Source of the DNA: Candidatus Bathyarchaeota archaeon
GTDB taxonomy: Archaea > Thermoproteota > Bathyarchaeia > 40CM-2-53-6 > RBG-13-38-9
Direction of reading: 5' to 3'
Length of the DNA: 64,000 bases
Assembly: GCA_963807605.1 (NCBI GenBank)
Contig: CAWECG010000004.1
Span: 32,001 to 96,000, forward strand
Of this stretch, positions 1-64,000 are shown one piece after another. The notes beneath the pieces were generated by a model. The model was not told where the DNA came from and did no database searches. It worked only from the letters and a program-made list of their open reading frames with translations. A program made the translations under genes and the position numbers. How positions within the stretch are numbered: position 1 is the first letter of the stretch; every line of letters starts with the position of its first letter.

Positions 1-6
1 GGAGCG

Positions 7-609
7 GTGGCTGAATACATATCTTCACCATGGGTACCACGCTCTACGCCGACCTGGCTAGCGGAGAAGACGGAGCAAAACCTGAAAAACGCCTTTTCAG
101 GCGAGAGCCAAGCCAACATAAGGTATACACTCTTCTCGACAACAGCTGCTGACGAAAACCTCGATAATGTCGCAAGACTCTTCAAGGCGATAGCTTATGC
201 AGAGCAGATGCATGCACGCAATCACTTCGAAAACCTCAAGAACTTGAAGGAGGCGGCTATGACATACGGCATGGCCGGCTTTGGTCCCGGAGATACTTCG
301 AAGAACTTGGACATTGCAATTGACGGAGAGACCTTTGAGATAACACAGATGTATCCTGCTTATCTGGAGAAAGCAACTCAAGAAAACAATGGAGACGCAG
401 AACAGTCTTTCCACTTTGCATTGGAAGCCGAGAAAATACACGTGAACATGTTCAAAGAGGCAAAAGGAGCAGTCGACTCAGGCAAAGACATCAACATTGA
501 AAAGATCCACGTATGTAGTGTGTGCGGCAACACAGGAGAGGGTGAAGCCCCAGACGTTTGCCCAATATGCGGCTCACCAAAACAGAAATTTGTACTATTT
601 CAGAATTAA
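7..609 (+). CDS. rbr: Rubrerythrin with C-terminal rubredoxin-like domain
   Basis: AFSGESQA..Y, EQMH, GETFE..MY, EKIH diiron motifs; C-terminal CSVCG...CPICG. Confidence 0.93.
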   Translation: MAEYISSPWVPRSTPTWLAEKTEQNLKNAFSGESQANIRYTLFSTTAADENLDNVARLFKAIAYAEQMHARNHFENLKNLKEAAMTYGMAGFGPGDTSKNLDIAIDGETFEITQMYPAYLEKATQENNGDAEQSFHFALEAEKIHVNMFKEAKGAVDSGKDINIEKIHVCSVCGNTGEGEAPDVCPICGSPKQKFVLFQN

Positions 610-677
610 TACCTCACACCAAAGGATACACGCGCAGGCTATACAAGTAAGAAATGGGTCCAAGTTCCGCCAGGCTT

Positions 678-1367
678 TCATGCATGGAACTTGTTCAAGA
701 TTGCCGTGATTTGAGTTTCATACCGCATTGTTAGCTTACCTATTACCCAACCCACAGCAGATCCAACTATTACGTCGAAAGGCCAGTGCACCCCCACGTA
801 AACTCTGCTTATGGCTATCAAAAACGCCAGTATGTAGAGTGGTACCTTCAGACTCTTCCACTTGGATCCAAGGATCACGGCAGTTGTAAAACCATTTTTT
901 GCATGTCCACTTGGAAAACTTCCTCCACCCTCAATGTCCAATGCTCTAGCTCCTTGTACGGCCAACGATGGCCGCGCTCTCGGAAACACGACTTTGACGG
1001 GCAAAAGAATCAAACCTCCTATGACTATACCGACAGCCAACAGTAAAGATTCCCGTCTCCTCTTTGCCACCCAGAGAAGCACCGATACAAACAACATGAA
1101 AACTGTTGAGCCCACGTGAGTGATAGCTACCATAACAAGATCTAGAGAAGGCCATGATAGACGTTCATTCACCATGACAAAGCTTACAAGATCCCAATTT
1201 CGCAACCAAAGAGGAAACAAGTCTATCTTCGTCGGTTGAATCTTGGTAATGTAAAGTTCGTCAAATAGCTCGACCCCTACGAGCATTGCAACCATAAGCA
1301 AAAAGATGACAAAAGATCGGTACCTTGATCGATTCAATTTGAGTCTTTCACCAAAATTGAACCACAA
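678..1367 (-). CDS. PAP2-family membrane phosphatase
   Basis: K..F.R.RP, SFPSGH, SRVYVGVHWP.D motifs; several TM segments. Confidence 0.92.
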   Translation of the reverse strand: MWFNFGERLKLNRSRYRSFVIFLLMVAMLVGVELFDELYITKIQPTKIDLFPLWLRNWDLVSFVMVNERLSWPSLDLVMVAITHVGSTVFMLFVSVLLWVAKRRRESLLLAVGIVIGGLILLPVKVVFPRARPSLAVQGARALDIEGGGSFPSGHAKNGFTTAVILGSKWKSLKVPLYILAFLIAISRVYVGVHWPFDVIVGSAVGWVIGKLTMRYETQITAILNKFHA

Positions 1368-1435
1368 CGCAAGCGTTATTGTCTCTTTGCTATTGCCAAG
1401 AAGAAGCGCGCGCTAAGGAGGAGACCTGCCACTTC

Positions 1436-2860
1436 TTAGTTAGCGTTTAGCCCTTTCTTGATCATGCTGTAGGAATGCATTGCCATCGCAGCCTTCGCAG
1501 TTCTGGAAGGCGATGGATAGGTTGGGACCCCTTTTCTTCTGAGAACCTCGATTCCCTCTTTCGTGCTTCGTTCTCCCATCCAGAACGCAAGCACGGGTTT
1601 GCTGTGCTTGTCTGTGACCTCCGCGACCGCACGTGCAGGTTGGGCTGCGGTCACTATGCCCTGAGATACGAAGATGCATATTGCACAGTCGATGATCGAC
1701 TCACTCAGGATCGTGTCTAGCACGTTCTTGTAGCAGTCATAATCTGCCGCCCCGGTCATGTCTACTGGGTTTGAGGTTGAGGCTATCGCAAGGAGATTGT
1801 TTCTTATCTTGTCTTGGGTCTCGGCAGGCAAGAGTGGAATTTGGAGGCCGAGCTTGCTGCACCAGTCTGAGACCATCACGCCCAGTCCCCCCGCGTTGCT
1901 TATGATTCCGATGTTCTTTCCGTTTGGCAACGGCTGGTTTGATAGTGCGATTGCAGCATCGAATATCTCTTCAACATCGTGAACCCTGAGTATACAAGCT
2001 TGCTTTAGGCCTACATCGACAACGCCGTCTGAGCCTGCGATCGAGCCTGTGTGCGATAGGGATGCTCTGGCTCCTGCCTCGGAGGACCCAGCCTTCAGAA
2101 CCACTATCGGCTTCTTTCTAGCGATCCGCTTTCCGACATCTATCAGTTTTCGTCCGTCTTTGATGCCCTCGATGTAGGCGCCGATGACCTTTGTCTGAGG
2201 ATCCATTGCCAAATAGGCTAGGATATCGGAGATGCTGATGTCGGATTCGTTTCCGAGGTTTATGAATTTTGAGAAGCCTATCTCTCTATTGTAGGCCCAA
2301 TCCAGTGTTCCACAACACATCGCACCACTTTGGGATACAAAAGCGATCGGACCCTTCAGGGCACCAGTGAAAGTGAACGTAAGGTCTAGATTTATGTCGG
2401 TATTTACTATTCCAAAGCAGTTTGGACCGAGCAGCCTTATCTTCTTCTTTCTGGCGATGTCGACCAGTTGCGCCTGTAATTCCTTGTTTCCGCTCTCGGC
2501 GAATCCTGCTGAGATTACTATCGCGCCCGCGGCGCCTTTCCTCGAGACTTGCTCTAGAGTCTCAATAACTAGGTTAGATGGAACGATTATCTCGGCCAGA
2601 TCAAACTCATCGGGTATCTCGTCGACAGTCGTGTATGATTTTTGCCCGAAAATCGTGGTCAGTTTGGGATTGACAAGGTAGATCTTGCCTTGATAGCCGC
2701 TGTTTAATGCGTTTCTTGCTATCGCACCGCCAACCTTGTTGATCTTGTCCGAGGCGCCTACTATAGCCACCGACTCAGGCTCAATCAGCCTCTTCAGTTG
2801 CTCATAGGTTTGTGCAATGAAGTTGTCATCGTAAGGCTGGCTCATATCCGAGTTGCTCAA
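1436..2860 (-). CDS. acdA: ADP-forming acyl/acetate-CoA ligase alpha subunit
   Basis: VAIVGAS, LGPNCFG, SQSGA, SHTGSIAG phosphohistidine motif, NAGG, NPVD. Confidence 0.9.
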   Translation of the reverse strand: MSNSDMSQPYDDNFIAQTYEQLKRLIEPESVAIVGASDKINKVGGAIARNALNSGYQGKIYLVNPKLTTIFGQKSYTTVDEIPDEFDLAEIIVPSNLVIETLEQVSRKGAAGAIVISAGFAESGNKELQAQLVDIARKKKIRLLGPNCFGIVNTDINLDLTFTFTGALKGPIAFVSQSGAMCCGTLDWAYNREIGFSKFINLGNESDISISDILAYLAMDPQTKVIGAYIEGIKDGRKLIDVGKRIARKKPIVVLKAGSSEAGARASLSHTGSIAGSDGVVDVGLKQACILRVHDVEEIFDAAIALSNQPLPNGKNIGIISNAGGLGVMVSDWCSKLGLQIPLLPAETQDKIRNNLLAIASTSNPVDMTGAADYDCYKNVLDTILSESIIDCAICIFVSQGIVTAAQPARAVAEVTDKHSKPVLAFWMGERSTKEGIEVLRRKGVPTYPSPSRTAKAAMAMHSYSMIKKGLNAN

Positions 2861-2918
2861 GGATCACATCGTTTCGAAGGATATATAACAGGCTTGCAGG
2901 AAAGACCAATCGTCTCTG

Positions 2919-3182
2919 GTGATTATATTGATTTTCATCGTTTTCGCAAGCATTGAGGCTGCAAGAGAAAAGGAAGCATATCTCTCCGTGGCAGAGATAT
3001 CAAAACTCCCCGGCGTTAAAAGTGTATACTTGACTTTTGGCGGTCACGACTTTGTCGTGATCCATGAGGCGCCAGACCTTCCAGCCGCGGTCCAAACTGC
3101 CGTCAAGATCAGAAACATCCCTGGCGTGACAGACACTGAGACCATAATATGCATGGACATTCACGAAGTATTCAAGACCTGA
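2919..3182 (+). CDS. Lrp/AsnC ligand-binding (RAM) domain protein
   Basis: GVKSVYLTFGGHDFVV...IRNIPGVTDTET pattern. Confidence 0.8.
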   Translation: MIILIFIVFASIEAAREKEAYLSVAEISKLPGVKSVYLTFGGHDFVVIHEAPDLPAAVQTAVKIRNIPGVTDTETIICMDIHEVFKT

Positions 3183-3376
3183 AATATGGATCTCCATGAA
3201 TATGCTGAAGCAGCCGGCTCAGCGTCTGGACCCCCCCTGAAGCGGGACTTCTTAGCGCGCGCGACTCACCTTCTGTCAATGGGTGCCCGCTAATTGTTTT
3301 TTGAAGGTTGAGATAATTATTTGGCGCTGCTTAGGAGTGAACTTTATAGGAAGTTCAAACTGTAGAATTATTCTGT

Positions 3377-3766
3377 TTAGCCAGTCCGGGTTGTCTCTTC
3401 CTCGATAGTTAGAGCCTTAATCGGGCTTAGTTCAATTCCAGAGCCGGATTCATCGACTATAAGATCTTTCAGCACCTTCGTAACGTGTTCAATTTCGCTC
3501 TCTTGGATGCTCTCATCAACGTATAGGTTTATTTTGCCGCGTGGAGAAATCTGAACATGAGCCAACCTACCAAAACCTTTTCTTGATTTTTCACGGTTCT
3601 TTGAAGTTTCTGAAGGTCTTTTCACTTCAAAGAAGACAACGTCTTTCTCGGAGTCTAAGAATACGACTCTTTTATCCCGAGATATTCTCGTCACTGTCTT
3701 GTCGTAATGGATTTGCCTCCTTGCTTGATAGACGACCTGTTCTTTGTGTGAATGTTGCTTCTTCAT
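3377..3766 (-). CDS. Hypothetical protein, divergent from parB
   Basis: 129-aa ATG ORF, no recognised motif. Confidence 0.45.
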   Translation of the reverse strand: MKKQHSHKEQVVYQARRQIHYDKTVTRISRDKRVVFLDSEKDVVFFEVKRPSETSKNREKSRKGFGRLAHVQISPRGKINLYVDESIQESEIEHVTKVLKDLIVDESGSGIELSPIKALTIEEETTRTG

Positions 3767-3837
3767 GATCCAACAGTAAGATGGGGTAGGGGTGGACCTG
3801 TATAACTATATTCAAAAAACAAGGGAGGTGATTTCAT

Positions 3838-4767
3838 ATGTTTGTTGATAATATTCGGGAAGTCGATGTTTGGGGGCTTGATCCTAATCCTTTCCAGGCT
3901 AGGATCGAATATCCCGAGTCAGAGTTGAGGGATCTTGGCAAGTCTATCAAGGAGAAAGGTATGCTTGAACCAATAATAATACGTTCAAAAGGTGATCGTT
4001 ACGAGATCGCTGTAGGAGAGAGACGTGTCAGAGCTTGCAGGCTTGCGGGCATAAAGAAGATCATGGCTATAGTAAAGGAGCTGTCTGATGAGCAGATGGC
4101 CGAGTATGTACTGATCGAGAATCTTCAGCGAAAGGATCTCAATGCTATCGAAGAAGCAAAAGGGTTCAAGACTCTCCAGGAAAGGTTCGGCTGGACACAG
4201 GAAAAGATCGCTGACCAGCTCGGTCGAGGATTGACCAGAGACATAGTAGCACAGAGACTGCGTCTCTTAACCATCCCACTAGAGTTGCAAAAACATGTGT
4301 CGCACGACACAATTACGCCAACACACGCTGAGACTCTAGCCAGGCTGGACGATGATCAATCCTTGCTCAAAGAGACTACCGCCAAGGTAATCGAACAGAA
4401 TCTGTCGACAAAACAGACAGAACAACTCGTCAAAGACGTTATCGGTAAGCAGGAAATTCGTAAGCGCATCCAAGACTACGTAAGCAGTGAAGAATTCATA
4501 CTTCTCTTCCAGCATATTGCTAATGCAGCACTCCTTGAATCAGGCTCCGTATGTCCTGTTCCCAGCTGTAACCGTAGAGTGGAGTACTCAGAGCGCGTAG
4601 ACGAGAAAGAAGGTATTATTATTGGAAGACTTGTGTGCGAGGTCTGCGGCTATGAGTTTGGAATCTCTTACGGACCACTATTTGATCTCCTACTCAAGAT
4701 AGATGAGCGGCGTGAAGCCGAGAAAGCACTTGGAAACACGAATGAACGGAACAGACTAGCCGAATAG
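3838..4767 (+). CDS. parB: ParB/RepB/Spo0J-family protein with C-terminal Cys-rich zinc-ribbon-like domain
   Basis: PNPFQAR, GMLEPIII, GERRVRA, IENLQRKDLNAIEEA, HTH (WTQEKIA..LG); CPVPSC...CEVCG; SD GGAGGTG. Confidence 0.9.
   Translation: MFVDNIREVDVWGLDPNPFQARIEYPESELRDLGKSIKEKGMLEPIIIRSKGDRYEIAVGERRVRACRLAGIKKIMAIVKELSDEQMAEYVLIENLQRKDLNAIEEAKGFKTLQERFGWTQEKIADQLGRGLTRDIVAQRLRLLTIPLELQKHVSHDTITPTHAETLARLDDDQSLLKETTAKVIEQNLSTKQTEQLVKDVIGKQEIRKRIQDYVSSEEFILLFQHIANAALLESGSVCPVPSCNRRVEYSERVDEKEGIIIGRLVCEVCGYEFGISYGPLFDLLLKIDERREAEKALGNTNERNRLAE
4296..4311. promoter_or_regulatory. parS-like 16-bp palindrome inside parB (TGTGTCGCACGACACA)
   Basis: 7-bp perfect arms around a 2-bp centre; same length and TGT...ACA ends as bacterial parS; encodes VSHDT (cf. 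VSRET). Confidence 0.45.
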
Positions 4768-4967
4768 AAGCTCTATCGGAGTTCTGGAAGTACACAGATA
4801 GCTGATATGTCTTTGCAGGTCAACATCGAGTGCGTCTCCCAGTCCGAACGCGCTTGGCAAGCAACTTTAGGAGGAGCACGTGCTCCTCCCTTTTTTCATA
4901 TTACTGATCAGATATCACTGTGCTTTTCCGGTTTGAATTCTACGCGCTCGCTTTTTGTGGCGGACCG

Positions 4968-5081
4968 GGCGGAGTCGTCCTACCAACTAACAAGCTTGAG
5001 ATCCTAACACCCTACCTAACATCAGCAGGACTAGTCGCTGCGGTATCCGCAGTTGTAGTGGTTAAGAGAAGAAGAGCCTAG
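4968..5081 (+). repeat. Orphan PVGG C-terminal anchor cassette, copy 1
   Basis: Translates GGVVLPTNKLEILTPYLTSAGLVAAVSAVVVVKRRRA*; DNA highly similar to 57084-57203. Confidence 0.85.
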
Positions 5082-5148
5082 TCGCTCGAGTTCTGTCAAG
5101 TCTACGGGTGATTTGTCTCCCTGTTAACAGCCGGGTGACATCATCGGA

Positions 5149-5409
5149 CTAGCGCGCGCGTGGTCGGCCTTTTTTGGCCGCTTCCTCATATCTCTTCAGT
5201 TCGCTCAGAGTTTTGCCTTTGTTGTTGTGGTAGTCGGGGTTGTTTGGATTTAGTTTGATTGCGATTTCGTACTCACTGTCCGCTTCCCCAAATCTCTCCA
5301 GGTAGATCAAAGTGTTGCCTTTGTTGTTGTGGTAGTCGGGGTTGTTTGGATTTAGGGAGATTGCCATGTCGTACTCCTCAACCGCTTCCTCAAATCTCTG
5401 CTCACACAA
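5149..5409 (-). pseudogene. Tetratricopeptide-repeat protein fragment
   Basis: Two near-identical TPR units (LNPNNPDYHNNKG); ends abruptly in a (GC)n tract. Confidence 0.7.
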
Positions 5410-5771
5410 TTATTTAGAAAAAGCAGTCCCTTCAATATATGCGTTTAATCTGCTTTTTATATCTCATCGTGGCTTCGACCATTATTTGTTATAGATTTAG
5501 TATACCTAAGTATTCTTCATTATGGCTTCAGGAACATGGCTTCGCTCAGCCTTATAGTAAGTGGATGGTATGCAGATTATGGGTGTGCTCGACTCTATGC
5601 TGGGCAGCTATAATGCTGGGGGTTCAGTGTGTAAGATAGAGCGTGCACTGAATTTTATGTCGAGGATTATGTGGAATCAGTCCTTTCGTTTTTATGATTC
5701 TTTATACTTGCATAAAGACGGGCCTCCTGACACCGCTCTTCTAAAGCTCTTTGTCGGATAAGTCTGGAGAG

Positions 5772-5888
5772 CCTGTCGGCGGGCTAGTGACGCCGATGAA
5801 CAAGCTTGAGATTCTAACACCCTACTTAGCGTTAGCAGGACTTATAGCATTATCAGCGGTTGTAGTGGCTAAGAAAAAAAGAGCTTAG
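5772..5888 (+). repeat. Orphan PVGG C-terminal anchor cassette, copy 2
   Basis: Translates PVGGLVTPMNKLEILTPYLALAGLIALSAVVVAKKKRA*; followed by TCGCTCGA like copy 1. Confidence 0.85.
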
Positions 5889-5942
5889 TCGCTCGAAAGG
5901 CAATTATCCAACGTGGCGACTACGCTTTAGTCTATAGCGCGC

Positions 5943-6050
5943 GCGGCCGTGGTCTAGTCTGGTCTAGGACGGGAGATAAAGAACTTTGCCCGAGCTTCCC
6001 ATTCTAGGAGAGAGCTCTTAGCCCGGGTCCGAATCCCGGCGGCCGCACCA
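5943..6050 (+). tRNA. tRNA-Gly(CCC) with two introns (30/31: 5976-5994; 37/38: 6002-6012)
   Basis: GCGGCCG/CGGCCGC acceptor stem, encoded CCA, T arm CCGGG-TCCGAAT-CCCGG; both inserts form BHB/BHL motifs and removal restores the cloverleaf. Confidence 0.92.
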
Positions 6051-6571
6051 TTCTCCTGCGCATTGACGAGCGGATTAGTGAGCTTCAGGAGTTCTCGCAC
6101 TATCTGTACGGCACCATTTTTCTTGCATATTCGGATTCACATAGTTAGAGTCTCACAAGCGGATCCTGCCTATGCCAAGGAGCAAAAATCAGATCGATTA
6201 TCTGCAAAGGTTAATTGGAAAGAGAGATGATTAGCTTAATGACCTTGGGCCATAAATCACTGATCGAATGGACTGATTCAACATGAAATCTTGCCACTCG
6301 GTGTACTAGATACGTAGCACGACTATGAAGTCCTGCGGAGAATTCTGATAATCTGTGTTGCCAAGGGTGACTGGTTTGATCCACACGTCGAACTCGATTA
6401 TCAATCCTTTGTCAGCGTCGACAATTGAACCACTGGATTCTGTATCCGTTTCTAGAACCAAGATTCCTCGATTCCCTTTTGTCCGCCATGAGTGAGCCGA
6501 GTCTTCAGTCTCGTCTGCTAGTTCAGAGAAATATCTTCAATGCCCGCCAAGAATCAACTTGCGCTGTTTTC

Positions 6572-7351
6572 TTAATTGCAGAGGACTATCCCTGTTGGGT
6601 CTATCTTGTGAAGGATCTTCAATTCTTTTCTCGTAGGGACTTCGCTTATTCCCACATTTTCGGGCACTATCAACTCGAAGCAGCAGTTCTTCCTAATCTC
6701 ATCAATATGTACGCCTGGATGAAGGGAGATCAGCATCATTCGTTTTGTCGTCTCATCAAATCCATACACTCCGAGCTGGGTTATGACTCTGTAGGGACCG
6801 GTATCTTCTGCAAGTCCTATTCTTTCTCTCTCGCCAGGCCCTGTCAAGTACCCAGGGGTCGTCATGAAATCTAGTCTGTTGACAAACCTCTTCTTGTCTT
6901 GTCTCATTATTATAATGTTCTCATGGCATAGGGACCCTATGTCGTTTGCCCCGCCACTGCCTGGAAGGCGTACCTTTGGTCTTTCATATTCACCAATCAC
7001 AGTTGTATTGATGTTGCCGAACATGTCTATCTGAGCTGCACCCAAGAAACCATAGTCTACAAATCCAGCTTGGAGGGCCGACATAACGTCATGCATACTT
7101 GAAGCGGCTACGCCCTGATAGAAAGTTCTGGAATCCCCCACAGATACCGGCAAGACAGGACTTTGAGGACCTATGCCTCCGGCCTCATACATTACAAGTA
7201 GGTTTGGTGCATGAGTCTTCTGAGCCAGCATCGCAGCTATCACAGGAAGACCAGTTCCTACAAATACTGATTTTCCATCCTTCAACATCTTTGACGCTAT
7301 CGACGCCATCAATTCGACTTGGGTGTAACTAGTTCTTCCCTCGCCCATCAT
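6572..7351 (-). CDS. Family I CoA-transferase beta subunit (glutaconate/3-oxoacid type)
   Basis: VFVGTGLP, MYEAG catalytic Glu, GAAQIDMFGNINTT, LPGSGGAND. Confidence 0.92.
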   Translation of the reverse strand: MMGEGRTSYTQVELMASIASKMLKDGKSVFVGTGLPVIAAMLAQKTHAPNLLVMYEAGGIGPQSPVLPVSVGDSRTFYQGVAASSMHDVMSALQAGFVDYGFLGAAQIDMFGNINTTVIGEYERPKVRLPGSGGANDIGSLCHENIIIMRQDKKRFVNRLDFMTTPGYLTGPGERERIGLAEDTGPYRVITQLGVYGFDETTKRMMLISLHPGVHIDEIRKNCCFELIVPENVGISEVPTRKELKILHKIDPTGIVLCN

Positions 7352-8355
7352 CTCGTCCTCTTCAAGTTTCGGCCAGCCGTTCTCTCAATACTCTCTAAGC
7401 GTCTCAATTTCTTCTGTCCGCCTATGAGCCTAAGATACTGACTAAACGAGTCAACTGAATAGACATATTTCTCAAGATACTCTCTGACACCATCGTCGCT
7501 CTTGGAAAGGCTAAGCCATTCAGAGATATGTTCTTCATCAAAGAAGTATTGGAGGGGCATTTGACATGGGTGTGCGCCGTAGGGCGCCTCGACAACCGCA
7601 TCGACGTAGTAGAATGGAATTGTGGTCTTCCAGGGTTTACTACTGACGTCTCTGTGAGGAATTATCTCTTCTGTGGTGAGAATAAGTCTGCGAGAAGCGC
7701 GTGAAAGCTCGAAATCTTCAACCAACGCACCATCAATTTGAGCATTGCCGTACTTGTCGCAACGATGAACGTGAACAAGTCCGACATCAGGATTGCATGA
7801 GGGGATCAAGGTCAAAGGCTTGCCCGTGAACGGGCATCGAATAATCTTTGCTGAACTCTTCTCGAATGTATTCGTTCCAGACAATATTCTTGAAGGGACG
7901 AAGGGAATGCCCATCATGCCTGCCAAGAAACGCCACTGATATCCCGCATTGCTTATCTCAGAGACAACTCTGCATTTCCCAGCCTCAACTGCCCTTCTGG
8001 ATGCATTAGATAACCCTCTTAGCTCGTGTCCGAAAGAGTAGGCCACCTCGACCTTGTCTACACATCCTGCAGCCACCAATAGGTCGATGTCGTGTACCGC
8101 TGTCTTGCCTGCCATGGTTAAGTCATTCTTTTGCTGTCTGATCAATTCATAGACGATAGACATCGAGACTCTGATTTGCCCGAAGCCGCCGGACGCTATG
8201 AAATCTCCAGAATTAACAAATTTCGAGACTGCATCTTTCGCGCTCATTTGCTTGTCAATGAGTTCTCTCGACTTGTTCTCGAAGTTCCATCTTCGGTTTT
8301 CATCAGGATCCCTGAAACCAACCAGTTTTCCGTGACCTTCAGCAATAATATCCAA
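7348..8355 (-). CDS. Family I CoA-transferase alpha subunit
   Basis: GDFIASGGFG, AGMMGIPFVP, PDVGLVHVHRCDKYGNA, VVEAPYGAHP; overlaps beta start. Confidence 0.92.
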   Translation of the reverse strand: MDIIAEGHGKLVGFRDPDENRRWNFENKSRELIDKQMSAKDAVSKFVNSGDFIASGGFGQIRVSMSIVYELIRQQKNDLTMAGKTAVHDIDLLVAAGCVDKVEVAYSFGHELRGLSNASRRAVEAGKCRVVSEISNAGYQWRFLAGMMGIPFVPSRILSGTNTFEKSSAKIIRCPFTGKPLTLIPSCNPDVGLVHVHRCDKYGNAQIDGALVEDFELSRASRRLILTTEEIIPHRDVSSKPWKTTIPFYYVDAVVEAPYGAHPCQMPLQYFFDEEHISEWLSLSKSDDGVREYLEKYVYSVDSFSQYLRLIGGQKKLRRLESIERTAGRNLKRTR

Positions 8356-8748
8356 TCAATCGACACCCGAAGTTTGGTGGACTTCACACTCTCCGTGACT
8401 TAAACGTTGGTTTTCCTGGAGAAGGGAAATGCGCGCATTGGATCCTGACCGGTCCACCAAGCTCAAGCACGCGATAGTCGACAAGACGGATGTGCCAGAT
8501 TCAAGAACTTTGCTCTTCAGACTATGGTGCTGATTCAGCTCACCGCTACCATAATGCCTCCTCTAGTCTTATCGAACACCAGCGATGAGTCCATCGTAAC
8601 TGTATCTGACGTATCCTGTCGGTCATGTTAAGCTGAGCGCACGTTCAACGACGCTATCCAACCTAGGTACTCTATGTTTCTAGACAATATGCTATGGTTG
8701 CTTCTACGTGTGCGCTTAAGTTGCTGTTACAAGATAGCCGCGGGCACC

Positions 8749-9495
8749 ATGAAGCCCGTTCTTTTTTTATTAATACTGTCTATTGTGCTCACGCCGTCTT
8801 TCGCTCCATCAGGAGCGCTATCAAACTCTGCTTTGAGGTTTAACAAGACTGGAACGAGTTTAAACTGGTCAGGTTATGTGGTCGAAACAAGTCTTACTTC
8901 ACCACAGAAGGGAGCTGTAACAGATGTTAAGGGCACGTGGATACTTCCTTCAGTTCATCATTGGATCATGCCGAACGCTGCTTCCTCTGTTTGGATAGGG
9001 ATAGATGGTAATTCCTCTATTGAACAAATAGGAACTGATTCTGACTATTCTTCAGGAACGCCAACATATTATGCTTGGTATGAAATATATCCAAATAATG
9101 CTGTAATGGTAAACCTGAAGATTTCTCCTGGAGACAAGATATCCGCCGAAGTCAAATACCTGGGACAAGATAACTTCCGACTGATGATTAATGACACAAC
9201 GACTGGGAAGAGTTTTTCAACAACTCAAAAAGCGCCCGCAGCTCAAGAATCGTCTGCTGAATGGATAGTGGAGGCGCCATCTTATGCATATTTCATTCTG
9301 CCATTAGCAAATTTTGGAACTGTTACTTTCACAAACGCTCAGGCAACTCTGAACGGACATACCGGTACGATAAGCGATGCTGCATGGAAATATGAGGCAA
9401 TAAATATGACTACGTCCTCCGGGACCATCAGAGCCCAACCATTGACTCTCGCAAGTAGCGGAACAAGCTTCTCAGTGATATGGCATCGGTTATAG
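8749..9495 (+). CDS. Secreted glutamic peptidase, family G1 (eqolisin/peptidase A4)
   Basis: Signal peptide, SLNWSGY, VWIGIDG, IEQIGT (Q), YYAWYE, SSAEWIVEAP (E), LANFGTVTF. Confidence 0.88.
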   Translation: MKPVLFLLILSIVLTPSFAPSGALSNSALRFNKTGTSLNWSGYVVETSLTSPQKGAVTDVKGTWILPSVHHWIMPNAASSVWIGIDGNSSIEQIGTDSDYSSGTPTYYAWYEIYPNNAVMVNLKISPGDKISAEVKYLGQDNFRLMINDTTTGKSFSTTQKAPAAQESSAEWIVEAPSYAYFILPLANFGTVTFTNAQATLNGHTGTISDAAWKYEAINMTTSSGTIRAQPLTLASSGTSFSVIWHRL

Positions 9496-9601
9496 AGCAG
9501 CACCTTTTCTTGAAACGTTACATAGCCTCTCTCGTTTCCCAATTCAACATGCGCGCGTTCAAAGATGATTTAATCGGTCATAATATGTGTTACGCGCGCG
9601 C

Positions 9602-10727
9602 TAGCCTCTTGCAATATTCTTGGGCTTAACATGAAGATGTATACGTGTTTTTGATCATAAGATCGATGAGCTTTACACCCACTCATGCCGTTTCTGGTGA
9701 AAAAGAAGTGAGCGAGTGTAAGGCTCTGTATGATCTGTTTCAGGCTTTGGATTTAACGTTTGTAGAACAAGTCTTAGAAAGAAGCTATGGAAGAAGAAGC
9801 AGCGTCGGCAGACCCCATAGAAATTTACTTGGAATGTTCAAAGCAGAGCTTGTCAAACGGCTAAGACACATAGAAAGCTACGAGGAACTATACCGACTTC
9901 TATGGAGCGACGGTGAACTCTGCAAACTCTGCGACATCAAGGAATCAGAGAATCCATATCACCCATCAATACTTCTGAGGTTTCGACGTAGAATAGGCCC
10001 TCAAGGATTTCACCGCCTCATGAACCGTCTGATCAAACAGCTTGACCACATGGACATTCTGGACTCTGAAATCCTAGCGTTAGACGTCACATTCATCAAA
10101 GCTTACAGTCGAAGAGATCCTCACAATACCCAGTGTGGATTATCCGATTCTGAAGCCAGATTACGAAAACAAGGTAGAAACGTGATCTTAGGCTACGGCA
10201 TACACCTTGCTGTAGACACCATCAGCGAGATGCCGCGGGCAGTCACCATAGAACCTGCAAATGTAAATGAGAAAAAAGTTGCACCCCACCTCCTCCATAA
10301 AGCATTGAAGAAGAAACATAGGTGGAAGAGCATGACTGCAGACTCACAATACTCCAGCGAAGCTTTCAGAGACAAGGCAAGATCTATGGGCATAGAACCA
10401 ATCATACCTTACCCTAGAAACCAGATGAAGGGCAAACAGGTTCTACGAATCGACCGGAAGTTCCGCTCACACGGACCTGCCCGTCTGAAACAACTGTATA
10501 AACGTCGATCCTCAGTGGAGAGAACATTCTCAAGACTCAAGACACACTTCGGATTGTCTCAGCTTCGAACACGCGGCCTAAGAAACGTCATATCACATGT
10601 ACTTCTCTGTCTGCTGGCTCTACTGGCAACTGCCTTATCCGCGATCAAGCACGGACACATCGATAAAATGCGGTCACCAATCCAGTTCACAAAATTAACA
10701 CAGAAAATATAATATTGCAAGAAGCTC
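9602..10727 (+). mobile_element. Insertion sequence (IS4/IS5/IS1182-like DDE), 1126 bp
   Basis: TIRs TAGCCTCTTGCAATATT (9602-9618) / AATATTGCAAGAAGCTC (10711-10727); 4-bp TSD GCGC. Confidence 0.85.
9645..10712 (+). CDS. DDE transposase
   Basis: LALDVT (D), TADSQY (D), YKRRSSVERTFSRLK (E); N-terminal GRP...LRFRRR domain. Confidence 0.92.
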   Translation: MFLIIRSMSFTPTHAVSGEKEVSECKALYDLFQALDLTFVEQVLERSYGRRSSVGRPHRNLLGMFKAELVKRLRHIESYEELYRLLWSDGELCKLCDIKESENPYHPSILLRFRRRIGPQGFHRLMNRLIKQLDHMDILDSEILALDVTFIKAYSRRDPHNTQCGLSDSEARLRKQGRNVILGYGIHLAVDTISEMPRAVTIEPANVNEKKVAPHLLHKALKKKHRWKSMTADSQYSSEAFRDKARSMGIEPIIPYPRNQMKGKQVLRIDRKFRSHGPARLKQLYKRRSSVERTFSRLKTHFGLSQLRTRGLRNVISHVLLCLLALLATALSAIKHGHIDKMRSPIQFTKLTQKI

Positions 10728-10916
10728 GCGCGTTATGTCTTGGCGGAGCTTCGCCTCAGACAGGGGTCTGCCATAGTGCTGGTGATATTTGGCCAAGATA
10801 GTCTATCGATCGACCCCTTCACCGTCCGACAGGAGCGGCTTAAGGATGTACTCAAGGCGCGCTGGAATATATGCGCTAGGGGACGCTGAATGATAACTGA
10901 AGAATTCTGAAATAGG

Positions 10917-11300
10917 TCAAGCTACAATGAGCTTTACGTATTCTATCCTATCGTTTTTTTGGAATATACCTTTTAACTCTCTTATTCTGCCTGCCTCACC
11001 ATCGAGTACGAATAGTTCCAGACATTTCCCTTCCTTGAACCGGTTATGTAGTTGAGTATAAATTATGTCTAAGAAATCATGCTTCACATTTGTGACTAGG
11101 TCTTCGGCATCATGTTCGTGAATTAACAGAAGCACTCCGCGCACCCTATCTGTTGGCTCCTCCTTCTCCTTGTTTTCAGCTAGCAGGATTCTTAGTCCTG
11201 CTCTGATGACTTCTGATCTGCCTGAGAATCCCATTTCTCTACGAACTCTGTCGACTTCCTTAAGCATTGCATCGTTCAGAGATATGGTCACTATAGCCAT
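10917..11300 (-). CDS. NikR-family (RHH plus metal-binding domain) regulator
   Basis: IVTISL...GFSGRSEVIRAGLR RHH; HEH, H..QLH...CLELF. Confidence 0.88.
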   Translation of the reverse strand: MAIVTISLNDAMLKEVDRVRREMGFSGRSEVIRAGLRILLAENKEKEEPTDRVRGVLLLIHEHDAEDLVTNVKHDFLDIIYTQLHNRFKEGKCLELFVLDGEAGRIRELKGIFQKNDRIEYVKLIVA

Positions 11301-11355
11301 GATTTCACAACACGTATGGACATTAATAACATACATATAAGTAAGGTGCAGTTTA

Positions 11356-11384
11356 ATATTAAGATTGTAGCTCAAAGTTAATAT
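11356..11384. promoter_or_regulatory. Candidate NikR-type operator ATATTAA-N15-TTAATAT
   Basis: Perfect inverted half-sites with 15-bp spacer between the divergent regulator and ABC operon. Confidence 0.5.
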
Positions 11385-11474
11385 GAATCCTGGCGCATAT
11401 CCTTCTCAGTGAATTGAGTTGGCATATCTTCGTCTGCCAAGGTCAGTCAAGCTCTCACTTGCGAGGAAAAGATC

Positions 11475-12383
11475 TTGAGGCGCCTCGCGAAATCGCTTGT
11501 TGTAACCGGAACAGCCATTGTTGTGATTCTTGCTCTAATATCAAATGTCAGCATTAGAACCCCCGCTGAAAATGGGGTAACGATAACAGCGACATTCTTC
11601 CCGATTTACGACTGGGCACGAAATGTTGCTGGCGACAAAGCTACTGTAAGAAACCTGACGCCGTCAGGAATGGATCCACATGACCTAGATCCAAAACCTG
11701 AAGATCTAGCAGTCATAATTGCATCTACCGTCTTTGTTCACAGCGGAAGCGCGGGCATGGAACCATGGCTTTCCAAAGTACTCCCGATGATAAATCAAAC
11801 CAAAACAACCGTTGTCGATGTTAGCCTTGGAGTGGATCTCCTTTACGGCCAGGGTGGAGTTGCTGACCCACACTTTTGGTTAGATCCAAGTGGAGCCGTG
11901 ACCGGAGTACAGAACATCGAGCTCGGGCTAGAGAAGGCGGATCCGACAAATGCAGTGTACTACAGGCAGAATGCTCAAACCTACATAACGCGTTTAGAGG
12001 CTTTGCATGAAGCCTTTGTCGCGAATATAACGACTGCGAGAATACGCACCATCTTAACATTTCATGAGTCATTCGACTACTGGAAGAGAGCTTACAACTT
12101 GACCGAGGCCACAATATACGGATACGAGCCTGAAGGTGAGCCAAGTGCAGCACACATGCAGGAGCTTGTTAGACTGGCCGGCACGTACAAGATCACGACA
12201 GTCCTGGCGAGCAACTTGGATGATCCACGGTGGTGTCAAGTATTAGCAGATCAGATTGGTGGTAAGGTCCTCATTCTGGATCCATTGGAAGGCCCAACCG
12301 CAGAACAGGCGAAAATGGGAAATTACACATACATAGACCGTCTGTATTACGACTTAGGAGTGCTGAGAACAGCTCTGGCCTAG
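11475..12383 (+). CDS. znuA: Zn/Mn ABC transporter substrate-binding protein
   Basis: DPHD, DPHFWLDP, TFHESFDY, EPSAAH, LDPLEG. Confidence 0.9.
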   Translation: MRRLAKSLVVTGTAIVVILALISNVSIRTPAENGVTITATFFPIYDWARNVAGDKATVRNLTPSGMDPHDLDPKPEDLAVIIASTVFVHSGSAGMEPWLSKVLPMINQTKTTVVDVSLGVDLLYGQGGVADPHFWLDPSGAVTGVQNIELGLEKADPTNAVYYRQNAQTYITRLEALHEAFVANITTARIRTILTFHESFDYWKRAYNLTEATIYGYEPEGEPSAAHMQELVRLAGTYKITTVLASNLDDPRWCQVLADQIGGKVLILDPLEGPTAEQAKMGNYTYIDRLYYDLGVLRTALA

Positions 12384-12403
12384 CAAGGCTAGAGATTCAA
12401 GCC

Positions 12404-13153
12404 GTGACTCGAATGGAACCGATTGTCGAAACAAGAAATCTATCTGTCAACTTGGGCGGTGCAACCGTTCTCGATAATATCTCCTTGGAAGTTGTCAAAG
12501 GCGACTTCATTGCTTTGATGGGACCGAATGGGGCGGGAAAGACCACTCTGATTAGAACGATTCTTGGGCTCATACCCTCTTTCAGTGGGAGAGTCCTGCT
12601 ATTTGGAAAGGACATCAAGCAATTCAAGGAGCACTATAAAATAGGGTATGTCGCACAAGGAGTCTATTTTGAGAAAAGCTTTCCAATCAACGTATCCGAG
12701 ATTGTATCTCTCGGCTTGGTCGCGAGGGTTGGGCTATTGCATCGACTTGGCGAGAGGGAGAGACTAAGTGTCGAGAGAATAACTAAGAAGATGGGCCTAG
12801 ACGGCCTTGAAACAAAACGCGCAACCGAACTTTCTGGGGGGCAACAACAGCGCGTCCTTATCGCCAGGGCTTTGGTTGGCCAACCCGACCTTCTCATCCT
12901 TGATGAGCCAACGGCGAGCACCGACGTAGCGTTCAGGGAGAGATTCTGGGAAACGATTGGAAAACTGAATACAGAGGAGAGTATAACGATAATCATTGTG
13001 ACCCATCAGTCTGACATAACCCCGCCGCTAAACGCAAAAATTGCGATATTGAATAAGAAGCTGATTCATTTCTGTGGGTGGGAGGAATGTAAGAATTCAA
13101 CTGTGTGTTCTGCACTAGCCGGTATCCATGCCGAAGGTCACTCGAGAGGTTAG
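12404..13153 (+). CDS. znuC: Metal ABC transporter ATP-binding protein
   Basis: GPNGAGKT, LSGGQQQR, LDEP. Confidence 0.92.
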   Translation: MTRMEPIVETRNLSVNLGGATVLDNISLEVVKGDFIALMGPNGAGKTTLIRTILGLIPSFSGRVLLFGKDIKQFKEHYKIGYVAQGVYFEKSFPINVSEIVSLGLVARVGLLHRLGERERLSVERITKKMGLDGLETKRATELSGGQQQRVLIARALVGQPDLLILDEPTASTDVAFRERFWETIGKLNTEESITIIIVTHQSDITPPLNAKIAILNKKLIHFCGWEECKNSTVCSALAGIHAEGHSRG

Positions 13154-13156
13154 GAA

Positions 13157-13996
13157 TTGGAACTCGGACTACTAGGGTCCATATTTGTTCAAAGAGCCCT
13201 GATTGCCGGTGTTATGTCCGCAATCATCGCCGGAACAATTGGAGCATTCCTAGTCCAACGCAGGCTATCCCTTTTAGCAGACAGTCTATCTCACACGTCA
13301 TTCGGAGGAATAGCACTTGGCCTTTACTTGGGAGTCAACCCCCTAATCTCAGCTCTTGCCGTGTCACTTCTTGGAGCGGCTACACTTAGCGAACTGCGAC
13401 GTCGAACTACCATGTCAGGAGACGCTATGACGGCTGTAATCTTCTCCTCAGGCCTCGCGTTGGGCGTAATAATTGTGAGTTTAGGCAAGGGATTTACCGT
13501 GAATGTCTTCGGTTTTCTCTTTGGCAGCATTCTTCTTATCGGTTGGGAAGACCTGATGATAACGACCGTAATACTGCTTACCGTCCTAGTGGTAATCATC
13601 CTCTACTACAAGGAACTGGTGTACATGATCTTTGACGAGGACAGTGCTCGAGCCAGCGGTGTGCCGGTAGCAGCCCTCGATTACCTGTTGATTGGATTGG
13701 CCTCAGCAGCTGTTGTGGGTTCGATTAGAGCTGTGGGGGTGCTGCTTATTTCAGCTCTTATCGTCATGCCAAACTTGGCAGCCGCTGCAATAGCCCACAG
13801 CTTTAAAGAGTCGATCTTCATTGCTCAAGCATTTGCCATAATCTCCGTCTTGGCAGGGATACTGGTATCATTCTATCTGGATTTAGCAGGCGGAGCTACC
13901 ATAGCTTTGGCAGCGATCCTAATCTTTGCGGGAACGGTCACAATCAAACAAGGCTGGACTCGATTCTATTCGTTCAAGCCGAAGAACGAAACATGA
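13157..13996 (+). CDS. znuB: Metal ABC transporter permease
   Basis: LADSLSHTSFGGIA, FLFGSIL, VGVLLISAL. Confidence 0.92.
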   Translation: MELGLLGSIFVQRALIAGVMSAIIAGTIGAFLVQRRLSLLADSLSHTSFGGIALGLYLGVNPLISALAVSLLGAATLSELRRRTTMSGDAMTAVIFSSGLALGVIIVSLGKGFTVNVFGFLFGSILLIGWEDLMITTVILLTVLVVIILYYKELVYMIFDEDSARASGVPVAALDYLLIGLASAAVVGSIRAVGVLLISALIVMPNLAAAAIAHSFKESIFIAQAFAIISVLAGILVSFYLDLAGGATIALAAILIFAGTVTIKQGWTRFYSFKPKNET

Positions 13997-14307
13997 AGCA
14001 GAAGCGACACGCGCGTAATTTCAAACGCAAAACACTGCGAGCCCCTAGGCCCGCCACTATAGAAGCACGCATTGGCCCTGTTAGCGAGCGCTTGATGCTA
14101 CAACTGCTTTAAATAGAATTCCAACTTGGACAAGGTCTGGTCCCTCCGTCAGAAATGCACCAATTATCACGTGTTCAGGTCGTGGGCTCCAGCTCGCGTG
14201 GTGACAAGCTGCTATGGGAGCTTAGCAACGACGGGACTGAGAGAAGCCCTTGCATCTTATCGGGTTGATCCCCGACATAACTTTGGCAACAAACATATTA
14301 GTTCTCA

Positions 14308-14769
14308 GTGACGGAATGTTCGGAGTGGAAGAAGATGATAGATGGTATGATTCTGGAGCATGTCGGCATAGTGGTTAAGGATCGTGACGCATCTGTTGAC
14401 TTCTACACTAAGGTAATGGGTTTCACGATCCTTCGAAAGTATGAGACAGATGAAATGCGTGTAGCGTATCTCTATTTGGGTGACGAGCTCCTAGAACTCA
14501 ATGAGTATCACGCGAAGGACAAACCTCTGGGGTTGTCGCATCTGGGTCTTAGGGTAGACGACATGGACAAAGCTATGGCTGAGCTCAAACAGCATGGCGC
14601 AGAGTACATCAGTGGCCCAATAAAATTCCAGCCGAAGATATATGCCACCGCAAATGTGACTAGTGAGAAGCTGCTGAGAGCACTTAGACCCCCAGACGAA
14701 AAGCCTTACTGGAGAATATCGATGTTTCGTGATCCGAATGGGGTGATCCTTGAGTTGTTGGAGCGCTAG
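14308..14769 (+). CDS. VOC/glyoxalase family protein (true start probably slightly downstream)
   Basis: EHVGIVV, LEL, HLGLRVDD, FRDPNGVILELLE. Confidence 0.88.
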   Translation: MTECSEWKKMIDGMILEHVGIVVKDRDASVDFYTKVMGFTILRKYETDEMRVAYLYLGDELLELNEYHAKDKPLGLSHLGLRVDDMDKAMAELKQHGAEYISGPIKFQPKIYATANVTSEKLLRALRPPDEKPYWRISMFRDPNGVILELLER

Positions 14770-15063
14770 GAAAGAGCCTCCCCTATGCACTATCGTTTCT
14801 TATTGATGAAGCGAACCTGCAGTATCGGATCGTGGCCGCTGTCCTTATAAAGAGGAATCCTGCATATACGCAGCAAAGGTCATTCGGTGGCGTTTTCGCT
14901 AACAAGAATGAACCATTGAAGACTAAACGAGCTCTCACGCAGCATTTCCCGCAGAAACGTCATAGTGCAAAACTGAATTATTCGATCGGTTTGGTTGGTC
15001 GCATTTTCGGGCTAGCACAAGAGACTTGCGGCTTTTGTTGCCGAGCCAAAGTGAAAAGTACAG

Positions 15064-16170
15064 ATGAGTAGTTTCGAAGACATGGGCTTGAGCCCAGAGA
15101 TCGTAGATGCACTTGACGATCTAGGATTCAAGAAGCCGTTTCCAATCCAAGAGAAAGTAATTCCGATTCTTTGGAGTGGAAGCGATGTAATTGGGCAAGC
15201 GCGTACAGGTACCGGTAAGACCGCGGCTTATGGTCTGCCTCTCTTAGAGATTATCGATGAGACCCAGCATGCTGTCCAAGCGTTGATAGTCGTCCCAACA
15301 CGTGAACTTGCAGTTCAAGTAACACAGGACATAAACTCCTATGCGAAGAAGACCAACAAACGTGCTCTGGCATTGTATGGAGGCGTATCCATCTACGCTC
15401 AGCTAGACGGGCTGAGGGATAATCCGCAGATCATCGTCGGAACGCCTGGCAGACTCCTAGATCATCTAGAGCGCGGTTCGCTTAAGTTAGATCACCTCTC
15501 ATGCGTGGTTTTGGACGAAGCCGATAGAATGCTTGATATGGGCTTTATCGAGGATGTCGAACTGATCCTGCACGCCATTAAGGGAAGACATCAAACCGCC
15601 CTCTTTTCAGCAACCATCCCAGAGAGCGTGCTTAAACTCGCTCGGAGGTATATGAAGAATCCTCGCGAGATTCTGACCGAGTCCGAGGATCTCAACGTCA
15701 AGGAAATCGACCAGTACTTCCTCGCCACAGACTCGAAGAAGAAGATGGAATCGCTTCTGAAACTCCTACGCTCCAAGAATATAGGTCGAGCAATAATCTT
15801 CTGTCGCACCAAGCAAGATACTTTCTGGTTAGACCGAGTGTTACATTCTAGGGGTCTGCCATCAGTAGCCATAAATGGCGACCTCTCCCAAGATCAACGT
15901 GACTGGGCCATGGACGCCTTCGAGAATGGACGACGACCCATACTGGTAGCGACGGACTTAGCGGGTAGAGGTCTGGATATCGAAGGGATAACTCACATCA
16001 TAAACTTTGATGTACCAGATGACCCTTACACTTACTTCCACAGAATTGGTAGGACTGGAAGAGCGGGGAAGAAAGGAATCGCGATAACCTTAGTCCCTCC
16101 TGAACAACGCTCCAGTTTTGAGAGTATACGAAAATTGGGTGGCGACGCAATCAAGCCGCTCAGTTGGTAA
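15064..16170 (+). CDS. DEAD-box RNA helicase
   Basis: Q motif, GTGKT, PTRELA, DEAD, SAT, HRIGRTGR. Confidence 0.96.
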   Translation: MSSFEDMGLSPEIVDALDDLGFKKPFPIQEKVIPILWSGSDVIGQARTGTGKTAAYGLPLLEIIDETQHAVQALIVVPTRELAVQVTQDINSYAKKTNKRALALYGGVSIYAQLDGLRDNPQIIVGTPGRLLDHLERGSLKLDHLSCVVLDEADRMLDMGFIEDVELILHAIKGRHQTALFSATIPESVLKLARRYMKNPREILTESEDLNVKEIDQYFLATDSKKKMESLLKLLRSKNIGRAIIFCRTKQDTFWLDRVLHSRGLPSVAINGDLSQDQRDWAMDAFENGRRPILVATDLAGRGLDIEGITHIINFDVPDDPYTYFHRIGRTGRAGKKGIAITLVPPEQRSSFESIRKLGGDAIKPLSW

Positions 16171-16177
16171 GACGAGA

Positions 16178-16456
16178 TTGAGAATAAGTGACATCAATGT
16201 TGGAATGAGAAAAGTAAACCTCCAAGGGAAGATTATGGATATGAATGGTTTCATGATAGTTCTGGATGATGGGTCTGGCCGAACCTTTGTAAGATACCGA
16301 GCAAAGGACGTTGATGGAGAAATACAGACTGGTGATCGGATTCAAGTCCAGAACTGTCGGGTTGTCAATTACTCTGGAATTCTGCAAGTCCGACTGGAAC
16401 GCGACGGACGGATAGTTAACCTGTCAAAATCTCCAGCCAAGTTACGCATTTCCTGA
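16178..16456 (+). CDS. Single OB-fold ssDNA/RNA-binding protein (RPA/SSB-like)
   Basis: ISDINVGMRKVNLQGKI...DDGSG...GDRIQVQN...YSG..Q. Confidence 0.7.
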   Translation: MRISDINVGMRKVNLQGKIMDMNGFMIVLDDGSGRTFVRYRAKDVDGEIQTGDRIQVQNCRVVNYSGILQVRLERDGRIVNLSKSPAKLRIS

Positions 16457-16538
16457 GATCTTTCTTACCGCCGTGTTCAAACCATCCTTCTATCTTCGAG
16501 ACCTAAAGGTCTCATATCTGTTCGTCCTAGTCGGTTAC

Positions 16539-16940
16539 TCAAGATTTGACGGTTGGCATTCTTTGGGCATCCAGTTTTCGAATGAGTTTGATGACTTGGA
16601 ATGAAATGCGCGGCGTGATTTGGAACTTATCTTGATGTGGACAATAAGCATCCAAAACCACCTTCGCTTCGTCTAAATCGAAAACGAATGGGTACAGTCG
16701 ACAACCTTCAGGCCGATCCTTGTAAATAGTGCATCGACGACCATCATGAAAAACACATCTGCCCATCGAATTCTTTAGCAGCCACACCCCGCTCCTCTTG
16801 GTGATGAAGAAATCCCTGAAACCCAGTCCTCCTATTCGCAAGATGTCTGAATCACAGAGCGGCATCTCGGTGTTCAAGCAGCATCTGATGCACTCGTAAT
16901 CTGTACAACAGTTCGCCACCTTGTTTATCACCGGACTCAT
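16539..16940 (-). CDS. YkgJ-family cysteine-cluster protein
   Basis: CIRCC, CVF, CTIYKDRPEGCRLYPF. Confidence 0.88.
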   Translation of the reverse strand: MSPVINKVANCCTDYECIRCCLNTEMPLCDSDILRIGGLGFRDFFITKRSGVWLLKNSMGRCVFHDGRRCTIYKDRPEGCRLYPFVFDLDEAKVVLDAYCPHQDKFQITPRISFQVIKLIRKLDAQRMPTVKS

Positions 16941-17138
16941 CCTAGCCGTTTTGATAGGATTGCGCTAATTTCGTCTTGGAGCTCTGCTGGGCATCTCTTC
17001 GTTAACGTGGTACTCTTTAATCTATGTTCTCAGTATGACGCTTGACTTGGGCATGCTCTAGTGGGCGCATTTACTTGCCGAGTTAGTAGACGTGAAATCC
17101 AAGAGAAGGAGACTCTCAAGAAGAATTAGGCTAGCTCT

Positions 17139-18113
17139 TCATAGCTTCGCGGACGAATCACCAGAATTAAGGCTGACGTTAAGCTTTTGAAGAAAAGGTA
17201 TCACGTCCCATCTTGCATCCTTTCCAGTCACATCGATCCAGACTTTTCTTTCAAGGATTTTTTCCAGTTCGATCTCAGCATAGAGTATCTCATCCCTATT
17301 GTAAGACGGTCCTGCAAGGTAGTTTCCCGTAGGATCTATGATTCCGCTTCCACCGTAGAAATCCCAGTTCGCGTCGGTGTCATCAGAAGAGTCCGGTTTA
17401 CCGCTCAGGTACTGAGAGGAGGCAAGAACATAACATTGACATTCGATAGCATACTGCCGAATCGAAGTGTCCATCATATATCTCGGAAGCAGACTCCAAC
17501 CAGGATAACATGCAACATGGATCTCCTCGCGTTGGATCATCATGACTGATTTTAGCACAGGATTCAGATGTTCGGCGCATATCAAGCCGCCAACCCTTCC
17601 GAAAGGTGTGCTAAAGACACACTGCAAGTCCTCTGGTGAACCGCTTGTCCAGAAGACCTTCTCGCGATAAACTGGTGTAAGTTTCCGGTGCTTGCCTATC
17701 AGCTTCCCCTCAGAGCTGATGAATACCAGTGAATTATAAATCGAATTCACATTGCTGTGATCTCTCTCGTTAACCCCCAAACAGACCATCGATTCCACAG
17801 ACTTGGCAACTTGACAGAGTTGGGTGATTTCAGGTCCGGGAACAACTATGGATTCTCTAACAAATTCCAGCCATTTCCTGTTCCACGCAACGGGTGGTCT
17901 GGCCTCAATTGCCCAGTTCGGATATCCAGGAACAAATGTCTCCGGAAAGACTATTACCTTGGCGCCTCTTGCGCTGGCATCCTCGATGAGTTGACAAACC
18001 TTCTCCAGAGACGCCTTTTTGTTTTGAGGATAGTGAGGGGCTGTTTGGACCACAGCCACTTTGTATTTCTTCTTTTCCATGAGAATGAAACCTTTGATTC
18101 TGTAAGCTTTCAT
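17139..18113 (-). CDS. Nitrilase (carbon-nitrogen hydrolase)
   Basis: FPETFVPGYP (E), HRKLTP (K), GLICAEH (C). Confidence 0.93.
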   Translation of the reverse strand: MKAYRIKGFILMEKKKYKVAVVQTAPHYPQNKKASLEKVCQLIEDASARGAKVIVFPETFVPGYPNWAIEARPPVAWNRKWLEFVRESIVVPGPEITQLCQVAKSVESMVCLGVNERDHSNVNSIYNSLVFISSEGKLIGKHRKLTPVYREKVFWTSGSPEDLQCVFSTPFGRVGGLICAEHLNPVLKSVMMIQREEIHVACYPGWSLLPRYMMDTSIRQYAIECQCYVLASSQYLSGKPDSSDDTDANWDFYGGSGIIDPTGNYLAGPSYNRDEILYAEIELEKILERKVWIDVTGKDARWDVIPFLQKLNVSLNSGDSSAKL

Positions 18114-18305
18114 GCGACTTATCTTTTTCTCTCGCGAGGAAAGTTACTGGTCGCTGGCTGCCGTGTTCCAGTGAATGCGTCGGGAAAATCCTCGAAGGGT
18201 TTGGAATATGCCGGAGTGTAATTCGAGGAATAATGCTTGCTCAAGAAAGGTTCTTGGGTAGGAACAAGGGTACAGGTTCCTCTGAACCATCAATTTCCAG
18301 GGGAT

Positions 18306-19433
18306 ATGATCCAATTGGATTACAGTGAGCGAGTCTCAAAGGCAAAAGAACTAATGGGCACTGAGAGGCTTGATGCCTTAATCCTCTCCCGGCCCAACGA
18401 GTCTCGGAGCCTTTACTACCTCACAGGTGTAGACAGATTCTGCGCCCACCTGATACTCCCTAGGGAGGGAGGCAATACGCTGCTTATTCTTGACCAGGAT
18501 TTTTTGGACGCCGAGAAGATAGCCTACGCAGATGAGATTCAAACATTCACTTCCGCAAAATCACAATTTGAGGCGATTGCCGAAGTACTCAAAGAAAGCG
18601 GACTGAAGGAAGGCGCAGTCGGTGTCGAGAAACCCTTCCTTAACCAGAGCTTCTATGAGTCGCTCAGAGCGGTACTTCCATCAACCTTTCAGATCAAAGA
18701 TGCGACAAAGGTAACCGGTCAACTCAGGCTCATTAAGACTGAGGATGAAATTGCGCGAATTAGGAAGGCTTCGGCCATTGCCGCCAGGACTCTTGAGGTC
18801 GCAAGGCAAGCGGTCAAGCCGGGAGTGACGGAGAATGAGATAGCGGCAACTGTCGAGTATGAATTGAGGAGAGGCGGTGCAGAGACTACTGGAATGTCAA
18901 CGTTTATCTCTTCCGGACCAAGGACCAAAGCTGCTCACCCACCAGCCTCTAGCCGGAAGCTCCAGAACGGTGAGGTAGTCTTCATCGATCTTCACCCAAG
19001 AGTCCAAGGCTACTGCAGCGACCTTGCAACATCCTTCATGACGGGACCAACAGACGCCGAGACAACCAGACAATTCAAGCAGGTTCTTGAATCCAGAGAT
19101 GCCGCAATTCAGGTGGTAAAGGTCGGCGACAGATTCTCTTCGATTCATCTTGATTACTTCAAAAGGCTGACCAGCTATGGAATCGTCATCCCGACTATTC
19201 CATTCTTCAACAATCTTCACGGCGTCGGCGTCGCAGCCAACGACCCGCCTTCATTCTGGCATCCCATCGATGCACATATCACGCTTGGAATGGTCTTCGC
19301 CTTGGCCCAATCACCAGTTCAACCCAAAACGCCTGAAGGGATTGGAATAAGATTCGAGGACACTTACCTTGTTACAGAATCAGGGATCGAGCGACTAACC
19401 TCATTTGAGCACGGAACTAATTTGTCCCGGTGA
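18306..19433 (+). CDS. M24 Xaa-Pro peptidase-family protein
   Basis: Creatinase-like N domain, RLIKTEDEI, IDL..GYCSDL, HGVG, GIRFEDTYLVT. Confidence 0.88.
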   Translation: MIQLDYSERVSKAKELMGTERLDALILSRPNESRSLYYLTGVDRFCAHLILPREGGNTLLILDQDFLDAEKIAYADEIQTFTSAKSQFEAIAEVLKESGLKEGAVGVEKPFLNQSFYESLRAVLPSTFQIKDATKVTGQLRLIKTEDEIARIRKASAIAARTLEVARQAVKPGVTENEIAATVEYELRRGGAETTGMSTFISSGPRTKAAHPPASSRKLQNGEVVFIDLHPRVQGYCSDLATSFMTGPTDAETTRQFKQVLESRDAAIQVVKVGDRFSSIHLDYFKRLTSYGIVIPTIPFFNNLHGVGVAANDPPSFWHPIDAHITLGMVFALAQSPVQPKTPEGIGIRFEDTYLVTESGIERLTSFEHGTNLSR

Positions 19434-19514
19434 AGAAGGTCAAGGGTTACGCGTACGTTTCCAACACGTTTTTATTGGAATATGCTATAACATCGTTATA
19501 GCCGAGTGTCATAG

Positions 19515-19847
19515 TTGAGACCTCCATGCGAAGAGATAGTTCAACAATTTCTCCCAGCGTTCCGGTCTCTTGTGGCAAAGGAACTTATCGAGAGGCACAA
19601 CTTCTCACAGGTTGAGGTGGCGAAGAGATTGGGAACCACTCAAGCTGCAATAAGTCAGTACCTCGGCTCAAAAAGAGGCTTTAAGGATACAACCAAACTC
19701 AGGTCGACATCCAAAGTGAGAATGGCCGCAAGCCAGGTTGCCAAAGACCTAGCAGAGAATAAACTAACCGATTTTGACGTGATTATGACTTTCTGTAAAC
19801 TTTGCATTGCTCTTCGCGACAACCAAGACCTGTGCCGAATCACCTAG
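19515..19847 (+). CDS. HTH transcriptional regulator
   Basis: MRPPCE...PAFRSLVAKEL...SQVEVAKRLGTTQAAISQYLGSKRG. Confidence 0.85.
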   Translation: MRPPCEEIVQQFLPAFRSLVAKELIERHNFSQVEVAKRLGTTQAAISQYLGSKRGFKDTTKLRSTSKVRMAASQVAKDLAENKLTDFDVIMTFCKLCIALRDNQDLCRIT

Positions 19848-20018
19848 TTTTAGTCTTATCGCGAACATTCAATCGGTCAACGGTCTGATTAGATCCTCAC
19901 GCGAGCTTGCAGGCGTTCTATGAAACCCTTCGGGTCCCATGGAAATTCTATTCTTAGCTCACGGAATCGGGAAACAAAGAAATCAGGTAGACGATCGAAC
20001 CCTCACGCATAACGTTTT

Positions 20019-20876
20019 TTGCCTTCAACACACCCTGAGTTCACGGTAAGGCATTTGTCAGCAACAGCAAAGGCCGAAGTCTATAAGGTCAACGTCGGGG
20101 AGGACCTGGCCTCAGTTGTTGAAGAGGAAGTTGCGGTTGAGGCTCCAGCCAACATCTACCTTAACAAGCAACATCTGGTCACCCTGCTCTCTTCTCCCAC
20201 CATGCTCTGCGAGTTGGCAGTGGGACACTTGTTTTCGGAGGGGATACTCAAAGACAAAGAGACGATCAAGGAAGTCTTGGTTGCCGGGACAGACGTTCAC
20301 GTGAAACTCAAAACTGGGGCCAAAGTTGAACTTGAACGTATCAAGATCGGTAGGGTTGTCACGACAGCGTGTGGTTCACTCGTCGATTATCTGGCATTGC
20401 TCGCACAGATCAAGACAAAGATCTCAGCACAATATTCAGTCTCCACAAGTGACATAGAGAGAATGATCACTGAGCTCAACAATAGCTCTAGAGTCTTCAG
20501 GGCTACGGGTGGGATCCATTCTGCAGCCATATTCAAGGGCACGACGATGGTTGCTTTCGCTGAAGATGTTGGACGCCACAATGCTGTGGATAAGGTTGTA
20601 GGAGCCTCTGTTCTAAAAGGTGTGAATTTTGGTACGTCCGTCCTTGTTACCTCTGGAAGGCAGACGGCGGATATAGTCGCAAAGGCGGCTCAGATGGGGA
20701 TACCGTTTTCGATATCCATCTCTGGGCCGATCCACTCCGGGATAAAGCTCGCTGAGAAGGTTGGTATAACCCTCATCTGCTTCGCGCGAGGAAGAAGATT
20801 CAACATCTATACCTCACCAGAGAGGGTGAGATTGCCCAACGGTGCACCGATCAAGACCAAGCCCCAATCTTCTTAG
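20019..20876 (+). CDS. fdhD: Formate dehydrogenase accessory sulfurtransferase
   Basis: TGGIHSAA, EDVGRHNAVDK, TSGR. Confidence 0.92.
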   Translation: MPSTHPEFTVRHLSATAKAEVYKVNVGEDLASVVEEEVAVEAPANIYLNKQHLVTLLSSPTMLCELAVGHLFSEGILKDKETIKEVLVAGTDVHVKLKTGAKVELERIKIGRVVTTACGSLVDYLALLAQIKTKISAQYSVSTSDIERMITELNNSSRVFRATGGIHSAAIFKGTTMVAFAEDVGRHNAVDKVVGASVLKGVNFGTSVLVTSGRQTADIVAKAAQMGIPFSISISGPIHSGIKLAEKVGITLICFARGRRFNIYTSPERVRLPNGAPIKTKPQSS

Positions 20877-20907
20877 GTTTTCGATAGGCGAGCACGTTCA
20901 AATCTTT

Positions 20908-21540
20908 CTAAAGAAACTCCTTCATCTCAGTAATTCGTGAGATGAAGGAGACTCCTTCGGCCTTTATGGCGTCGATCTGAAACGGATTATTCGCAACAGC
21001 TATCACGTTGATGCCCGCTTTCCTGGCAGCCGTCACGTCGTATATGGAATCGCCAACGATGAGACAGTCATTAGGTTCAACGCCTAACCGCTCAGATGCG
21101 AGGATGAATATCTCAGGGTTTGGTTTGGCCTCTTCAACGTCATCTGCTGAGAGGATAATGTCGAAGTATCCTTCAAGGCTGAATTCCTTGAGAACTCTTA
21201 ATACGCTTAGCTTATCGGCTGAGGTTGCCAAACATAATTTGAGCCCTTTCAGTCTCAAATATCTAAGGGTCTCCTCAACGCCCTCAAAAACTCTGACAGC
21301 GCGTGTTGTCTGAATGAAAGCAATCCTCTTCTCTTTCACTATTTCGTCAATGTGTCTGTGCTCTGTCTCGGGTAAGATCTCTGTAAGTATCTGTTTTGCA
21401 GGCTTACCGAAGCGTCGGTATATTTCAGTATCCTCTACGCTCAGTCCAAACTTGGATAATGCTCTTCGGAAAGATTCTAGGTGAGCCCGATAACTGTCCA
21501 CTAGAGTTCCGTCAAAGTCGAAGATTACTGCTAAAACCAG
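20908..21540 (-). CDS. HAD-family phosphatase, apparently CTG-initiated
   Basis: Motif I VIFDFDGTL lies upstream of the called GTG; KPNP and VGDS..D motifs; in-frame TAA two codons before the CTG. Confidence 0.85.
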   Translation of the reverse strand: MVLAVIFDFDGTLVDSYRAHLESFRRALSKFGLSVEDTEIYRRFGKPAKQILTEILPETEHRHIDEIVKEKRIAFIQTTRAVRVFEGVEETLRYLRLKGLKLCLATSADKLSVLRVLKEFSLEGYFDIILSADDVEEAKPNPEIFILASERLGVEPNDCLIVGDSIYDVTAARKAGINVIAVANNPFQIDAIKAEGVSFISRITEMKEFL

Positions 21541-21768
21541 TTCTTATCCCGGCACTTCGGTGACGGCCGTATCCATAAGCATCTGGTTAGGAGCAGCCAA
21601 TATCCAAAAGGACGGCCTAGACGGATTTTGATTGCTCTTCGAGCTTCCGGGCGCAGGATCTGCAACAAAAAGAGTGTTCTTTTCCATCTACGGTCTTCTT
21701 GTAGGTTGCGAGCTCGCAGGCCTCTCCCTCAATCAGAGCATTACAGAAATGGCACTTTTCACTCGAAG

Positions 21769-22146
21769 TCATTTTTGTTGCCCTCTCTTCTTGAGGTAAT
21801 CGTTTATCGCTGCGTGAAGGGCATCAGCCGCCAAGTTCGAACAATGCATCTTTATCGGTGGAAGCCCACCGAGATTGTCCGCGACATCTGATCGGGTAAT
21901 CTTCAGAGCTTCATCTAAGGTCTTACCTCTTGCAAGTTCCGTTGTCATGCTGCTTGTGGCTATAGCTGCACCGCAGCCAAAGGTCTTGAACTTCAAATCA
22001 ACTATTCTGTCATCCTTGACCTTGATGTAGATGGTCATTAGGTCACCGCATACGGGATTTCCTACGGTCCCCACGCCGTCGGCGTCTGGAATCTCGCCTA
22101 CGTTTCTTGGATTTCTGAAGTGTTCGATGACTTTCTCGCTGTACAT
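21769..22146 (-). CDS. iscU: Fe-S cluster scaffold
   Basis: NPRNVG, GNPVCGD, FGCGAAIA, KMHC. Confidence 0.95.
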   Translation of the reverse strand: MYSEKVIEHFRNPRNVGEIPDADGVGTVGNPVCGDLMTIYIKVKDDRIVDLKFKTFGCGAAIATSSMTTELARGKTLDEALKITRSDVADNLGGLPPIKMHCSNLAADALHAAINDYLKKRGQQK

Positions 22147-22334
22147 TAGTCCTTCACTTACGATCTTATTCTCTTGAGCTCACGAGTCCGTGAATAGTCT
22201 CTGCCTCGCTATGCTCATCGCGTTCTATTCAATCTCACGTAAAGGATCGTATAAGCTCTCTTATGGACTTTCGTGACGGTACTTCTTTCTTATCGGTAGG
22301 AAACTCCGGCACAGTTACTTGCGTTCGTCTGAGT

Positions 22335-22571
22335 CTATTTATTCTTCTTCATGAATACGTGGATCTCTTTACCTTTCTTTTGGATCGCGAGTACCTCTTG
22401 GCCTGTGCTTCTTGCTAGGCTTTGAAGGTCTGATTCCGCCGCGGGGTCGTCCGCAACGATCTCAAGCGTTTGCCCCACCGCGATCTTTTCCAACTCGACC
22501 TTAGTCTTGAGGACCGGTACCGGGCAGTACAAGCCCAAATAATTGAGTTGCTTATCAGCCTTTAGTGACAA
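22335..22571 (-). CDS. tusA: TusA-family sulfur carrier
   Basis: GLYCPVP, ADDPAAESDL. Confidence 0.9.
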   Translation of the reverse strand: MSLKADKQLNYLGLYCPVPVLKTKVELEKIAVGQTLEIVADDPAAESDLQSLARSTGQEVLAIQKKGKEIHVFMKKNK

Positions 22572-22695
22572 GTCTTACCATCAATCACTTCTAACCTCAT
22601 ACTAAGTTCTAAACTTTGCTTATCCCAGACATCTGCGAGAATGATCCAAAAAGCGTTTTTAGTTCACATTGAAGATCCTCCTTAAGGTGCAGCTA

Positions 22696-23175
22696 ATGGA
22701 ACACCTATGGGCTCCCTGGAGGAGGACTTACTTTGAACAGCCAAAAAGTGACGAATGCATCTTTTGTCTAATGTGCAAGAAGCAAAACGATCCCGTTGAC
22801 TACGTCCTTTATAGGGGAGAGGCTGTGCTCATCAGCCTGAACCGATTCCCCTACAACGTCGGCCACACAATGATCATCCCGTACAGGCACCTAGAGAATG
22901 TCGAAGAACTCAGCAGTAAGGAGTCTGCAGAGATCTTTCAACTATTAAAACTCTGCATCTCTATGCTGAAAATCGTCCTGAAGCCGACCGGATTCAACAT
23001 TGGGGTAAACATCGGGAAGGCTGCGGGGGCTGGCGAGCAGCACCTTCATTTTCACATCGTTCCAAGATGGGTTGGCGATACAAACTTCATGCCTATTCTC
23101 ACAGACACAAAAGTCCTCTCAGAGAGCTTGGACAAAGTATGGCGTGAACTCTCGCAAGAGATCAAGAAGCGTTGA
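22696..23175 (+). CDS. HIT-family hydrolase
   Basis: LWAPWR, CIFC, NRFPYNVGH, HLHFHIVPRW. Confidence 0.93.
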   Translation: MEHLWAPWRRTYFEQPKSDECIFCLMCKKQNDPVDYVLYRGEAVLISLNRFPYNVGHTMIIPYRHLENVEELSSKESAEIFQLLKLCISMLKIVLKPTGFNIGVNIGKAAGAGEQHLHFHIVPRWVGDTNFMPILTDTKVLSESLDKVWRELSQEIKKR

Positions 23176-23370
23176 CCGTTGAACCTAAGTCACGTGGGGT
23201 ATTGCTGACCATTATGCAGCGAAAAATGTCTCATCTTCGTATTGGGCTGAGGTTGAACACCAAGACTCACCAGCGGGCAGATCCCGACCAGGCACTCCCC
23301 CTGCAAGATCCCTGGCGTTGTCGTCAAAATCACCGAAAATGCTAAAACTACATAACAAAAAAAGACCCTC

Positions 23371-23802
23371 ATGGCAAAGAAACCGACACATAGACTCAAA
23401 ATAAGAGTCAGAGCCGGTGATACCGACTATACGGGGCTCGCTTTCAACGCTCGAATAGTGGAATGGTTCAGCACTGGAAGAATTGAGCTTCTCCGGTCGA
23501 GAAAGATCACATATTTGAACGACGCACGTCTTGCCGTCGAAGGGAAACCGCAGAAAGTCTCCTTAGTCGTCGGTGAGGTCTACGCCAGATTTCACGCCCC
23601 TGTCAGATTCGATGAACTTGTCGAACTCAAGGTAAGCATCATTGAGGTGAGGGATAAGACGGTTAAGTTCGATTACATTGTCAAAAGCGTTCCAGACAAG
23701 AGGCTCCTTGCAACGGGCAACAGTACATCTGTCTGCGTAGATCGAGGAACAATCAGATCAGCCAAGATTCCCCCAAGAATGGCCGAACTGCTTAATGCCT
23801 AG
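23371..23802 (+). CDS. Acyl-CoA thioesterase (hotdog, YbgC-like)
   Basis: RVRAGDTD..G..FN...W...GR. Confidence 0.8.
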   Translation: MAKKPTHRLKIRVRAGDTDYTGLAFNARIVEWFSTGRIELLRSRKITYLNDARLAVEGKPQKVSLVVGEVYARFHAPVRFDELVELKVSIIEVRDKTVKFDYIVKSVPDKRLLATGNSTSVCVDRGTIRSAKIPPRMAELLNA

Positions 23803-24044
23803 ATTTGAACTTTGACTGATCCGTGTACCTTTCGATTGAAAACCTTTAACGCCGAAGTCCGCGCGTCATACTCTCGATAGATCAACAGAGGTTGGTAATG
23901 AATCGAGACGAAGATTACGCGACTCAAAAAAGTATCCTGCTCACTTGCAAGGAATTTTAGCAGCCAAACACTCGAATTGTACGTAGGTAGAGGATAAATA
24001 CTGGGCAGTGGGTGATAGTGGGATAACTCTGGAGAAAAGATCGA

Positions 24045-24518
24045 TTGGCCGAAGTTGCGAAACAAAAGATCCTAGTGTTTGACAAACGTGTCTGCACTGG
24101 CTGTAGACTCTGTGAACTTGCATGCTCCTTCGCGAAGTTCAATAACACATACAGCTACCAGAAGACACACATCCGACATGTTATAGAGTTTGATCGAGGC
24201 GAGATCGAGTGCCAGTACTGTCAGCACTGTGAGGAACCATTATGCATGGCATCCTGCCCAGCCAAAGCCATACACAAAGACGAGAATACTGGCATAGTGA
24301 AAATCAACCACTTGGAATGCATCGGTTGCCAAACGTGCAATATAGTATGTCCGGCACGCATACCAAAATTCTATGCTGAAAAAAAGATATCGATGAAATG
24401 CGACCTCTGCGATGGCGATCCAGCCTGCGTCAAATACTGTTCACCTATGGCGATAAGTCTCGTGACAAGAGAGGAAGCGGACAACTTACTAAAACAGATC
24501 TATGGCGGGAGAAAGTGA
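24045..24518 (+). CDS. Poly-4Fe-4S electron-transfer protein (CooF/HycB-like)
   Basis: CTGCRLCELAC, CQHCEEPLCMASCP, CIGCQTCNIVCP, KCDLC.GDPACVKYC. Confidence 0.9.
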   Translation: MAEVAKQKILVFDKRVCTGCRLCELACSFAKFNNTYSYQKTHIRHVIEFDRGEIECQYCQHCEEPLCMASCPAKAIHKDENTGIVKINHLECIGCQTCNIVCPARIPKFYAEKKISMKCDLCDGDPACVKYCSPMAISLVTREEADNLLKQIYGGRK

Positions 24519-24648
24519 ACTCCTTGATAGACGGATCAAAATCACGCAAGGGGTATCGTTCCAGAAATCCGGCACATGAGATAATATTTGACCGCGGTTC
24601 TCTTCTACAGAGTTGCTTAGCATACTGACTCTCGAGGTGCTGCTGAAG

Positions 24649-25312
24649 TTGGCTCAAGAAAAAGAAGTGCTCCAAAGTTTACGGAAAGAGTTGGCAACTA
24701 ATTTCATCGCAGAATCGAGAATGTCCACAGACAGGCCAGTAGCCATAATCAACAAAGAAGCTCTACTTCAAGCTCTCAGGATATTGGTGGAGAAATACGA
24801 TTCGAGATTGTGCACGATAACCGCCATAGATAACGGACTAGACTTCGAACTAATCTATCACATGAGCATAAAAGGGCTAGTAATCAATGTAAAGACCACA
24901 GTCCCCAAAGAAGAGTCAGAAATAGTCTCCATCACAAAGATCATCCCCGGCGCAGCCACGGCTGAAAGGGAGATATGCGACCTCTTCAAGATTAACTTCA
25001 AAGAACTCGCCGATTCACGAGCACTCATAGTCCCATACGAGTGGCGAGACACCAAGGTTCCCCTGAGAAAGCCAATGGGCGGGATAGTCACAGAGTACCA
25101 GAAACCGACAGTTGAGACCCTCATGCAGCAGGGCCAAGTCTTCACCATGCCTTCCAGTGTCAAAGCTCACAGACAAAACCTGAAACTTCCAGGAGATCCA
25201 GACGACCATGGCCAGACCCGAAGCCCTCAAGGAACTCCACGAGATAGCTGAGGAAGTCAAGTTCGACAAGAGAGTAGGCTACGACTGGTTGAGGAAGAAG
25301 TTGAGGTACTGA
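24649..25312 (+). CDS. NuoC/EchD-like subunit with HdrC-like C-terminal tail (one extra base near 25192)
   Basis: TITAID..FELIYH, SIT..IPGA..AEREICDLF..PLRK; corrected tail ..LPEIQTTMARPEALKELHEIAEEVKFDKRVGYDW..; SD GAGGTG. Confidence 0.78.
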
Positions 25313-25315
25313 TCC

Positions 25316-26206
25316 TTGGAGTCCAAGAAGGAATACTCCATGTTCTGGGGTTGCTGGGTCCCCTCAAGACAGCCAAGCATAGAGGCTGCCTGCAAATCAG
25401 TCTTGAGCAGATTCAAAATTGGAATCAGAGATATGGAAGGGGTCTCGTGTTGCCCCGACCCCGTCGTCACCGAGAGACTTCAACGCGAGATGTGGTTAGC
25501 CTTGGCCGCAAGAAACCTCTCGATAGCCGAAAAGTCTGGAACGGCTCTAGCTACAATCTGCAATGGATGCTATGAAACCTTCTTCGAAGCAATAGAGACA
25601 ATGAAAACCGATGAAGGTCTGCGAGGAAAGGTAGAGAATGCCCTTGACAGAATAGGAACGACCCTGCCTCAAAAAACAGAGCTCAGACACATAATCGAGA
25701 TCCTAGGCCAAGACATCGGAGTCGAAGAGATCGCAAAGCTAAGCTCAAAAAGGCTTAGGAAATTGAATGTTGCCGTACATCCTGGCTGTCATCTGTACAG
25801 ATCTCACAGCCGGGAGGAAGTTCAACACAAACCAGAGATGTTTGAGCAGATCGTCGCAGCAACAGGAGCAAACCTCGTAGACTATGGAATAAAGAGGTTC
25901 TGCTGTGGATACCCCCACCGAGTGGTTGAGGAAGAGTTCTCCCTGAAGATGATGCTTGCCAGAAAACTCCAAAGAGTCTGGGACGCAGATGCAGACTGCG
26001 TCGTGGTATCCTGTCCAGCATGCAATATACAATTTGAGTTTGGACAGCTTGAACTTAAACGAAAATATAACATAGCCTTCGGCTCAGGGATCCCCGTAAT
26101 CCACATAGTCGAACTCGTTGCCCTGGGTCTGGGCATTAAACCCGAAGAAATCGGACTTCAGACACACAGAGGCCCAACTTCAAACATTACCTCAAAGTTG
26201 GAGTAG
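25316..26206 (+). CDS. hdrB: Heterodisulfide reductase subunit B-like (two CCG domains)
   Basis: FWGC, SCCP, AARNL, TICNGC, HPGCH, FCCG, SCPAC..QFE. Confidence 0.9.
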   Translation: MESKKEYSMFWGCWVPSRQPSIEAACKSVLSRFKIGIRDMEGVSCCPDPVVTERLQREMWLALAARNLSIAEKSGTALATICNGCYETFFEAIETMKTDEGLRGKVENALDRIGTTLPQKTELRHIIEILGQDIGVEEIAKLSSKRLRKLNVAVHPGCHLYRSHSREEVQHKPEMFEQIVAATGANLVDYGIKRFCCGYPHRVVEEEFSLKMMLARKLQRVWDADADCVVVSCPACNIQFEFGQLELKRKYNIAFGSGIPVIHIVELVALGLGIKPEEIGLQTHRGPTSNITSKLE

Positions 26207-26213
26207 GTTAAAT

Positions 26214-27367
26214 ATGTCATTCATTCTTCCAATAGGCCCCTTCCATCTGGCACTCAAAGAGGCAGCATATTTCAAACTTGAAGTTGAGGGCGAAAGATAG
26301 TCGGCGGAGACTTCAAATTCGGATACATGCACAGAGGAATCGAGGATCTTGCGACAAAGAAATCCTACCACCACAACATCTTCCTAGCAGAGAGAGTCTG
26401 CGGAATCTGCAACACCGTCCATTCTACGTGTTACACTCAAACAGTTGAGGCCCTGATGAACATCGAACCTCCAGAACGGGCCAAGTACATCAGAACAATC
26501 GTCTTCGAAACAGAAAGGCTTCAGAGTCATCTGCTCTGGTTCGGAGTAGGAATGCACGAGATCGGCTACGACACTGCCTACATGTACATGTGGCGAGAAC
26601 GAGAAAATGCTGTGGAAATACTAGAGGCTGTTTGTGGAAAGAGGGTGAACCTTGGGATAAACACGATAGGCGGGGTTAGAAGAGATATCACACCTGACAA
26701 AGAGGGCTTGATAAAGACAAAACTAGATCTCATTGAAAGGGCAGTCAATAAGATTGGCAAATTCCTCATTGAAGATAGAGTCTTGAAAGCACGAGTCAAA
26801 GATGTCGGGGTGCTCACAAAGGATGAGGCCAAGAAACTGTGCGTCGTTGGCCCAACGGCGAGGGGCTCAGGAATCGATATGGACACAAGAAGAGATGACC
26901 CATATGCTGCCTACCCTTATATTGACTTCAACGTTCCAGTGGAAGAGAACGGCGATGTGCTCTCGCGAACATTGGTCAGACTTTCAGAACTCTTCCAATC
27001 GATAAGGATCATCAGGCAAGCCTTGAGAGACCTTCCCAAAGGCCCAGTATCGGTGAAGGAACTTCCATTTCCTAGAATCAACGACGCATTTGGGAGAGTC
27101 GAAGCTCACCGTGGGGAACTTCTATACTACATCCGGTCAAACGGCACGAATTATCCTGAAAGAGTAAAGATACGCACGCCTTCAGTAGTGAACAATAATT
27201 CAATTTTGCCCATGGCTCTTGGCGAGACGATTGCTGATTTTCCAATAATATTGGCGAGTATCGACCCCTGCTTCTCTTGCACAGACAGGGTAACCATAGT
27301 CGACACCAAGAAGAATGTGAGCAAGACTGTTGCTCTATCCAGCCTCGGCAGGAGTGGAAATCAATGA
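26214..27367 (+). CDS. Group 4 [NiFe]-hydrogenase large subunit (one A missing near 26295)
   Basis: GPFH.ALKE...GYMHRGIE; L1 ERVCGICNTVH; L2 DPCFSCTDR plus C-terminal extension. Confidence 0.9.
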
Positions 27368-28278
27368 CCTCAGTCCTTGAGATCTTAATTGGCGTCTTCG
27401 TCTACCCAGGACTAATATTCTCCCTCGCCATCGGTGGAATGTTCTATTGGCTCTACCGGAAGATTCGGGCAAGATTACAGGCCAGACGAGGGCCACCATG
27501 GTACCAGTTCTTCATCGATCTAATCAAGCTCTTTTCAAAAGAATCCATAATCCCCTCCTCAGGGAGAGGCCTCCTAGTAGTGCTAGCACCCATAATTGCA
27601 ATCATCGGCCTCCTCTTCACTATCGTGATGTTGCCTCTGGGTTCAGCTCCCTTAGTGCAATTTGACGAAAGCCTGATAGTAGCACTTTACTTCCTTGCGT
27701 TCCCAGGATTGGCGATGATTATGGCCGGAGTCAGCTCAGGCTCACCTTATGGCACTGTCGGGTCAAGTCGTGAGGCTCGCATGATGATAGCCTACGAACT
27801 CCCCTTCGTCCTTTCCGCATTGACATTGGGTTTCTATCTGAAATCACTTAGCATCGCATCGATAACGCAGTACCAATTGGATCATGGGATGTTTGTATTC
27901 AAGTATCCACTGTCAACAATCGCCTTCATTCTCTGTCTACTTCCTAAGATCAGTCGGCGTCCCTTCGACGCTCCAGAGGCAGACACCGAGATAATCGCAG
28001 GACCATTAACAGAGTATTCAGGGGCGCTACTAGGTCTATTTGAAATAGTCAACGGCGTCAGGTGGTTTGTCCTTCCAGCTTTCGCTGTCACACTCTTCCT
28101 AGGGGGAGGAGCGAATATCATTGAATTCTTATTGAAATGCCTAGGCCTAGTCCTAATAATATCATTTATCGATGTAATTTATCCACGCTTCAGGGTCAAT
28201 CAAGGATTTGGATTCTTCTTAAAATGGGTTCTCCTGCTTGCTCTGATAGATTTCATAAGGAGTCTAATCCTGCCATGA
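27364..28278 (+). CDS. NuoH/EchB-like membrane subunit
   Basis: RKIRARLQARRGPP..Q.F.D.IKL.SKE, PFDAPEADTEI.AG..TEYSG. Confidence 0.92.
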   Translation: MTSVLEILIGVFVYPGLIFSLAIGGMFYWLYRKIRARLQARRGPPWYQFFIDLIKLFSKESIIPSSGRGLLVVLAPIIAIIGLLFTIVMLPLGSAPLVQFDESLIVALYFLAFPGLAMIMAGVSSGSPYGTVGSSREARMMIAYELPFVLSALTLGFYLKSLSIASITQYQLDHGMFVFKYPLSTIAFILCLLPKISRRPFDAPEADTEIIAGPLTEYSGALLGLFEIVNGVRWFVLPAFAVTLFLGGGANIIEFLLKCLGLVLIISFIDVIYPRFRVNQGFGFFLKWVLLLALIDFIRSLILP

Positions 28279-28820
28279 AGAGACACATAATCTCAGATGC
28301 TCTCCGAAGTCTAGTAAACCCATCTACAACAAAATATCCCAAGAAATCTTACACCCCTCCAGATGGCTACAGGGGCGCGGCTGAGTATGATTCGGAAAAA
28401 TGTGTGGGTTGCGCAGCCTGCTCCCAAGAGTGCCCACCTGAGGCCATCACATATAGTGATGGAGAAAAGACACGCAACATCAAGCTAAGCTATGGCCTCT
28501 GTTCATTTTGCGGTCGTTGTGAGGAGATCTGTCCATGGGACGCAGTCCACCTTACAAAGAAATTTGAACTAGCAGTCTTCAACCGAAAAGAGGCTGAAAC
28601 AGGGGTCGAGGTACCTTTCTTTGAGTGCACTGAATGCGGAAGGCCCTTCTTTCCTTCCCCGCAAATGAAAGCCTCGATCGAGAAAGTTAGAGAGACTCTA
28701 GAAAAGTATAAGATTAGAAAGGACGAGCTGGCCGGCCTAATCTCCATCTGTCCAACTTGCTCATTTGCTGTTGACAAAATGCCTGAGAGGCGAATGTTTC
28801 TGAGGAGACTTGTGGGGTGA
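28275..28820 (+). CDS. NuoI/EchF-like 4Fe-4S subunit
   Basis: T.KYP...GYRG, CVGCAACSQECP, CSFCGRCEEICP, extra CTECG..CPTC. Confidence 0.9.
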   Translation: MKRHIISDALRSLVNPSTTKYPKKSYTPPDGYRGAAEYDSEKCVGCAACSQECPPEAITYSDGEKTRNIKLSYGLCSFCGRCEEICPWDAVHLTKKFELAVFNRKEAETGVEVPFFECTECGRPFFPSPQMKASIEKVRETLEKYKIRKDELAGLISICPTCSFAVDKMPERRMFLRRLVG

Positions 28821-28824
28821 CTTG

Positions 28825-29505
28825 ATGACGGAGGGTCTGCGATCATTTGCTAGAAGAAAATCCCCCTGGGTTATGCATGTCCCATGCGGAGGATGCAATG
28901 GGTGCGACATAGAGATTGTTGCCTCACTCACACCAAAATATGATGTTGAGAGATTCGGAGTACTTCAGAAAGGCAGTCCACGACACGCCGACGTGCTACT
29001 CGTCACAGGTATAGTAACTGCCCAAGTGAAAGATAGGCTTAAGAGACTATATGATTTGACGCCAGGTCCCAAGCATGTTGTGGCGTTTGGCTCCTGCGCC
29101 TTAGATGGAGATATTTTCCGCCCCGGATATGGATTTGCAGGGCCCCTAGACGAGGTCCTACCGGTCAGCATCTACGTCCCAGGATGTCCACCACGACCTG
29201 AAGCCCTGATCGATGGCCTTAGCAAGTTACTAAGGCCGGCGCCTCGCAAAAAGAGAATTGTAACTGAAGTCTTCACCGGCGGAGAAACTGAGAGACCGTC
29301 AGCTGAACCGACGGATATGGGTGTCACGACCAAACGTGGTACCCGGAAGGGCTTCAACGAACAATTAGCCGAATTCATCTTATTCACAGGGCTCACACTT
29401 GCAGCACTAGGATTGTACTACGAAGGCTTCAATATTCTAGTTGTCGCAGCAATATTTCTGATGGGGCCTATTGTGAAGCTGCTGTCGAGTATTTTCAGGA
29501 GATGA
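28825..29505 (+). CDS. NuoB/EchC-like hydrogenase small subunit with C-terminal TM hairpin
   Basis: CGGCNGCDIE, SPRHAD, GSC, VPGCPPRPE; two hydrophobic helices at the end. Confidence 0.92.
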   Translation: MTEGLRSFARRKSPWVMHVPCGGCNGCDIEIVASLTPKYDVERFGVLQKGSPRHADVLLVTGIVTAQVKDRLKRLYDLTPGPKHVVAFGSCALDGDIFRPGYGFAGPLDEVLPVSIYVPGCPPRPEALIDGLSKLLRPAPRKKRIVTEVFTGGETERPSAEPTDMGVTTKRGTRKGFNEQLAEFILFTGLTLAALGLYYEGFNILVVAAIFLMGPIVKLLSSIFRR

Positions 29506-29708
29506 GATTCTAAGAGAATCTGCTGCTGCATGCGAACAATCTATCTTGGTCAAATTTATCTGAACCTCGTCGTAGAAAACGCGAACACAAAGTAGTGTGA
29601 CGCCAGACTACAGGTCTTATATTCATCCTGTACAGTTCTGTGTAGCGTATTATCGCTGTGAGCGGAATTTGCCTCGAATATTCGATCTAGGCAAAACGGG
29701 ATGTAACA

Positions 29709-29966
29709 ATGGGACTGTTCAAGAGACGAGATGAAAACGACGTATTCGCAGGAGGGGAAGAGGCGCCTCCTTTAGATAAACGAAGACGTCATATGCGTGC
29801 ACGCGTCTTCATGGCAGTCACGCTCGTTTTGATAACCTTAATCGACTGGTATGTAACCTCCTCCGTGCTATCCAGCAATACTCCATTTACATTTTGGCTT
29901 CTTTCTATTCTGCTGACAATACACATAGGCTGGATCCTGGTAGCCATCGCAATCCTTGCCCCATAA
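29709..29966 (+). CDS. Small membrane protein (2 TM)
   Basis: ATG ORF with two hydrophobic segments. Confidence 0.55.
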   Translation: MGLFKRRDENDVFAGGEEAPPLDKRRRHMRARVFMAVTLVLITLIDWYVTSSVLSSNTPFTFWLLSILLTIHIGWILVAIAILAP

Positions 29967-30181
29967 TTCAGGAATGTAGAATGCGATTTGGAAAAACGAC
30001 TATGCACAAGCCAATTACTAGCACGAAACTAGGTACAGCCAAAACATCTGATCATTGATTGGTAATTGAATGCAAACAGCTTTCTGGGAAGTTGTGGCTA
30101 GTCCCATTGCCCTCGGGCTAACGACAAGTCTTTTAGATTGAAGTCAGGAATTAGCGTAGAGATATCCTAGAGCTGAACATA

Positions 30182-30475
30182 ATGGATTGGATTTCTATCT
30201 CTGAGGTTTTTGGAGCATTTTTCGCACTCGCCTCAATTATTCTTTCCCTGTGGATAATGGCCAGAGTGAAGCGTGGGGCCTCCGCATGGATATACCTCGG
30301 CATAACTTCATTTTGCATGTTCTTCGCTATGATTCTAGGTATTGCTGGAATGCTATTCCCCGTCAACCAAGATATCCAGCGTCTTGAACAATACATGTTC
30401 CTCTTGGCTGGTGCCTTGTCATTTGCCATTAGTGGAATCAAGCTCCAAGAGACGTTTACGTACAAGGAGCTTTAG
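30182..30475 (+). CDS. Small membrane protein (3 TM)
   Basis: Three hydrophobic helices; RG.SAW.YLG. Confidence 0.6.
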   Translation: MDWISISEVFGAFFALASIILSLWIMARVKRGASAWIYLGITSFCMFFAMILGIAGMLFPVNQDIQRLEQYMFLLAGALSFAISGIKLQETFTYKEL

Positions 30476-30486
30476 AGGGAAGTCAC

Positions 30487-30762
30487 TTGAGTCCAATTGA
30501 GCCGCTTATCGACGCCGTGGTAGCTGCATGTTTTCTTTTCGGAGCAGTCTTCTACTTGATGGTAGCTTACGGTGAAAGGCGGGGCATGGCATGGAGATTC
30601 CTAGGAACTGCAGGCGCAATCTGGTTCGTAATACTCTTCCTAAAATTGATCAATAATATGGCCGAGTTTCCTTGGGTTTATGGAACGGTCCGAGCCGCGG
30701 TTGCACTGACTCTGGGAGTCTACCTTCTTGGAATAATCATCTTGGCAAGGAGTTTACAGTAG
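30487..30762 (+). CDS. Small membrane protein (3 TM), possible paralog of the preceding gene
   Basis: Three hydrophobic helices; RRGMAWRFLG; SD GAGGGA. Confidence 0.6.
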   Translation: MSPIEPLIDAVVAACFLFGAVFYLMVAYGERRGMAWRFLGTAGAIWFVILFLKLINNMAEFPWVYGTVRAAVALTLGVYLLGIIILARSLQ

Positions 30763-30948
30763 ATCCAGAAGACTGGACTAATCCAACTCATACAGCACAC
30801 CCTTTTAGGTCACGTAAGCTCGCACGCATTAGAGAGCCCTCCCAGAGAACTGGATAGGGTACCTTAGCGCGTGCTCATTCAACATGGAAAACGTTGTACA
30901 AGGTTAAATATGACTTCGATCGGCTAACCAACTTCGAGGCTGTGTTAA

Positions 30949-31159
30949 TTGAGTGAGGGTAAGATTAGTCGTCGCAAGTATCTGAAGTATGGGTTCAACC
31001 CTCTGTTATCTCGCCAAGTATGCGTTGCTCACTGGATTCTCGGATCATTGTCATCAGATCATCTTTGGCATAGCCTTAATAAGTCTCGTACGGTGCTTCC
31101 GTACAGGAATCTTCGGACTCGTGAACAAGCTAGTCAAAAGAGAAAGAAGGTTGGAATAG
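30949..31159 (+). pseudogene. Deletion scar: Tat signal of a solute-binding protein joined out of frame to a LivM-like permease C-terminus
   Basis: MSEGKISRRKYLKY, then alternate frame ..HQIIFGIALISLVRCFRTGIFGLV..*. Confidence 0.7.
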
Positions 31160-31160
31160 T

Positions 31161-31901
31161 ATGCAGCAAGAGTGCATTCTGCACGTGGACAACGTGGTGA
31201 AAAAATTCGGGGGTTTGTATGCCCTCAGGAAAGTATCCTTTGATGTTGAACAGGGAAAGGTAGTTGGCCTAATCGGTCCAAACGGTTCCGGAAAGACTAC
31301 CCTTTTCAACTGCATATCCGGCATGTATGCTCCGGACGACGGCTCAATTCTTTTTCAGGGAGAGAATATAGTCGGGCTCAAACCTCACAAGATTGCGAGA
31401 AAAGGGATTGGCAGGACTTTCCAAATTGCCCGACCTTTCAGCGACATGACCGTAAGGGACAATGTCTACGTCGGGGCCGCATTTGGATGCACGACAAAAC
31501 ATGAGTCAGGGAAAATGAGTGACGTATGTATTGATGTTTTACGGATGACTAATCTTGAATCCAAGGCAAATGAACTTGCAGACTCGTTAACATTCGGCGA
31601 GAAAAGAAGGCTGGAAATAGCGAGAGCCTTAGCTCTCCGTCCTAAGCTACTCTTGCTCGATGAGACCATGGCGGGTCTTACCTCCACTGAAGTGGATCAT
31701 ACCCTCGAAATGATTCAGCGAATTACAAGGGAACTTGGATTAAGCGTCATGGTTGTCGAACATGTTATGCGAGCCATAATGGCCGTGTCGAACAAGGTCG
31801 TGGTCTTAAGCGAGGGAGAAAAGATAGCTGAAGGAACTCCTAAAGAAGTTGCTGAAGATCCTAAAGTACTAACCGCTTATCTAGGTGAAAGAGGCGACTG
31901 A
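31161..31901 (+). CDS. livG: Branched-chain amino acid ABC ATPase
   Basis: KKFGGLYAL, GPNGSGKT, GIGRTFQ, LDE, VEH. Confidence 0.93.
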   Translation: MQQECILHVDNVVKKFGGLYALRKVSFDVEQGKVVGLIGPNGSGKTTLFNCISGMYAPDDGSILFQGENIVGLKPHKIARKGIGRTFQIARPFSDMTVRDNVYVGAAFGCTTKHESGKMSDVCIDVLRMTNLESKANELADSLTFGEKRRLEIARALALRPKLLLLDETMAGLTSTEVDHTLEMIQRITRELGLSVMVVEHVMRAIMAVSNKVVVLSEGEKIAEGTPKEVAEDPKVLTAYLGERGD

Positions 31902-31904
31902 TCG

Positions 31905-32612
31905 ATGGACGTACTGCAAATTGAGAATTTGACAAGTGGCTACGGAGAAATTGAAGTCTTATGGTCAATCTCCATGAATGTTTCGGGCAAAGGTATAACT
32001 GCCCTTTTAGGATCTAATGGAGCCGGCAAGTCCACTCTCATGTACTGTATAACAGGGTTGCAGAAGATATGGTCCGGTGCCCTTCGTCTAGAGGGATCTG
32101 ACATCACCAAAGTCAAAGCTAACAAACGAGTTGACTTGGGCATCTCTTTGGTTCCTGAAGGTAGAAGAATCTTCCCCGATATGACAGTCTTTGAGAATCT
32201 CCAGATGGGCGCCTACACGAAGAAAGGAAGAGAAAAACTGAATGACTCACTTGAGCTGGTATACCAAATATTTCCGGTGTTGAAGGAACGTCTAAGCCAG
32301 AGAGCAGGCACCCTTAGCGGAGGCGAACAGCAAATGCTTGCGATCTCCAGAGCACTAATGGCGAGGCCCAAACTCTTGATGTTGGATGAGCCTTCTACGG
32401 GACTAAGTCCAAGACTAAGCGTCTTGGTCATGGATACTCTAGGTGACTTGAGCGAGGAGTTGCCCATACTGCTGGTAGAGCAGAACGTTAAGAGATCATT
32501 AGAGATCTCAGACACCGCTTACCTTTTAGAGAATGGAAAAATAGTGCTGCAGGGAAAAAGCAAAGAACTCAGCGTCGACGAGAATATTAGGAAGGCTTAC
32601 ATCGGAATTTAG
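31905..32612 (+). CDS. livF: Branched-chain amino acid ABC ATPase
   Basis: GSNGAGKS, VPEGRRIF, LSGGEQQMLAI, VEQN. Confidence 0.93.
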   Translation: MDVLQIENLTSGYGEIEVLWSISMNVSGKGITALLGSNGAGKSTLMYCITGLQKIWSGALRLEGSDITKVKANKRVDLGISLVPEGRRIFPDMTVFENLQMGAYTKKGREKLNDSLELVYQIFPVLKERLSQRAGTLSGGEQQMLAISRALMARPKLLMLDEPSTGLSPRLSVLVMDTLGDLSEELPILLVEQNVKRSLEISDTAYLLENGKIVLQGKSKELSVDENIRKAYIGI

Positions 32613-32665
32613 GGCGCATGACACTCGCGTCTTTCGCGTCGTGCGCCGATTTGCTTTTCTTTTTG
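32613..32665 (+). terminator. Hairpin plus T-tract after livF
   Basis: GGCGCATGAC...GTCGTGCGCC followed by TTTTCTTTTT. Confidence 0.4.
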
Positions 32666-32732
32666 ACGATCAAATCATAATTGTAAATCTTAATAATTAC
32701 GAGGCTGTCGCGAACAAAAAACGGAGAAGGCT

Positions 32733-33257
32733 TTATGCCTTCTCAAAATCCAGTCTTGTTGCTATCTCCGTTTCGGTGTCGTACTTCCGGGTTATGTTGA
32801 GCCCATTCACTTCGATTATAGTAATGTCCATCGTGGCCAGCACGAGGTTTGAACCCGGTGGCACGCCAAAGTCTCCTCCCAACACATAGTCCGGCTTCGG
32901 TTTTCCGCCTTCGACACTCGTTCTGTTGACGAGTCCATGCAGATGGATCTTGCGGGTGCCGTCTTCGCCTAACGTTATAACCCCCTGTCCTCCAAGGAAC
33001 TCAATTGGTCCATCGAGTGTGTACGGTTCACCGTACCCGGATCCAAGTTTCAGTTTCGGGTTGGGGATCAGAAACTTGAAGACTGCCTTCCGTAGGCTGC
33101 CGATGCAGTCTACGATGACTCCGTTCTTGATGTTGTACTGCTCGCAGAGTTTGTTTAACCCTTCCATCAAGTCTGTTCCGGGCAGGAGACGTCCGACAAT
33201 TATCCTACCGATTCTGCCCTCTCCAGATGCAAAACGTAATTCGCTCATAGTATTCAC
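32733..33257 (-). CDS. PPC (DUF296) domain protein
   Basis: RLLPGTDL, CIGSL, HLHG, GG. Confidence 0.85.
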   Translation of the reverse strand: MNTMSELRFASGEGRIGRIIVGRLLPGTDLMEGLNKLCEQYNIKNGVIVDCIGSLRKAVFKFLIPNPKLKLGSGYGEPYTLDGPIEFLGGQGVITLGEDGTRKIHLHGLVNRTSVEGGKPKPDYVLGGDFGVPPGSNLVLATMDITIIEVNGLNITRKYDTETEIATRLDFEKA

Positions 33258-33449
33258 CTTACGCTATAACGATATGACTATGTCATTTAAGACTTCAGTG
33301 CGATTAAGTAATCACATCTAACAGATTCTCTCAACCCTCTTCCTCACTATCCTGTACCCTCAAAAGTACAGAACAAGAAGCGATCGTAGGACTTGGACCA
33401 AAACGAGACTAGAGAACCAAAAAATAGACAGAAACCTTAAACTGAAAAG

Positions 33450-33595
33450 TGGCGCCGCCGGAAGGATTCGAACCTTCGACCAACGGGTTGCCGCGTCCAC
33501 CGAGATGGAACTTAACAGCTTCAGCCCCAACTAAGTTGAGTCCGCTGCTCTACCACTGAGCTATCGCCTACTGTGCGCTCGGCGTAAACGGCGGC
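33450..33595 (-). tRNA. tRNA-Asn(GTT) with three introns (8/9: 33563-33587; 30/31: 33520-33541; 37/38: 33489-33512)
   Basis: GCCGCCG/CGGCGGC acceptor stem, CCA, T arm GAAGG-TTCGAAT-CCTTC; each insert forms a BHB-type motif and removal gives a standard cloverleaf. Confidence 0.9.
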
Positions 33596-33766
33596 ATGGA
33601 TTTTTCGGCGGCACCTCAGCATCAAATTTTGGGTGATCTATTAAAGCTATTTGGTCAGTCGACTATGATGTTTGACGTACAGGGATATTTTGTCGCAGGA
33701 TACGTAAGCTCTCAGAGGAGAAACACTTTATAGTCCATTCAGTTTCTTGGATAATTCTGTTGGATT

Positions 33767-33889
33767 GGGCCCGTAGCTCAGTCTGGTCTAGCACCATAAT
33801 GCGCACAGAAAGAGCGACAGAAAAAGTCGAGGCTCATAAGAGGCTGAGTGACCTGTTGGCCATGGGTTCAAATCCCACCGGGCCCACCA
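33767..33889 (+). tRNA. tRNA-Ile2(CAT) with three introns (D-arm ~33792-33812; 30/31: 33821-33831; 37/38: 33839-33850)
   Basis: GGGCCCG acceptor typical of archaeal Ile; ACAGG/CCTGT anticodon stem after splicing; D-arm intron borders uncertain. Confidence 0.85.
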
Positions 33890-33974
33890 CACTTACGGTT
33901 CAAGTCCTCCTGATTTTTTAGTGGAAACAAAACAGAAGCTTGCGCCTTTTAAAAGGCGTCCTGACAGAGATGGT

Positions 33975-35189
33975 ATGTCGAAGGCGAAGTACCTCTATCT
34001 GCTGGAGGATCCTCCGGTTAAGCGTTGGTACAAGAATGTTGCTCGGGGCTCCGAGATAACTGCTGATGTTTATCTGCGTAGGTTGGGGAGTTTCATTTTT
34101 TCTAGGGGTTTGTCGGCTGGTGAGCTTGTGGATAGGGATGAGGGTGCTGCTGATCTCTTGTTGGATGCTGTTACTGAGTTTGAGGAGCAGGGTTACTCTG
34201 GTGGGTATATTGCGAGTACTGTGAAGGCTGTCAGGTCTTGGATTCGCCATAACAGGGTGAAGCTTCCTGTCTACATCAAGATTGCTGGTTCAGACGATAC
34301 GCCTACGCTTGAGGATGAGCAGACGCCGACGCATGAGGAGTTGTCAAGATTCTTCAGGGCGTGCTGGCTTGATGCTAGGGCTGCTGGTGGATTGATGGCT
34401 TTCTCTGGTGTTAGGCCGCAGGCGATTGGAAACTACAGGGGAATTGACGGGCTAAGGATCGGTGACTTTCTTGAGGTTGAGATAGATAACGCCGACAAGA
34501 AGGTTGAGTTCAAGAGTGTTCCAGCTTTGGTTTGTGTTAGGAAGGTCTTGAGCAAGGCAGGTCACCAGTACCTGACGTTTCTATGTGAGGAGGGCTGCCG
34601 CTACTTGAAGGAGTACTGGGAGTACCGGATGCGGCATGGTGAGGTGTTGACTTCTGAATCGGCAGCAATCAAAGCTAGGAGGGTCTGTAAGAAGCATTTC
34701 ATTCGGGCCACAAATGTTGGCGACAAGATAAGGAATGGGATCAGAGCAGCTAACTTTCCGTGGAGGCCATACATTCTCAGGTGTTACTTCGATACGCAAC
34801 TGATGGTTGCTGAAAGCAACAAACTCGTTATCAGAGACTATCGGCAGTTCTGGATGGGTCACAGAGGCGATATTGAACGCAGATACACCACAAACAAGTG
34901 TCACCTACCTCCACCTGTAATTGAGGATATGAGGAACGCTTACAGGAGATCGCAGAGGTACCTCCAGACAGAACCATCCAGCGAATACGTGAACACCAAG
35001 ATAGAGTTCAGAAGACAGCTGCTGCAGGTGGCAGGCTACGCCGAGTCTGAAGTCGACGGAATCGATTTGGAGAAGCTCAGCGACGAAGAGGTCCACCTCA
35101 AGACTCGAGAGCGGTTCCTCAAGAACAACAACAGCAGCAACATCAAGCAGAGGGTTGTTCCACTGGACGAGGTGGAGAAGTATATTTAG
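33975..35189 (+). CDS. int: Tyrosine recombinase/integrase
   Basis: SGVR (R), K, PYILR, FWMGH, IERRY (Y). Confidence 0.92.
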   Translation: MSKAKYLYLLEDPPVKRWYKNVARGSEITADVYLRRLGSFIFSRGLSAGELVDRDEGAADLLLDAVTEFEEQGYSGGYIASTVKAVRSWIRHNRVKLPVYIKIAGSDDTPTLEDEQTPTHEELSRFFRACWLDARAAGGLMAFSGVRPQAIGNYRGIDGLRIGDFLEVEIDNADKKVEFKSVPALVCVRKVLSKAGHQYLTFLCEEGCRYLKEYWEYRMRHGEVLTSESAAIKARRVCKKHFIRATNVGDKIRNGIRAANFPWRPYILRCYFDTQLMVAESNKLVIRDYRQFWMGHRGDIERRYTTNKCHLPPPVIEDMRNAYRRSQRYLQTEPSSEYVNTKIEFRRQLLQVAGYAESEVDGIDLEKLSDEEVHLKTRERFLKNNNSSNIKQRVVPLDEVEKYI

Positions 35190-35194
35190 TCAAA

Positions 35195-35359
35195 TCAAAC
35201 GGGAATGGCGGAGAGCTTCAACCACAGCCTAGCCTTACTCAGGAAATCAGCAGTGGATAGGTTATCATCCTCCACCATCAACACCTTCTTCAGCGGATGA
35301 TCCTCTGGAAGCTGCAGTGCATACTCTTTCAACTTTCTAATATCTATATTATTGCTCAT
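35195..35359 (-). CDS. Small element-associated protein (LPEDHPLK..L..E.D type)
   Basis: 54 aa; similar to 50582-50812. Confidence 0.55.
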   Translation of the reverse strand: MSNNIDIRKLKEYALQLPEDHPLKKVLMVEDDNLSTADFLSKARLWLKLSAIPV

Positions 35360-35615
35360 AAGAAGTCTGTAAGGGAGAGTATTAAAACGGGTGGGAGCTC
35401 TAAAGAAGCAGTACACCAATTTTGACAGGTTATCAAATCTTTCACAACTACCTGAGACCACATGAAGCCTTGAGGGGTAAAACGCCAGCGGAAGCATGTG
35501 GAATCAAGATGGAGGGAAGGGACAAGTGGCTAGCCCTTCCAATATCAGCAACCTCCTCCCTCGTATGAATAGGTTCACTTTTGGCCAAATTTGGCGAAAG
35601 GTCAGTCCTCTTTCC

Positions 35616-35870
35616 CTATTGCTTCTCTGAAGTCAGTATATGCCATTCTCTTATGGTGGGGTAGACGTTGTAAAAGAAGACGTAAGTGAACCGGGAAATT
35701 AGTTTTGAATTCATGATCGCATTGAGATAGTGAATTGGAAACGTATCATCGATCACAACAGTATTCATGACTGTATCAAGGTTGAAGGTTCCGTGCTCAT
35801 TGACTGCAGCCATTATTACTATGTGATCTTTCGGGTGAATCACGTGGGCCACTATATTTTGTGAGTTCTC
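35616..35870 (-). pseudogene. Fragment resembling the TaqI-C-like specificity domain of a type IIG R-M enzyme
   Basis: QNIVAH..P..HI..MA......LDTV.N...YLNAIMNSKLI. Confidence 0.5.
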
Positions 35871-36467
35871 TGCGTTTCCTATTCGTGACGATGACGACTG
35901 CAACAGCCGCGACCACTCCGAAGACGACCAAATATGGTGTGAGAAGTGTGAGTTTGTTGACGGGTTCCACGACGCCGCCGACCGGTCTTGCAGGCAGTAC
36001 AGTAAGCGTGGCTGGCCCACCGGGGTCAGTAATTGTGCCACTGGCTGATGCGGTGAAGGTTAACGTGATAATGGTTCGCATGGAATCAAGCGATGCTGAT
36101 GGAAACTGAGTCCACGCACCAGACTGAAACTTCCAATACGAGAAGGAACCAGCGGGCAACGGAGCAGGCAACGTGAGGGTTACTGTAACCGTCGCCCCCG
36201 GTGCGAGGCCTGAGATTGTGAAGGAGAATAAACCGTCAGGAAACGTTAACCCCGCTGGCGGAGCGGTTGAGACACTCGACAATGCTGAAGCGGTTAGATT
36301 TGTGAATCCTCCAGCAGTACTCGGACTCATAGTGTACGTCACCGTCCCAGTGCCCGTGGCGCTGGCCACCTGAACCGAAGTAGGCGCAAACGCATACACC
36401 CTACCATCATTTGAGCCTACGTACACGAGACCGCCCGAAACAGCAGGAGAAGAAGCGACAGGGCCAC
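35797..36467 (-). pseudogene. 5'-truncated surface protein: last PQQ-type propeller blade, choice-of-anchor-U-like domain, PVGG anchor
   Basis: SSPAVSGGLVYVGSNDGRVYAF; FPDGLFSFTISGLAPGATVTVTLTLP...DPGG; PVGGVVEPVNKL..TM..RKRR. Confidence 0.75.
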
Positions 36468-36477
36468 CGCGCGCGCG

Positions 36478-37426
36478 CTCCTAACTAATTGGAATTTATC
36501 GCGGTTGGTGATTGTAGCGTGCCTAGGCAACTCCACGATCGCTTCACGTCTTCTTGCTGAGTGCAAATGCAAAGAATGCCAAATAGGCCAATCCTATTGC
36601 TAGGTAGCCGTACGCTTCTGGCCATCGAACAACTGTTCCATGCTTGACGTATACGTCCAGGAGGGCACCCATAGGTATGAATATCGGCCACTGGTTCAAG
36701 ACACTCCTGGTCGTTCTGAAGACAGCCGCGTAGACTATCCCTACAACGAACAGCGTCATGATATTCTCGGGTGTCACCCATCCTGGATAGCCGATGTGAT
36801 AGAGTGAGTACATCGCAGATGCGATCAATATGCCAGGTATGATTCCGAAGGCCCCATCAAACCTCAATTGAAGGAATCCTCGGAAGAAGACGGCTTCAAA
36901 AAATCCACTGACAAGGACAAGCATCAACAATGGCAGGAGTATACTCAGATCCCCCAGCCTTGATACACCTGCGCCGATAAGCGGGGGTATCACGAACACT
37001 ATTGTTGCCACCAGTCCTATCAGGATGCTAAGCTTCCATCTCTGCTTGGTTATTCCAATCTCTCGAAAGGCTTCTCTCCTCAAGAATCTGATGTAACCTA
37101 CCGGGATGAGCACCCCAGCAAAGAATAGGAGACCAACATCGTAGAATATTATGGCATCAATCATTGACCCTCGGGCGAAAGCAAGATAATTGAAAAGCAC
37201 GACGAGAGCCCACGCCCCAATTGCAACCAGCAAACTCTTGTCAGGCGAATATCTGACCGCCAGAACCTGCTTGCATTTCATGCTTCGTTGGTCGATTTGA
37301 GGCTGGTGAAAAGGTTTGCGATAGGATCGATCCTTCGTGAACTCTGAAAAGCGAAGCGTCGTCGATTGTTCATAGGTGGCTCGTCGAGGAGTCACAACGG
37401 TCCAGACTCGCCTTGCAAAAGACGGA
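36478..37426 (+). repeat. ~950-bp direct repeat, copy A (CPBP gene plus flanks)
   Basis: Colinear with 54224-55172 (offset 17746), scattered substitutions. Confidence 0.95.
36544..37281 (-). CDS. CPBP (CAAX/Rce1-like) intramembrane protease, copy A
   Basis: Multi-TM; FEAVFFRG (EExxxR variant), YSLYH. Confidence 0.85.
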   Translation of the reverse strand: MKCKQVLAVRYSPDKSLLVAIGAWALVVLFNYLAFARGSMIDAIIFYDVGLLFFAGVLIPVGYIRFLRREAFREIGITKQRWKLSILIGLVATIVFVIPPLIGAGVSRLGDLSILLPLLMLVLVSGFFEAVFFRGFLQLRFDGAFGIIPGILIASAMYSLYHIGYPGWVTPENIMTLFVVGIVYAAVFRTTRSVLNQWPIFIPMGALLDVYVKHGTVVRWPEAYGYLAIGLAYLAFFAFALSKKT

Positions 37427-37927
37427 AAGGCTCCCAACAGTACCTCCGACATGATCGCCAGAAGAAAGGAAGGCGGAGCCGAAGGTGGACGGGTGAAACG
37501 ATACATCGAGTTCGAATACAAGTGCAGCCACATACCGTCTTCGATATGTCGTTGTCAAGAACCCATGACTCTGCAGATGCCTGGCCAACGCATTGATCAC
37601 GGTCTTACCTCTTGGTAGCCGAAGGATCTCAAAGATTCCAAGGTCACCCGTCATGAGATTCTTTGAGCTGGAAGTTTGAGTTTTCGGGCAAATACGGAGT
37701 AGATTGAGCATGCAAGTTAATAGAATCAGTATAACCTAAGGAAGTGTCAACCGATGGAAATGTCGTGGTTGTTAAATGACTAGATCAAGAAAAACGGTCT
37801 TAAACGAACGTGTGATAGTCAAAGCATTAGCCAGAAAACTGGAGACAAGAAACAGACTCCTCGGAACGCGCGTGCTGGACAAAGACTTTTGAGCTTGAGG
37901 GGTGATCGCTTGATTGGTGTTTGAGGT

Positions 37928-38251
37928 TTGGAGTCTAGGCTTGCCGACTTCTTGAAGTCCGGTAAGGACTGGGAGAGGAAGGCTACGTCGGTTCCGGGAG
38001 TATTCATTTTAAAGATGCCACCGTACAGAGGTGCTCCGACAAGGTTGGCTGTGGAGTTGAATCCGGTTGATGAAGCTGGTAGACCCACAAAGAAGAGAGG
38101 TGTTCTTTTAAGATCCTCCAGGAGTTGGCTGAATACAAGAAGATTATTGATGATGAGCGGCTTACTAATTTGTTGAAGAACATTGGACTCGATAAGCCCG
38201 AAGCCTGCGAAGAAAGAGGAGGAGAAGAAACCGGACATCATTGAGCTTTAA
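37928..38251 (+). CDS. Hypothetical protein with two compensating frameshifts
   Basis: ..VELNPVDEAGRPTKKRG.. continues in shifted frames ELAEYKKII.. and DSISPK..DIIEL*; SD GAGGT. Confidence 0.6.
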
Positions 38252-38300
38252 TAGAGCAAGACTATATGCCCCCTCAGAAGGAGTGCTGAGAAAAATTTTG

Positions 38301-40419
38301 TTGAAGGATCCTCTAATTTGGCCTGGCAGGGTTGAGGTGAGGGCTATACCAGCAGACCATAGCTGAGAAAGCCACCAAAAGAAACACACTCGTGGTCTTG
38401 CCGACAGCTCTAGGCAAGACAGTGATATCAGCGCTGGCCGCTGCCCACTTCCTCTACAACTACAAACAAATGCGAATCCTAGTCATGGCGCCGACGAGGC
38501 CTCTAGTATTACAGCACAAAGAAACCTACATGAGTATTCTGAAGCTCACGGAAGATGATGCGGTTGCGTTGACGGGTAAGATGCCTGCCGCGTATAGGAA
38601 ACAGATCTGGGATGGGAAGGCCCAAATAGTATTTGCGACGCCTCAAGTCGTTAAGAACGACTGGGAGAGTGGAGACCTGTCATTGAAGGACTTCAGCTTC
38701 ATCGTCTTTGATGAATGCCACAGAGCAAGGAAAGAGTATGCGTACACAGATGTCGCGAAGAAGTATATTGAACAAGCATCATGGCCTATCATGCTTGGAA
38801 TGACAGCAAGCCCAGGAGCGGACAAGAAGAAGATAGCCGAGATATGTGAAGCCCTCTTCATCGAGCAGATCGAGTATAGGTCAGAAGAAGACCCAGACGT
38901 TGTTCCATATATCAATCCAGTGGAGGTTGAATGGAAGTATGTTGATCTTCCAAACGAGTATAGAGAACTCAGCCAGATAATTCGATCCATGCTCAATGAC
39001 CGATTGAGCTGGCTCAAGCGGGCTGGTATCATTCAAAGACCGGTGCAATACATAACCAGAAGAGATCTCCTCGAGGCTGGCGAGGAGCTTAGATATCGTT
39101 TGGAAGAGAGCATCGAAGAGGAGAGAGGCCCGATCTACAGTGCTATTGTAACCCAATCCGTCTCCTTGACTTTATTCCATGCACTGGAACTCTTGGAAAC
39201 GCAAGGAATACCTACGCTCACATCCTTCCTAGATAGAATGGAGCAGGAAAGCGATGAGAAAAGAAGCTACAAGACCATCATCAACGATCCACAATACACT
39301 GAACTCAAGACGCTCCTCAACCAGAACATGAAACTGGAGCACCCAAAACTTCCTCTTCTAAAGGACGAGGTTGAGAATCAGCTCAAGCAGCGTCCAAACT
39401 CGAAGGTGCTTGTTTTCACACAGTATAGAGACACAGCATCCCATCTCGTCGATAAGCTCAGAGAGGCAGGCCGGCTGTCCGTTGAGAGATTCGTAGGTCA
39501 AGCCTCAAAGCAGGACGATCCAGGATTAAGTCAAGATGAGCAGGCTGAAATACTGATAAACTTCCGAGATGGAGATACAAATCTGCTTGTTGCAACATGC
39601 ATAGCAGAGGAAGGCTTGGATATCCCAAGCGTCGACTTGGTTGTCTTTTACGAGCCCATTCCAAGCGAGATCAGATATATTCAGAGGAAGGGTAGAACCG
39701 GGAGGAAGACAGCTGGTAAGGCTGTGATCCTAGTTGCTAACGACACATTCGACATAGCCTACCTCTACGCGAGCAGACGTAGAGTCGAGAGGATGAGGAG
39801 GATCACTGCAAGCCTCAACCTAGAACTGAATCCACTGCAGAGGCTTGGACCGAGAGCAAATCCAAACCCGATGACAATTGAAGAGATAAAAGAGATAGAG
39901 AAGTATGCAACAGTCACCCGTCTCGAGCCACAACTTATCAAGCCTGAAGAGGAGAAGGCTAAGCAGTTTCTGAAGGAAATCGATAAGGCATCCAGATACA
40001 TATGGACGAAAGCGATGAGGGCTGGAAGCCGAGGTCTACTGGTGGAAGACCTGATGGAGGAGGCTTTCGAAGAAGGCATAACATCGGCCATAGCAAAGGC
40101 TGCAATAGAGAAACTCGAGGATATAGGTAAGATAGGAAAGATCGGATGGGATAGAGTGGCTACAATCGAAAGCATGCGAGTGCAGAAGAGTGTAGGTACC
40201 GTCGAAAGAGATGCATATGAGATCACGGTTGAAAAGATTTATCCTGGCAAGGCTGTCGTCCTGATAAACGATAAGTGGAGGGCTCGGATAACATCTCAAG
40301 ACTTTGAGGGACCAACCAACATAATCAAGAAGGACGCGAGATTCAAGGCTAGAGGCACCTTATACCATGACGGAGACACATTATGCTTCAGATTAAAAGA
40401 AGTCATACAACTATCCTAG
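38301..40419 (+). CDS. Hef/FANCM(Mph1)-like SF2 helicase without ERCC4 nuclease (frameshift near 38343; start uncertain)
   Basis: PLIWPG..E.R.YQ, LPTALGKT, DECH, TASPG, HPK, EEGLDIP, QRKGRTGR; no ERKxxxD nuclease motif. Confidence 0.88.
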
Positions 40420-40556
40420 ATGAAATTCAGAATTGTCCAATGAGGCTTTCGAAATAACGGAGCGAGGGATTGTTCTTAGCGCAAGGTGATATAGGCGGTA
40501 ACGTCAAGTTCTCGTCACCTAGGCTCGGTCTAAATGGGTTGTCAAAAATCGTCACC

Positions 40557-41195
40557 TTATCCAGTTGGTTGATAGCTGCGAGTTTGGTTACTTTTGGTTT
40601 CTTTCATTTCCGAAAGGGACTCTAGGGCTTCTTTTGCGACGAATGCAAGTATTACAGCCGTTGCTACATAGTCAACCCATGAAATTCGCCATAGGTAATT
40701 GATCAATAGACCAACGAGCAAGGTCACTGACATTAAGAAACAGGTTGCAGACTCAATTGCGTCTATGATCAAGGGCAGACAGTGGGTAGCTTCGCCGATC
40801 CGTTTCTTCTCATACCATAATAACGGCATGAATACAACTGCAGCAAAAGCAACCGCAATACCGAGCGTGGATGCTTCTGCCTTGATCCCTGTCACGTAGG
40901 AATACGCTGTACCGAACCCGATTATTGGAATTAATGTGAACAGAAGGAAAGCGGTGATTCGTTCAACCTTCTCGTCGCGCTCACTCTTTTCTCCTCTCTT
41001 CCTCCTTCTCAGATAGTCAGCTACAGTGTATGAAGAGATCAGTTCGATGAAACTATCTCCACCGAATGCTAAGAGCGCAAGGCTCCCTGAGAACAATCCT
41101 GCACCTGAGGCTACGAGACTTTCGACCATCATCCATACTACGCTGGCGTATTCTACGAGCAAGCCGCGATGAAGTAACTGAGATTCTTCAGTCAT
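40557..41195 (-). CDS. Cation-efflux (CDF-like) membrane transporter
   Basis: GSLALLAFGGDSFIE, DA.ES..C, W.D. Confidence 0.75.
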   Translation of the reverse strand: MTEESQLLHRGLLVEYASVVWMMVESLVASGAGLFSGSLALLAFGGDSFIELISSYTVADYLRRRKRGEKSERDEKVERITAFLLFTLIPIIGFGTAYSYVTGIKAEASTLGIAVAFAAVVFMPLLWYEKKRIGEATHCLPLIIDAIESATCFLMSVTLLVGLLINYLWRISWVDYVATAVILAFVAKEALESLSEMKETKSNQTRSYQPTG

Positions 41196-41316
41196 GCATC
41201 TGTTTCTTGCTTGCATTCTGTATTAGCGTTATCCATTTGTTTTCGCCCTCGATTTTGATACCTGCTGCCTCAGCGGTAACTTCTTGCGTATTCTTCAGTA
41301 CGTACATCGAAGGGCA

Positions 41317-42381
41317 CTAGTCATCATCCGGAGTATGCTTGTGTCTATGATGAGTATCTGGCCAATGAACATGAGTGTGAGTCACTTCAAGGTGCGTATG
41401 GTCGTGAATGTTCGACTCAGAAACTGTTTCAGAATGTTTGTGTAGATGATGCATTTCACCATGATCGTGCAGATGAATATGGGTCATCGTGTCATGATAA
41501 TGAAGATGTAAATGCTCTTCACTCACTATCAACCAAACTCCAATTATCATAAATCCTGTCGCTGGAAACATCACCCATCCTATCCATTCCCTGAGTATGA
41601 GTAGGGAGGTCACAGCGGCGATGAATGGTGCGAGACTAAAGAATGCTCCAGTCCTGGATGAGCCTAATCCTTCAAGAGCTTTGATGAAGAATACCAAACT
41701 CGCACCATAACTAAAAGCGCCCACCAGAAGGGCAAACACAATCGTGGCATCCAGCGGTATCCTCGTTCCAAGCATTAAAGCAAATGAAAGAGACACGGCT
41801 CCAGCGATTCGGCCTTTGATTTCAGCGAGCTGTACCGGATCTTTGTCGGATAGGTTGCGAGTCAAATTATTGTCTACACCCCAACATACCATTGCAAAGA
41901 CAAGCAATAATGGACCTAGTGGCATGAACCTGCCTTGGCTAGGATCCCAAGTCAAGAATACCCCTGCTACGGTCATACATACCAACGCTATCCACAGACG
42001 TTTTCCCACGGTTTCACTGAAAACGAACGCGGCGATTGCAGCGGTGGCGACCCCTTCTAAGTTTAGCAGTAGGGACGCAGAAAAACCAGAGACAAGCCTC
42101 AGTCCCATCATCATACTTATTGGCGCCAATATTCCACCCGTGATTGTCGCACCGGATAACCAAGGAAAATCCTTCCTGCCCAACGATGCCACTTTATCAT
42201 TCGAGCCAGTCATCATCCTTCTTCCAATAGAATACAAGTATAGACCGACAAATGCACCAAGATAGAGCAAACCAGCCAGGGCCACAGGAGGAATGTCCCT
42301 TACAAGTAGTTTAGCGAGGGGCGGACTGATTCCAAACAATGAAGCAGATATTATGACGAAGACTAATGGTTCTTTATCCAA
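41317..42381 (-). CDS. DMT/EamA transporter with His-rich C-terminal tail
   Basis: 10-TM EamA pattern, WGVDNNLTR; HxH repeats ending HWPDTHHRHKH. Confidence 0.9.
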   Translation of the reverse strand: MDKEPLVFVIISASLFGISPPLAKLLVRDIPPVALAGLLYLGAFVGLYLYSIGRRMMTGSNDKVASLGRKDFPWLSGATITGGILAPISMMMGLRLVSGFSASLLLNLEGVATAAIAAFVFSETVGKRLWIALVCMTVAGVFLTWDPSQGRFMPLGPLLLVFAMVCWGVDNNLTRNLSDKDPVQLAEIKGRIAGAVSLSFALMLGTRIPLDATIVFALLVGAFSYGASLVFFIKALEGLGSSRTGAFFSLAPFIAAVTSLLILREWIGWVMFPATGFMIIGVWLIVSEEHLHLHYHDTMTHIHLHDHGEMHHLHKHSETVSESNIHDHTHLEVTHTHVHWPDTHHRHKHTPDDD

Positions 42382-42947
42382 TTACCTCACATTTGTTGTC
42401 GCGTTTGAGTTGAATACGTTGTTCTTGAATGTTACCTTGCATTCATCAGATGATGTTGCTACCTAGAAATGGTGTGGTGGTGCTCACCAAGGGACACGAC
42501 GACGACACACACAGAATCTAATTGTTTGATTTTGGGTGTCCTCACTAGCGCCTATGTGAAGGCTCCTCTTCCACCCTTGTTCCTGGATGAATATATTTGG
42601 CATGCGCCTATTCGCCCACAGATGGGGCATTATGGCTTCGCATCCAGGCTATCCTCAATCGCGCTAACGTCCACCTTAAGGGACAGTGCTTTCACGAGGA
42701 GGTTTCTCTAGGCCTGACAATAATACAATTATTCATTTATCAATAATTGTCTTTCTATCGCAGTCTAGAATCGTTGAGTAGTGTGACTCCTCATTCACAT
42801 CCAAACCATCAGAAAGGGCGCTCATACAATGGCATGAGCGCCTCCTCTGCAAAAAAACTTCCCATACCATCGCGCTAGATTGAATAACGCGAGCGGTTCA
42901 AGGTAATCATTATATCTAAGCTAGTTAAGGAACAGAATGTGGTAAAT

Positions 42948-43115
42948 ATGCTAAAACATCCAGGACATGAAAAACATCTCTGCAAAATGGTAGTCGGCGA
43001 TATGGAAGACATCGCAAACATCAAACCGCTTGTAAATAATCCGAAGTACATCTGCAGTGGATGTGGAAGAGTGGCCAACAAAGCAGAAAATCTCTGCGCC
43101 CCCACTAGTCTTTAA
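42948..43115 (+). CDS. 55-aa Cys/His metal-binding small protein (absent from ORF track)
   Basis: [12 protein letters not shown]...[21 protein letters not shown]. Confidence 0.75.
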
Positions 43116-43326
43116 AAAACTACGTCGAAAACAAGATCGTGATCAACTCTTCTTTTTTCAAGCGCCCGCTATACGCTCAACAGTTATATTCACAAAGAAT
43201 TCAGAAAAGGGTCTAGTGCTTGCGCTTAGCACGCTACCTTAGCTATTGCGCTAAACACAATCCCGAAGGCATTCGAGATATGATTTAATAGAAGCAACGA
43301 CTGATTTAGATTCTGGTCGATATTGA

Positions 43327-43641
43327 ATGCCGATAGATCCTGAGTTCATGACCAAGGTCAAGAAGCACAGCCAACATAACGGACATGACGTTTGGGGCGA
43401 AGTGAAACCCCCTGAAAAATTGGGAATCCACGGAACCAACGTGGCTGTAGACCACGACCTATGCGACGGTGACGCCACGTGTGCGCAGGTCTGCCCAGTC
43501 AACGTATTCGAAATGATCGATAGCCCTGGTCACCCAACCTCAAACAAGAAATCAGATCCTGTAAGGGAGTCAGAATGCATATACTGTATGGCCTGCGAGA
43601 TACAATGCCCTCCCAAAGCAATCAAAATAACGCAAAAATAG
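43327..43641 (+). CDS. Dicluster ferredoxin of the zinc-containing (Zfx-like) type
   Basis: His-containing N-extension, GIHGTNVAVD.D.C.GD..C..VCP, CIYCMACE.QCP. Confidence 0.85.
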   Translation: MPIDPEFMTKVKKHSQHNGHDVWGEVKPPEKLGIHGTNVAVDHDLCDGDATCAQVCPVNVFEMIDSPGHPTSNKKSDPVRESECIYCMACEIQCPPKAIKITQK

Positions 43642-43699
43642 GAAACCTCAAAGTATTATGCGCTATGTTGGCGCTATTCTTATGCGATGATATATGGTC

Positions 43700-44143
43700 A
43701 TGAAATGACAAGCCATTGCTGCCATCATTGTAGTGTTGGCCATTATTGGTGTCGGGTCCATATACATGGTTCAACAACAGAAGCCTTTACCAACATCATT
43801 TCCAACACCGAATGCAGCACCCACATTAACACCAACTCCGACTCCCACGTCAACACCAACTCCTACTCTATCCCCTACGCCCACCCCAACACCGACCCCC
43901 ACACAATCAGCTGCTGAAGAAGGCCGCATCCGTGACATTGTGAAGGCCTACTATGCCGCATTCAGCCAACATTCAGAAGGAGCCGTAGCAGGATTCTTTA
44001 CGATAGATGGACAGAAGCTGCTCAACAGTGGAAAAGATGGTTCGTTCATAGACCGTGACGCAATAAGGACAGGATTGGCAGGGGGCTTCGGAAATGGCAG
44101 AGACGTAACCATCAAGGAGTTAAACATCACTAAACTACCCTGA
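43700..44143 (+). pseudogene. Membrane-anchored PT-linker plus NTF2/SnoaL-like protein; TGA at codon 3 and 3' end cut by an IS200-like end
   Basis: ATG AAA TGA then hydrophobic helix; (PT)n; IRDIVKAYYAAF....F..DG. Confidence 0.6.
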
Positions 44144-44620
44144 GCTAAAGCTCAGGGGGTTCTATGCTGCTTAGGCTAGGTATTCGCTGAGGGATTTCTG
44201 TTTGAATTGTAGGTAGACGTCGTGGTCCACGGCCTTCCAGTGTTTCCTCTGACTGTGTTCAAGGTAGTACCTGATGACTTCATTCGTGGTGACGCCGACC
44301 GAGCGGTAGAAGTAGCCCGCTGTCCAGAAGGCGTCACCCTAAAGCTTCGCCCTGACCCTGCTCCGGCATTTCTGGCGGATCCGCCTTGAGCTGACGCCTT
44401 TCAGGAGGCGTGCCAGCTCCGAGACGGCCAGATTCTTGCATGCGCCAAGTAAGATGTGGACATGGTCCGGACCGAACTCTATGGCGTGAAGCGCAAAACC
44501 GTATCGGGCCGCGGTCTCGCGGAAGCTCTCCTCGCAGACAAAGCATTCAACATGATTAAATCATATGCTAAGTGGCACTTGGATCGTCTTCGTCGGTAGC
44601 GTAGCAGTTTGCATTGTCGT
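44130..44620 (-). mobile_element. tnpA: Degenerate IS200/IS605-family element (tnpA remnant)
   Basis: Hairpin CCCTGAGCT-AA-AGCTCAGGG (44138-44157); fragments PDHVHI (HUH) and FWTAGYFYRSVG..IRYYLE.Q in shifting frames. Confidence 0.8.
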
Positions 44621-44659
44621 TTACGCTGATCTAAAAGCTCGATTCTACGAGCGCTAAGA

Positions 44660-44929
44660 ATGAACACCAACGAAGAACCCAGATATGATGAAAAGGTGCA
44701 GTTTGCCGAGTTGGTTGGCAAGAGCTTTGTGGTGCTCAACTATGAAGTGTTCCCATCCAAATTCGAGGGCTGTGAGGAGTTCGCGGTCATTCTGATTAGG
44801 CAAAACGGTAGCGAGGCTATCACGACCACCAGCTCAAGGGTGATACTTGACCAGCTTGGAAAGATGAAGGATAAACTGCCGGTAAAGGTGAAGTTTCTGA
44901 GAAAAAATAGATATTTTACATTTAGCTAG
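44660..44929 (+). CDS. Small virus/plasmid-like hypothetical protein (possible OB-fold)
   Basis: Beta-rich; TSSRVILDQL...LPVKV....YFTF; T-tract after stop. Confidence 0.5.
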   Translation: MNTNEEPRYDEKVQFAELVGKSFVVLNYEVFPSKFEGCEEFAVILIRQNGSEAITTTSSRVILDQLGKMKDKLPVKVKFLRKNRYFTFS

Positions 44930-45027
44930 TCTTTTTTCTACAATACTCGTTTTGTCAATCTAGCTTAGGTCCGACGGACATTATTTCAGGCGCGCTTGTT
45001 GCCTACGGATGTGGATTCAAACAAGCG

Positions 45028-45390
45028 TTAATCTAAAATCTTTTTCCTCGCAATCATATCCCTGTTTCTGCCGAATATCCAATAGCTGTAACCGCCATGC
45101 TCAAGCTTTCCACCAGCACTCTGGAGCTTCATGAAAAGCCCCATTGCTTCTTGCATGCTCGCCCACTCCCCTGTTCCCCGCTTCCAAGGCTTCCAGTCAA
45201 TAGCTTGAATATCCAATTCGACTTTCGGCTCTGATACAGCCTGAACGTTCATCTTGATTTGCTTTGCAGCCTCCACAGGCTTATCGAGCGATTGTTCTGG
45301 CGTTGAAGTTATCGTAATTCTAAGCTTCTCGCCGCACTTTGGGCACCTAACGACTGCTTCACTCAAGGATAGTCTCCCCATAGAAGACAT
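45028..45390 (-). CDS. Hypothetical protein with CPKCG zinc knuckle
   Basis: RCPKCG; W-rich C-terminal domain. Confidence 0.55.
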   Translation of the reverse strand: MSSMGRLSLSEAVVRCPKCGEKLRITITSTPEQSLDKPVEAAKQIKMNVQAVSEPKVELDIQAIDWKPWKRGTGEWASMQEAMGLFMKLQSAGGKLEHGGYSYWIFGRNRDMIARKKILD

Positions 45391-45603
45391 AATATCATGA
45401 GCAAAGGCTTTTGAATTAACCTCAGCACTACCAGTGACTCACCATTCTTGCAACGCCTTCAACGCAACCTTCTCATCTTTCAGCTCAATCTGCAAACTTT
45501 GATTACCAAGTGGCCTGATTCGCATCGAGAGTTGAGATGGTTCTTCATGGGAATTAGGCAATAAAGTGATAGCCTGTCTGACAATGTCTGACACCTTCAA
45601 GCC

Positions 45604-45876
45604 TTGGGATTGGCTCTTCAGCAACAAGTGGTTCTCCCAACTCAGTCGGCTCTAAATCATCTTGTTCTACAAAGGCTCAATATTATTGAAAAGAGAATAG
45701 GCAGAATCAGCGAAGAATCTAAAGCTGAAACCAAGCAAGCTCAAGTTGCAAAGCAAGAACTCATCAAATCTCTTGAAGCGCTTCTCGAAAACGTCGGGCG
45801 GAACGCATCGGAGCATGAAAAAGTCCTCAAGAGGCTTAAGGAGCTACCTTCACCAGACGAAAGACAATTTGCCTAG
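45604..45876 (+). CDS. Coiled-coil hypothetical protein, possibly a fragment
   Basis: Charged heptad-like sequence. Confidence 0.35.
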   Translation: MGLALQQQVVLPTQSALNHLVLQRLNIIEKRIGRISEESKAETKQAQVAKQELIKSLEALLENVGRNASEHEKVLKRLKELPSPDERQFA

Positions 45877-45890
45877 ATGATCTCAAATGG

Positions 45891-46604
45891 ATGATGATTT
45901 GGCTTTTCAGTTTCTTCCAAGATAGAAAGTTCCTACATGAATTGTTTCAACTTGTTGCTGAGGAATACAATAGAATTCTGCTTCAGTTATGCAGATTCTA
46001 CCAGAACCATAGGAGTGCATATAACAAGCTCAAACATGGTTTGATGTTTGCTCTCATTCAAATGGAGACTGGACAGGATGTCGTGAAGACGGTCATGACA
46101 TATGATAGATATGATAAGGAAGAATTCTACAGACTTGCAGACTGCTATCGCCCGCCAAAGAATCCCTCTCCACCTGGGATGGACTGGTTCAATCTAGTGT
46201 CCTATTTGCTGCAAGAGAGCCATGTTTTTGAGAAGTATAAGTACGTGAATTCTATGGTGTGGAAGCTGGCTAAAACACTCATCAGGAACTATTTTGATTT
46301 CGGCTCAAACTGTGGTCGTGACTATTTACCTGAGGGTGTGGACGACATTCTGCAATCGAGAAACATGCTGAGAGAGCTTGACAGGTACAAAGAAATAAAA
46401 AACAGACTCTATCCCAAAATGATTTCTCTCTCAATTACACAAGAAATCATACACAATCTTAGAGAAGAAGCATACAGGAAAACTACAGAACATTGGAACG
46501 CCAATCAGATTTCGAATCATTGGTACCCTCCCGTAGAGGAAGATAAGGAAACGTCTTTGCCTCCTAATGAGCCGATTATATCAACGGACTACAATGTGAA
46601 ATAG
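45891..46604 (+). CDS. Hypothetical protein, possible HEPN-like
   Basis: Helical, YNKLKHG motif; AT-rich. Confidence 0.5.
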   Translation: MMIWLFSFFQDRKFLHELFQLVAEEYNRILLQLCRFYQNHRSAYNKLKHGLMFALIQMETGQDVVKTVMTYDRYDKEEFYRLADCYRPPKNPSPPGMDWFNLVSYLLQESHVFEKYKYVNSMVWKLAKTLIRNYFDFGSNCGRDYLPEGVDDILQSRNMLRELDRYKEIKNRLYPKMISLSITQEIIHNLREEAYRKTTEHWNANQISNHWYPPVEEDKETSLPPNEPIISTDYNVK

Positions 46605-46741
46605 CCAACAGACACAAGAGCTAACTTTTTGGGGGCGGTCTCACCAGCTAGCGCACGCTAAAGGAGCTCCTAGGATTCCTATCCTGATGTAAACATGACC
46701 TTCTCACTACATGGTAATGGTACTCCAAGAGGAGATGCGGA

Positions 46742-47500
46742 TTGACCAGAAAGCTTGACCTTGCAAAAACAACCGATGAGAAATGGGACAGTCTGAATGA
46801 CAGCTATAATAGAATAGTCGACAGAATCAATGAAATATCATGCAATCATCACCTACAAACAGCCGCTTTCAGAACCACTGATGGAACTGCCATAAATCTG
46901 AATGAATTCAATGAAAAAATGCTTACCCTACACTACAAATTGAGATATGCCTGTGTCAGTTTGGAATACCTAAGAAATGTATATCGCCAGTTCTCAGATA
47001 CGCTGGACAAGGCCATGAAAGCTATGACCGAATCGATTTCTGAGGATTTCATTTTCCATACTGATGTTTTCTTCATTTTTGGGTACAGCGCATTTGACAT
47101 CGTAGCTGGAATACTTGATATGATGACACAAACTGGTCTTCAGAAGAAGGAAGTCAATTTCTATAACGTAATAGAGGCACTTGCGAGTTCAAATTACTCC
47201 GACACTCATCCAATTTTCAGGACACTGAAACAGGAAAATAAGACAGGATGGATTCGTGAATTTCGACGCTACAGAGTGTTCTTGGTTCACTACTCAACCA
47301 TGCGTCTTCAAAAAGAATTTAAATACACTGCAAGAGACCAAACAATTGAAATCAACTTTTTCCTCTTACCAGATGACCCAGAGAAGAGGCCTTACGAATA
47401 TAACTCCAAAAGAGAACTTGTCCCTTATTGCGAGAAAGTAATGGAAAAAGAACTTGACGCCATAAAGGAACTTTTTGACTTCACTAGAACACTGATTTAG
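46742..47500 (+). CDS. HEPN-domain protein (Cthe_2314-like)
   Basis: All-helical; Rx4H motif RVFLVH preceded by SAFDIVA helix. Confidence 0.6.
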   Translation: MTRKLDLAKTTDEKWDSLNDSYNRIVDRINEISCNHHLQTAAFRTTDGTAINLNEFNEKMLTLHYKLRYACVSLEYLRNVYRQFSDTLDKAMKAMTESISEDFIFHTDVFFIFGYSAFDIVAGILDMMTQTGLQKKEVNFYNVIEALASSNYSDTHPIFRTLKQENKTGWIREFRRYRVFLVHYSTMRLQKEFKYTARDQTIEINFFLLPDDPEKRPYEYNSKRELVPYCEKVMEKELDAIKELFDFTRTLI

Positions 47501-47654
47501 CAGCAATAGCCGGTCTTCTCGACAGGGGAAGAGGGCTTTCTGGGGGGTCTTCCCCTAATGGGGATAGTCAGTCTTGGTGTGGTGGTGCTCACCATCTACA
47601 GTACGCACAAAGAGTATTTCGAATGGATGAATTGCGATTCTACTGCCGCTCGAT

Positions 47655-48332
47655 TCAATTGGAACTTTGTTTGAAGTATTTTCTATAATTACTTTCAAGG
47701 TCACGAAGAGCGTCGTTCTTCAGCCACCCTCTTAGTCTTCTTCTCACGTCCTGCAAGTTCGCTCCTTTCTTGCTAACAACGGAATTGCACCATTCATCAC
47801 CAGTCCTTACCTTTGAATATGGAAACCTTGTGAGGTAAAATCTCCCTTTGCTTGCCAGAGGCTTAACCGGTATGGGAGGCGGCCCTACCGTTACGATTCG
47901 GATTCGGCAGTTGCGCTTTGCTTTCCTATTCCGCTTTGCTTTACTGTTCCAGGCTACAAATTGCTCTAACCCTAAGTCCATAGTGGAATACATGACGAGA
48001 TTCTTTGTTGGCAGCGTCACGTTTTCAAATCGGGCTCTGATTATCTGTACATTCTGCAAAGCTTTCCGCTCTACGTTTTTCTTAGCTCTCCGGAAACGAA
48101 TTGGGTGGGACTCTATGCCGATGGCTGACTTGCAACGTCGTGCAGCCCAGATGCAGACCCATCCGTCGCCGCATCCCAAATCGCAGAAAACGTCTCTCCT
48201 TGTCAACTTCGCAAGTTCGAAGACTCGAATCGCTTCATCATGTGACGTAGCGGTGGGTGAACCTCTCCAATCGCGCATCAAGTTCACTTTGCTACGCATT
48301 TTCACCATGCTACACACACCCTGAAACGACAA
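47655..48332 (-). CDS. Class I SAM-dependent methyltransferase
   Basis: FCDLGCGDG, GIE. Confidence 0.75.
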   Translation of the reverse strand: MSFQGVCSMVKMRSKVNLMRDWRGSPTATSHDEAIRVFELAKLTRRDVFCDLGCGDGWVCIWAARRCKSAIGIESHPIRFRRAKKNVERKALQNVQIIRARFENVTLPTKNLVMYSTMDLGLEQFVAWNSKAKRNRKAKRNCRIRIVTVGPPPIPVKPLASKGRFYLTRFPYSKVRTGDEWCNSVVSKKGANLQDVRRRLRGWLKNDALRDLESNYRKYFKQSSN

Positions 48333-48574
48333 TGGTTACTTACCTAGACCTCCTTTGCACGTTTCTAGGCTTCTTTCTCCCCCTTTTCGTTGTTGCTCCT
48401 TTTTACAAATCTTCCTTCTTCTCATGTCAAACACCTCAAGAAGTAAATCTCGAAAAATAGTCAATTTTTTGCCATTACATTCACTAATAACAGCAATTCG
48501 GTCAAATAGAAGACCAATGCTAACTCATAATTCTAAAAAATCAACTAAATACTAGATTTACTGGAGGACTAACC

Positions 48575-48826
48575 TTGCCCAGAAGAAAAACGTCTGACAT
48601 AATAGCTCACGTTTTGAGTTCTGCTGAGAGTCTAAAGAATAATATTGCTGCCGTACCAGTTGAGATTCAAGACAGAATTAGAGACTTGGCTCTAGTTATA
48701 GTCAACAAACCTGTAAAGAGGCGGGGTCGCCCACCCGGAAGGAAGAGGGGTAGACCTCCTGGAAGAAAGAAAAGGGGCAGACCAAGGAAGAGGGCAAAAG
48801 CAGTAGAGACGCCAACACAAGCCTAA
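48575..48826 (+). CDS. Small basic protein with three AT-hooks, copy 1
   Basis: KRRGRPP, RKRGRPP, KKRGRPRK; SD GGAGG; paralog at 53430. Confidence 0.85.
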   Translation: MPRRKTSDIIAHVLSSAESLKNNIAAVPVEIQDRIRDLALVIVNKPVKRRGRPPGRKRGRPPGRKKRGRPRKRAKAVETPTQA

Positions 48827-48998
48827 TCGCGAAACATATTCTTTTTTGTTTCTGCAGCTTCCAGAGGATCATCTGTTGAAGAAGGTATTGATGGTGAGGA
48901 TGATAGCCTATCCACTGCTGACTTAGTGTAATGTCAGGGTTTTGTTCTCAATTCCTTCTCCAGCATGTCGTCTTCGAGTATCTTGCTTCGCATCAATT

Positions 48999-49806
48999 TC
49001 AGCGATTGATACGTGTCACGCTTCTGAGAAGCAGGGAAGTGTCCACGCTCCTCCCGTACAGGGTTAATGCGCCTCTATCTTTCAAGACATCTCGGAGGGT
49101 ATCCGTTACGAGGTCCGTGAGGCCGAACTCCACTGCAAGAGCGCGGATCTGCGCGTAGTCCATCGCGTCCTTCATTATGCTTCTCCTTTCTTTGGGGTCA
49201 AGCAACGCAATGATGTCAGAGCCATCCTTGGCAACCTTGCCTCTCAGCCACGCTAGCCTGGCAGCATTCATAGTGGCGCCTTTGGTTCTGATATCGTACT
49301 GCCTGTCACGCCTGGCCTTTACCTTGAACAGTGCTAGAAGTGCCTTGCTCGGAACGTAGCAGGCGCAGTCTCTCGCTATGCTGATCTCCCTCTTGCAACC
49401 ATCCCTCTCACAGAGGGAATAGGGAAGGGCCTTCGAGCCACCCTCGTGGAATTGACTCGCACCGCTGCGTTCGTAGGTGCACGCATCGATTTCCATGTCT
49501 CCTATCTTTCTCCCTCCCTTCGAGTAGATCGGTTTGCTGGCTGTTATCTCTGTCCCGAGCGCATCCTGTTGCAGGATTTCGTACCCGTGAGACTTTTCGT
49601 ATCCCTCGATTATCTCGTCGAACGCGTCCCTGTGGCTCGAATCCAACCACGTCGATGTCGACGGAACCGTAATAGGGGTTGTAGAAGTATACTGCCCAGC
49701 CCCCTACTATGACAGGTGCTCCGAAATGTCGGAAATAGCGAACGAAACTGACGAGTTCCCGGTAAGATGTCCTTACCGGCGCTGGCCCTTTCGGAGTTCC
49801 GCTCAT
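48999..49806 (-). CDS. Nucleotidyltransferase (AbiEii-like toxin), frameshift near 49645
   Basis: VIVGGWAV...SVDIDVV; continues in ORF 48999-49646 (LFKVKA...KD..D). Confidence 0.7.
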
Positions 49807-50426
49807 CTTCCTTTTTTTATCTCCTCGTATAGCTTCATCGCGCCATCCCTGCCCGCTCCTCCCAGGCAGAACAAATCTATAACGACCTGAACAGGTTCGA
49901 CCAGAACAAATTCCTTGATTCGTCTCGCGTTCTGCAGGATTAGCTCCGAGTCCGGGCTGAGAACCTGTATCGTTACGTCGCCTCTTCCCCTGGGAATCCG
50001 ATTCGCAAGTTCGAGTGGCTTCTGGGAGTAAACGTGCACCGACGGATACGTGATGTAGTACTCGACGTACTTGGCGAGCGCGGAAAAGGCAGTCAGCGCA
50101 TACCCGCCCGTATGCACTACAGCGTTCCTGACCATTCTTTCGATTTTCGATATCTCCGACTCCTCGGTTCTGACCTCCGAAACAACTAGCTTGGAGAGCG
50201 GCCGCTCCGTCGAGAGAACCTCCAGCAACCTGAGTGAATCACTAAGCTCCAAGTGTCCCTTCCCTCTCTGCGCGACTATCCCGGGCGCCTCAATCTCGCT
50301 GATGACGTGATTTACTAGATTCCTGGAGACGCCTGCCTTCCTTGAGATTTCAATCTGGGAAGTCTGAGGGTGTGTCAGCAGGTATGCTACAACCTTGTAG
50401 GTCTGCGGGGAGGTTAGTCTGACCAA
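49803..50426 (-). CDS. HTH protein, AbiEi-like antitoxin
   Basis: N-terminal HTH (SQIEISRKAGVSRNLV); YALTAFSA, VHVY, VQVVIDL...GG; overlaps toxin start. Confidence 0.72.
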   Translation of the reverse strand: MVRLTSPQTYKVVAYLLTHPQTSQIEISRKAGVSRNLVNHVISEIEAPGIVAQRGKGHLELSDSLRLLEVLSTERPLSKLVVSEVRTEESEISKIERMVRNAVVHTGGYALTAFSALAKYVEYYITYPSVHVYSQKPLELANRIPRGRGDVTIQVLSPDSELILQNARRIKEFVLVEPVQVVIDLFCLGGAGRDGAMKLYEEIKKGR

Positions 50427-50581
50427 TTCTCTTCCTGTCGTCCTTCGCGCTGGGTCATATTTAAAGAAATCCCATATTCATGGGATTATCCCATAAACAT
50501 GGGATAACCAACGGCGCGAAGACGCGTTGCGACCCCACTTCGGCACTACTGCGGTTAAGAGCACCGCACCACCTTACTCTC

Positions 50582-50812
50582 ATGAAATCAAAAACTACGC
50601 TCCAGAACAATGGGACTGTAGGCATACGCGCGTTCAAGAATGGGCTCAAGAAGAAGCTCCCTCCCGACAGCCCCGTCCTGATGGACCTCCTCCATGAGCC
50701 AGACTCGATGCCCCTCACCAGGGCTGATGTCCTGATTCCGCACTACCTGCAGAGGCTGGAGAGGGAACTCGAGAAGTACGAGTCGTCAGGACCCGTGGTT
50801 CTGCGTTCATGA
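50582..50812 (+). CDS. Small element-associated protein, paralog of 35195-35359
   Basis: IRAFK...KLPPDSPV..DL..EPD. Confidence 0.55.
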   Translation: MKSKTTLQNNGTVGIRAFKNGLKKKLPPDSPVLMDLLHEPDSMPLTRADVLIPHYLQRLERELEKYESSGPVVLRS

Positions 50813-50903
50813 TCTAGCTAGCCCGTCTTTATCCCAATCACGACCTTGTCATTAGGCAGGTCTCGCTTGTAGTCCCAGCCTTGCTCTATCTACAGTTTCA
50901 AAT

Positions 50904-51330
50904 GTGTATGCTCAACTACCAGTATTGCCATCAGGTACAACGGTGGCCAGCAACATCAATGACTACCTTATTGCTGTGACATTGGCTGTCTTTCTTGCTG
51001 CTAGCACAGATCTCCTTCAGAATTACTTCGTACTTCATGAGAGCTGGAAGACGTTTGCATTGGCCAGCTTCTTTACCGGATTGATCTTGCTCTTGATGTT
51101 CATAATGTGTTTTTTTTGGGCGCAGTATTGCAGAAATGCAGACGCTGAAAGATGTCGCAATGTTGCCCTCCCCACAGGTCGTTGACCAAGGACAAGTTGC
51201 GACGACTTTGGCTAATTTCAAAAAGGAGCTAGAAGATGCGATCGCCCTAAGTAAAGAAGATGCTGACAAAAATCTTCGACTACTGGAAAAGATCAAGAAA
51301 GCTCAGGTCAAGATTTCTGACAAACCTTAG
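50904..51330 (+). pseudogene. Membrane hypothetical protein split by a frameshift in a T-run
   Basis: Overlapping ORFs 50904-51185 and 51136-51330; poly-T near 51110. Confidence 0.35.
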
Positions 51331-51553
51331 CGCCCGCTAACCAAACATATATCGAATTTATTGTGAATACATAAGCAGTATATGGTTATGTGTCCGCCCT
51401 CGCTGGTGAAAACATCCAGATTTGAACCGTTAGGAATTGATTTTGTGTGTCACACCTTAGCTGGTGAGCAAACTCAGATTTCTATAGCCTATTCGCGGCT
51501 TCAATGCTTCAACAGTCGTCTCACAGCACAAGTGAAAAAAATCTTGACAATTG

Positions 51554-52003
51554 CTATAGTGAAGCAGCTATATCGGCTGCGATTTGTCTAAACGTTTCTT
51601 CCGCACCTTCTTCGAGCCGTGCCTCTTTCGAATTGAATACGGCTGAGGCATGTGGTCGGACAACATTCATTCCTAGTTTCTCTAGCCTTGCCTCTATCTT
51701 CTTTCCAGCACTGCCAGCGAATTTGCTCTTCAGTTTGGTGTCAAACGCGAATGCTTTCTTACCATGGAGATCTGTACCTTCCAGTTCTTTAAGGAGGATC
51801 TTCATAGGTTTGGACAGACCAAACGCGTGCGTCGGTCCACCTACCGCCAGTAAATCATACTCATTCAATCTACCGATCTGGACCTCTTTGACGTTAATGC
51901 AGTCGGCTTCGACCCCTTTCTTCGTCATTCCTTCTGCTAACGCCTTCGCTATCTTTTCTGTATTTCCGAATTTTGTATCGTAGATCACCATCGCTTTCGT
52001 CAT
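51554..52003 (-). CDS. Flavodoxin-domain protein
   Basis: IYDTKFGNTEKIA, VGGPTH, AFDT. Confidence 0.9.
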   Translation of the reverse strand: MTKAMVIYDTKFGNTEKIAKALAEGMTKKGVEADCINVKEVQIGRLNEYDLLAVGGPTHAFGLSKPMKILLKELEGTDLHGKKAFAFDTKLKSKFAGSAGKKIEARLEKLGMNVVRPHASAVFNSKEARLEEGAEETFRQIAADIAASL

Positions 52004-52337
52004 CTATGATTACCGTTGAAGAGTTCTGGCGGTGACACTATTTATGATTTGAATTTGGTCTGAAGCTGCGCTATGGGTTTTGATCTTAGCTGGTGGTGGC
52101 ACCCTTGGCGAGAGCGTCGTAATTTGAACTGTCAGATTTGATTCGTGTGTGAAGAGATGAAAAGTCTAGTTCTAGTGACATGTTGATTCTCTGTGGTTGG
52201 TAAGCCTTAAACCAACCCGTCACTCCACGGTACGAAAATCATAGTATGTAACTCACTCTAAATGTTTACTTGATATACAGTCACGCTTGCATCTTTGATA
52301 AGAAAGCTTTTGTGAAACAGAATATCAATAACACTAC

Positions 52338-53129
52338 ATGATTAAAATTGAGTCATACGAGGATGTAAGACAGATCACTGCTAGCGTTACGCTATTTGGT
52401 AAAGAAGTCTTTTCTACTAATTCTTATGTTGTAGCCAATCTTCTAATTGATACCGGTCCCGCTAAACTGTCTGAGAAATTTCTGAAAGTCTTGGAACCTT
52501 TTACCGTTAAAAAAGTAGTGAATACTCATGCCCATTCAGATCATATTGGATCAAATTATGCATTTCCCTTTGTTTTTGCACATCCTGAAGGCTTTGAAAG
52601 GTTGAAGAATCCTAAACTCGAAATGATAATAGAGAGATTCCTACTCGGTCTGCCTAAACCATGCAACCCTAGAGAGGTTCCGGCAAAGATTGCTGCGGAT
52701 AACTTCACATTGAACGTGTTACATACACCAGGGCATTCACCAGATCATATATCCTTGTATGAACCGGATCGGAGATGGGTTTTCACTGGAGATTTGTTGC
52801 TATGGAGTCGTACCCGAGAAGTCTTTAAGGACGTAAAGATATATGATGCAATCGAGTCTCTGCGCCGTTTATCTAAGTTGAAAATTGAAATACTATTTCC
52901 CGGACATGGGCCTCCTTTCAAAAATCCGAACGAAGCCTTGAGAATGCAGGTGGAAACTCTAGAAACATTTGAAACACAGATAAGAAAGGCTTATGAAAGG
53001 GGATTATATGCTGAGGAAATTCGGAATGAAATGTTTGGGAAAGAAAGAATGTTTACATATCTTTGTGGAGGGAAATTCTCTGCTTTAAATTTAGTGAATA
53101 GTTTCCTTAAGAATGGGGAAGGATGTTAG
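52338..53129 (+). CDS. MBL-fold metallo-hydrolase
   Basis: THAHSDHIG, TPGHSPDH, FTGD, PGHG. Confidence 0.92.
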   Translation: MIKIESYEDVRQITASVTLFGKEVFSTNSYVVANLLIDTGPAKLSEKFLKVLEPFTVKKVVNTHAHSDHIGSNYAFPFVFAHPEGFERLKNPKLEMIIERFLLGLPKPCNPREVPAKIAADNFTLNVLHTPGHSPDHISLYEPDRRWVFTGDLLLWSRTREVFKDVKIYDAIESLRRLSKLKIEILFPGHGPPFKNPNEALRMQVETLETFETQIRKAYERGLYAEEIRNEMFGKERMFTYLCGGKFSALNLVNSFLKNGEGC

Positions 53130-53429
53130 ACCCTTATTGATTTGGGGTTCCGTATGAGAACTATGTAAGATTCATTGTATGATGAGAACTAAGGTCTGGA
53201 AAGGAAATCTCACTTCAATCTAGAAATGTTCATGTGGATGTCCACGTCGAAGAACCCGTATCCACATGGACACCCCAAACAGCCAGTTATTCATATCCCC
53301 CTATAGCTGGTGAGTGTGTGGGATAGCTGGTGAGAGCATTCAAGATTTGAACTATCAATATATCATACGCATATTGAAAGGAGTGGTATTAAATACGGTA
53401 CGAATGAACAAGATAATAGTGCTATCAAT

Positions 53430-53675
53430 ATGCCTAGACGGAAGAGTTCAAGCATAATATCTGAAGTGCTAACCGCCGCTGAAAGCTTAAGGAACGGTCT
53501 AAACGCTGTCCCAGCTGAGGTTCAAGACAGAATTAGAGACTTGGCTCTAGTTATACTCAACAAACCTGTAAAGAGGCGGGGTCGCCCACCAGGAAAGCGA
53601 AGGGGAAGACCGAGAAAGAAGAGGGGAAGACCAAGGAAGAGGGCAAAAGCAGTAGAGTCGCCGCCACAAGCCTAA
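53430..53675 (+). CDS. Small basic protein with three AT-hooks, copy 2
   Basis: KRRGRPP, KRRGRPRK, KRGRPRK; 3' half and downstream DNA near-identical to copy 1. Confidence 0.85.
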   Translation: MPRRKSSSIISEVLTAAESLRNGLNAVPAEVQDRIRDLALVILNKPVKRRGRPPGKRRGRPRKKRGRPRKRAKAVESPPQA

Positions 53676-54223
53676 TCGCGAAATATATTCCTTTTTGTTT
53701 CTGCAGCGATCTTTTCAACTATCGCAATTTCCGCCATTTCTCTCTCGTCCAACGGTCGTTTTTCTACCACAGCAATATTCTTGATACCTTCAACATAACC
53801 TTCTATGTAACCATCCATATTGTCCATGAACTCCTTCTCGGTCTTTGGAATCCTTCTTCTACCTCTAGTCGGAACAGTTCACTTGACCGCAATAATATAT
53901 GGCACAATTTCACTAGTCAATACGTCTCTTGCATCCCCATAGTTGCTTTTTTGATTGCAGCACTATCCTCAATTTCATTCTACGTAGTCTGTCCAGTGAC
54001 AACAATCAGACTCATTCATAGGAAGGCAATCCAGCTCCACCTCCCCACATGCGAAGACCTTCCCTCTTCACCTTCCCAATCAAACCTCTAGCGTCCCTCG
54101 GCCCCCTCTCGAAGAAAAGCTGCCCAGCTGAGAGAGTAGAAACGATCCTTGACCGTTCCAGGATCATTGAAAAAGGAACTGTGGATTGAACACGCAGAAC
54201 TCGCAGTAGACTAGAAAGCTGCA

Positions 54224-55172
54224 CTCCTAACTAACTGGAATTCAACGCGGCTGGTGATTGTAGCGTGCCCAAGCAACTCCACGATCGCTTCACGTCTTCT
54301 TGCTGAGTGCAAATGCAAAGAATGCCAAGTAGGCCAATCCTATTGCCAGATAGCCGTACGCTTCTGGCCATCGAACAACTGTTCCATGCTTGACGTATAC
54401 GTCCAGGAGGGCACCCATCGGTATGAATATCGGCCACTGATTCAAGACACTCCTCGTCGTTCTGAAGACAGCCGCGTAGACTATCCCTACAACAAACAGA
54501 GTCATGATATTCTCGGGTGTCGCCCATCCTGGATAGCCGATGTGATAGAGTGAGTACATCGCAGATGCGATCAATATGCCAGGTATGATTCCGAAGGCCC
54601 TGTTAAACCTCAGTTGAAGGAATCCTCGGAAGAAGACGGCTTCAAAGAATCCGCTCACAAGGACAAGCATCAACAATGGCGGGAGTATACCCAGATCCCC
54701 CAGCCTTGATACACCTGCGCCGATAAGCGGGGGCATCACGAACACTATTGTTGCCACCAGTCCAATAAGGATGCTAAGCTTCCATCTCTGCTTGGTTATT
54801 CCAATCTCTCGAAAGGCTTCTCTCCTCAAGAATCTGATGTAACCTACCGGGATGAGAACCCCAGCAAAGAATAGGAGACCAACATCGTAGAATATGATGG
54901 CATCAATCATTGACGCTCGGGCGAAAGCAAGATAATTGAAAAGGACGACGAGAGCCCACGCCCCAATCGCGACTAGCAAACTCTTGTCAGGCGAATATCT
55001 GACCGCCAGAACCTGCTTGCATTTCATGCTTCGTTGGTCGATTTGAGGCTGGTGAAAAGGTTTACGATAGGATCGATCCTTCGTGAACTCTAAAAAGCAA
55101 AGCGTCGTCGATTGTTCATAGGTGGCTCGTCGAGAAGTCACAACGGTCCAGACTCGCCTTGCAAAAGACGGA
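54224..55172 (+). repeat. ~950-bp direct repeat, copy B
   Basis: Colinear with 36478-37426. Confidence 0.95.
54290..55027 (-). CDS. CPBP intramembrane protease, copy B
   Basis: Near-identical to copy A. Confidence 0.85.
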   Translation of the reverse strand: MKCKQVLAVRYSPDKSLLVAIGAWALVVLFNYLAFARASMIDAIIFYDVGLLFFAGVLIPVGYIRFLRREAFREIGITKQRWKLSILIGLVATIVFVMPPLIGAGVSRLGDLGILPPLLMLVLVSGFFEAVFFRGFLQLRFNRAFGIIPGILIASAMYSLYHIGYPGWATPENIMTLFVVGIVYAAVFRTTRSVLNQWPIFIPMGALLDVYVKHGTVVRWPEAYGYLAIGLAYLAFFAFALSKKT

Positions 55173-55369
55173 CAGACTTCCACGATCCCCACCAAAGAGC
55201 CAAATTACCTATATCCCCCTCACCAGCTTGGGCGCACACACAACGATGTACGAATAAGGGCCTGGAGCGATGGATAAGGAATCTCCCAGCGGCCTCCCCA
55301 TCTGTCTCAAGTTGCGGTGAAATGTTATTAGCCACCCGTAAGAGTGGTGTTGGGGGTCGGTTTTCGGCA

Positions 55370-55950
55370 ATGTCCGAGAAGTCCAGAATTAGGACCTTCT
55401 CAGATTATGTGTTCGGACTTGTAGTGGTCTTCAGCAGCTTCTCACTGACTAACAGCGTCATTCAGGCGCCAGTCGATCTTGTCAGTAGTATAGCGTTGTT
55501 TACTTTGAGTTTTGCGATCTTGATCACAGTGTGGCTCATATATGACGGCCTGATGGCCAAACTTCGTGTGGAAACCAGCACGGCCCTGGCTCTAAACATC
55601 ATATTATTGTTTCTCGCGGTGTTGGAGCCTTTCCTGTTGAACATCGTTTTTTGAACCCTAGGGTCTCCGATTTCGCGTCTACTTGCTATGCCATTGATAT
55701 GGGTGGTCTGCTTGGAATATGTGCTCTGCTAGCTCATATGCTTGCAATAGACAGCCGCAACGCGCTTTCGGTGGAGGTGTCAAAGACTCTCAGGTCCGAG
55801 AGGAATCTGTTCGCGATTGTTGCTGCGATTTTCGTTGTGTCGACCGCGCCTTTGCTAGTGACCTTCACGTTTTTGGGTTGGACATTGCGAGCATGGCTAT
55901 GGGTGGCGATGTTGTTCGTGTACCCCATCAGAAGAGCGACTTCACGATAA
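55370..55950 (+). CDS. TMEM175-family potassium channel, frameshift in T6 run near 55650
   Basis: SRIRTFSD (RxxxFSD) signature; TM helices continue in ORF 55651-55950. Confidence 0.72.
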
Positions 55951-56084
55951 CTAGCGCGTGATAGCGCGCCCGAGGTTTGCGGTTGTTCAGGCCTCCTCGT
56001 GGCGTGACGGTCTCTGTTAAATGGTATCGGAATAACTAACAAGTGTTTTATACCTGTTACAAGGAGAGCTTGTTGGTAATTCTG

Positions 56085-57203
56085 ATGTCTATTACGGGTA
56101 AGCTTCCACTAACCCTACTATTGATGATGGTGATTGTCTCAGCAGGCTCCCTCATCCAGTTGCAGCCTGCCTCCGCAACCTTTCCAGGAGCTAACGGCAA
56201 GATAGTATTCTCAAGAATCATCGGAACCCTTCCAACTTTAACCACTCCAACTATTTTCGCTCCAACCCCTCCAACTATACCCTATCAACTTGAGATCTTC
56301 ACTGTGAACCCTGACGGCTCAGGCTTAACTCAGCTTACCTCGACCGGGCCAGGCATGGCTAATTCATACCCACGTTGGTCTGCGGACGGTACAAAAATAG
56401 TATTCTCAAGCTTCAGGACTGGCGTATCCGCGATCTGGGTGATGAATGCTAACGGATCAGGACAGAATCAAATAACCCATCCACCACCTTCTACACGTAA
56501 CTATGAACCGGCCTTTTCTCCAGACGGATCAAAGATTGTATTCACAAACGCATCATCAACTACTACTAACATTTGGGTGACTAATGTTGACGGCTCAAAC
56601 CAGAAGCAACTGACTATAGGATCTGAGACAGACACTTTTCCTGTCTGGTCTCCTGACGGGTCGAAGATAGCATTTATGAGATATCCGGTATCCGGCAACG
56701 AACACATCTTTGTAATGAATCCTGACGGCTCAGGCCAGACCGACATAAGCAAGGATCCTACTGCACAAGACTACTACCCTGAATGGTCCCCCAACGGAGG
56801 GATGATTGCATTCAGTAGCTTCCCCAGTCTTGCGATATGGGTGATGAATGCTGACGGATCAGGCAGAAAGCAACTGAGCACTCCTCCTAATGGAGTGTCA
56901 GATTTCTATCCCGCTTGGTCTCCTGACGGAACAAAGATCGCATTCGCCAGAGGCGAACTCGCTAGCATAATTGTGATGAATGCAGACGGCTCAAACCCGA
57001 CTGATATAACCCAATCACAGCCAAACTCAACCACAGACACTACTCCAAATTGGCAGCCTCTGTTCCTGCCTCCGCCCGCAAGACCTGTAGGCGGTGTAAC
57101 CCTACCAACCAACAAGCTTGAGATCCTAACACCCTCCCTAACCTTAGCAGGACTAGCCGCTGCAGTATCCGCAGTTGTAGTAGTTAAGAGAAGAAGAGAC
57201 TAA
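56085..57203 (+). CDS. Secreted TolB-like (PD40 repeat) beta-propeller with PVGG C-terminal anchor
   Basis: Signal peptide, ATFPGANGKI, repeated P.WSPDG.KI.F, PVGG...NKL..TM..KRRRD. Confidence 0.9.
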   Translation: MSITGKLPLTLLLMMVIVSAGSLIQLQPASATFPGANGKIVFSRIIGTLPTLTTPTIFAPTPPTIPYQLEIFTVNPDGSGLTQLTSTGPGMANSYPRWSADGTKIVFSSFRTGVSAIWVMNANGSGQNQITHPPPSTRNYEPAFSPDGSKIVFTNASSTTTNIWVTNVDGSNQKQLTIGSETDTFPVWSPDGSKIAFMRYPVSGNEHIFVMNPDGSGQTDISKDPTAQDYYPEWSPNGGMIAFSSFPSLAIWVMNADGSGRKQLSTPPNGVSDFYPAWSPDGTKIAFARGELASIIVMNADGSNPTDITQSQPNSTTDTTPNWQPLFLPPPARPVGGVTLPTNKLEILTPSLTLAGLAAAVSAVVVVKRRRD

Positions 57204-57445
57204 CCAAAACATCCTTTATCTTTTTTCGTAACTTCCTAGGATACTTTCTTTTTTGAGGCTGTCCTTCTTGCCTATCCTCCTGTGTCGTTATGCCCCTACA
57301 TATGTAGAGACAGAATAGGTTCGGTTCAACTATAATCGAACCAGATCTCACCACGACGTGCCAGTAACAAAGAATTTAAGATGGAAAATCGTATTATTTA
57401 GAAACGTTGAGTCTGGAATGACTTTTTCCATGAAAAAAGGGCAGG

Positions 57446-57486
57446 ATTTGAACCCTAATGGGTTCAAATACCACCGGGTCCACCAC
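57446..57486. repeat. Right attachment site with palindrome ATTTGAACCC-TAAT-GGGTTCAAAT
   Basis: Copy of the tRNA-Ile2 3' end preceded by an inverted copy of its T-arm. Confidence 0.85.
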
Positions 57487-57627
57487 GTAACCCGCACACA
57501 GATCATCGCAGCTAGCGAGCGCTAGAAGCGACTGTCATTCATTCTTTTTGTCATGTGAGCACGAGAAAAACATCATTTATATCTTGGGATTTCATCGCTC
57601 TTATCCCAATATGTCGAGGTAAGATCT

Positions 57628-57822
57628 TTGCCTTCGGAAATCTCTGATGAAGAGTCTTTCATCAAACTCTCAGAGTCCGCTCTGGAATGTCGTGTTAGAA
57701 GGGCAGGGGACTCTGTTAAACTGAAGCTTCGTACCCCTAGAAAACTCTATACTATGAAGGTGGCCAGTTCAAAGGCCGAGGATATCATTAAGAGACTTGT
57801 CTGCGAGGTCGTAGAAGTCTAA
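57628..57822 (+). CDS. rpl38e: Ribosomal protein eL38
   Basis: MP.EI.D...F......C.V....VKLKLRT.R.LYT. Confidence 0.88.
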   Translation: MPSEISDEESFIKLSESALECRVRRAGDSVKLKLRTPRKLYTMKVASSKAEDIIKRLVCEVVEV

Positions 57823-57829
57823 GCGAGCC

Positions 57830-58118
57830 CTAGCCTCCATGAGCAGTTGGGATAAGCGTCAAGATATCTCCGTCTGAAAGAGAGGTCTCAAGCCCCTCCA
57901 AGAGACCTATTTCAACATCATTGACCAGAATTACCATACTAGGCCTAGGATTCGAAGGAGTTCTCATCGCCAATAATTGATTTCAGCTTAGTGAACTCAG
58001 ATACGAGTGTTTCGATTACGTTCCTGACTTTCCCCCATCCCTCAGTTTCCACTTCGATCTGCTCTCTGCCTGAGGCCCACCTGAAGGCCCCGACAAACTT
58101 TACCCTGATCTTGCCCAA
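57830..58118 (-). CDS. MoaD/ThiS/SAMP ubiquitin-like protein (one extra base near 57955; absent from ORF track)
   Basis: MGKIRVKFVGAF...ILVND.EI.LL.GLET.L.DGD.L.LIPTAHGG*. Confidence 0.85.
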
Positions 58119-58128
58119 GACCCCTCAT

Positions 58129-58509
58129 CTACTGTAGAGTCTCGACAACTGACTCAGCTGCATTGACAATTATCCTCGTGGTCTCAACCACAGTCTCCTT
58201 CTTCGGAGGATGCTCTTGCTCAGAGAGGCTTTGTGCGACTTCTCGCATTTTAATGAGAATCCTTGCAGAAGCTTCCTCTAGGCTTAACCCTCTTAGACTC
58301 TGCTCATCTGCAATGATCTCAGGATACTCTGGTTGACTAAGAGCATACTTGACAGCCAACCGTGCTTTCCTGATGGCAATAAGCGCCAGCTCCATTACTG
58401 TCTCGGGGTTGTTGAGTTCTTGTGCTAAAGAAAGATCGACTATGGCTTCTCTAATGTACCTCAACGCCCATACTCTATCCGATTCAGGGCAGAAGCTAAG
58501 AAGTTTCAT
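58129..58509 (-). CDS. Hypothetical helical protein
   Basis: 126-aa ORF directly upstream of the SAMP gene. Confidence 0.6.
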   Translation of the reverse strand: MKLLSFCPESDRVWALRYIREAIVDLSLAQELNNPETVMELALIAIRKARLAVKYALSQPEYPEIIADEQSLRGLSLEEASARILIKMREVAQSLSEQEHPPKKETVVETTRIIVNAAESVVETLQ

Positions 58510-58708
58510 AACTTTCTCACAAAGTGGAATCGGGCCAACTTTCTGATAGTACTATCTGTTATAGGTATCCGTTTTTGGAAAAAAGAAGGTTATCACAGAA
58601 TCTCAGATGGCGAGCTGGCTTAAAATGGGATAATTGGAGGCCCGGCCAACCTCGTGGCTCACCAATATGAGCCTCCTATCTACTCAAGATTGGGGAATGA
58701 ATTATCTC

Positions 58709-58993
58709 TCAACTGGATTTTGTGAGAGTTATCTCGATTGTAGAGACGGACCTAGTTCCGCCCTCTTCCATGGGTATGTCTTCTGTCCCGACGTTTACTT
58801 TCTCGATCTTAAGGTTTTCCATGAATCTACGTCTAGTTATCTCGGCGACATCAACAGCGGTTGATATGGCCTGCCCTCTGGCCTTGAGGGTGACTTCCTT
58901 CGTCTCTCCCCCGCCGAAGAGGGTTATCACAGCCAGCACATAGTTCATGGTCGGCTTTCGTCCTATGAATACTGTATTCGGTTCCCTTGACAT
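58709..58993 (-). CDS. albA: DNA/RNA-binding protein Alba
   Basis: VFIGRKP.MNYVLA, LKARG.AIS.AVDVAE, VS.IEI.L. Confidence 0.97.
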   Translation of the reverse strand: MSREPNTVFIGRKPTMNYVLAVITLFGGGETKEVTLKARGQAISTAVDVAEITRRRFMENLKIEKVNVGTEDIPMEEGGTRSVSTIEITLTKSS

Positions 58994-59074
58994 TGTATTG
59001 TATTCCTCCTCCAATGAGTTTCTAGTGAAAGGTTATGTCGTATCATCGATATTTAAACGCTTTTCAGAGCGTAT

Positions 59075-59326
59075 TCAGCGACTTCTCTCTTCTTCAGGAG
59101 GTGCGACCGCCGCAGGAGCCATCATGTGTTCTTTTCTATGCTCTTCAACGCGCTTCAGTCCCGTCAAGTATCCGGCGATTCTGTTGCGCATCTTATTCGT
59201 ACTCGTCTCGACATACTGATCTACCAACTGCTTGTTGGCGTCAAAGTCCGTGGTGACTTTGTCTCCATGTGCCTGTATGATCTCGTCCGCCGTCTTCTTG
59301 ATGATGTACGCCCTTACCTTCCCCAA
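59075..59326 (-). CDS. rps17e: Ribosomal protein eS17
   Basis: MGKVR..IKK.A, DF..NK, RNRIAGY.T. Confidence 0.96.
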   Translation of the reverse strand: MGKVRAYIIKKTADEIIQAHGDKVTTDFDANKQLVDQYVETSTNKMRNRIAGYLTGLKRVEEHRKEHMMAPAAVAPPEEERSR

Positions 59327-59539
59327 TCGTTGTCATCTCATTCTTGATCTGTCTAGGCGAGAAGGATTCCAAACAACACTAAAAATGTTTGGGTACGTTT
59401 CCAATTGTCAGAATTTTTAACCTCCTTCACTTTCTGGAGGTCTCTCAACGTGTTATTCACACTCTCCAGACAACTTTGAGGCTGTTGCCGGAAAAATCCT
59501 TAAATATCAAGCAATTTTTTGGAAATAACAGGGAACTCT

Positions 59540-59755
59540 ATGACTGATAATGAACTCTCAACAGCTGCCATACACCGGCTCATCGAGAAAGCAGGAGCTG
59601 CAAGAGTCGGCGACGGTGCCGTGGAAGTATTGAGAGAAGTACTTGAAAACATGGCCGTTCAGATAAGCAAGGATGCAATCGATTTTGCATCTCATGCAGG
59701 CAGAAGAACTGTGAGAGCTGAAGACATCAAACTTGCAGCAAAGAAATTCGCATAA
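59540..59755 (+). CDS. Archaeal histone (HMf family)
   Basis: EL..AAI.RLI.KAGA.RV...A...HAGRRTV.AEDIKLA. Confidence 0.95.
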
Positions 59756-59876
59756 GAAGAGCCCCACAAACATGAAGTTTTCCAGTACACTGAGGATCAA
59801 GATCCTCTGAGCGACGTTCAAGCCAGAGATATCAGCACGCAAACGTATTTAACGCCAAGCTATTGTTGAGTAGTGT

Positions 59877-59990
59877 GCTCCGGTAGTATAGCCCGGTCAA
59901 GTTCAGCCGAAAGTATGACGGCCTCTCGAGTCGCCGACGCGGGTTCAAAAGCAGTCACAATGCCTGCTGAAATTCCCGCCCGGAGCACCA
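59877..59990 (+). tRNA. tRNA-Glu(CTC) with two introns (D-loop 59900-59911; 59/60: 59950-59973)
   Basis: GCTCCGG/CCGGAGC acceptor stem, CCA; BHB helices CGGT/GCCG and TTCA/TGAA. Confidence 0.9.
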
Positions 59991-60013
59991 ACTGTGAGAC
60001 GGTGGCGATAAGA

Positions 60014-60619
60014 TTGAGTAAGATAGTGGTGACTGGGACTCCTGGTTCCGGAAAGACAACCGTCGCTAGATTGATGGCTAAATCACTCAACGGCATCCAT
60101 ATAGACTGTGGCAGGCTAGCCCTTCGTGAAGGCCTGATACGCAGATACGACCCTGCTACCGGTTCATACGTAGTTGACTCACAAGGCCTTTCGAGACGAC
60201 TTCACAAGATTCTGAAATATGTGCAGAAAGATGTCATCCTTGAAGGGCACGTGATCCCGAGCATACCAGGATTCGCACCCTCAAGAGTCTTCGTCCTGAG
60301 ATGTCATCCTGACCTCTTGATCGCGAGGCTCAAACGAAGAGGCTACTCAAGAAGAAAAATCGTTGAGAATATTGCCGCTGAGATCTTGGACTCTTGCCTC
60401 GAAGAGGCTGTCGAATTATTCGGGATTAAAAGGATCGTCGAGTTGGATTCCTCTAATAAACGTCCCGCACAAGTCGCGTCGCTAGCATTCAGGATCCTCT
60501 TGGGAGAAGTTAAAGGAACACGTAATCATATGGACTGGATTCGAAGACTCGAGAGGGAAGGTAGGCTATATGAGATTCTGAATTATGTGGAGACAAAGAC
60601 TAGCCGCGATTATCTTTAG
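60014..60619 (+). CDS. Adenylate kinase AK6/Fap7 family
   Basis: TGTPGSGKTT, ILEGH, LRC.P..L..RL..RGY..KI.EN..AE. Confidence 0.9.
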   Translation: MSKIVVTGTPGSGKTTVARLMAKSLNGIHIDCGRLALREGLIRRYDPATGSYVVDSQGLSRRLHKILKYVQKDVILEGHVIPSIPGFAPSRVFVLRCHPDLLIARLKRRGYSRRKIVENIAAEILDSCLEEAVELFGIKRIVELDSSNKRPAQVASLAFRILLGEVKGTRNHMDWIRRLEREGRLYEILNYVETKTSRDYL

Positions 60620-60626
60620 TTAGAAC

Positions 60627-60887
60627 GTGATGATATTGCACTCGAGTTCTGCCAAGAACAGATACGCTATAATTCGATGCCCTAGGTGTGATGGTCTGCA
60701 GGTTGTTCGTTCAGGAGTGAAATCCCATGGGTGTTCCTACTGCGACAAGATCATTAGGCTTGAAGGGTCAGCAACCAGACCACTATTGCTAACCGATTCC
60801 TCTCGCGAGGCATCGAGAGTAGTCATGAAGCTCAAGAGCAAAGAGACACTTGACCGGACCTCGGGACGGACCGTGCCAAAGTCATAA
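60627..60887 (+). CDS. DUF1922-like zinc-ribbon protein
   Basis: RCPRC...CSYC. Confidence 0.65.
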   Translation: MMILHSSSAKNRYAIIRCPRCDGLQVVRSGVKSHGCSYCDKIIRLEGSATRPLLLTDSSREASRVVMKLKSKETLDRTSGRTVPKS

Positions 60888-60925
60888 AAGGGAACGGGTA
60901 GTATTGATGAAATGGTTATGCTTGA

Positions 60926-61354
60926 ATGTCATCAGTTGTCGAGCGAAGATTTAGGGAGGAACTATCGTTACTTCTCCAGAAGCCAGTTACTGTCCGAACA
61001 TCTCTTGGCAAAACATATACAGGGATCCTTTACGGCGTGGATGCAAATACCCTCAGCCTCTGTCTGGCGAACGTTAAAGACGAATCCGGTCAAGAAGTAC
61101 CTCGATTGTTCATCAATGGGAGGGCAGTCTTCGAAGTTCACGGGCTGGAGATGTCGTTCGACCTTCGTAGCTTTGCAGAGCGACTTGAGAGAGTATTTCC
61201 AAAGATGGTAAAGATAATCGATGAGGCCGGAGTCGTAGTTGTTATGGACAAGATCAGGGTTACTGAAAAAGGAGTGATCGAGGGAAGAGGTCCCGCTACT
61301 GAGCGGGTTCAGAAGGTTTACGAAGAATTCATGCGCGAGAGAAAATCTCCCTAG
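60926..61354 (+). CDS. Lsm/Sm-like protein with C-terminal domain (SmAP3 type)
   Basis: GKTYTGIL.G.D...L.L.N; FDL..FA..L...FP. Confidence 0.88.
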   Translation: MSSVVERRFREELSLLLQKPVTVRTSLGKTYTGILYGVDANTLSLCLANVKDESGQEVPRLFINGRAVFEVHGLEMSFDLRSFAERLERVFPKMVKIIDEAGVVVVMDKIRVTEKGVIEGRGPATERVQKVYEEFMRERKSP

Positions 61355-61359
61355 ATCTC

Positions 61360-62067
61360 TTATCTGTCGGTTGTGAGCTCTTTACTCTCTTTGCCTAGAA
61401 GCATCTGTGTCGCTTCAACAGCCTTATCCAAGCCGGAGACGTCCACAGTCAATCCCAAAAACCTCGACAAGAAGTCAAGTGCCACCCGTGCCGCCAATGC
61501 ATCTGGGTATAGGCCCAGTGTCTCAACGAGTATACAGTAACCATTCATCTTTCGAAGTCCTGCCAGACCGGGTAGAATACCTGCAGCCCCGTAGATCCTT
61601 CCTGTGAGTTTTGAGGCACCCAGACGTAAGGTGCCTTCAAGACTGTTCTTGTCCGTCGCAGTGCAGTAGACTTTGGGAGACGCTGAGGATGAATCCCTCT
61701 TGAGCCCACCGATCGTAACAACAGTCTGGCAGCCTAAGGATCGGACGACGTCTAGAATCCTCCCAGCAAGTTCGTATTGACCCTCAACACTCAGAGCCTG
61801 TGTATTACCGTAGAGAATGATGACATCATTCGTCGCTTCGGTCTTGGCGTAAAAGAGCTCGTTTATCGGAGACCTTATACCTCCATTTTCAGTGGTCAGA
61901 GCAATAGCCTGGAATGAGGGCAAGTGGATCGTACAGAAACGTTTTGCTTTGGTTTCCTTGATCAGATGCAGTCCAACAATATTTGCCACGAATCCTATGC
62001 CGGGTAAGGCCTCTATTAACACGGGGTTTTTCAACTGTGGCTTCTCAGAGAAGACTTCAATGTTCAA
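61360..62067 (-). CDS. PAC2-family proteasome assembly chaperone
   Basis: LIEALPGIG.V, Q....GQY, TIGG, PD..AA. Confidence 0.85.
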   Translation of the reverse strand: MNIEVFSEKPQLKNPVLIEALPGIGFVANIVGLHLIKETKAKRFCTIHLPSFQAIALTTENGGIRSPINELFYAKTEATNDVIILYGNTQALSVEGQYELAGRILDVVRSLGCQTVVTIGGLKRDSSSASPKVYCTATDKNSLEGTLRLGASKLTGRIYGAAGILPGLAGLRKMNGYCILVETLGLYPDALAARVALDFLSRFLGLTVDVSGLDKAVEATQMLLGKESKELTTDR

Positions 62068-62107
62068 TTTAGGAGATCCTTCTGGGACTCCGAGCTATCA
62101 AGAACCT

Positions 62108-62299
62108 TCAGGGCTGCTTTTTGCTTCTGAGGACTCCGCTCTGTGCAAATTTTGCCTTGGGCATCTCGTGGAATTCTATCCAGACGATCTCTTTTGAGAC
62201 CCCAAGTATCGTTACGAAGGCTTCTGTGATTGCTTCCGCAAGTTTCTCTATTTGCTCTTGGCTTCGTCCTTCGACTAGATTTACCTGAACAAAAGGCAT
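62108..62299 (-). CDS. 4-oxalocrotonate tautomerase family protein
   Basis: Pro1 (MPFVQV), EGRS.EQ..L...IT. Confidence 0.85.
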   Translation of the reverse strand: MPFVQVNLVEGRSQEQIEKLAEAITEAFVTILGVSKEIVWIEFHEMPKAKFAQSGVLRSKKQP

Positions 62300-62409
62300 C
62301 GATATCACCAAGACGGGTACTCATCGACTTCCTTAACAAGTTTCCGAGTAATTGTGCAGCTTATATGCAGCTTGACTATCCCGTAACAAATGTCTTGAGG
62401 AAGATACAC

Positions 62410-64000
62410 ATGGCGTCGAAGATGAATTTCAAACCTCTCTTAAGAAGGGATGACATTTTCGAAGTCACGAACAAAGACATGTTGGGCAGAATAGGAAGGC
62501 TTCACACAAAGAGTGGAACAATAGAGACTCCAGCACTTCTTCCCGTGGTTCATCCAACTGACCAGATAGTATCTCCAAGAGAAATCGGTAGCATGGGATT
62601 CCAAGCAATAATGACAAACGCCTATTTGACTCGTAGGGCTTTCGGTCGCGACGTAAGCAAGAGAATTCACGATCTTCTTGATTTTCCAGGGATAGTTGCA
62701 ACAGACTCCGGCGCTTATCAGATACTAACATATGGCAAGGTGGACATCAGTCAGACAGAGGTAATCAAGTTTCAGGAGCGGATAGAATCCGACATTGCCG
62801 TCATACTCGACATACCCACAGGCCTAACCGCAGATAGGAAACATGCAGAGAGCACCGTCAAAGAAACGATAGTGCGAGCCGACCTAGCCATCGGGACAAT
62901 CGAGGAGCAGAGGATCCTTTGGGTTGGCCCAATTCAAGGGGGCATTCATCTAGACTTGGTATCGCAATGCGCAGCAGAGATGAGCAAGAGGCCCTTTTCA
63001 ATTCTAGCATTAGGCAGTCCGACCCAAGTGATGGAGCAATATATGTATCGAACGCTTGTCCAGATGATCGTTGCTTGCAAGCAGAACATCAGACCGAGCA
63101 TTCCCCTCCACCTCTTCGGTGGGGGACATCCGTCGATGTTTGGCTTGGCAGTCTCTCTGGGATGCGATCTCTTTGACTCAGCTTCCTATGCAATATACGC
63201 CAGAAAGAATCGGTATCTCACACCGAATGGAACAATAAGGCTAGAGGAGCTTCAGTACTTGCCATGTTCTTGTGAGGTATGTAGAAGTCTCTCCGCCAAG
63301 GATCTGATCAATTCTCCTCCTCCTGAAAGGATGAGAAAACTCGCGATCCACAACCTCAATGCCTGTCTTGAGGAGATACGCAGGGTCAAGGAGAGTATCA
63401 TAGAAGGAAGGCTATGGGAGCTGGTCATGCAAAGGGCTAGAGCTCACCCCAGACTATTTGAGTCTATTCACGAGTTTGGAAAGTACAGGAACCTGTTCGA
63501 AGGTCACTCGCCACTATCAAAGAAGAGGGGGCTCTTCTTCTTTGACCATCTGGATCTCGATAGGCCTGAGGTCTTTAGGTTCAGAAAACGTGTGGCTAGC
63601 ATTTACCACTCACTTGAAGGGTCAAAAACGCTGGTTCTGCTTCCACTGCCTCCAACTAAACCATATGTTGAAGACAGAAATCTGAAGAATCTCCTGAAAT
63701 CAATTGACAGATCGGAAGATTTCCACGTATGTTTTTATGGCATTCCTCTTGGAGCGATTCCTCTAGAGTTGGGAGATGTCTACCCAGTCGCCCAGACAGA
63801 GGCTGATAACGAGCCAAACAGTATTGTCGTACAAGACACCGCCAAGGTCCTGGCCCAATACTTGAGGGGCTCCGGGTGTAGAAAGATAATTCTTCACGTT
63901 TCAAACGAATCTTGGCATCGTGAGATAGAATTCAGAATCAAGAAGGTATGCAGGGAGACCCATAGGAATTTGGTAATCTCGCGCTGTGGAGACGATGTTT
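62410..64000 (+). CDS. tgtA: Archaeosine tRNA-guanine(15) transglycosylase, runs off window
   Basis: GRIG.L.T..G.IETP, TDSGAYQ, HLFG.GHP, GCDLFDSASY, PCSC.VC, HNL. Confidence 0.95.
   Translation, partial: MASKMNFKPLLRRDDIFEVTNKDMLGRIGRLHTKSGTIETPALLPVVHPTDQIVSPREIGSMGFQAIMTNAYLTRRAFGRDVSKRIHDLLDFPGIVATDSGAYQILTYGKVDISQTEVIKFQERIESDIAVILDIPTGLTADRKHAESTVKETIVRADLAIGTIEEQRILWVGPIQGGIHLDLVSQCAAEMSKRPFSILALGSPTQVMEQYMYRTLVQMIVACKQNIRPSIPLHLFGGGHPSMFGLAVSLGCDLFDSASYAIYARKNRYLTPNGTIRLEELQYLPCSCEVCRSLSAKDLINSPPPERMRKLAIHNLNACLEEIRRVKESIIEGRLWELVMQRARAHPRLFESIHEFGKYRNLFEGHSPLSKKRGLFFFDHLDLDRPEVFRFRKRVASIYHSLEGSKTLVLLPLPPTKPYVEDRNLKNLLKSIDRSEDFHVCFYGIPLGAIPLELGDVYPVAQTEADNEPNSIVVQDTAKVLAQYLRGSGCRKIILHVSNESWHREIEFRIKKVCRETHRNLVISRCGDDV

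Follow-up and report, generated by a model that had tools for sequence, protein, structure and literature searches.

A Bathyarchaeial [NiFe]-hydrogenase cluster of probable Ehd-like type with an HdrC-like arm on its NuoC subunit

Membrane hydrogenases linked to HdrB have been proposed from genomes, in archaea that are methanogenic and in others that are not, to couple H2 oxidation to disulfide reduction. To our knowledge, none of them has been purified. Sediments, soils and wetlands are habitats in which the Bathyarchaeial hosts of such clusters abound. Ehd, the energy-converting hydrogenase D of Methanomethylicia, was named by Borrel et al. 2019 according to Kohtz et al. 2022 (PMC9723716). 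The latter study includes an ion antiporter subunit in the stated Ehd core and shows an 'Ehd-like' clade with Bathyarchaeia sequences (its Fig. 4I). The 'disulfide-reducing hydrogenase' (Drh), which occurs in Methanocellales (Lyu & Lu 2015, via PMC9723716), is a group-4-type hydrogenase with hdrB in its operon and no antiporter, for which H2-driven disulfide reduction without ion pumping has been proposed. For Asgard archaea, [NiFe]-hydrogenases of group 4l/4q have been described 'with a peripheral heterodisulfide reductase domain' (Appler et al. preprint, 10.1101/2024.07.04.601786).

Here we describe a gene cluster from the genome of a Bathyarchaeion, contained in a stretch of 64,000 nucleotides (the window). 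Judging by its gene content, this cluster represents, in Bathyarchaeia, a type of enzyme that has been predicted before: a [NiFe]-hydrogenase resembling complex I and wired to the disulfide-reducing subunit HdrB. Ehd, the antiporter-less HdrB hydrogenases (Drh) and the Bathyarchaeial 'Ehd-like' clade are all in print (PMC9723716). With a probability of roughly 0.7, the product of the cluster is an HdrB-associated group-4 [NiFe]-hydrogenase of the 'Ehd-like' type that would couple H2 oxidation to disulfide reduction, with HdrB carried on an arm of NuoC and without an antiporter.

The cluster shares with Ehd the core subunits and their order: ferredoxin, NuoC with the arm, HdrB, large subunit, NuoH, NuoI and NuoB. 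In one locus of Methanomethylicia (L048), nine genes follow the published EhdA-I order, with NuoC plus arm at the position 'EhdD / hdrC'. In both systems hdrB lies within the hydrogenase operon and is preceded by the gene that is listed as hdrC in Ehd. The large subunits are 55-58% identical to those of the Methanomethylicia and Nezhaarchaeales clusters, and in the midpoint-rooted HdrB tree the HdrB copies of these groups and of the window form one clade (support 100/99). Unlike Ehd, the window cluster lacks the antiporter-like subunit (EhdB/C), encodes a NuoB with a hydrophobic tail, is followed by genes for three small hydrophobic proteins, resides in a host without McrA, and contains two frame breaks. 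Drh, compared by its gene list, has a very small ORF beside hdrB; its host is a methanogen of another phylum. The Asgard enzymes are likewise membrane-bound group-4 hydrogenases modelled with an attached Hdr module. However, they are Mbh-like, contain antiporter subunits and belong to a different phylum; HdrB, HdrC or the arm are not named in the searchable text of the preprint. Among solved structures, formate hydrogenlyase (HycB-G, PDB 7Z0S) and Mbh (6CFW) are the closest to the cluster in the large subunit, in the NuoC domain and in the HycB-type ferredoxin. In formate hydrogenlyase, too, a partner enzyme plugs onto the peripheral arm via the HycB wire. However, the partner in the window cluster would be HdrB instead of formate dehydrogenase, attached via an extension of NuoC, and the membrane arm is reduced.

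All genes of the cluster are on the + strand. The gene order, the two intact Ni-binding CxxC pairs, and the lack of hdrA, free hdrC and antiporter genes in the cluster, all stated in the original prediction, were confirmed by the ORFs and Pfam matches, and the last of these also by a search of the genome. The first gene (24045..24518) encodes a four-cluster ferredoxin of the HycB / aldehyde-oxidoreductase Fe-S subunit type (Pfam Fer4_11) at the EhdA position. Its closest PDB chains are 8c0z_C, 9mqx_E and 7z0s_B (HycB), and it is immediately 5' of NuoC in 25 of 29 loci of relatives. The NuoC-type subunit (24613..25191, PF00329, E 4e-21), with the first ~37 residues of the HdrC-like arm, starts at TTG 24613 or GTG 24637 and runs into the first frame break (25192..25193). 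The second half of the arm (EIQTTMARPEAL...KKLRY) is translated from 25193..25312, ending with the stop codon TGA at 25310-25312; the continuation of the arm in P0001 and P0002 is identical to this translation. Homologs of NuoC plus arm are 218-234 aa long, and the highest identity is 95%.

The hdrB gene (25316..26206) encodes two CCG domains (PF02754, two stretches). The invariant cysteine columns C13, C45, C46, C82, C85, C158, C196, C197, C233 and C236 make up all ten cluster cysteines. The large subunit is encoded by two fragments, the first 27 codons (26214..26296) and the remainder (26297..27367, PF00346 and PF00374). In translation it contains both nickel-binding pairs, L1 (RVCGICNTVH, pattern C[GS][ILV]C..H) and L2 (DPCFSCTDR, pattern [DE][PL]C..C), and its closest solved chains are HycE (7z0s_E) and MbhL (6cfw_L). 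It is followed by the NuoH-type membrane subunit with several hydrophobic spans (27364..28278, PF00146, E 2e-68), the NuoI-type 2x[4Fe-4S] subunit (28275..28820, Fer4 families), which has a CxxC...CxxC extension at its C-terminus, and the NuoB-type small subunit (28810..29505, PF01058). Of the subunits of group 4 [NiFe]-hydrogenases, the cluster thus encodes the large subunit and the NuoB, NuoI, NuoC and NuoH types, but no antiporter-like (NuoL/MrpD-type) membrane subunit.

The first frame break is exactly where the original prediction had placed it: the window has GG, and related contigs have a single G. The operon was predicted to be intact save for this indel; however, the large-subunit gene is broken as well. 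Its A-run at 26293-26295 is one A short, so that ATG 26214 opens only 27 codons before TAG 26298 and the rest of the gene is in another frame. For comparison we used contigs from four metagenome runs that are 95-99% alike to the window. The best-matching DNA runs share only about a third of the sequence words with it, and so none of the four is the source sample. The single G at 25192 is present in contigs of three runs (X1, X4 and X6), the fourth having no coverage there, and the extra A behind 26292 is present in contigs of all four. Since these contigs have both genes intact, both breaks are private to this assembly. The DNA of the same-genus genome G087 is 64-88% identical and fragmented, and thus unsuited to indel counts. 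A programmed frameshift was rejected, as relatives read straight through. Five other suspicious pairs of same-strand ORFs in the window, tested with Pfam, all proved to be separate genes.

Either errors in the consensus or an inactivation in the very recent past would account for the breaks. One possibility, to which we give somewhat less than an even chance, is that the breaks are real mutations that have recently turned the operon of this organism into a pseudogene cluster, its role taken over by an antiporter-bearing HdrB-hydrogenase paralog at C4:420-428 kb. Two independent breaks occur here within 1.1 kb of one operon, and the candidate split pairs elsewhere in the window are separate genes. 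The cluster may really be dead in the organism, because its breaks stand beside five aminoacyl-tRNA synthetase genes (~12 kb) and the nine-gene, 7-kb paralogous cluster, all of them unbroken; with the latter, the genome has a second cluster that is intact and encodes a free-standing arm. On the other hand, both breaks sit in short homopolymers, and the proteins are otherwise 91-92% identical to those of a same-genus relative and show no further damage. Another few-contig metagenome-assembled genome with Flye-style contig names has a similar break in the same gene (L049/L020), and therefore the breaks resemble long-read consensus errors.

Removal of one G at 25192 joins NuoC to ~78 residues. 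The original prediction noted that this tail is similar to the C-terminus of HdrC, and this is now a profile result. The arm-only profile (A2) matches only HdrC chains in the PDB, namely 8rvu_c at residues 109-183 of 185 (E 1.8e-14), 5odc_C at residues 107-182 of 184 (E 3.9e-11) and others: over HdrC of HdrABC complexes (PDB 5ODC, 8RVU, 9SFI, 7BKB), the last ~75 residues are homologous with E from 1.8e-14 to 1.6e-3. The full-length profile of NuoC plus arm had the same outcome. Unlike HdrC, the window arm is borne by a NuoC domain, and the cluster has no HdrA and no flavin-based bifurcation module. The match begins at HdrC residue 107-109 and leaves out the ferredoxin domain with two [4Fe-4S] clusters; neither a Fer4 match in Pfam nor, on inspection of the sequence, a CxxCxxC motif was observed in NuoC plus arm. 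On this sequence comparison, the tail is a homolog of the C-terminal arm of HdrC without the Fe-S domain. In canonical HdrC, residues of the ferredoxin domain (Y81 and others) contribute to the surroundings of the HdrB active site (PMC13518236); these residues are missing in NuoC plus arm.

The fusion is conserved. Every homolog reads ...KLPEIQTTMARPEAL...GYDWLRKKLRY in a single frame, and the arm is present in all 37 homologs (119-234 aa) that reach the end. Of 200 Bathyarchaeia genomes sampled, about 31 have a full-length match to NuoC plus arm. All 28 loci of relatives that extend past the arm contain NuoC plus arm in one frame, followed by HdrB. The fusion was initially taken to be the novelty of this locus. 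However, the same fused gene is found 5' of hdrB in clusters of Methanomethylicia and Nezhaarchaeales whose gene order is that of Ehd, at the published 'EhdD / hdrC' position. A description of it as a NuoC-HdrC fusion, or as a NuoC chimera without Fe-S clusters, was not found in a literature search.

The arm is predicted to wrap HdrB, as the corresponding segment does in HdrC. When folded alone, it has pLDDT 31-62, versus 74-93 for the NuoC domain. When co-folded with HdrB, the pair scored 0.82 in three runs, versus 0.00 for the best control, with 112-117 contacts and a partner pLDDT of 84-85; 58 of 80 solved complexes came up to that mark, as did 2 of 110 mismatched pairs. Because HdrBC is already a solved complex, this score measures likeness to HdrBC and not binding, and the pair may have passed because the model had learned the solved HdrBC structures. 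Thus the part of the original prediction in which the arm tethers HdrB to the membrane hydrogenase agrees with the HdrC homology, the conserved fusion and the co-fold, and the docking itself we infer from these. That the arm is instead a leftover of gene fusion with no docking role, HdrB being merely a neighbour in the operon, is very improbable: the arm stays in frame across clades with just 30-40% identity, its residues G3, E14, R33, R77 and Y78 (A2 numbering) are invariant, and a separate arm protein adjoins hdrB in the paralogous cluster. The most likely mode of HdrB attachment would be a NuoC with the clasping arm of HdrC, the Fe-S wire being provided by other subunits. For co-expression and cryo-EM, this attachment offers a defined construct.

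The paralogous HdrB-hydrogenase cluster (C4:420-428 kb) bears an antiporter and encodes, beside hdrB, the arm as a free-standing protein of ~90 aa. Another ORF of 115 aa, located after hdrB in this second cluster, is not an arm. Thus one genome contains two arms, NuoC-fused and free-standing, each beside a separate hdrB and in a separate group-4 hydrogenase cluster. Clustering of arm carriers at 50% identity yielded 106 cluster representatives. The arm is on NuoC in 17 of them and on a ferredoxin domain (canonical HdrC) in 34; about 50 consist of a short protein (~70-115 aa) and may in part be fragments. It is about an even chance, given these sequence contexts, that the HdrC arm devoid of Fe-S clusters is a portable adaptor plugging HdrB into different electron-input modules. 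If so, 'hdrC' of the published Ehd-type complexes has been mis-described, and searches with the arm would list every HdrB-coupled enzyme, including those with no recognisable HdrC.

In the preferred reading, H2 would be oxidised at the large subunit, and electrons would pass through the cluster of NuoB, both clusters of NuoI and, probably, the four-cluster ferredoxin subunit to the two non-cubane clusters of HdrB, where the disulfide would be reduced. HdrB would be held on the hydrogenase by the ~78-residue C-terminal arm of NuoC, corresponding to the HdrB-clasping segment of HdrC. The compact H2:disulfide oxidoreductase of the original prediction thus stands as the best reading so far as a hydrogenase-to-HdrB assembly is concerned; its minimal antiporter-less design is already in print (Drh). 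It is improbable that the physiological partner is ferredoxin and not H2, the enzyme being a ferredoxin:disulfide or ferredoxin:H+ one with the four-cluster subunit as the entry port and HdrB as a second outlet, regulatory or confurcating. H2:disulfide reduction is strongly downhill by established redox potentials and needs no third partner, and no flavin or HdrA-type bifurcation module was found in the cluster by ORF and Pfam inspection. However, in group-4 enzymes electrons usually enter or leave through a HycB-type subunit, and the related group-4g enzymes are thought to be coupled to ferredoxin (PMC7886697).

Homologs of McrA and ComA were searched for and not found in the genome, which is 94% complete. 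Since the host has no McrA, the substrate is, as far as the genome shows, not CoM-S-S-CoB. The genes for TusA and IscU are located divergently upstream of the cluster, both in the window and in family-level relatives. It is conceivable, though unlikely, that the target of the HdrB module is not a small-molecule heterodisulfide but sulfur bound to a protein or a disulfide within one, for example on a carrier of the TusA/DsrC-like or lipoyl type (cf. the sulfur-oxidising sHdr systems and the proposed GcvH-linked Ehe). Apart from the lack of McrA and ComA and the divergent TusA and IscU genes, this would be consistent with the GcvH carried by the Ehe cluster of Culexarchaeia (PMC9723716) and with the pyridine-nucleotide disulfide oxidoreductase that precedes the Methanomethylicia and Nezhaarchaeales clusters. 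However, the HdrB family profile matches methanogen HdrB (5odc_B) end to end (residues 2-291, E 2e-96), the operon itself contains no carrier gene, and the TusA/IscU synteny, seen in close kin only, may reflect relatedness and not function.

Antiporter genes do occur elsewhere in the genome. A search for unlinked modules found matches to PF00361 only at C4:257-262 kb and C4:422 kb, away from the cluster at C4:56-61.5 kb. No close ortholog of the Ehd antiporter (EhdB/C) was found in the genome; the best match is 37-40% identical and is a part of another complex. Upstream of NuoC, an antiporter gene is present in the loci L048, L050, L017 and L018. In the HdrB tree, for which only a midpoint root is available, the window clade (100/100) is nested in the 100/99 clade, the earlier branches of which are four antiporter-bearing clusters. 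This suggests that the cluster derives from an antiporter-bearing Ehd, and the Bathyarchaeial branch appears to have shed the antiporter. With such a loss, an enzyme that conserves energy would become a simple disulfide reductase driven by H2. Given the retained NuoH, the hydrophobic tail of NuoB, the three small hydrophobic proteins encoded downstream and the lack of an antiporter subunit, the complex is probably attached to the membrane and pumps little or nothing. The NuoB extension (approximately residues 197-231, by hydropathy) is shared, among the loci of relatives, by L041 and L043 only. The small hydrophobic proteins (29709..30762, 85, 97 and 91 aa), which match no Pfam family, are kept in some relatives. 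They are conserved in L041 and L043 with 55-75% identity and are possibly extra membrane parts of the complex.

The best-supported reading of the cluster, based on homology, synteny and co-folding, is the one proposed in the original prediction: a putative H2:disulfide oxidoreductase in which HdrB is docked on a group-4 hydrogenase by the arm, an HdrC-like C-terminal extension of about 78 residues on the NuoC-type subunit. Translation and Pfam searches identified seven tightly spaced genes on the plus strand at 24045-29505. They encode, in this order, a four-cluster ferredoxin (Fer4_11), the NuoC-type subunit (PF00329), HdrB with two CCG domains, the [NiFe] large subunit (PF00346/PF00374, with the motifs RVCGICNTVH and DPCFSCTDR), NuoH, NuoI and NuoB. 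The C-terminal extension of NuoI (28650-28800) contains a CxxC ... CxxC pattern (CTEC ... CPTC) that may be zinc-ribbon-like or form an extra metal site. The upstream neighbours (20019-23802) are genes for FdhD, a HAD hydrolase, IscU/NifU_N and TusA (both on the minus strand), a HIT protein and a 4HBT thioesterase. The position of TusA and IscU upstream of the cluster is kept in the family-level relatives L040, L042 and L043. The match to the IscU homolog of L040 (3958-5427) is divided into residues 33-118 and residues 1-33, which lie on one strand with about 1.1 kb between them; this suggests an insertion or an intervening element within the gene.

Two genes of the cluster are interrupted. 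In the translated NuoC frame, residues past ...KLP at 25191 are out of frame. The removal of one base proposed originally proved exact, since the next frame reads EIQTTMARPEAL...GYDWLRKKLRY and thus carries on as the arm up to the TGA stop codon at 25310-25312, four bases ahead of hdrB. A second break was overlooked in the original prediction: the large-subunit gene starts with ATG at 26214 and has 27 codons and a TAG at 26298, after which it continues in another frame. Both sites were compared with contigs of four metagenome runs (soil, wetland, marsh) that are 95-99% alike to this stretch. At 25192, one base fewer than in the window is found in all three runs covering the site, and the A-run at 26293-26295 has one more A in four of four runs. 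Over the length of a single 2.1-kb metagenome contig there are 84 substitutions relative to the window, and the only gaps are these two. As the metagenome contigs contain neither break, both are private to the window's assembly. Assembly errors and real mutations are almost equally probable origins, with a slight lean towards error. Short homopolymers at both sites, the healthy-looking remainder of both genes and a broken NuoC-arm gene in another few-contig MAG all point to error; real mutations would agree with the intact state of five aminoacyl-tRNA synthetase genes and of the paralogous nine-gene cluster, and with the fact that none of five suspicious ORF pairs within the window turned out to be a split gene. 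The window copy of the cluster may be non-functional. In the other MAG (genome G063, locus L049, the same as L020), which has few contigs with Flye-style names, this gene is split across two frames at 7977-8454, a hint that assemblies of this type can acquire such breaks through consensus errors.

The arm corresponds to the C-terminus of HdrC. A profile of arms only (29 sequences, 79 columns) retrieved from PDB only HdrC chains, each time at the C-terminus: 8rvu_c (residues 109-183 of 185, E 1.8e-14), 8rvv_C (E 1.9e-14), 5odc_C (residues 107-182 of 184, E 3.9e-11), 9sfi_E (E 1.2e-10) and 7bkb_C (E 1.6e-3). Nothing in the fused protein corresponds to the HdrC ferredoxin domain: Pfam search and translation revealed no Fer4 match and no cluster motif. 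In canonical HdrC, residues of the ferredoxin domain also contribute to the surroundings of the HdrB active site (PMC13518236). When the fused protein is folded alone, pLDDT is 74-93 for the NuoC domain and 31-62 for the arm; co-folded with HdrB, the arm has pLDDT 84-85 and forms 112-117 contacts. The co-fold score was 0.82 in three runs, with 0.00 for the best control; among 80 solved complexes 58 attain this mark, as do 2 among 110 mismatched pairs. Since HdrBC structures are already solved, the score shows likeness of the predicted interface to the solved one rather than binding by this copy. In a representative library of 1.84 billion proteins, arms occur in 106 clusters, with the arm placed on NuoC in 17, on a ferredoxin domain in 34, and in short proteins, some of them surely fragments, in about 50.

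The fusion is conserved. A search that used the NuoC part as query yielded 37 proteins, mostly annotated as Bathyarchaeia; full-length homologs have 218-234 amino acids, and all 12 examined end with the arm. Of 200 genomes sampled from the class, about 31 have a match to the profile over the full length of the fused protein. In the 29 related loci retrieved, the NuoC domain continues in frame into the arm (in L033 it has no separate tblastn match). The genes hdrB and large subunit come directly after it in 28 of these, that is, in every locus reaching that far, and a ferredoxin gene lies upstream in 26. A scan of species-representative genomes revealed the same fused gene in one MAG each of Methanomethylicia and Nezhaarchaeales (41-42% identity).

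Along its whole length, the HdrB family aligns with methanogen HdrB (5odc_B, E 2e-96), and all ten cluster cysteines are retained. The closest solved chains of the large subunit are HycE and MbhL. The ferredoxin subunit is of the HycB / aldehyde-oxidoreductase Fe-S subunit type; in formate hydrogenlyase, the HycB-type ferredoxin is the wire between hydrogenase and partner enzyme. Given the nature of these parts, the most economical path of electrons would be from [NiFe] via NuoB, NuoI and probably the ferredoxin to HdrB and the disulfide. This disulfide is not obviously CoM-S-S-CoB, as no homologs of McrA or ComA were found in the genome, which is 94% complete.

HdrB-interacting group-4 hydrogenases have been reviewed by Kohtz et al. 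2022 (PMC9723716). They include Ehd of Methanomethylicia, consisting of hydrogenase, HdrBC and an ion antiporter, Ehe of Culexarchaeia, Ehg of Nezhaarchaeia, and Drh of Methanocellales, which has no antiporter; the Ehd-like clade takes in sequences from Bathyarchaeia (PMC9723716). In Supplementary File 5 of the review, Ehd comprises nine genes in a row: EhdA, B, C, 'EhdD / hdrC', 'EhdE / hdrB', 'EhdF / [NiFe]', G, H, I (PMC9723716). The Methanomethylicia locus L048 has nine genes in exactly this order, namely ferredoxin, antiporter (704 aa), antiporter fragment, NuoC with arm, HdrB, large subunit, NuoH, NuoI and NuoB. Thus, by position, the published 'hdrC' of Ehd is the fused gene. The literature searched, to which the original Ehd paper did not belong, contains no text on this 'hdrC' as a NuoC chimera without Fe-S clusters. 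In a preprint on Asgard archaea (10.1101/2024.07.04.601786), group 4l/4q hydrogenases are modelled with a peripheral Hdr domain. The observation of the cluster therefore stands in a sharper form, but the novelty claimed for the fusion and the minimal architecture shrinks, because this kind of enzyme has been published, as have its occurrence in Bathyarchaeia and a form lacking the antiporter, and because the fused gene is the 'hdrC' of Ehd. Novelty remains in the attachment device, whose nature is made explicit, in the three arm architectures and in the derived antiporter-less variant. In L048 and the Nezhaarchaeales locus L050, the Ehd cluster is preceded by a gene for a class-I pyridine-nucleotide disulfide oxidoreductase with a dimerisation domain (L048:3494-4834, L050:2893-4275) and followed by a gene for a HycI-type maturation protease (L048:13094-13642, L050:12116-12604).

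No antiporter gene was observed in the window cluster. In the genome, PF00361 genes occur only in an 11-subunit complex at a distance of 200 kb and in a second hydrogenase at C4:422 kb; none of them is closely orthologous to the antiporter of Ehd. In the HdrB tree, rooted at midpoint, the group of the window (support 100/100) is nested in a clade with 100/99 support; the branches that diverge earlier within this clade are the four clusters in which an antiporter gene lies upstream of NuoC (L048, L050, L017, L018). A second large clade, from Bathyarchaeia, has no antiporter gene. Given this root, the tree suggests that the window's lineage lost the antiporter. In the family-level relatives L040 and L047, two antiporter-like genes lie directly downstream of nuoB in convergent orientation, on the reverse strand (L040:12820-16559, L047:6769-10098); one of each pair is 47-51% identical to the L048 Ehd antiporter. 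NuoH is also missing in the Bathyarchaeial clusters L045, L046 and L049, where the large subunit is followed immediately by NuoI. In L045, a second hydrogenase cluster (NuoB, NuoI, large subunit) adjoins in convergent orientation. The window and the related loci L041 and L043 share a hydrophobic C-terminal tail of NuoB (29400-29505 in the window) and three downstream genes (29709-30762) for small hydrophobic proteins of 85, 97 and 91 aa that belong to no Pfam family. Relatives with antiporter-like genes nearby have neither the tail nor these proteins, which together may be a replacement membrane anchor.

The arm profile found only two copies in the whole genome: the broken one in the window and a stand-alone protein of 92 aa at C4:420.6 kb (98.3% probability, E 2.5e-14 by hhalign). 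The latter belongs to a second HdrB-linked group-4 hydrogenase, which is intact and lies outside the window (G000:C4:420000-429400, L056:4058-14402). This cluster starts with ferredoxin, the free arm, a second hdrB (35% identical to that of the window) and a 115-aa unknown protein, continues with antiporter, a NuoCD fusion with the [NiFe] site, NuoH, NuoI and NuoB, and ends with a 144-aa ORF, a GlcD-type FAD oxidase (flavoprotein) and a 384-aa CCG protein.

Two overlapping same-strand frames at 55094-55947 of the window, the first with a weak match to TMEM175 (24.5 bits at a Pfam cut-off of 25), may be another split gene.

Follow-up and report, generated by a model that had tools for sequence, protein, structure and literature searches.

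The locus considered here raises the question of why an integrated element in an archaeal genome should carry two genes for small AT-hook proteins, and what such proteins might do in a host that also uses histone and Alba. In the window that we analysed (the whole stretch of 64,000 nucleotides, from a Candidatus Bathyarchaeota archaeon) both genes lie on the plus strand: copy A at 48575..48826, which encodes 83 residues from a TTG start placed 7 nt after GGAGG, and copy B at 53430..53675, which encodes 81 residues from an ATG start and has a TATA-like ATTAAATA about 40 nt upstream. A sequence-only reading of this DNA had described them as paralogous triple AT-hook proteins, and its coordinates and lengths proved right: copies A and B each have three RGRP cores with K/R flanks, and both show the pattern that defines an AT-hook, namely an R before the G-R-P core and K/R on both sides. 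The two proteins are identical at 58 of 83 positions (70%; BLASTP E=8e-24). At the DNA level, identity is 93-100% from about codon 30 through 32 nt beyond the stop, bearing out the near-identity of the 3' parts and of some 30 bp downstream that had been claimed, and only about 55-65% in the 5' third. The dN/dS between the copies, a comparison that the same reading had proposed, is 0.21 at a dS of 0.65; across the comparisons of A with B and of B with the paralog C1 the values are 0.18-0.23 at a dS of 0.28-1.05, and for the N-terminal domain they span 0.09-0.54 over all paralog pairs, with 0.18 at a dS of ~1 for A versus B. Based on the A/B ratio of 0.21 and the 41 homologs recovered at E<=0.01, the pair exceeds what chance would yield. 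In both copies the reading frame is intact and comes with promoter-like boxes and a T-run terminator; judged from their sequences, they are functional genes under selection.

An AlphaFold2 monomer model places helices at residues 6-26 and 29-43 with a pLDDT of 88-92 and gives the tail a pLDDT below 60, thus predicting that the N-terminal domain is a two-helix hairpin (residues ~6-43) followed by a disordered tail. This, together with a G51-R52-P53 core that is invariant over all 41 members, agrees with the helical N-terminal domain and three AT-hooks that had been read from the sequence. Also invariant across the family are A17, E18 and L20, while M1-P2-R3 is nearly so, and the number of GRP cores per member ranges from 0 to 6, with 2-3 being commonest. 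The N-terminal arm is basic (MPRRK), and the tail has 17 K+R versus 1 D+E, giving a net charge of about +16, with a pI of 12. Helix 2 contains a hydrophobic run, LALVIL, which suggests burial in an oligomer. The Pfam AT_hook HMM (PF02178) recovered 2 of the 41 members at E<=1, the best at 0.0022, its 13-residue model being too short for significance. A Foldseek search of the predicted structure against the PDB gave no match; a wide VIA-align search returned generic hairpins only (Z<=5.5, including NblA, the CapH C-terminal domain, GapR and TraM), which are uninformative, and the ESM Atlas gave scores of at most 0.84, all to unnamed clusters. A ribbon-helix-helix (RHH) fold for the N-terminal domain appears unlikely, as it has no RHH Pfam match and the modelled helix begins at residue 6, leaving no room for the N-terminal strand, although a strand formed only in the dimer could escape a monomer model.

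The family to which these proteins belong is rare: 1.84 billion representatives include just 31 of its clusters, and its size at 50% identity is ~25 clusters. The named sources of its members are all Bathyarchaeia and, within the searches made, it is almost confined to one Bathyarchaeia order. Searches of Pfam, NCBIfam, PHROGs and the PDB by sequence profile yielded no family match for the AT-hook protein, and a literature search found no paper describing the family, in keeping with the earlier view of it as undescribed. With copy B as the sole query, no related locus was recovered from viral or metagenome contigs, and the genome contigs gave one syntenic locus. Among the metagenomic homologs, P0003 is the closest outside relative. 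The gene is present in 12 of the 14 genomes of the host's family, mostly with one match each; since it is missing from the other two (G078 and G236), both near-complete, it is evidently dispensable. In 6-8 loci it stands in conserved synteny with housekeeping genes for ThiI/NFACT-R, DUF167 and DUF255, the ThiI-like neighbour being an ATPase with an NFACT-R RNA-binding domain. No operon is apparent at this syntenic locus: gaps of 177-876 nt separate the AT-hook gene from the ThiI-like gene, and the DUF167 gene is oriented convergently. In a phylogenetic tree, the six copies of the host genome fall in one clade (92/92), and the syntenic copy of that genome (C3:1096198-1096428) groups with the orthologs from other genomes (99/90). 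From this, the ancestral state is one chromosomal AT-hook gene with conserved neighbours.

The two window copies themselves do reside on a mobile element, as had been proposed: an integrated island of 23.6 kb (33891..57486), recognizable from a direct repeat, an integrase and its absence in relatives. Immediately to its left is an intron-containing tRNA gene (33767..33890, plus strand) whose 3' end constitutes attL (33862-33890); the right repeat, attR (57458..57486, plus strand), is identical to this tRNA 3' end at 27 of 29 bases, a 29-nt match for which 0 occurrences are expected by chance. Adjoining attL is an intact integrase of 422 aa (33921..35189, plus strand), a divergent tyrosine recombinase whose catalytic R...R...H...Y residues (R165, R287, H314 and Y322) do not vary among six integrase paralogs, and whose family profile matches the archaeal XerA structures 4a8e (E=6.5e-12) and 5hxy (E=4.7e-9). 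In the relatives G167 and G200, the tRNA gene is separated from the Alba/histone flank by 1.5-1.8 kb of unrelated DNA, versus 23.6 kb in the host. That flank supports the earlier statement that the host uses both chromatin proteins: an Alba gene lies just outside the island (58793..58978, minus strand), with six further Alba matches in the genome, and a histone-fold gene at 59552..59737 (plus strand) is the sole PF00808 match in the genome. The cargo of the island, a patchwork of host-like genes accompanied by what remains of a second integrase, points to a composite element that has partly decayed. The expectation that this cargo would be AT-rich failed, as the GC content of the island is 46.9% versus 47.1% for the genome (the 39th percentile among equal-sized windows) and its density of A/T tracts is ordinary relative to the genome; hence, the island presents no special target for an AT-binding protein.

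The host genome (G000) contains six AT-hook copies along with relics; half of the copies stand among ordinary genes and three are on integrase-bearing islands. A third paralog lies tail to tail with an intact 466-aa XerA-like integrase (C3:421537-422937), and the two constitute an intact module (C3:421537-423296) whose genes are convergent and not co-transcribed. Remnants of such an integrase adjoin both window copies. Tail to tail with copy B, and overlapping its stop, is the relic of a XerA-like tyrosine integrase C-terminus (53672..53857, minus strand), sharing 65% identity with residues 402-461 of the 466-aa integrase. The conserved stretch 3' of copy A (48827..48858, minus strand) preserves the final 11 codons of an integrase gene that has decayed, and the stop of this gene (48823-48825) overlaps copy A's own stop. 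The plus strand of 48827..48858 is at the same time a T-run of the archaeal transcription-terminating kind. By alignment, the ~32-33 nt common to the 3' flanks of both copies are these last 11 codons. Linkage to integrases, which the sequence-only reading had put forward as a check, was seen in the host genome only: no integrase was found in the 8-9 kb flanks of 15 loci elsewhere, and a comparison of integrase and AT-hook gene positions over 105 genomes revealed linkage only in the host genome. In light of this and of the mainly single-copy occurrence in housekeeping synteny, the implied view of a mobile-element protein is not supported.

Copy A has, in addition, a mosaic origin. Over codons ~3-28 it shares 77-90% DNA identity with the chromosomal-type copies C3:187320 (in which the hooks are degenerate) and C3:1096198, versus 53-67% with the island-type paralogs, and on the strength of this resemblance copy A is a recombinant with a chromosomal-type 5' end and an island-type remainder, so that its N-terminal half did not diverge in place, as had been thought. 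The genome also holds a chimera of 111 aa (C3:424416-424751) and a 19-codon relic of the gene's 3' end (C4:445838-445894), the latter 4.6 kb from another integrase. Such recombination between copies suggests that the N-terminal domains are interchangeable. The methyltransferase gene at 47655-48332, considered as a conserved partner of copy A, was set aside, being single in the genome and adjoining no other paralog.

Taking these observations together, we lean, with moderate confidence, towards a dimerising architectural minor-groove binder whose paralogs have been captured by integrative elements, both binding and dimerisation being expected from sequence features. The very hydrophobic hairpin would pair at least two chains into a helical bundle, and the hook tails would enter the minor groove at short A/T tracts; such a dimer could clamp, bend or bridge AT-rich DNA, for instance promoter TATA regions, and the protein may tune chromatin and transcription beside histone and Alba. 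One sub-lineage forms the tail-to-tail module with the XerA-like integrase, and copy A arose when a copy of the chromosomal type recombined with one of the island type. Given an ancestral chromosomal gene with paralogs on islands, the island copies would be host-derived paralogs of a nucleoid-type protein that integrative elements have retained. Functionally, the nearest parallel may lie with the H-NS/MvaT paralogs borne on bacterial plasmids, such as Sfh and Pmr, as well as H-NS(R27) (PMC6936261, section 5.2.1).

This resemblance could be pressed further, to a xenogeneic silencer that coats and represses AT-rich foreign DNA, or to an anti-silencer, with the island copies antagonising a host silencer. 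A putative oligomerisation domain coupled to AT-hook-type minor-groove motifs indeed mirrors H-NS and Lsr2 (PMC6936261, PMC4466236), and three copies are found on integrase-bearing islands. However, as the island is not AT-rich, such a reading is weakened: when GC content and A/T-tract density equal those of the genome, there is no compositional handle by which to tell self from foreign. Moreover, the gene mostly occurs once per genome, on the chromosome, and in the host half of the copies have ordinary genes around them; we regard silencing as distinctly unlikely. An architectural role in site-specific recombination, comparable to that of IHF, Xis or a recombination directionality factor, in which the protein bends att DNA for the adjoining XerA-like integrase, draws on the intact integrase/AT-hook pair on C3, the relics beside both window copies and the 3'-end relic near another integrase. 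Yet this has, in our view, little chance of being right, as the orthologs in other genomes lack an integrase within 8 kb or more, the genes of the intact pair are convergent and not co-transcribed, and copies A and B have remained intact under purifying selection while the partner integrase has been reduced to 11 and ~60 codons.

Extended AT-hooks and RGR-rich tails can bind RNA, and the syntenic neighbours of the family are RNA-linked, as seen in the ThiI-like ATPase with its NFACT-R domain. The products might then be small basic RNA-binding or RNP-associated proteins whose RGR-rich tail grips structured RNA and not DNA. To this we give a slighter chance, for the distance to the ThiI-like gene and the convergent DUF167 gene leave no apparent operon, and canonical RGRP cores flanked by R/K, as found in these proteins, are hooks of the DNA-binding type. 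The chimera, the 19-codon relic and the degenerate hooks at C3:187320 could also be taken to mean that the island copies are passengers, devoid of a role and left over neutrally when repeats recombined; this is very improbable in view of the low dN/dS values given above, at the dS reached, and given that both window copies keep their frames intact and have promoter-like boxes as well as T-run terminators.

Returning to the architectural minor-groove binder, a bolder form of this proposal, which we deem unlikely, is that we are dealing with the first archaeal AT-hook nucleoid-associated family, in which copies on the element heterodimerise with the host copy through the hairpin common to both and so buffer or redirect chromatin binding on the element, as counterparts of the plasmid-borne 'stealth' H-NS-like proteins. 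To our knowledge, the known archaeal chromatin proteins (histones, Alba, Cren7/Sul7, MC1, HTa and TrmBL2) include no AT-hook protein, and a literature search found no paper on an archaeal AT-hook chromatin protein. If the architectural interpretation is correct, this lineage-specific union of hairpin and AT-hooks would represent a new class of minor-groove reader in archaeal chromatin, and the island duplication would give archaea an independent instance of what is seen in bacterial mobile elements carrying nucleoid-protein paralogs. The significance is bounded by the narrowness of the family, with its ~25 clusters at 50% identity, and by a function assigned wholly by inference. An 80-residue protein can be made recombinantly, and its biochemistry is thus directly testable despite the uncultured host.

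Comparison with known systems places the protein close to several of them in design. Like HMGA (HMG-I/Y), it is small and very basic with three RGRP cores and K/R flanks, and by analogy it might be expected to bind the minor groove of A/T tracts in an architectural role; however, HMGA is disordered throughout, whereas the archaeal protein has a predicted N-terminal hairpin (pLDDT 88-92), and HMGA ends in an acidic tail, as opposed to the strongly basic archaeal one. No homology to HMGA was detected past the AT-hook motif. Myxococcus xanthus CarD similarly combines a folded N-terminal protein-interaction domain with a C-terminal run of AT-hooks, but it is a protein of ~300 aa with an acidic region and an N-terminal domain of the RNA-polymerase-binding CarD_CdnL_TRCF family (PMC2919716, PMC4374960), in contrast to the unrelated 40-residue hairpin of the archaeal protein; none of the 41 members has a Pfam match to the CarD_CdnL_TRCF domain. 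With H-NS, Lsr2 and MvaT it shares an N-terminal helical, putatively oligomerising module and an AT-hook-like minor-groove reader and, with H-NS/MvaT, a chromosomal core copy plus extra paralogs on mobile elements. The differences are that the two sides are related in neither sequence nor fold, that H-NS and Lsr2 use a single Q/RGR loop within a folded C-terminal domain, whereas the archaeal hooks are tandem, canonical and in a disordered tail, and that the archaeal host has histone and Alba and its island is not AT-rich. Searches for membership in the H-NS/Lsr2/MvaT/Rok families gave no match in Pfam or NCBIfam (E<=10 or E<=1) and none in the PDB profile search. The island, for its part, resembles the tRNA-targeting archaeal elements with XerA-like or pNOB8-type integrases in its tRNA 3'-half repeat, in the integrase placed by attL and in being an insertion relative to related genomes, a comparison that concerns the carrier and not the AT-hook protein.

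The sequence-only reading had described two basic paralogs with a helical N-terminal region and three RGRP hooks apiece, and this description holds for both open reading frames: copy A (48575-48826, plus strand, 83 aa, with a TTG start 7 nt after GGAGG) and copy B (53430-53675, plus strand, 81 aa, with an ATG start) encode proteins identical at 58/83 positions (E=8e-24), each with three RGRP cores and a tail containing 17 K+R and 1 D+E (overall pI 12). AlphaFold2 run with the family alignment predicts helices at 6-26 and 29-43 (pLDDT 88-92) followed by a disordered tail, giving a hairpin-plus-hooks architecture. Across the alignment the MPR start is near-invariant, A17, E18 and L20 of helix 1 and G51-R52-P53 of the first hook are invariant, and GRP cores number 0 to 6 per member, 2-3 being commonest. 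A word-indexed search recovered 41 homologous proteins of 72-103 aa (E<=0.01), whose named sources are all Bathyarchaeota or Bathyarchaeia. When the family profile was run exhaustively with HMMER against 1.84 billion cluster representatives, no more than 31 clusters reached E<=1e-3; true members of full length make up about 25 of these, none fused to another domain. No family was assigned by Pfam, PHROGs, NCBIfam, PDB profile search, Foldseek or ESM Atlas; VIA-align found generic helical hairpins only (Z<=5.5), the 13-residue Pfam AT_hook model touches 2/41 members, and our literature search found no paper connecting AT-hooks with an archaeal nucleoid protein. The earlier suspicion of an undescribed protein is thereby upheld: this is a narrowly distributed archaeal family that couples a known DNA-binding motif to a new N-domain. 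Many members additionally end, after the hook array, in a short conserved non-basic peptide (e.g. ...K-x-E-A/T-x-x-Q-A/V/M), which may be a docking motif.

The window corresponds to C4:32001-96000 of a Bathyarchaeial genome of 2.65 Mb in 5 contigs. We mapped the AT-hook gene to 20/301 genomes of the class, and in the host's own family to 12/14 genomes, nearly always with one match apiece. In relatives its upstream neighbor encodes a ThiI-like ATPase that carries an NFACT-R domain; downstream come a DUF167 (YggU) gene in convergent orientation and a gene for a DUF255 thioredoxin-like protein. This synteny is kept in the host by the copy at C3:1096198-1096428. The linkage to integrases, which was also to be checked, was not found elsewhere: at 15 loci examined in other genomes, no integrase of the host's types lies within 8-9 kb, and among 105 genomes of the order the integrase is present in 32, never adjoining the AT-hook gene. 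Based on this conserved synteny and the lack of nearby integrases in other genomes, the family is in origin a chromosomal gene with vertical inheritance. The host has six full copies (C1:219123, C3:187320, C3:423045, C3:1096198 and copies A and B), of which three sit among ordinary genes, namely the syntenic copy, C1:219123 (flanked by a ClC channel and UvrB/UvrA) and C3:187320 (flanked by a glycosyltransferase and FBA/PFK). In a maximum-likelihood tree all six form one clade (92/92), the syntenic copy clusters with orthologs from other genomes (99/90), and a sister group comprises copies A and B, C1:219123, C3:423045 and the metagenomic protein P0003 (82/86); as the alignment has only 84 columns, the deeper forks lack resolution. 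A chimeric 111-aa frame at C3:424416-424751 (minus strand; 8416-8751 of locus L038), 1.1 kb from the paralog C3:423045, joins an unrelated N-terminus to about 45 final residues matching helix 2 and the first hook. C4:445838-445894 is what is left of an island-type gene, its final ~19 codons (88% DNA identity), 4.6 kb from a 516-aa integrase (C4:439720-441267).

On contig C3 an intact integrase gene (421537-422937, plus strand) is convergent with the AT-hook paralog 423045-423296 (minus strand); next to this pair are another integrase and a tRNA gene. The ~30 bp conserved downstream of both window copies, noted earlier, can now be read as integrase C-terminus on the minus strand: the 32 nt past the copy A stop encode the last 11 residues of a C3:421537-type integrase, the stop codon of this remnant overlapping that of copy A, and 53672-53857, just past the copy B stop, shares 65% identity with residues 402-461 of that integrase. 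From the intact pair and these remnants, the unit that spread was a module with integrase and AT-hook gene placed tail to tail, through which the gene was captured; in the window the integrase of this module has decayed and the AT-hook genes are still intact. An 88-nt stretch adjoining the relic (53835-53922) is 99% identical to C2:10215-10302 and 85% to C1:415788-415868, and contig C2 (88.8 kb, 45.7% GC) holds several integrase copies and fragments. A dispersed ~90-100-nt repeat with internal inverted repeats and no Rfam match has 13 or more host copies, 78-87% identical (53210-53315, C3:187158-187226, C1:288994-289091 and about 10 more); one instance lies 115-220 nt ahead of copy B and another ~95 nt upstream of C3:187320, a third abuts the integrase frame C1:287788-289002, and the repeat may be a MITE-like element mediating rearrangements.

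The location of both copies on a mobile element was likewise confirmed. The 3' end (33862-33890) of an intron-containing tRNA gene (33767-33886, plus strand) recurs at 57458-57486 with 27/29 bases identical, where no match is expected by chance; this gene and a second intron-containing one (33461-33563, minus strand) were found with Rfam and missed by ARAGORN in default mode. Directly after the tRNA gene that supplies the repeat lies an intact 422-aa integrase (33921-35189), 39% identical to the paralog at C4:439720 and 22% (E=5e-14) to a protein of 466 aa encoded at C3:421537; the latter exceeds the Pfam Phage_integrase threshold and matches NCBIfam XerA. R165, R287, H314 and Y322 are invariant among six integrase sequences, and among known structures their alignment profile matches archaeal XerA (4a8e, E=6.5e-12; 5hxy, E=4.7e-9). 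In the related genomes G167 and G200 homology stops at the tRNA end (33889-33891) and restarts at 57600-57629, with merely 1.5-1.8 kb of unrelated DNA in place of the 23.6 kb here. From the repeat, the intact integrase and this absence it follows that an integrated island specific to this genome (33891-57486) contains both AT-hook genes. At its right border, attR, head-to-head tRNA T-loop segments (GGGTTCAAAT...; 57441-57455 minus, 57460-57474 plus) form an inverted repeat, a candidate binding core for the integrase. Immediately to the left of the target tRNA lies a PCC/PPC-domain gene (PF03479, E=9e-13; 32733-33257, minus strand), a separate, conserved chromosomal gene found in 15/16 genomes of the host's family; in plant AHL proteins this domain is fused to AT-hooks.

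The contrast between diverged N-halves and near-identical 3' halves also stands. The two genes are near-identical in a stretch that runs from around codon 30 to 32 nt beyond the stop (repeat families D3 and D5; 93-100%), whereas their 5' thirds share merely ~55-65% DNA identity. In 30-nt windows, codons ~3-28 of copy A match the chromosomal-type copies C3:187320 and C3:1096198 at 77-90% identity and copy B, C1:219123 and C3:423045 at just 53-67%, while from about codon 30 on copy A is 88-100% identical to copy B. Copy A is therefore a mosaic in which paralog types have recombined or undergone gene conversion, which explains the pattern and suggests that the N-domains are interchangeable.

AT-hook chemistry is established for HMGA. 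By analogy with it and with H-NS/Lsr2, the tail would bind the minor groove of A/T tracts, and the hydrophobic faces of both helices, above all the LALVIL run of helix 2, suggest that the hairpin may oligomerize; such an oligomer would present six or more hooks per particle and could bend or bridge DNA. H-NS and Lsr2 themselves carry AT-hook-like loops (PMC6936261). As element-borne extra paralogs, the island copies might act like Sfh and Pmr, the plasmid-borne paralogs of H-NS and MvaT (PMC6936261). A DNA-binding function is a plausible prediction for the family, and the mobile-element context, real as it is, is secondary.

Rival readings bear on what the proteins do with this architecture. 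They might be xenogeneic silencers, as initially proposed along with AT-rich cargo; against that framing stand the three copies sited among ordinary genes and the ordinary composition of the cargo, with 46.9% GC for the island vs 47.1% for the genome (39th percentile of 23.6-kb windows) and 6.6 vs 6.2 A/T runs of 6 or more per kb (67th percentile), AT-richer only in patches at 45-48.5 and 51-54 kb and GC-richer at 49-51 kb. They might serve as integrase cofactors, to be set beside both the convergent pair on C3 and the integrase-free loci of other genomes, or bind RNA through the same basic tail that we predict to contact DNA. Alternatively, they might be neutral passengers of the island; pairwise N-domain dN/dS among paralogs is 0.09-0.54, a sign that the plus-strand frame evolves under purifying selection, the comparison proposed earlier between copies A and B giving 0.18 (dS about 1), and both are real genes under selection.

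Other features of the island may be recorded. Between the copies, a patch of 53-54% GC (48999-50426, minus strand; genome 47%), compositionally unlike the rest of the island, encodes a winged-helix protein of 207 aa and a 215-aa protein that matches no family. Two CPBP/Rce1-like protease genes (36544-37533 and 54290-55195) each have their 3' part within a direct repeat of 300 nt (95%; 36475-36774 and 54221-54520), and an exact 20-nt direct repeat, TGGTGTGGTGGTGCTCACCA, of which none is expected by chance, occurs 5.1 kb apart at 42470-42489 and 47575-47594. Divergent from copy A is a class I SAM methyltransferase (47655-48332, minus strand), unique in the host, linked to no other AT-hook paralog there, and with a weak, sub-threshold DOT1 match (19 bits vs a cut-off of 23). 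The host does possess histone and Alba, as anticipated: its one histone-fold gene found lies at 59552-59737, and seven PF01918 matches above cut-off, one at 58793-58978, mark an expanded Alba family.
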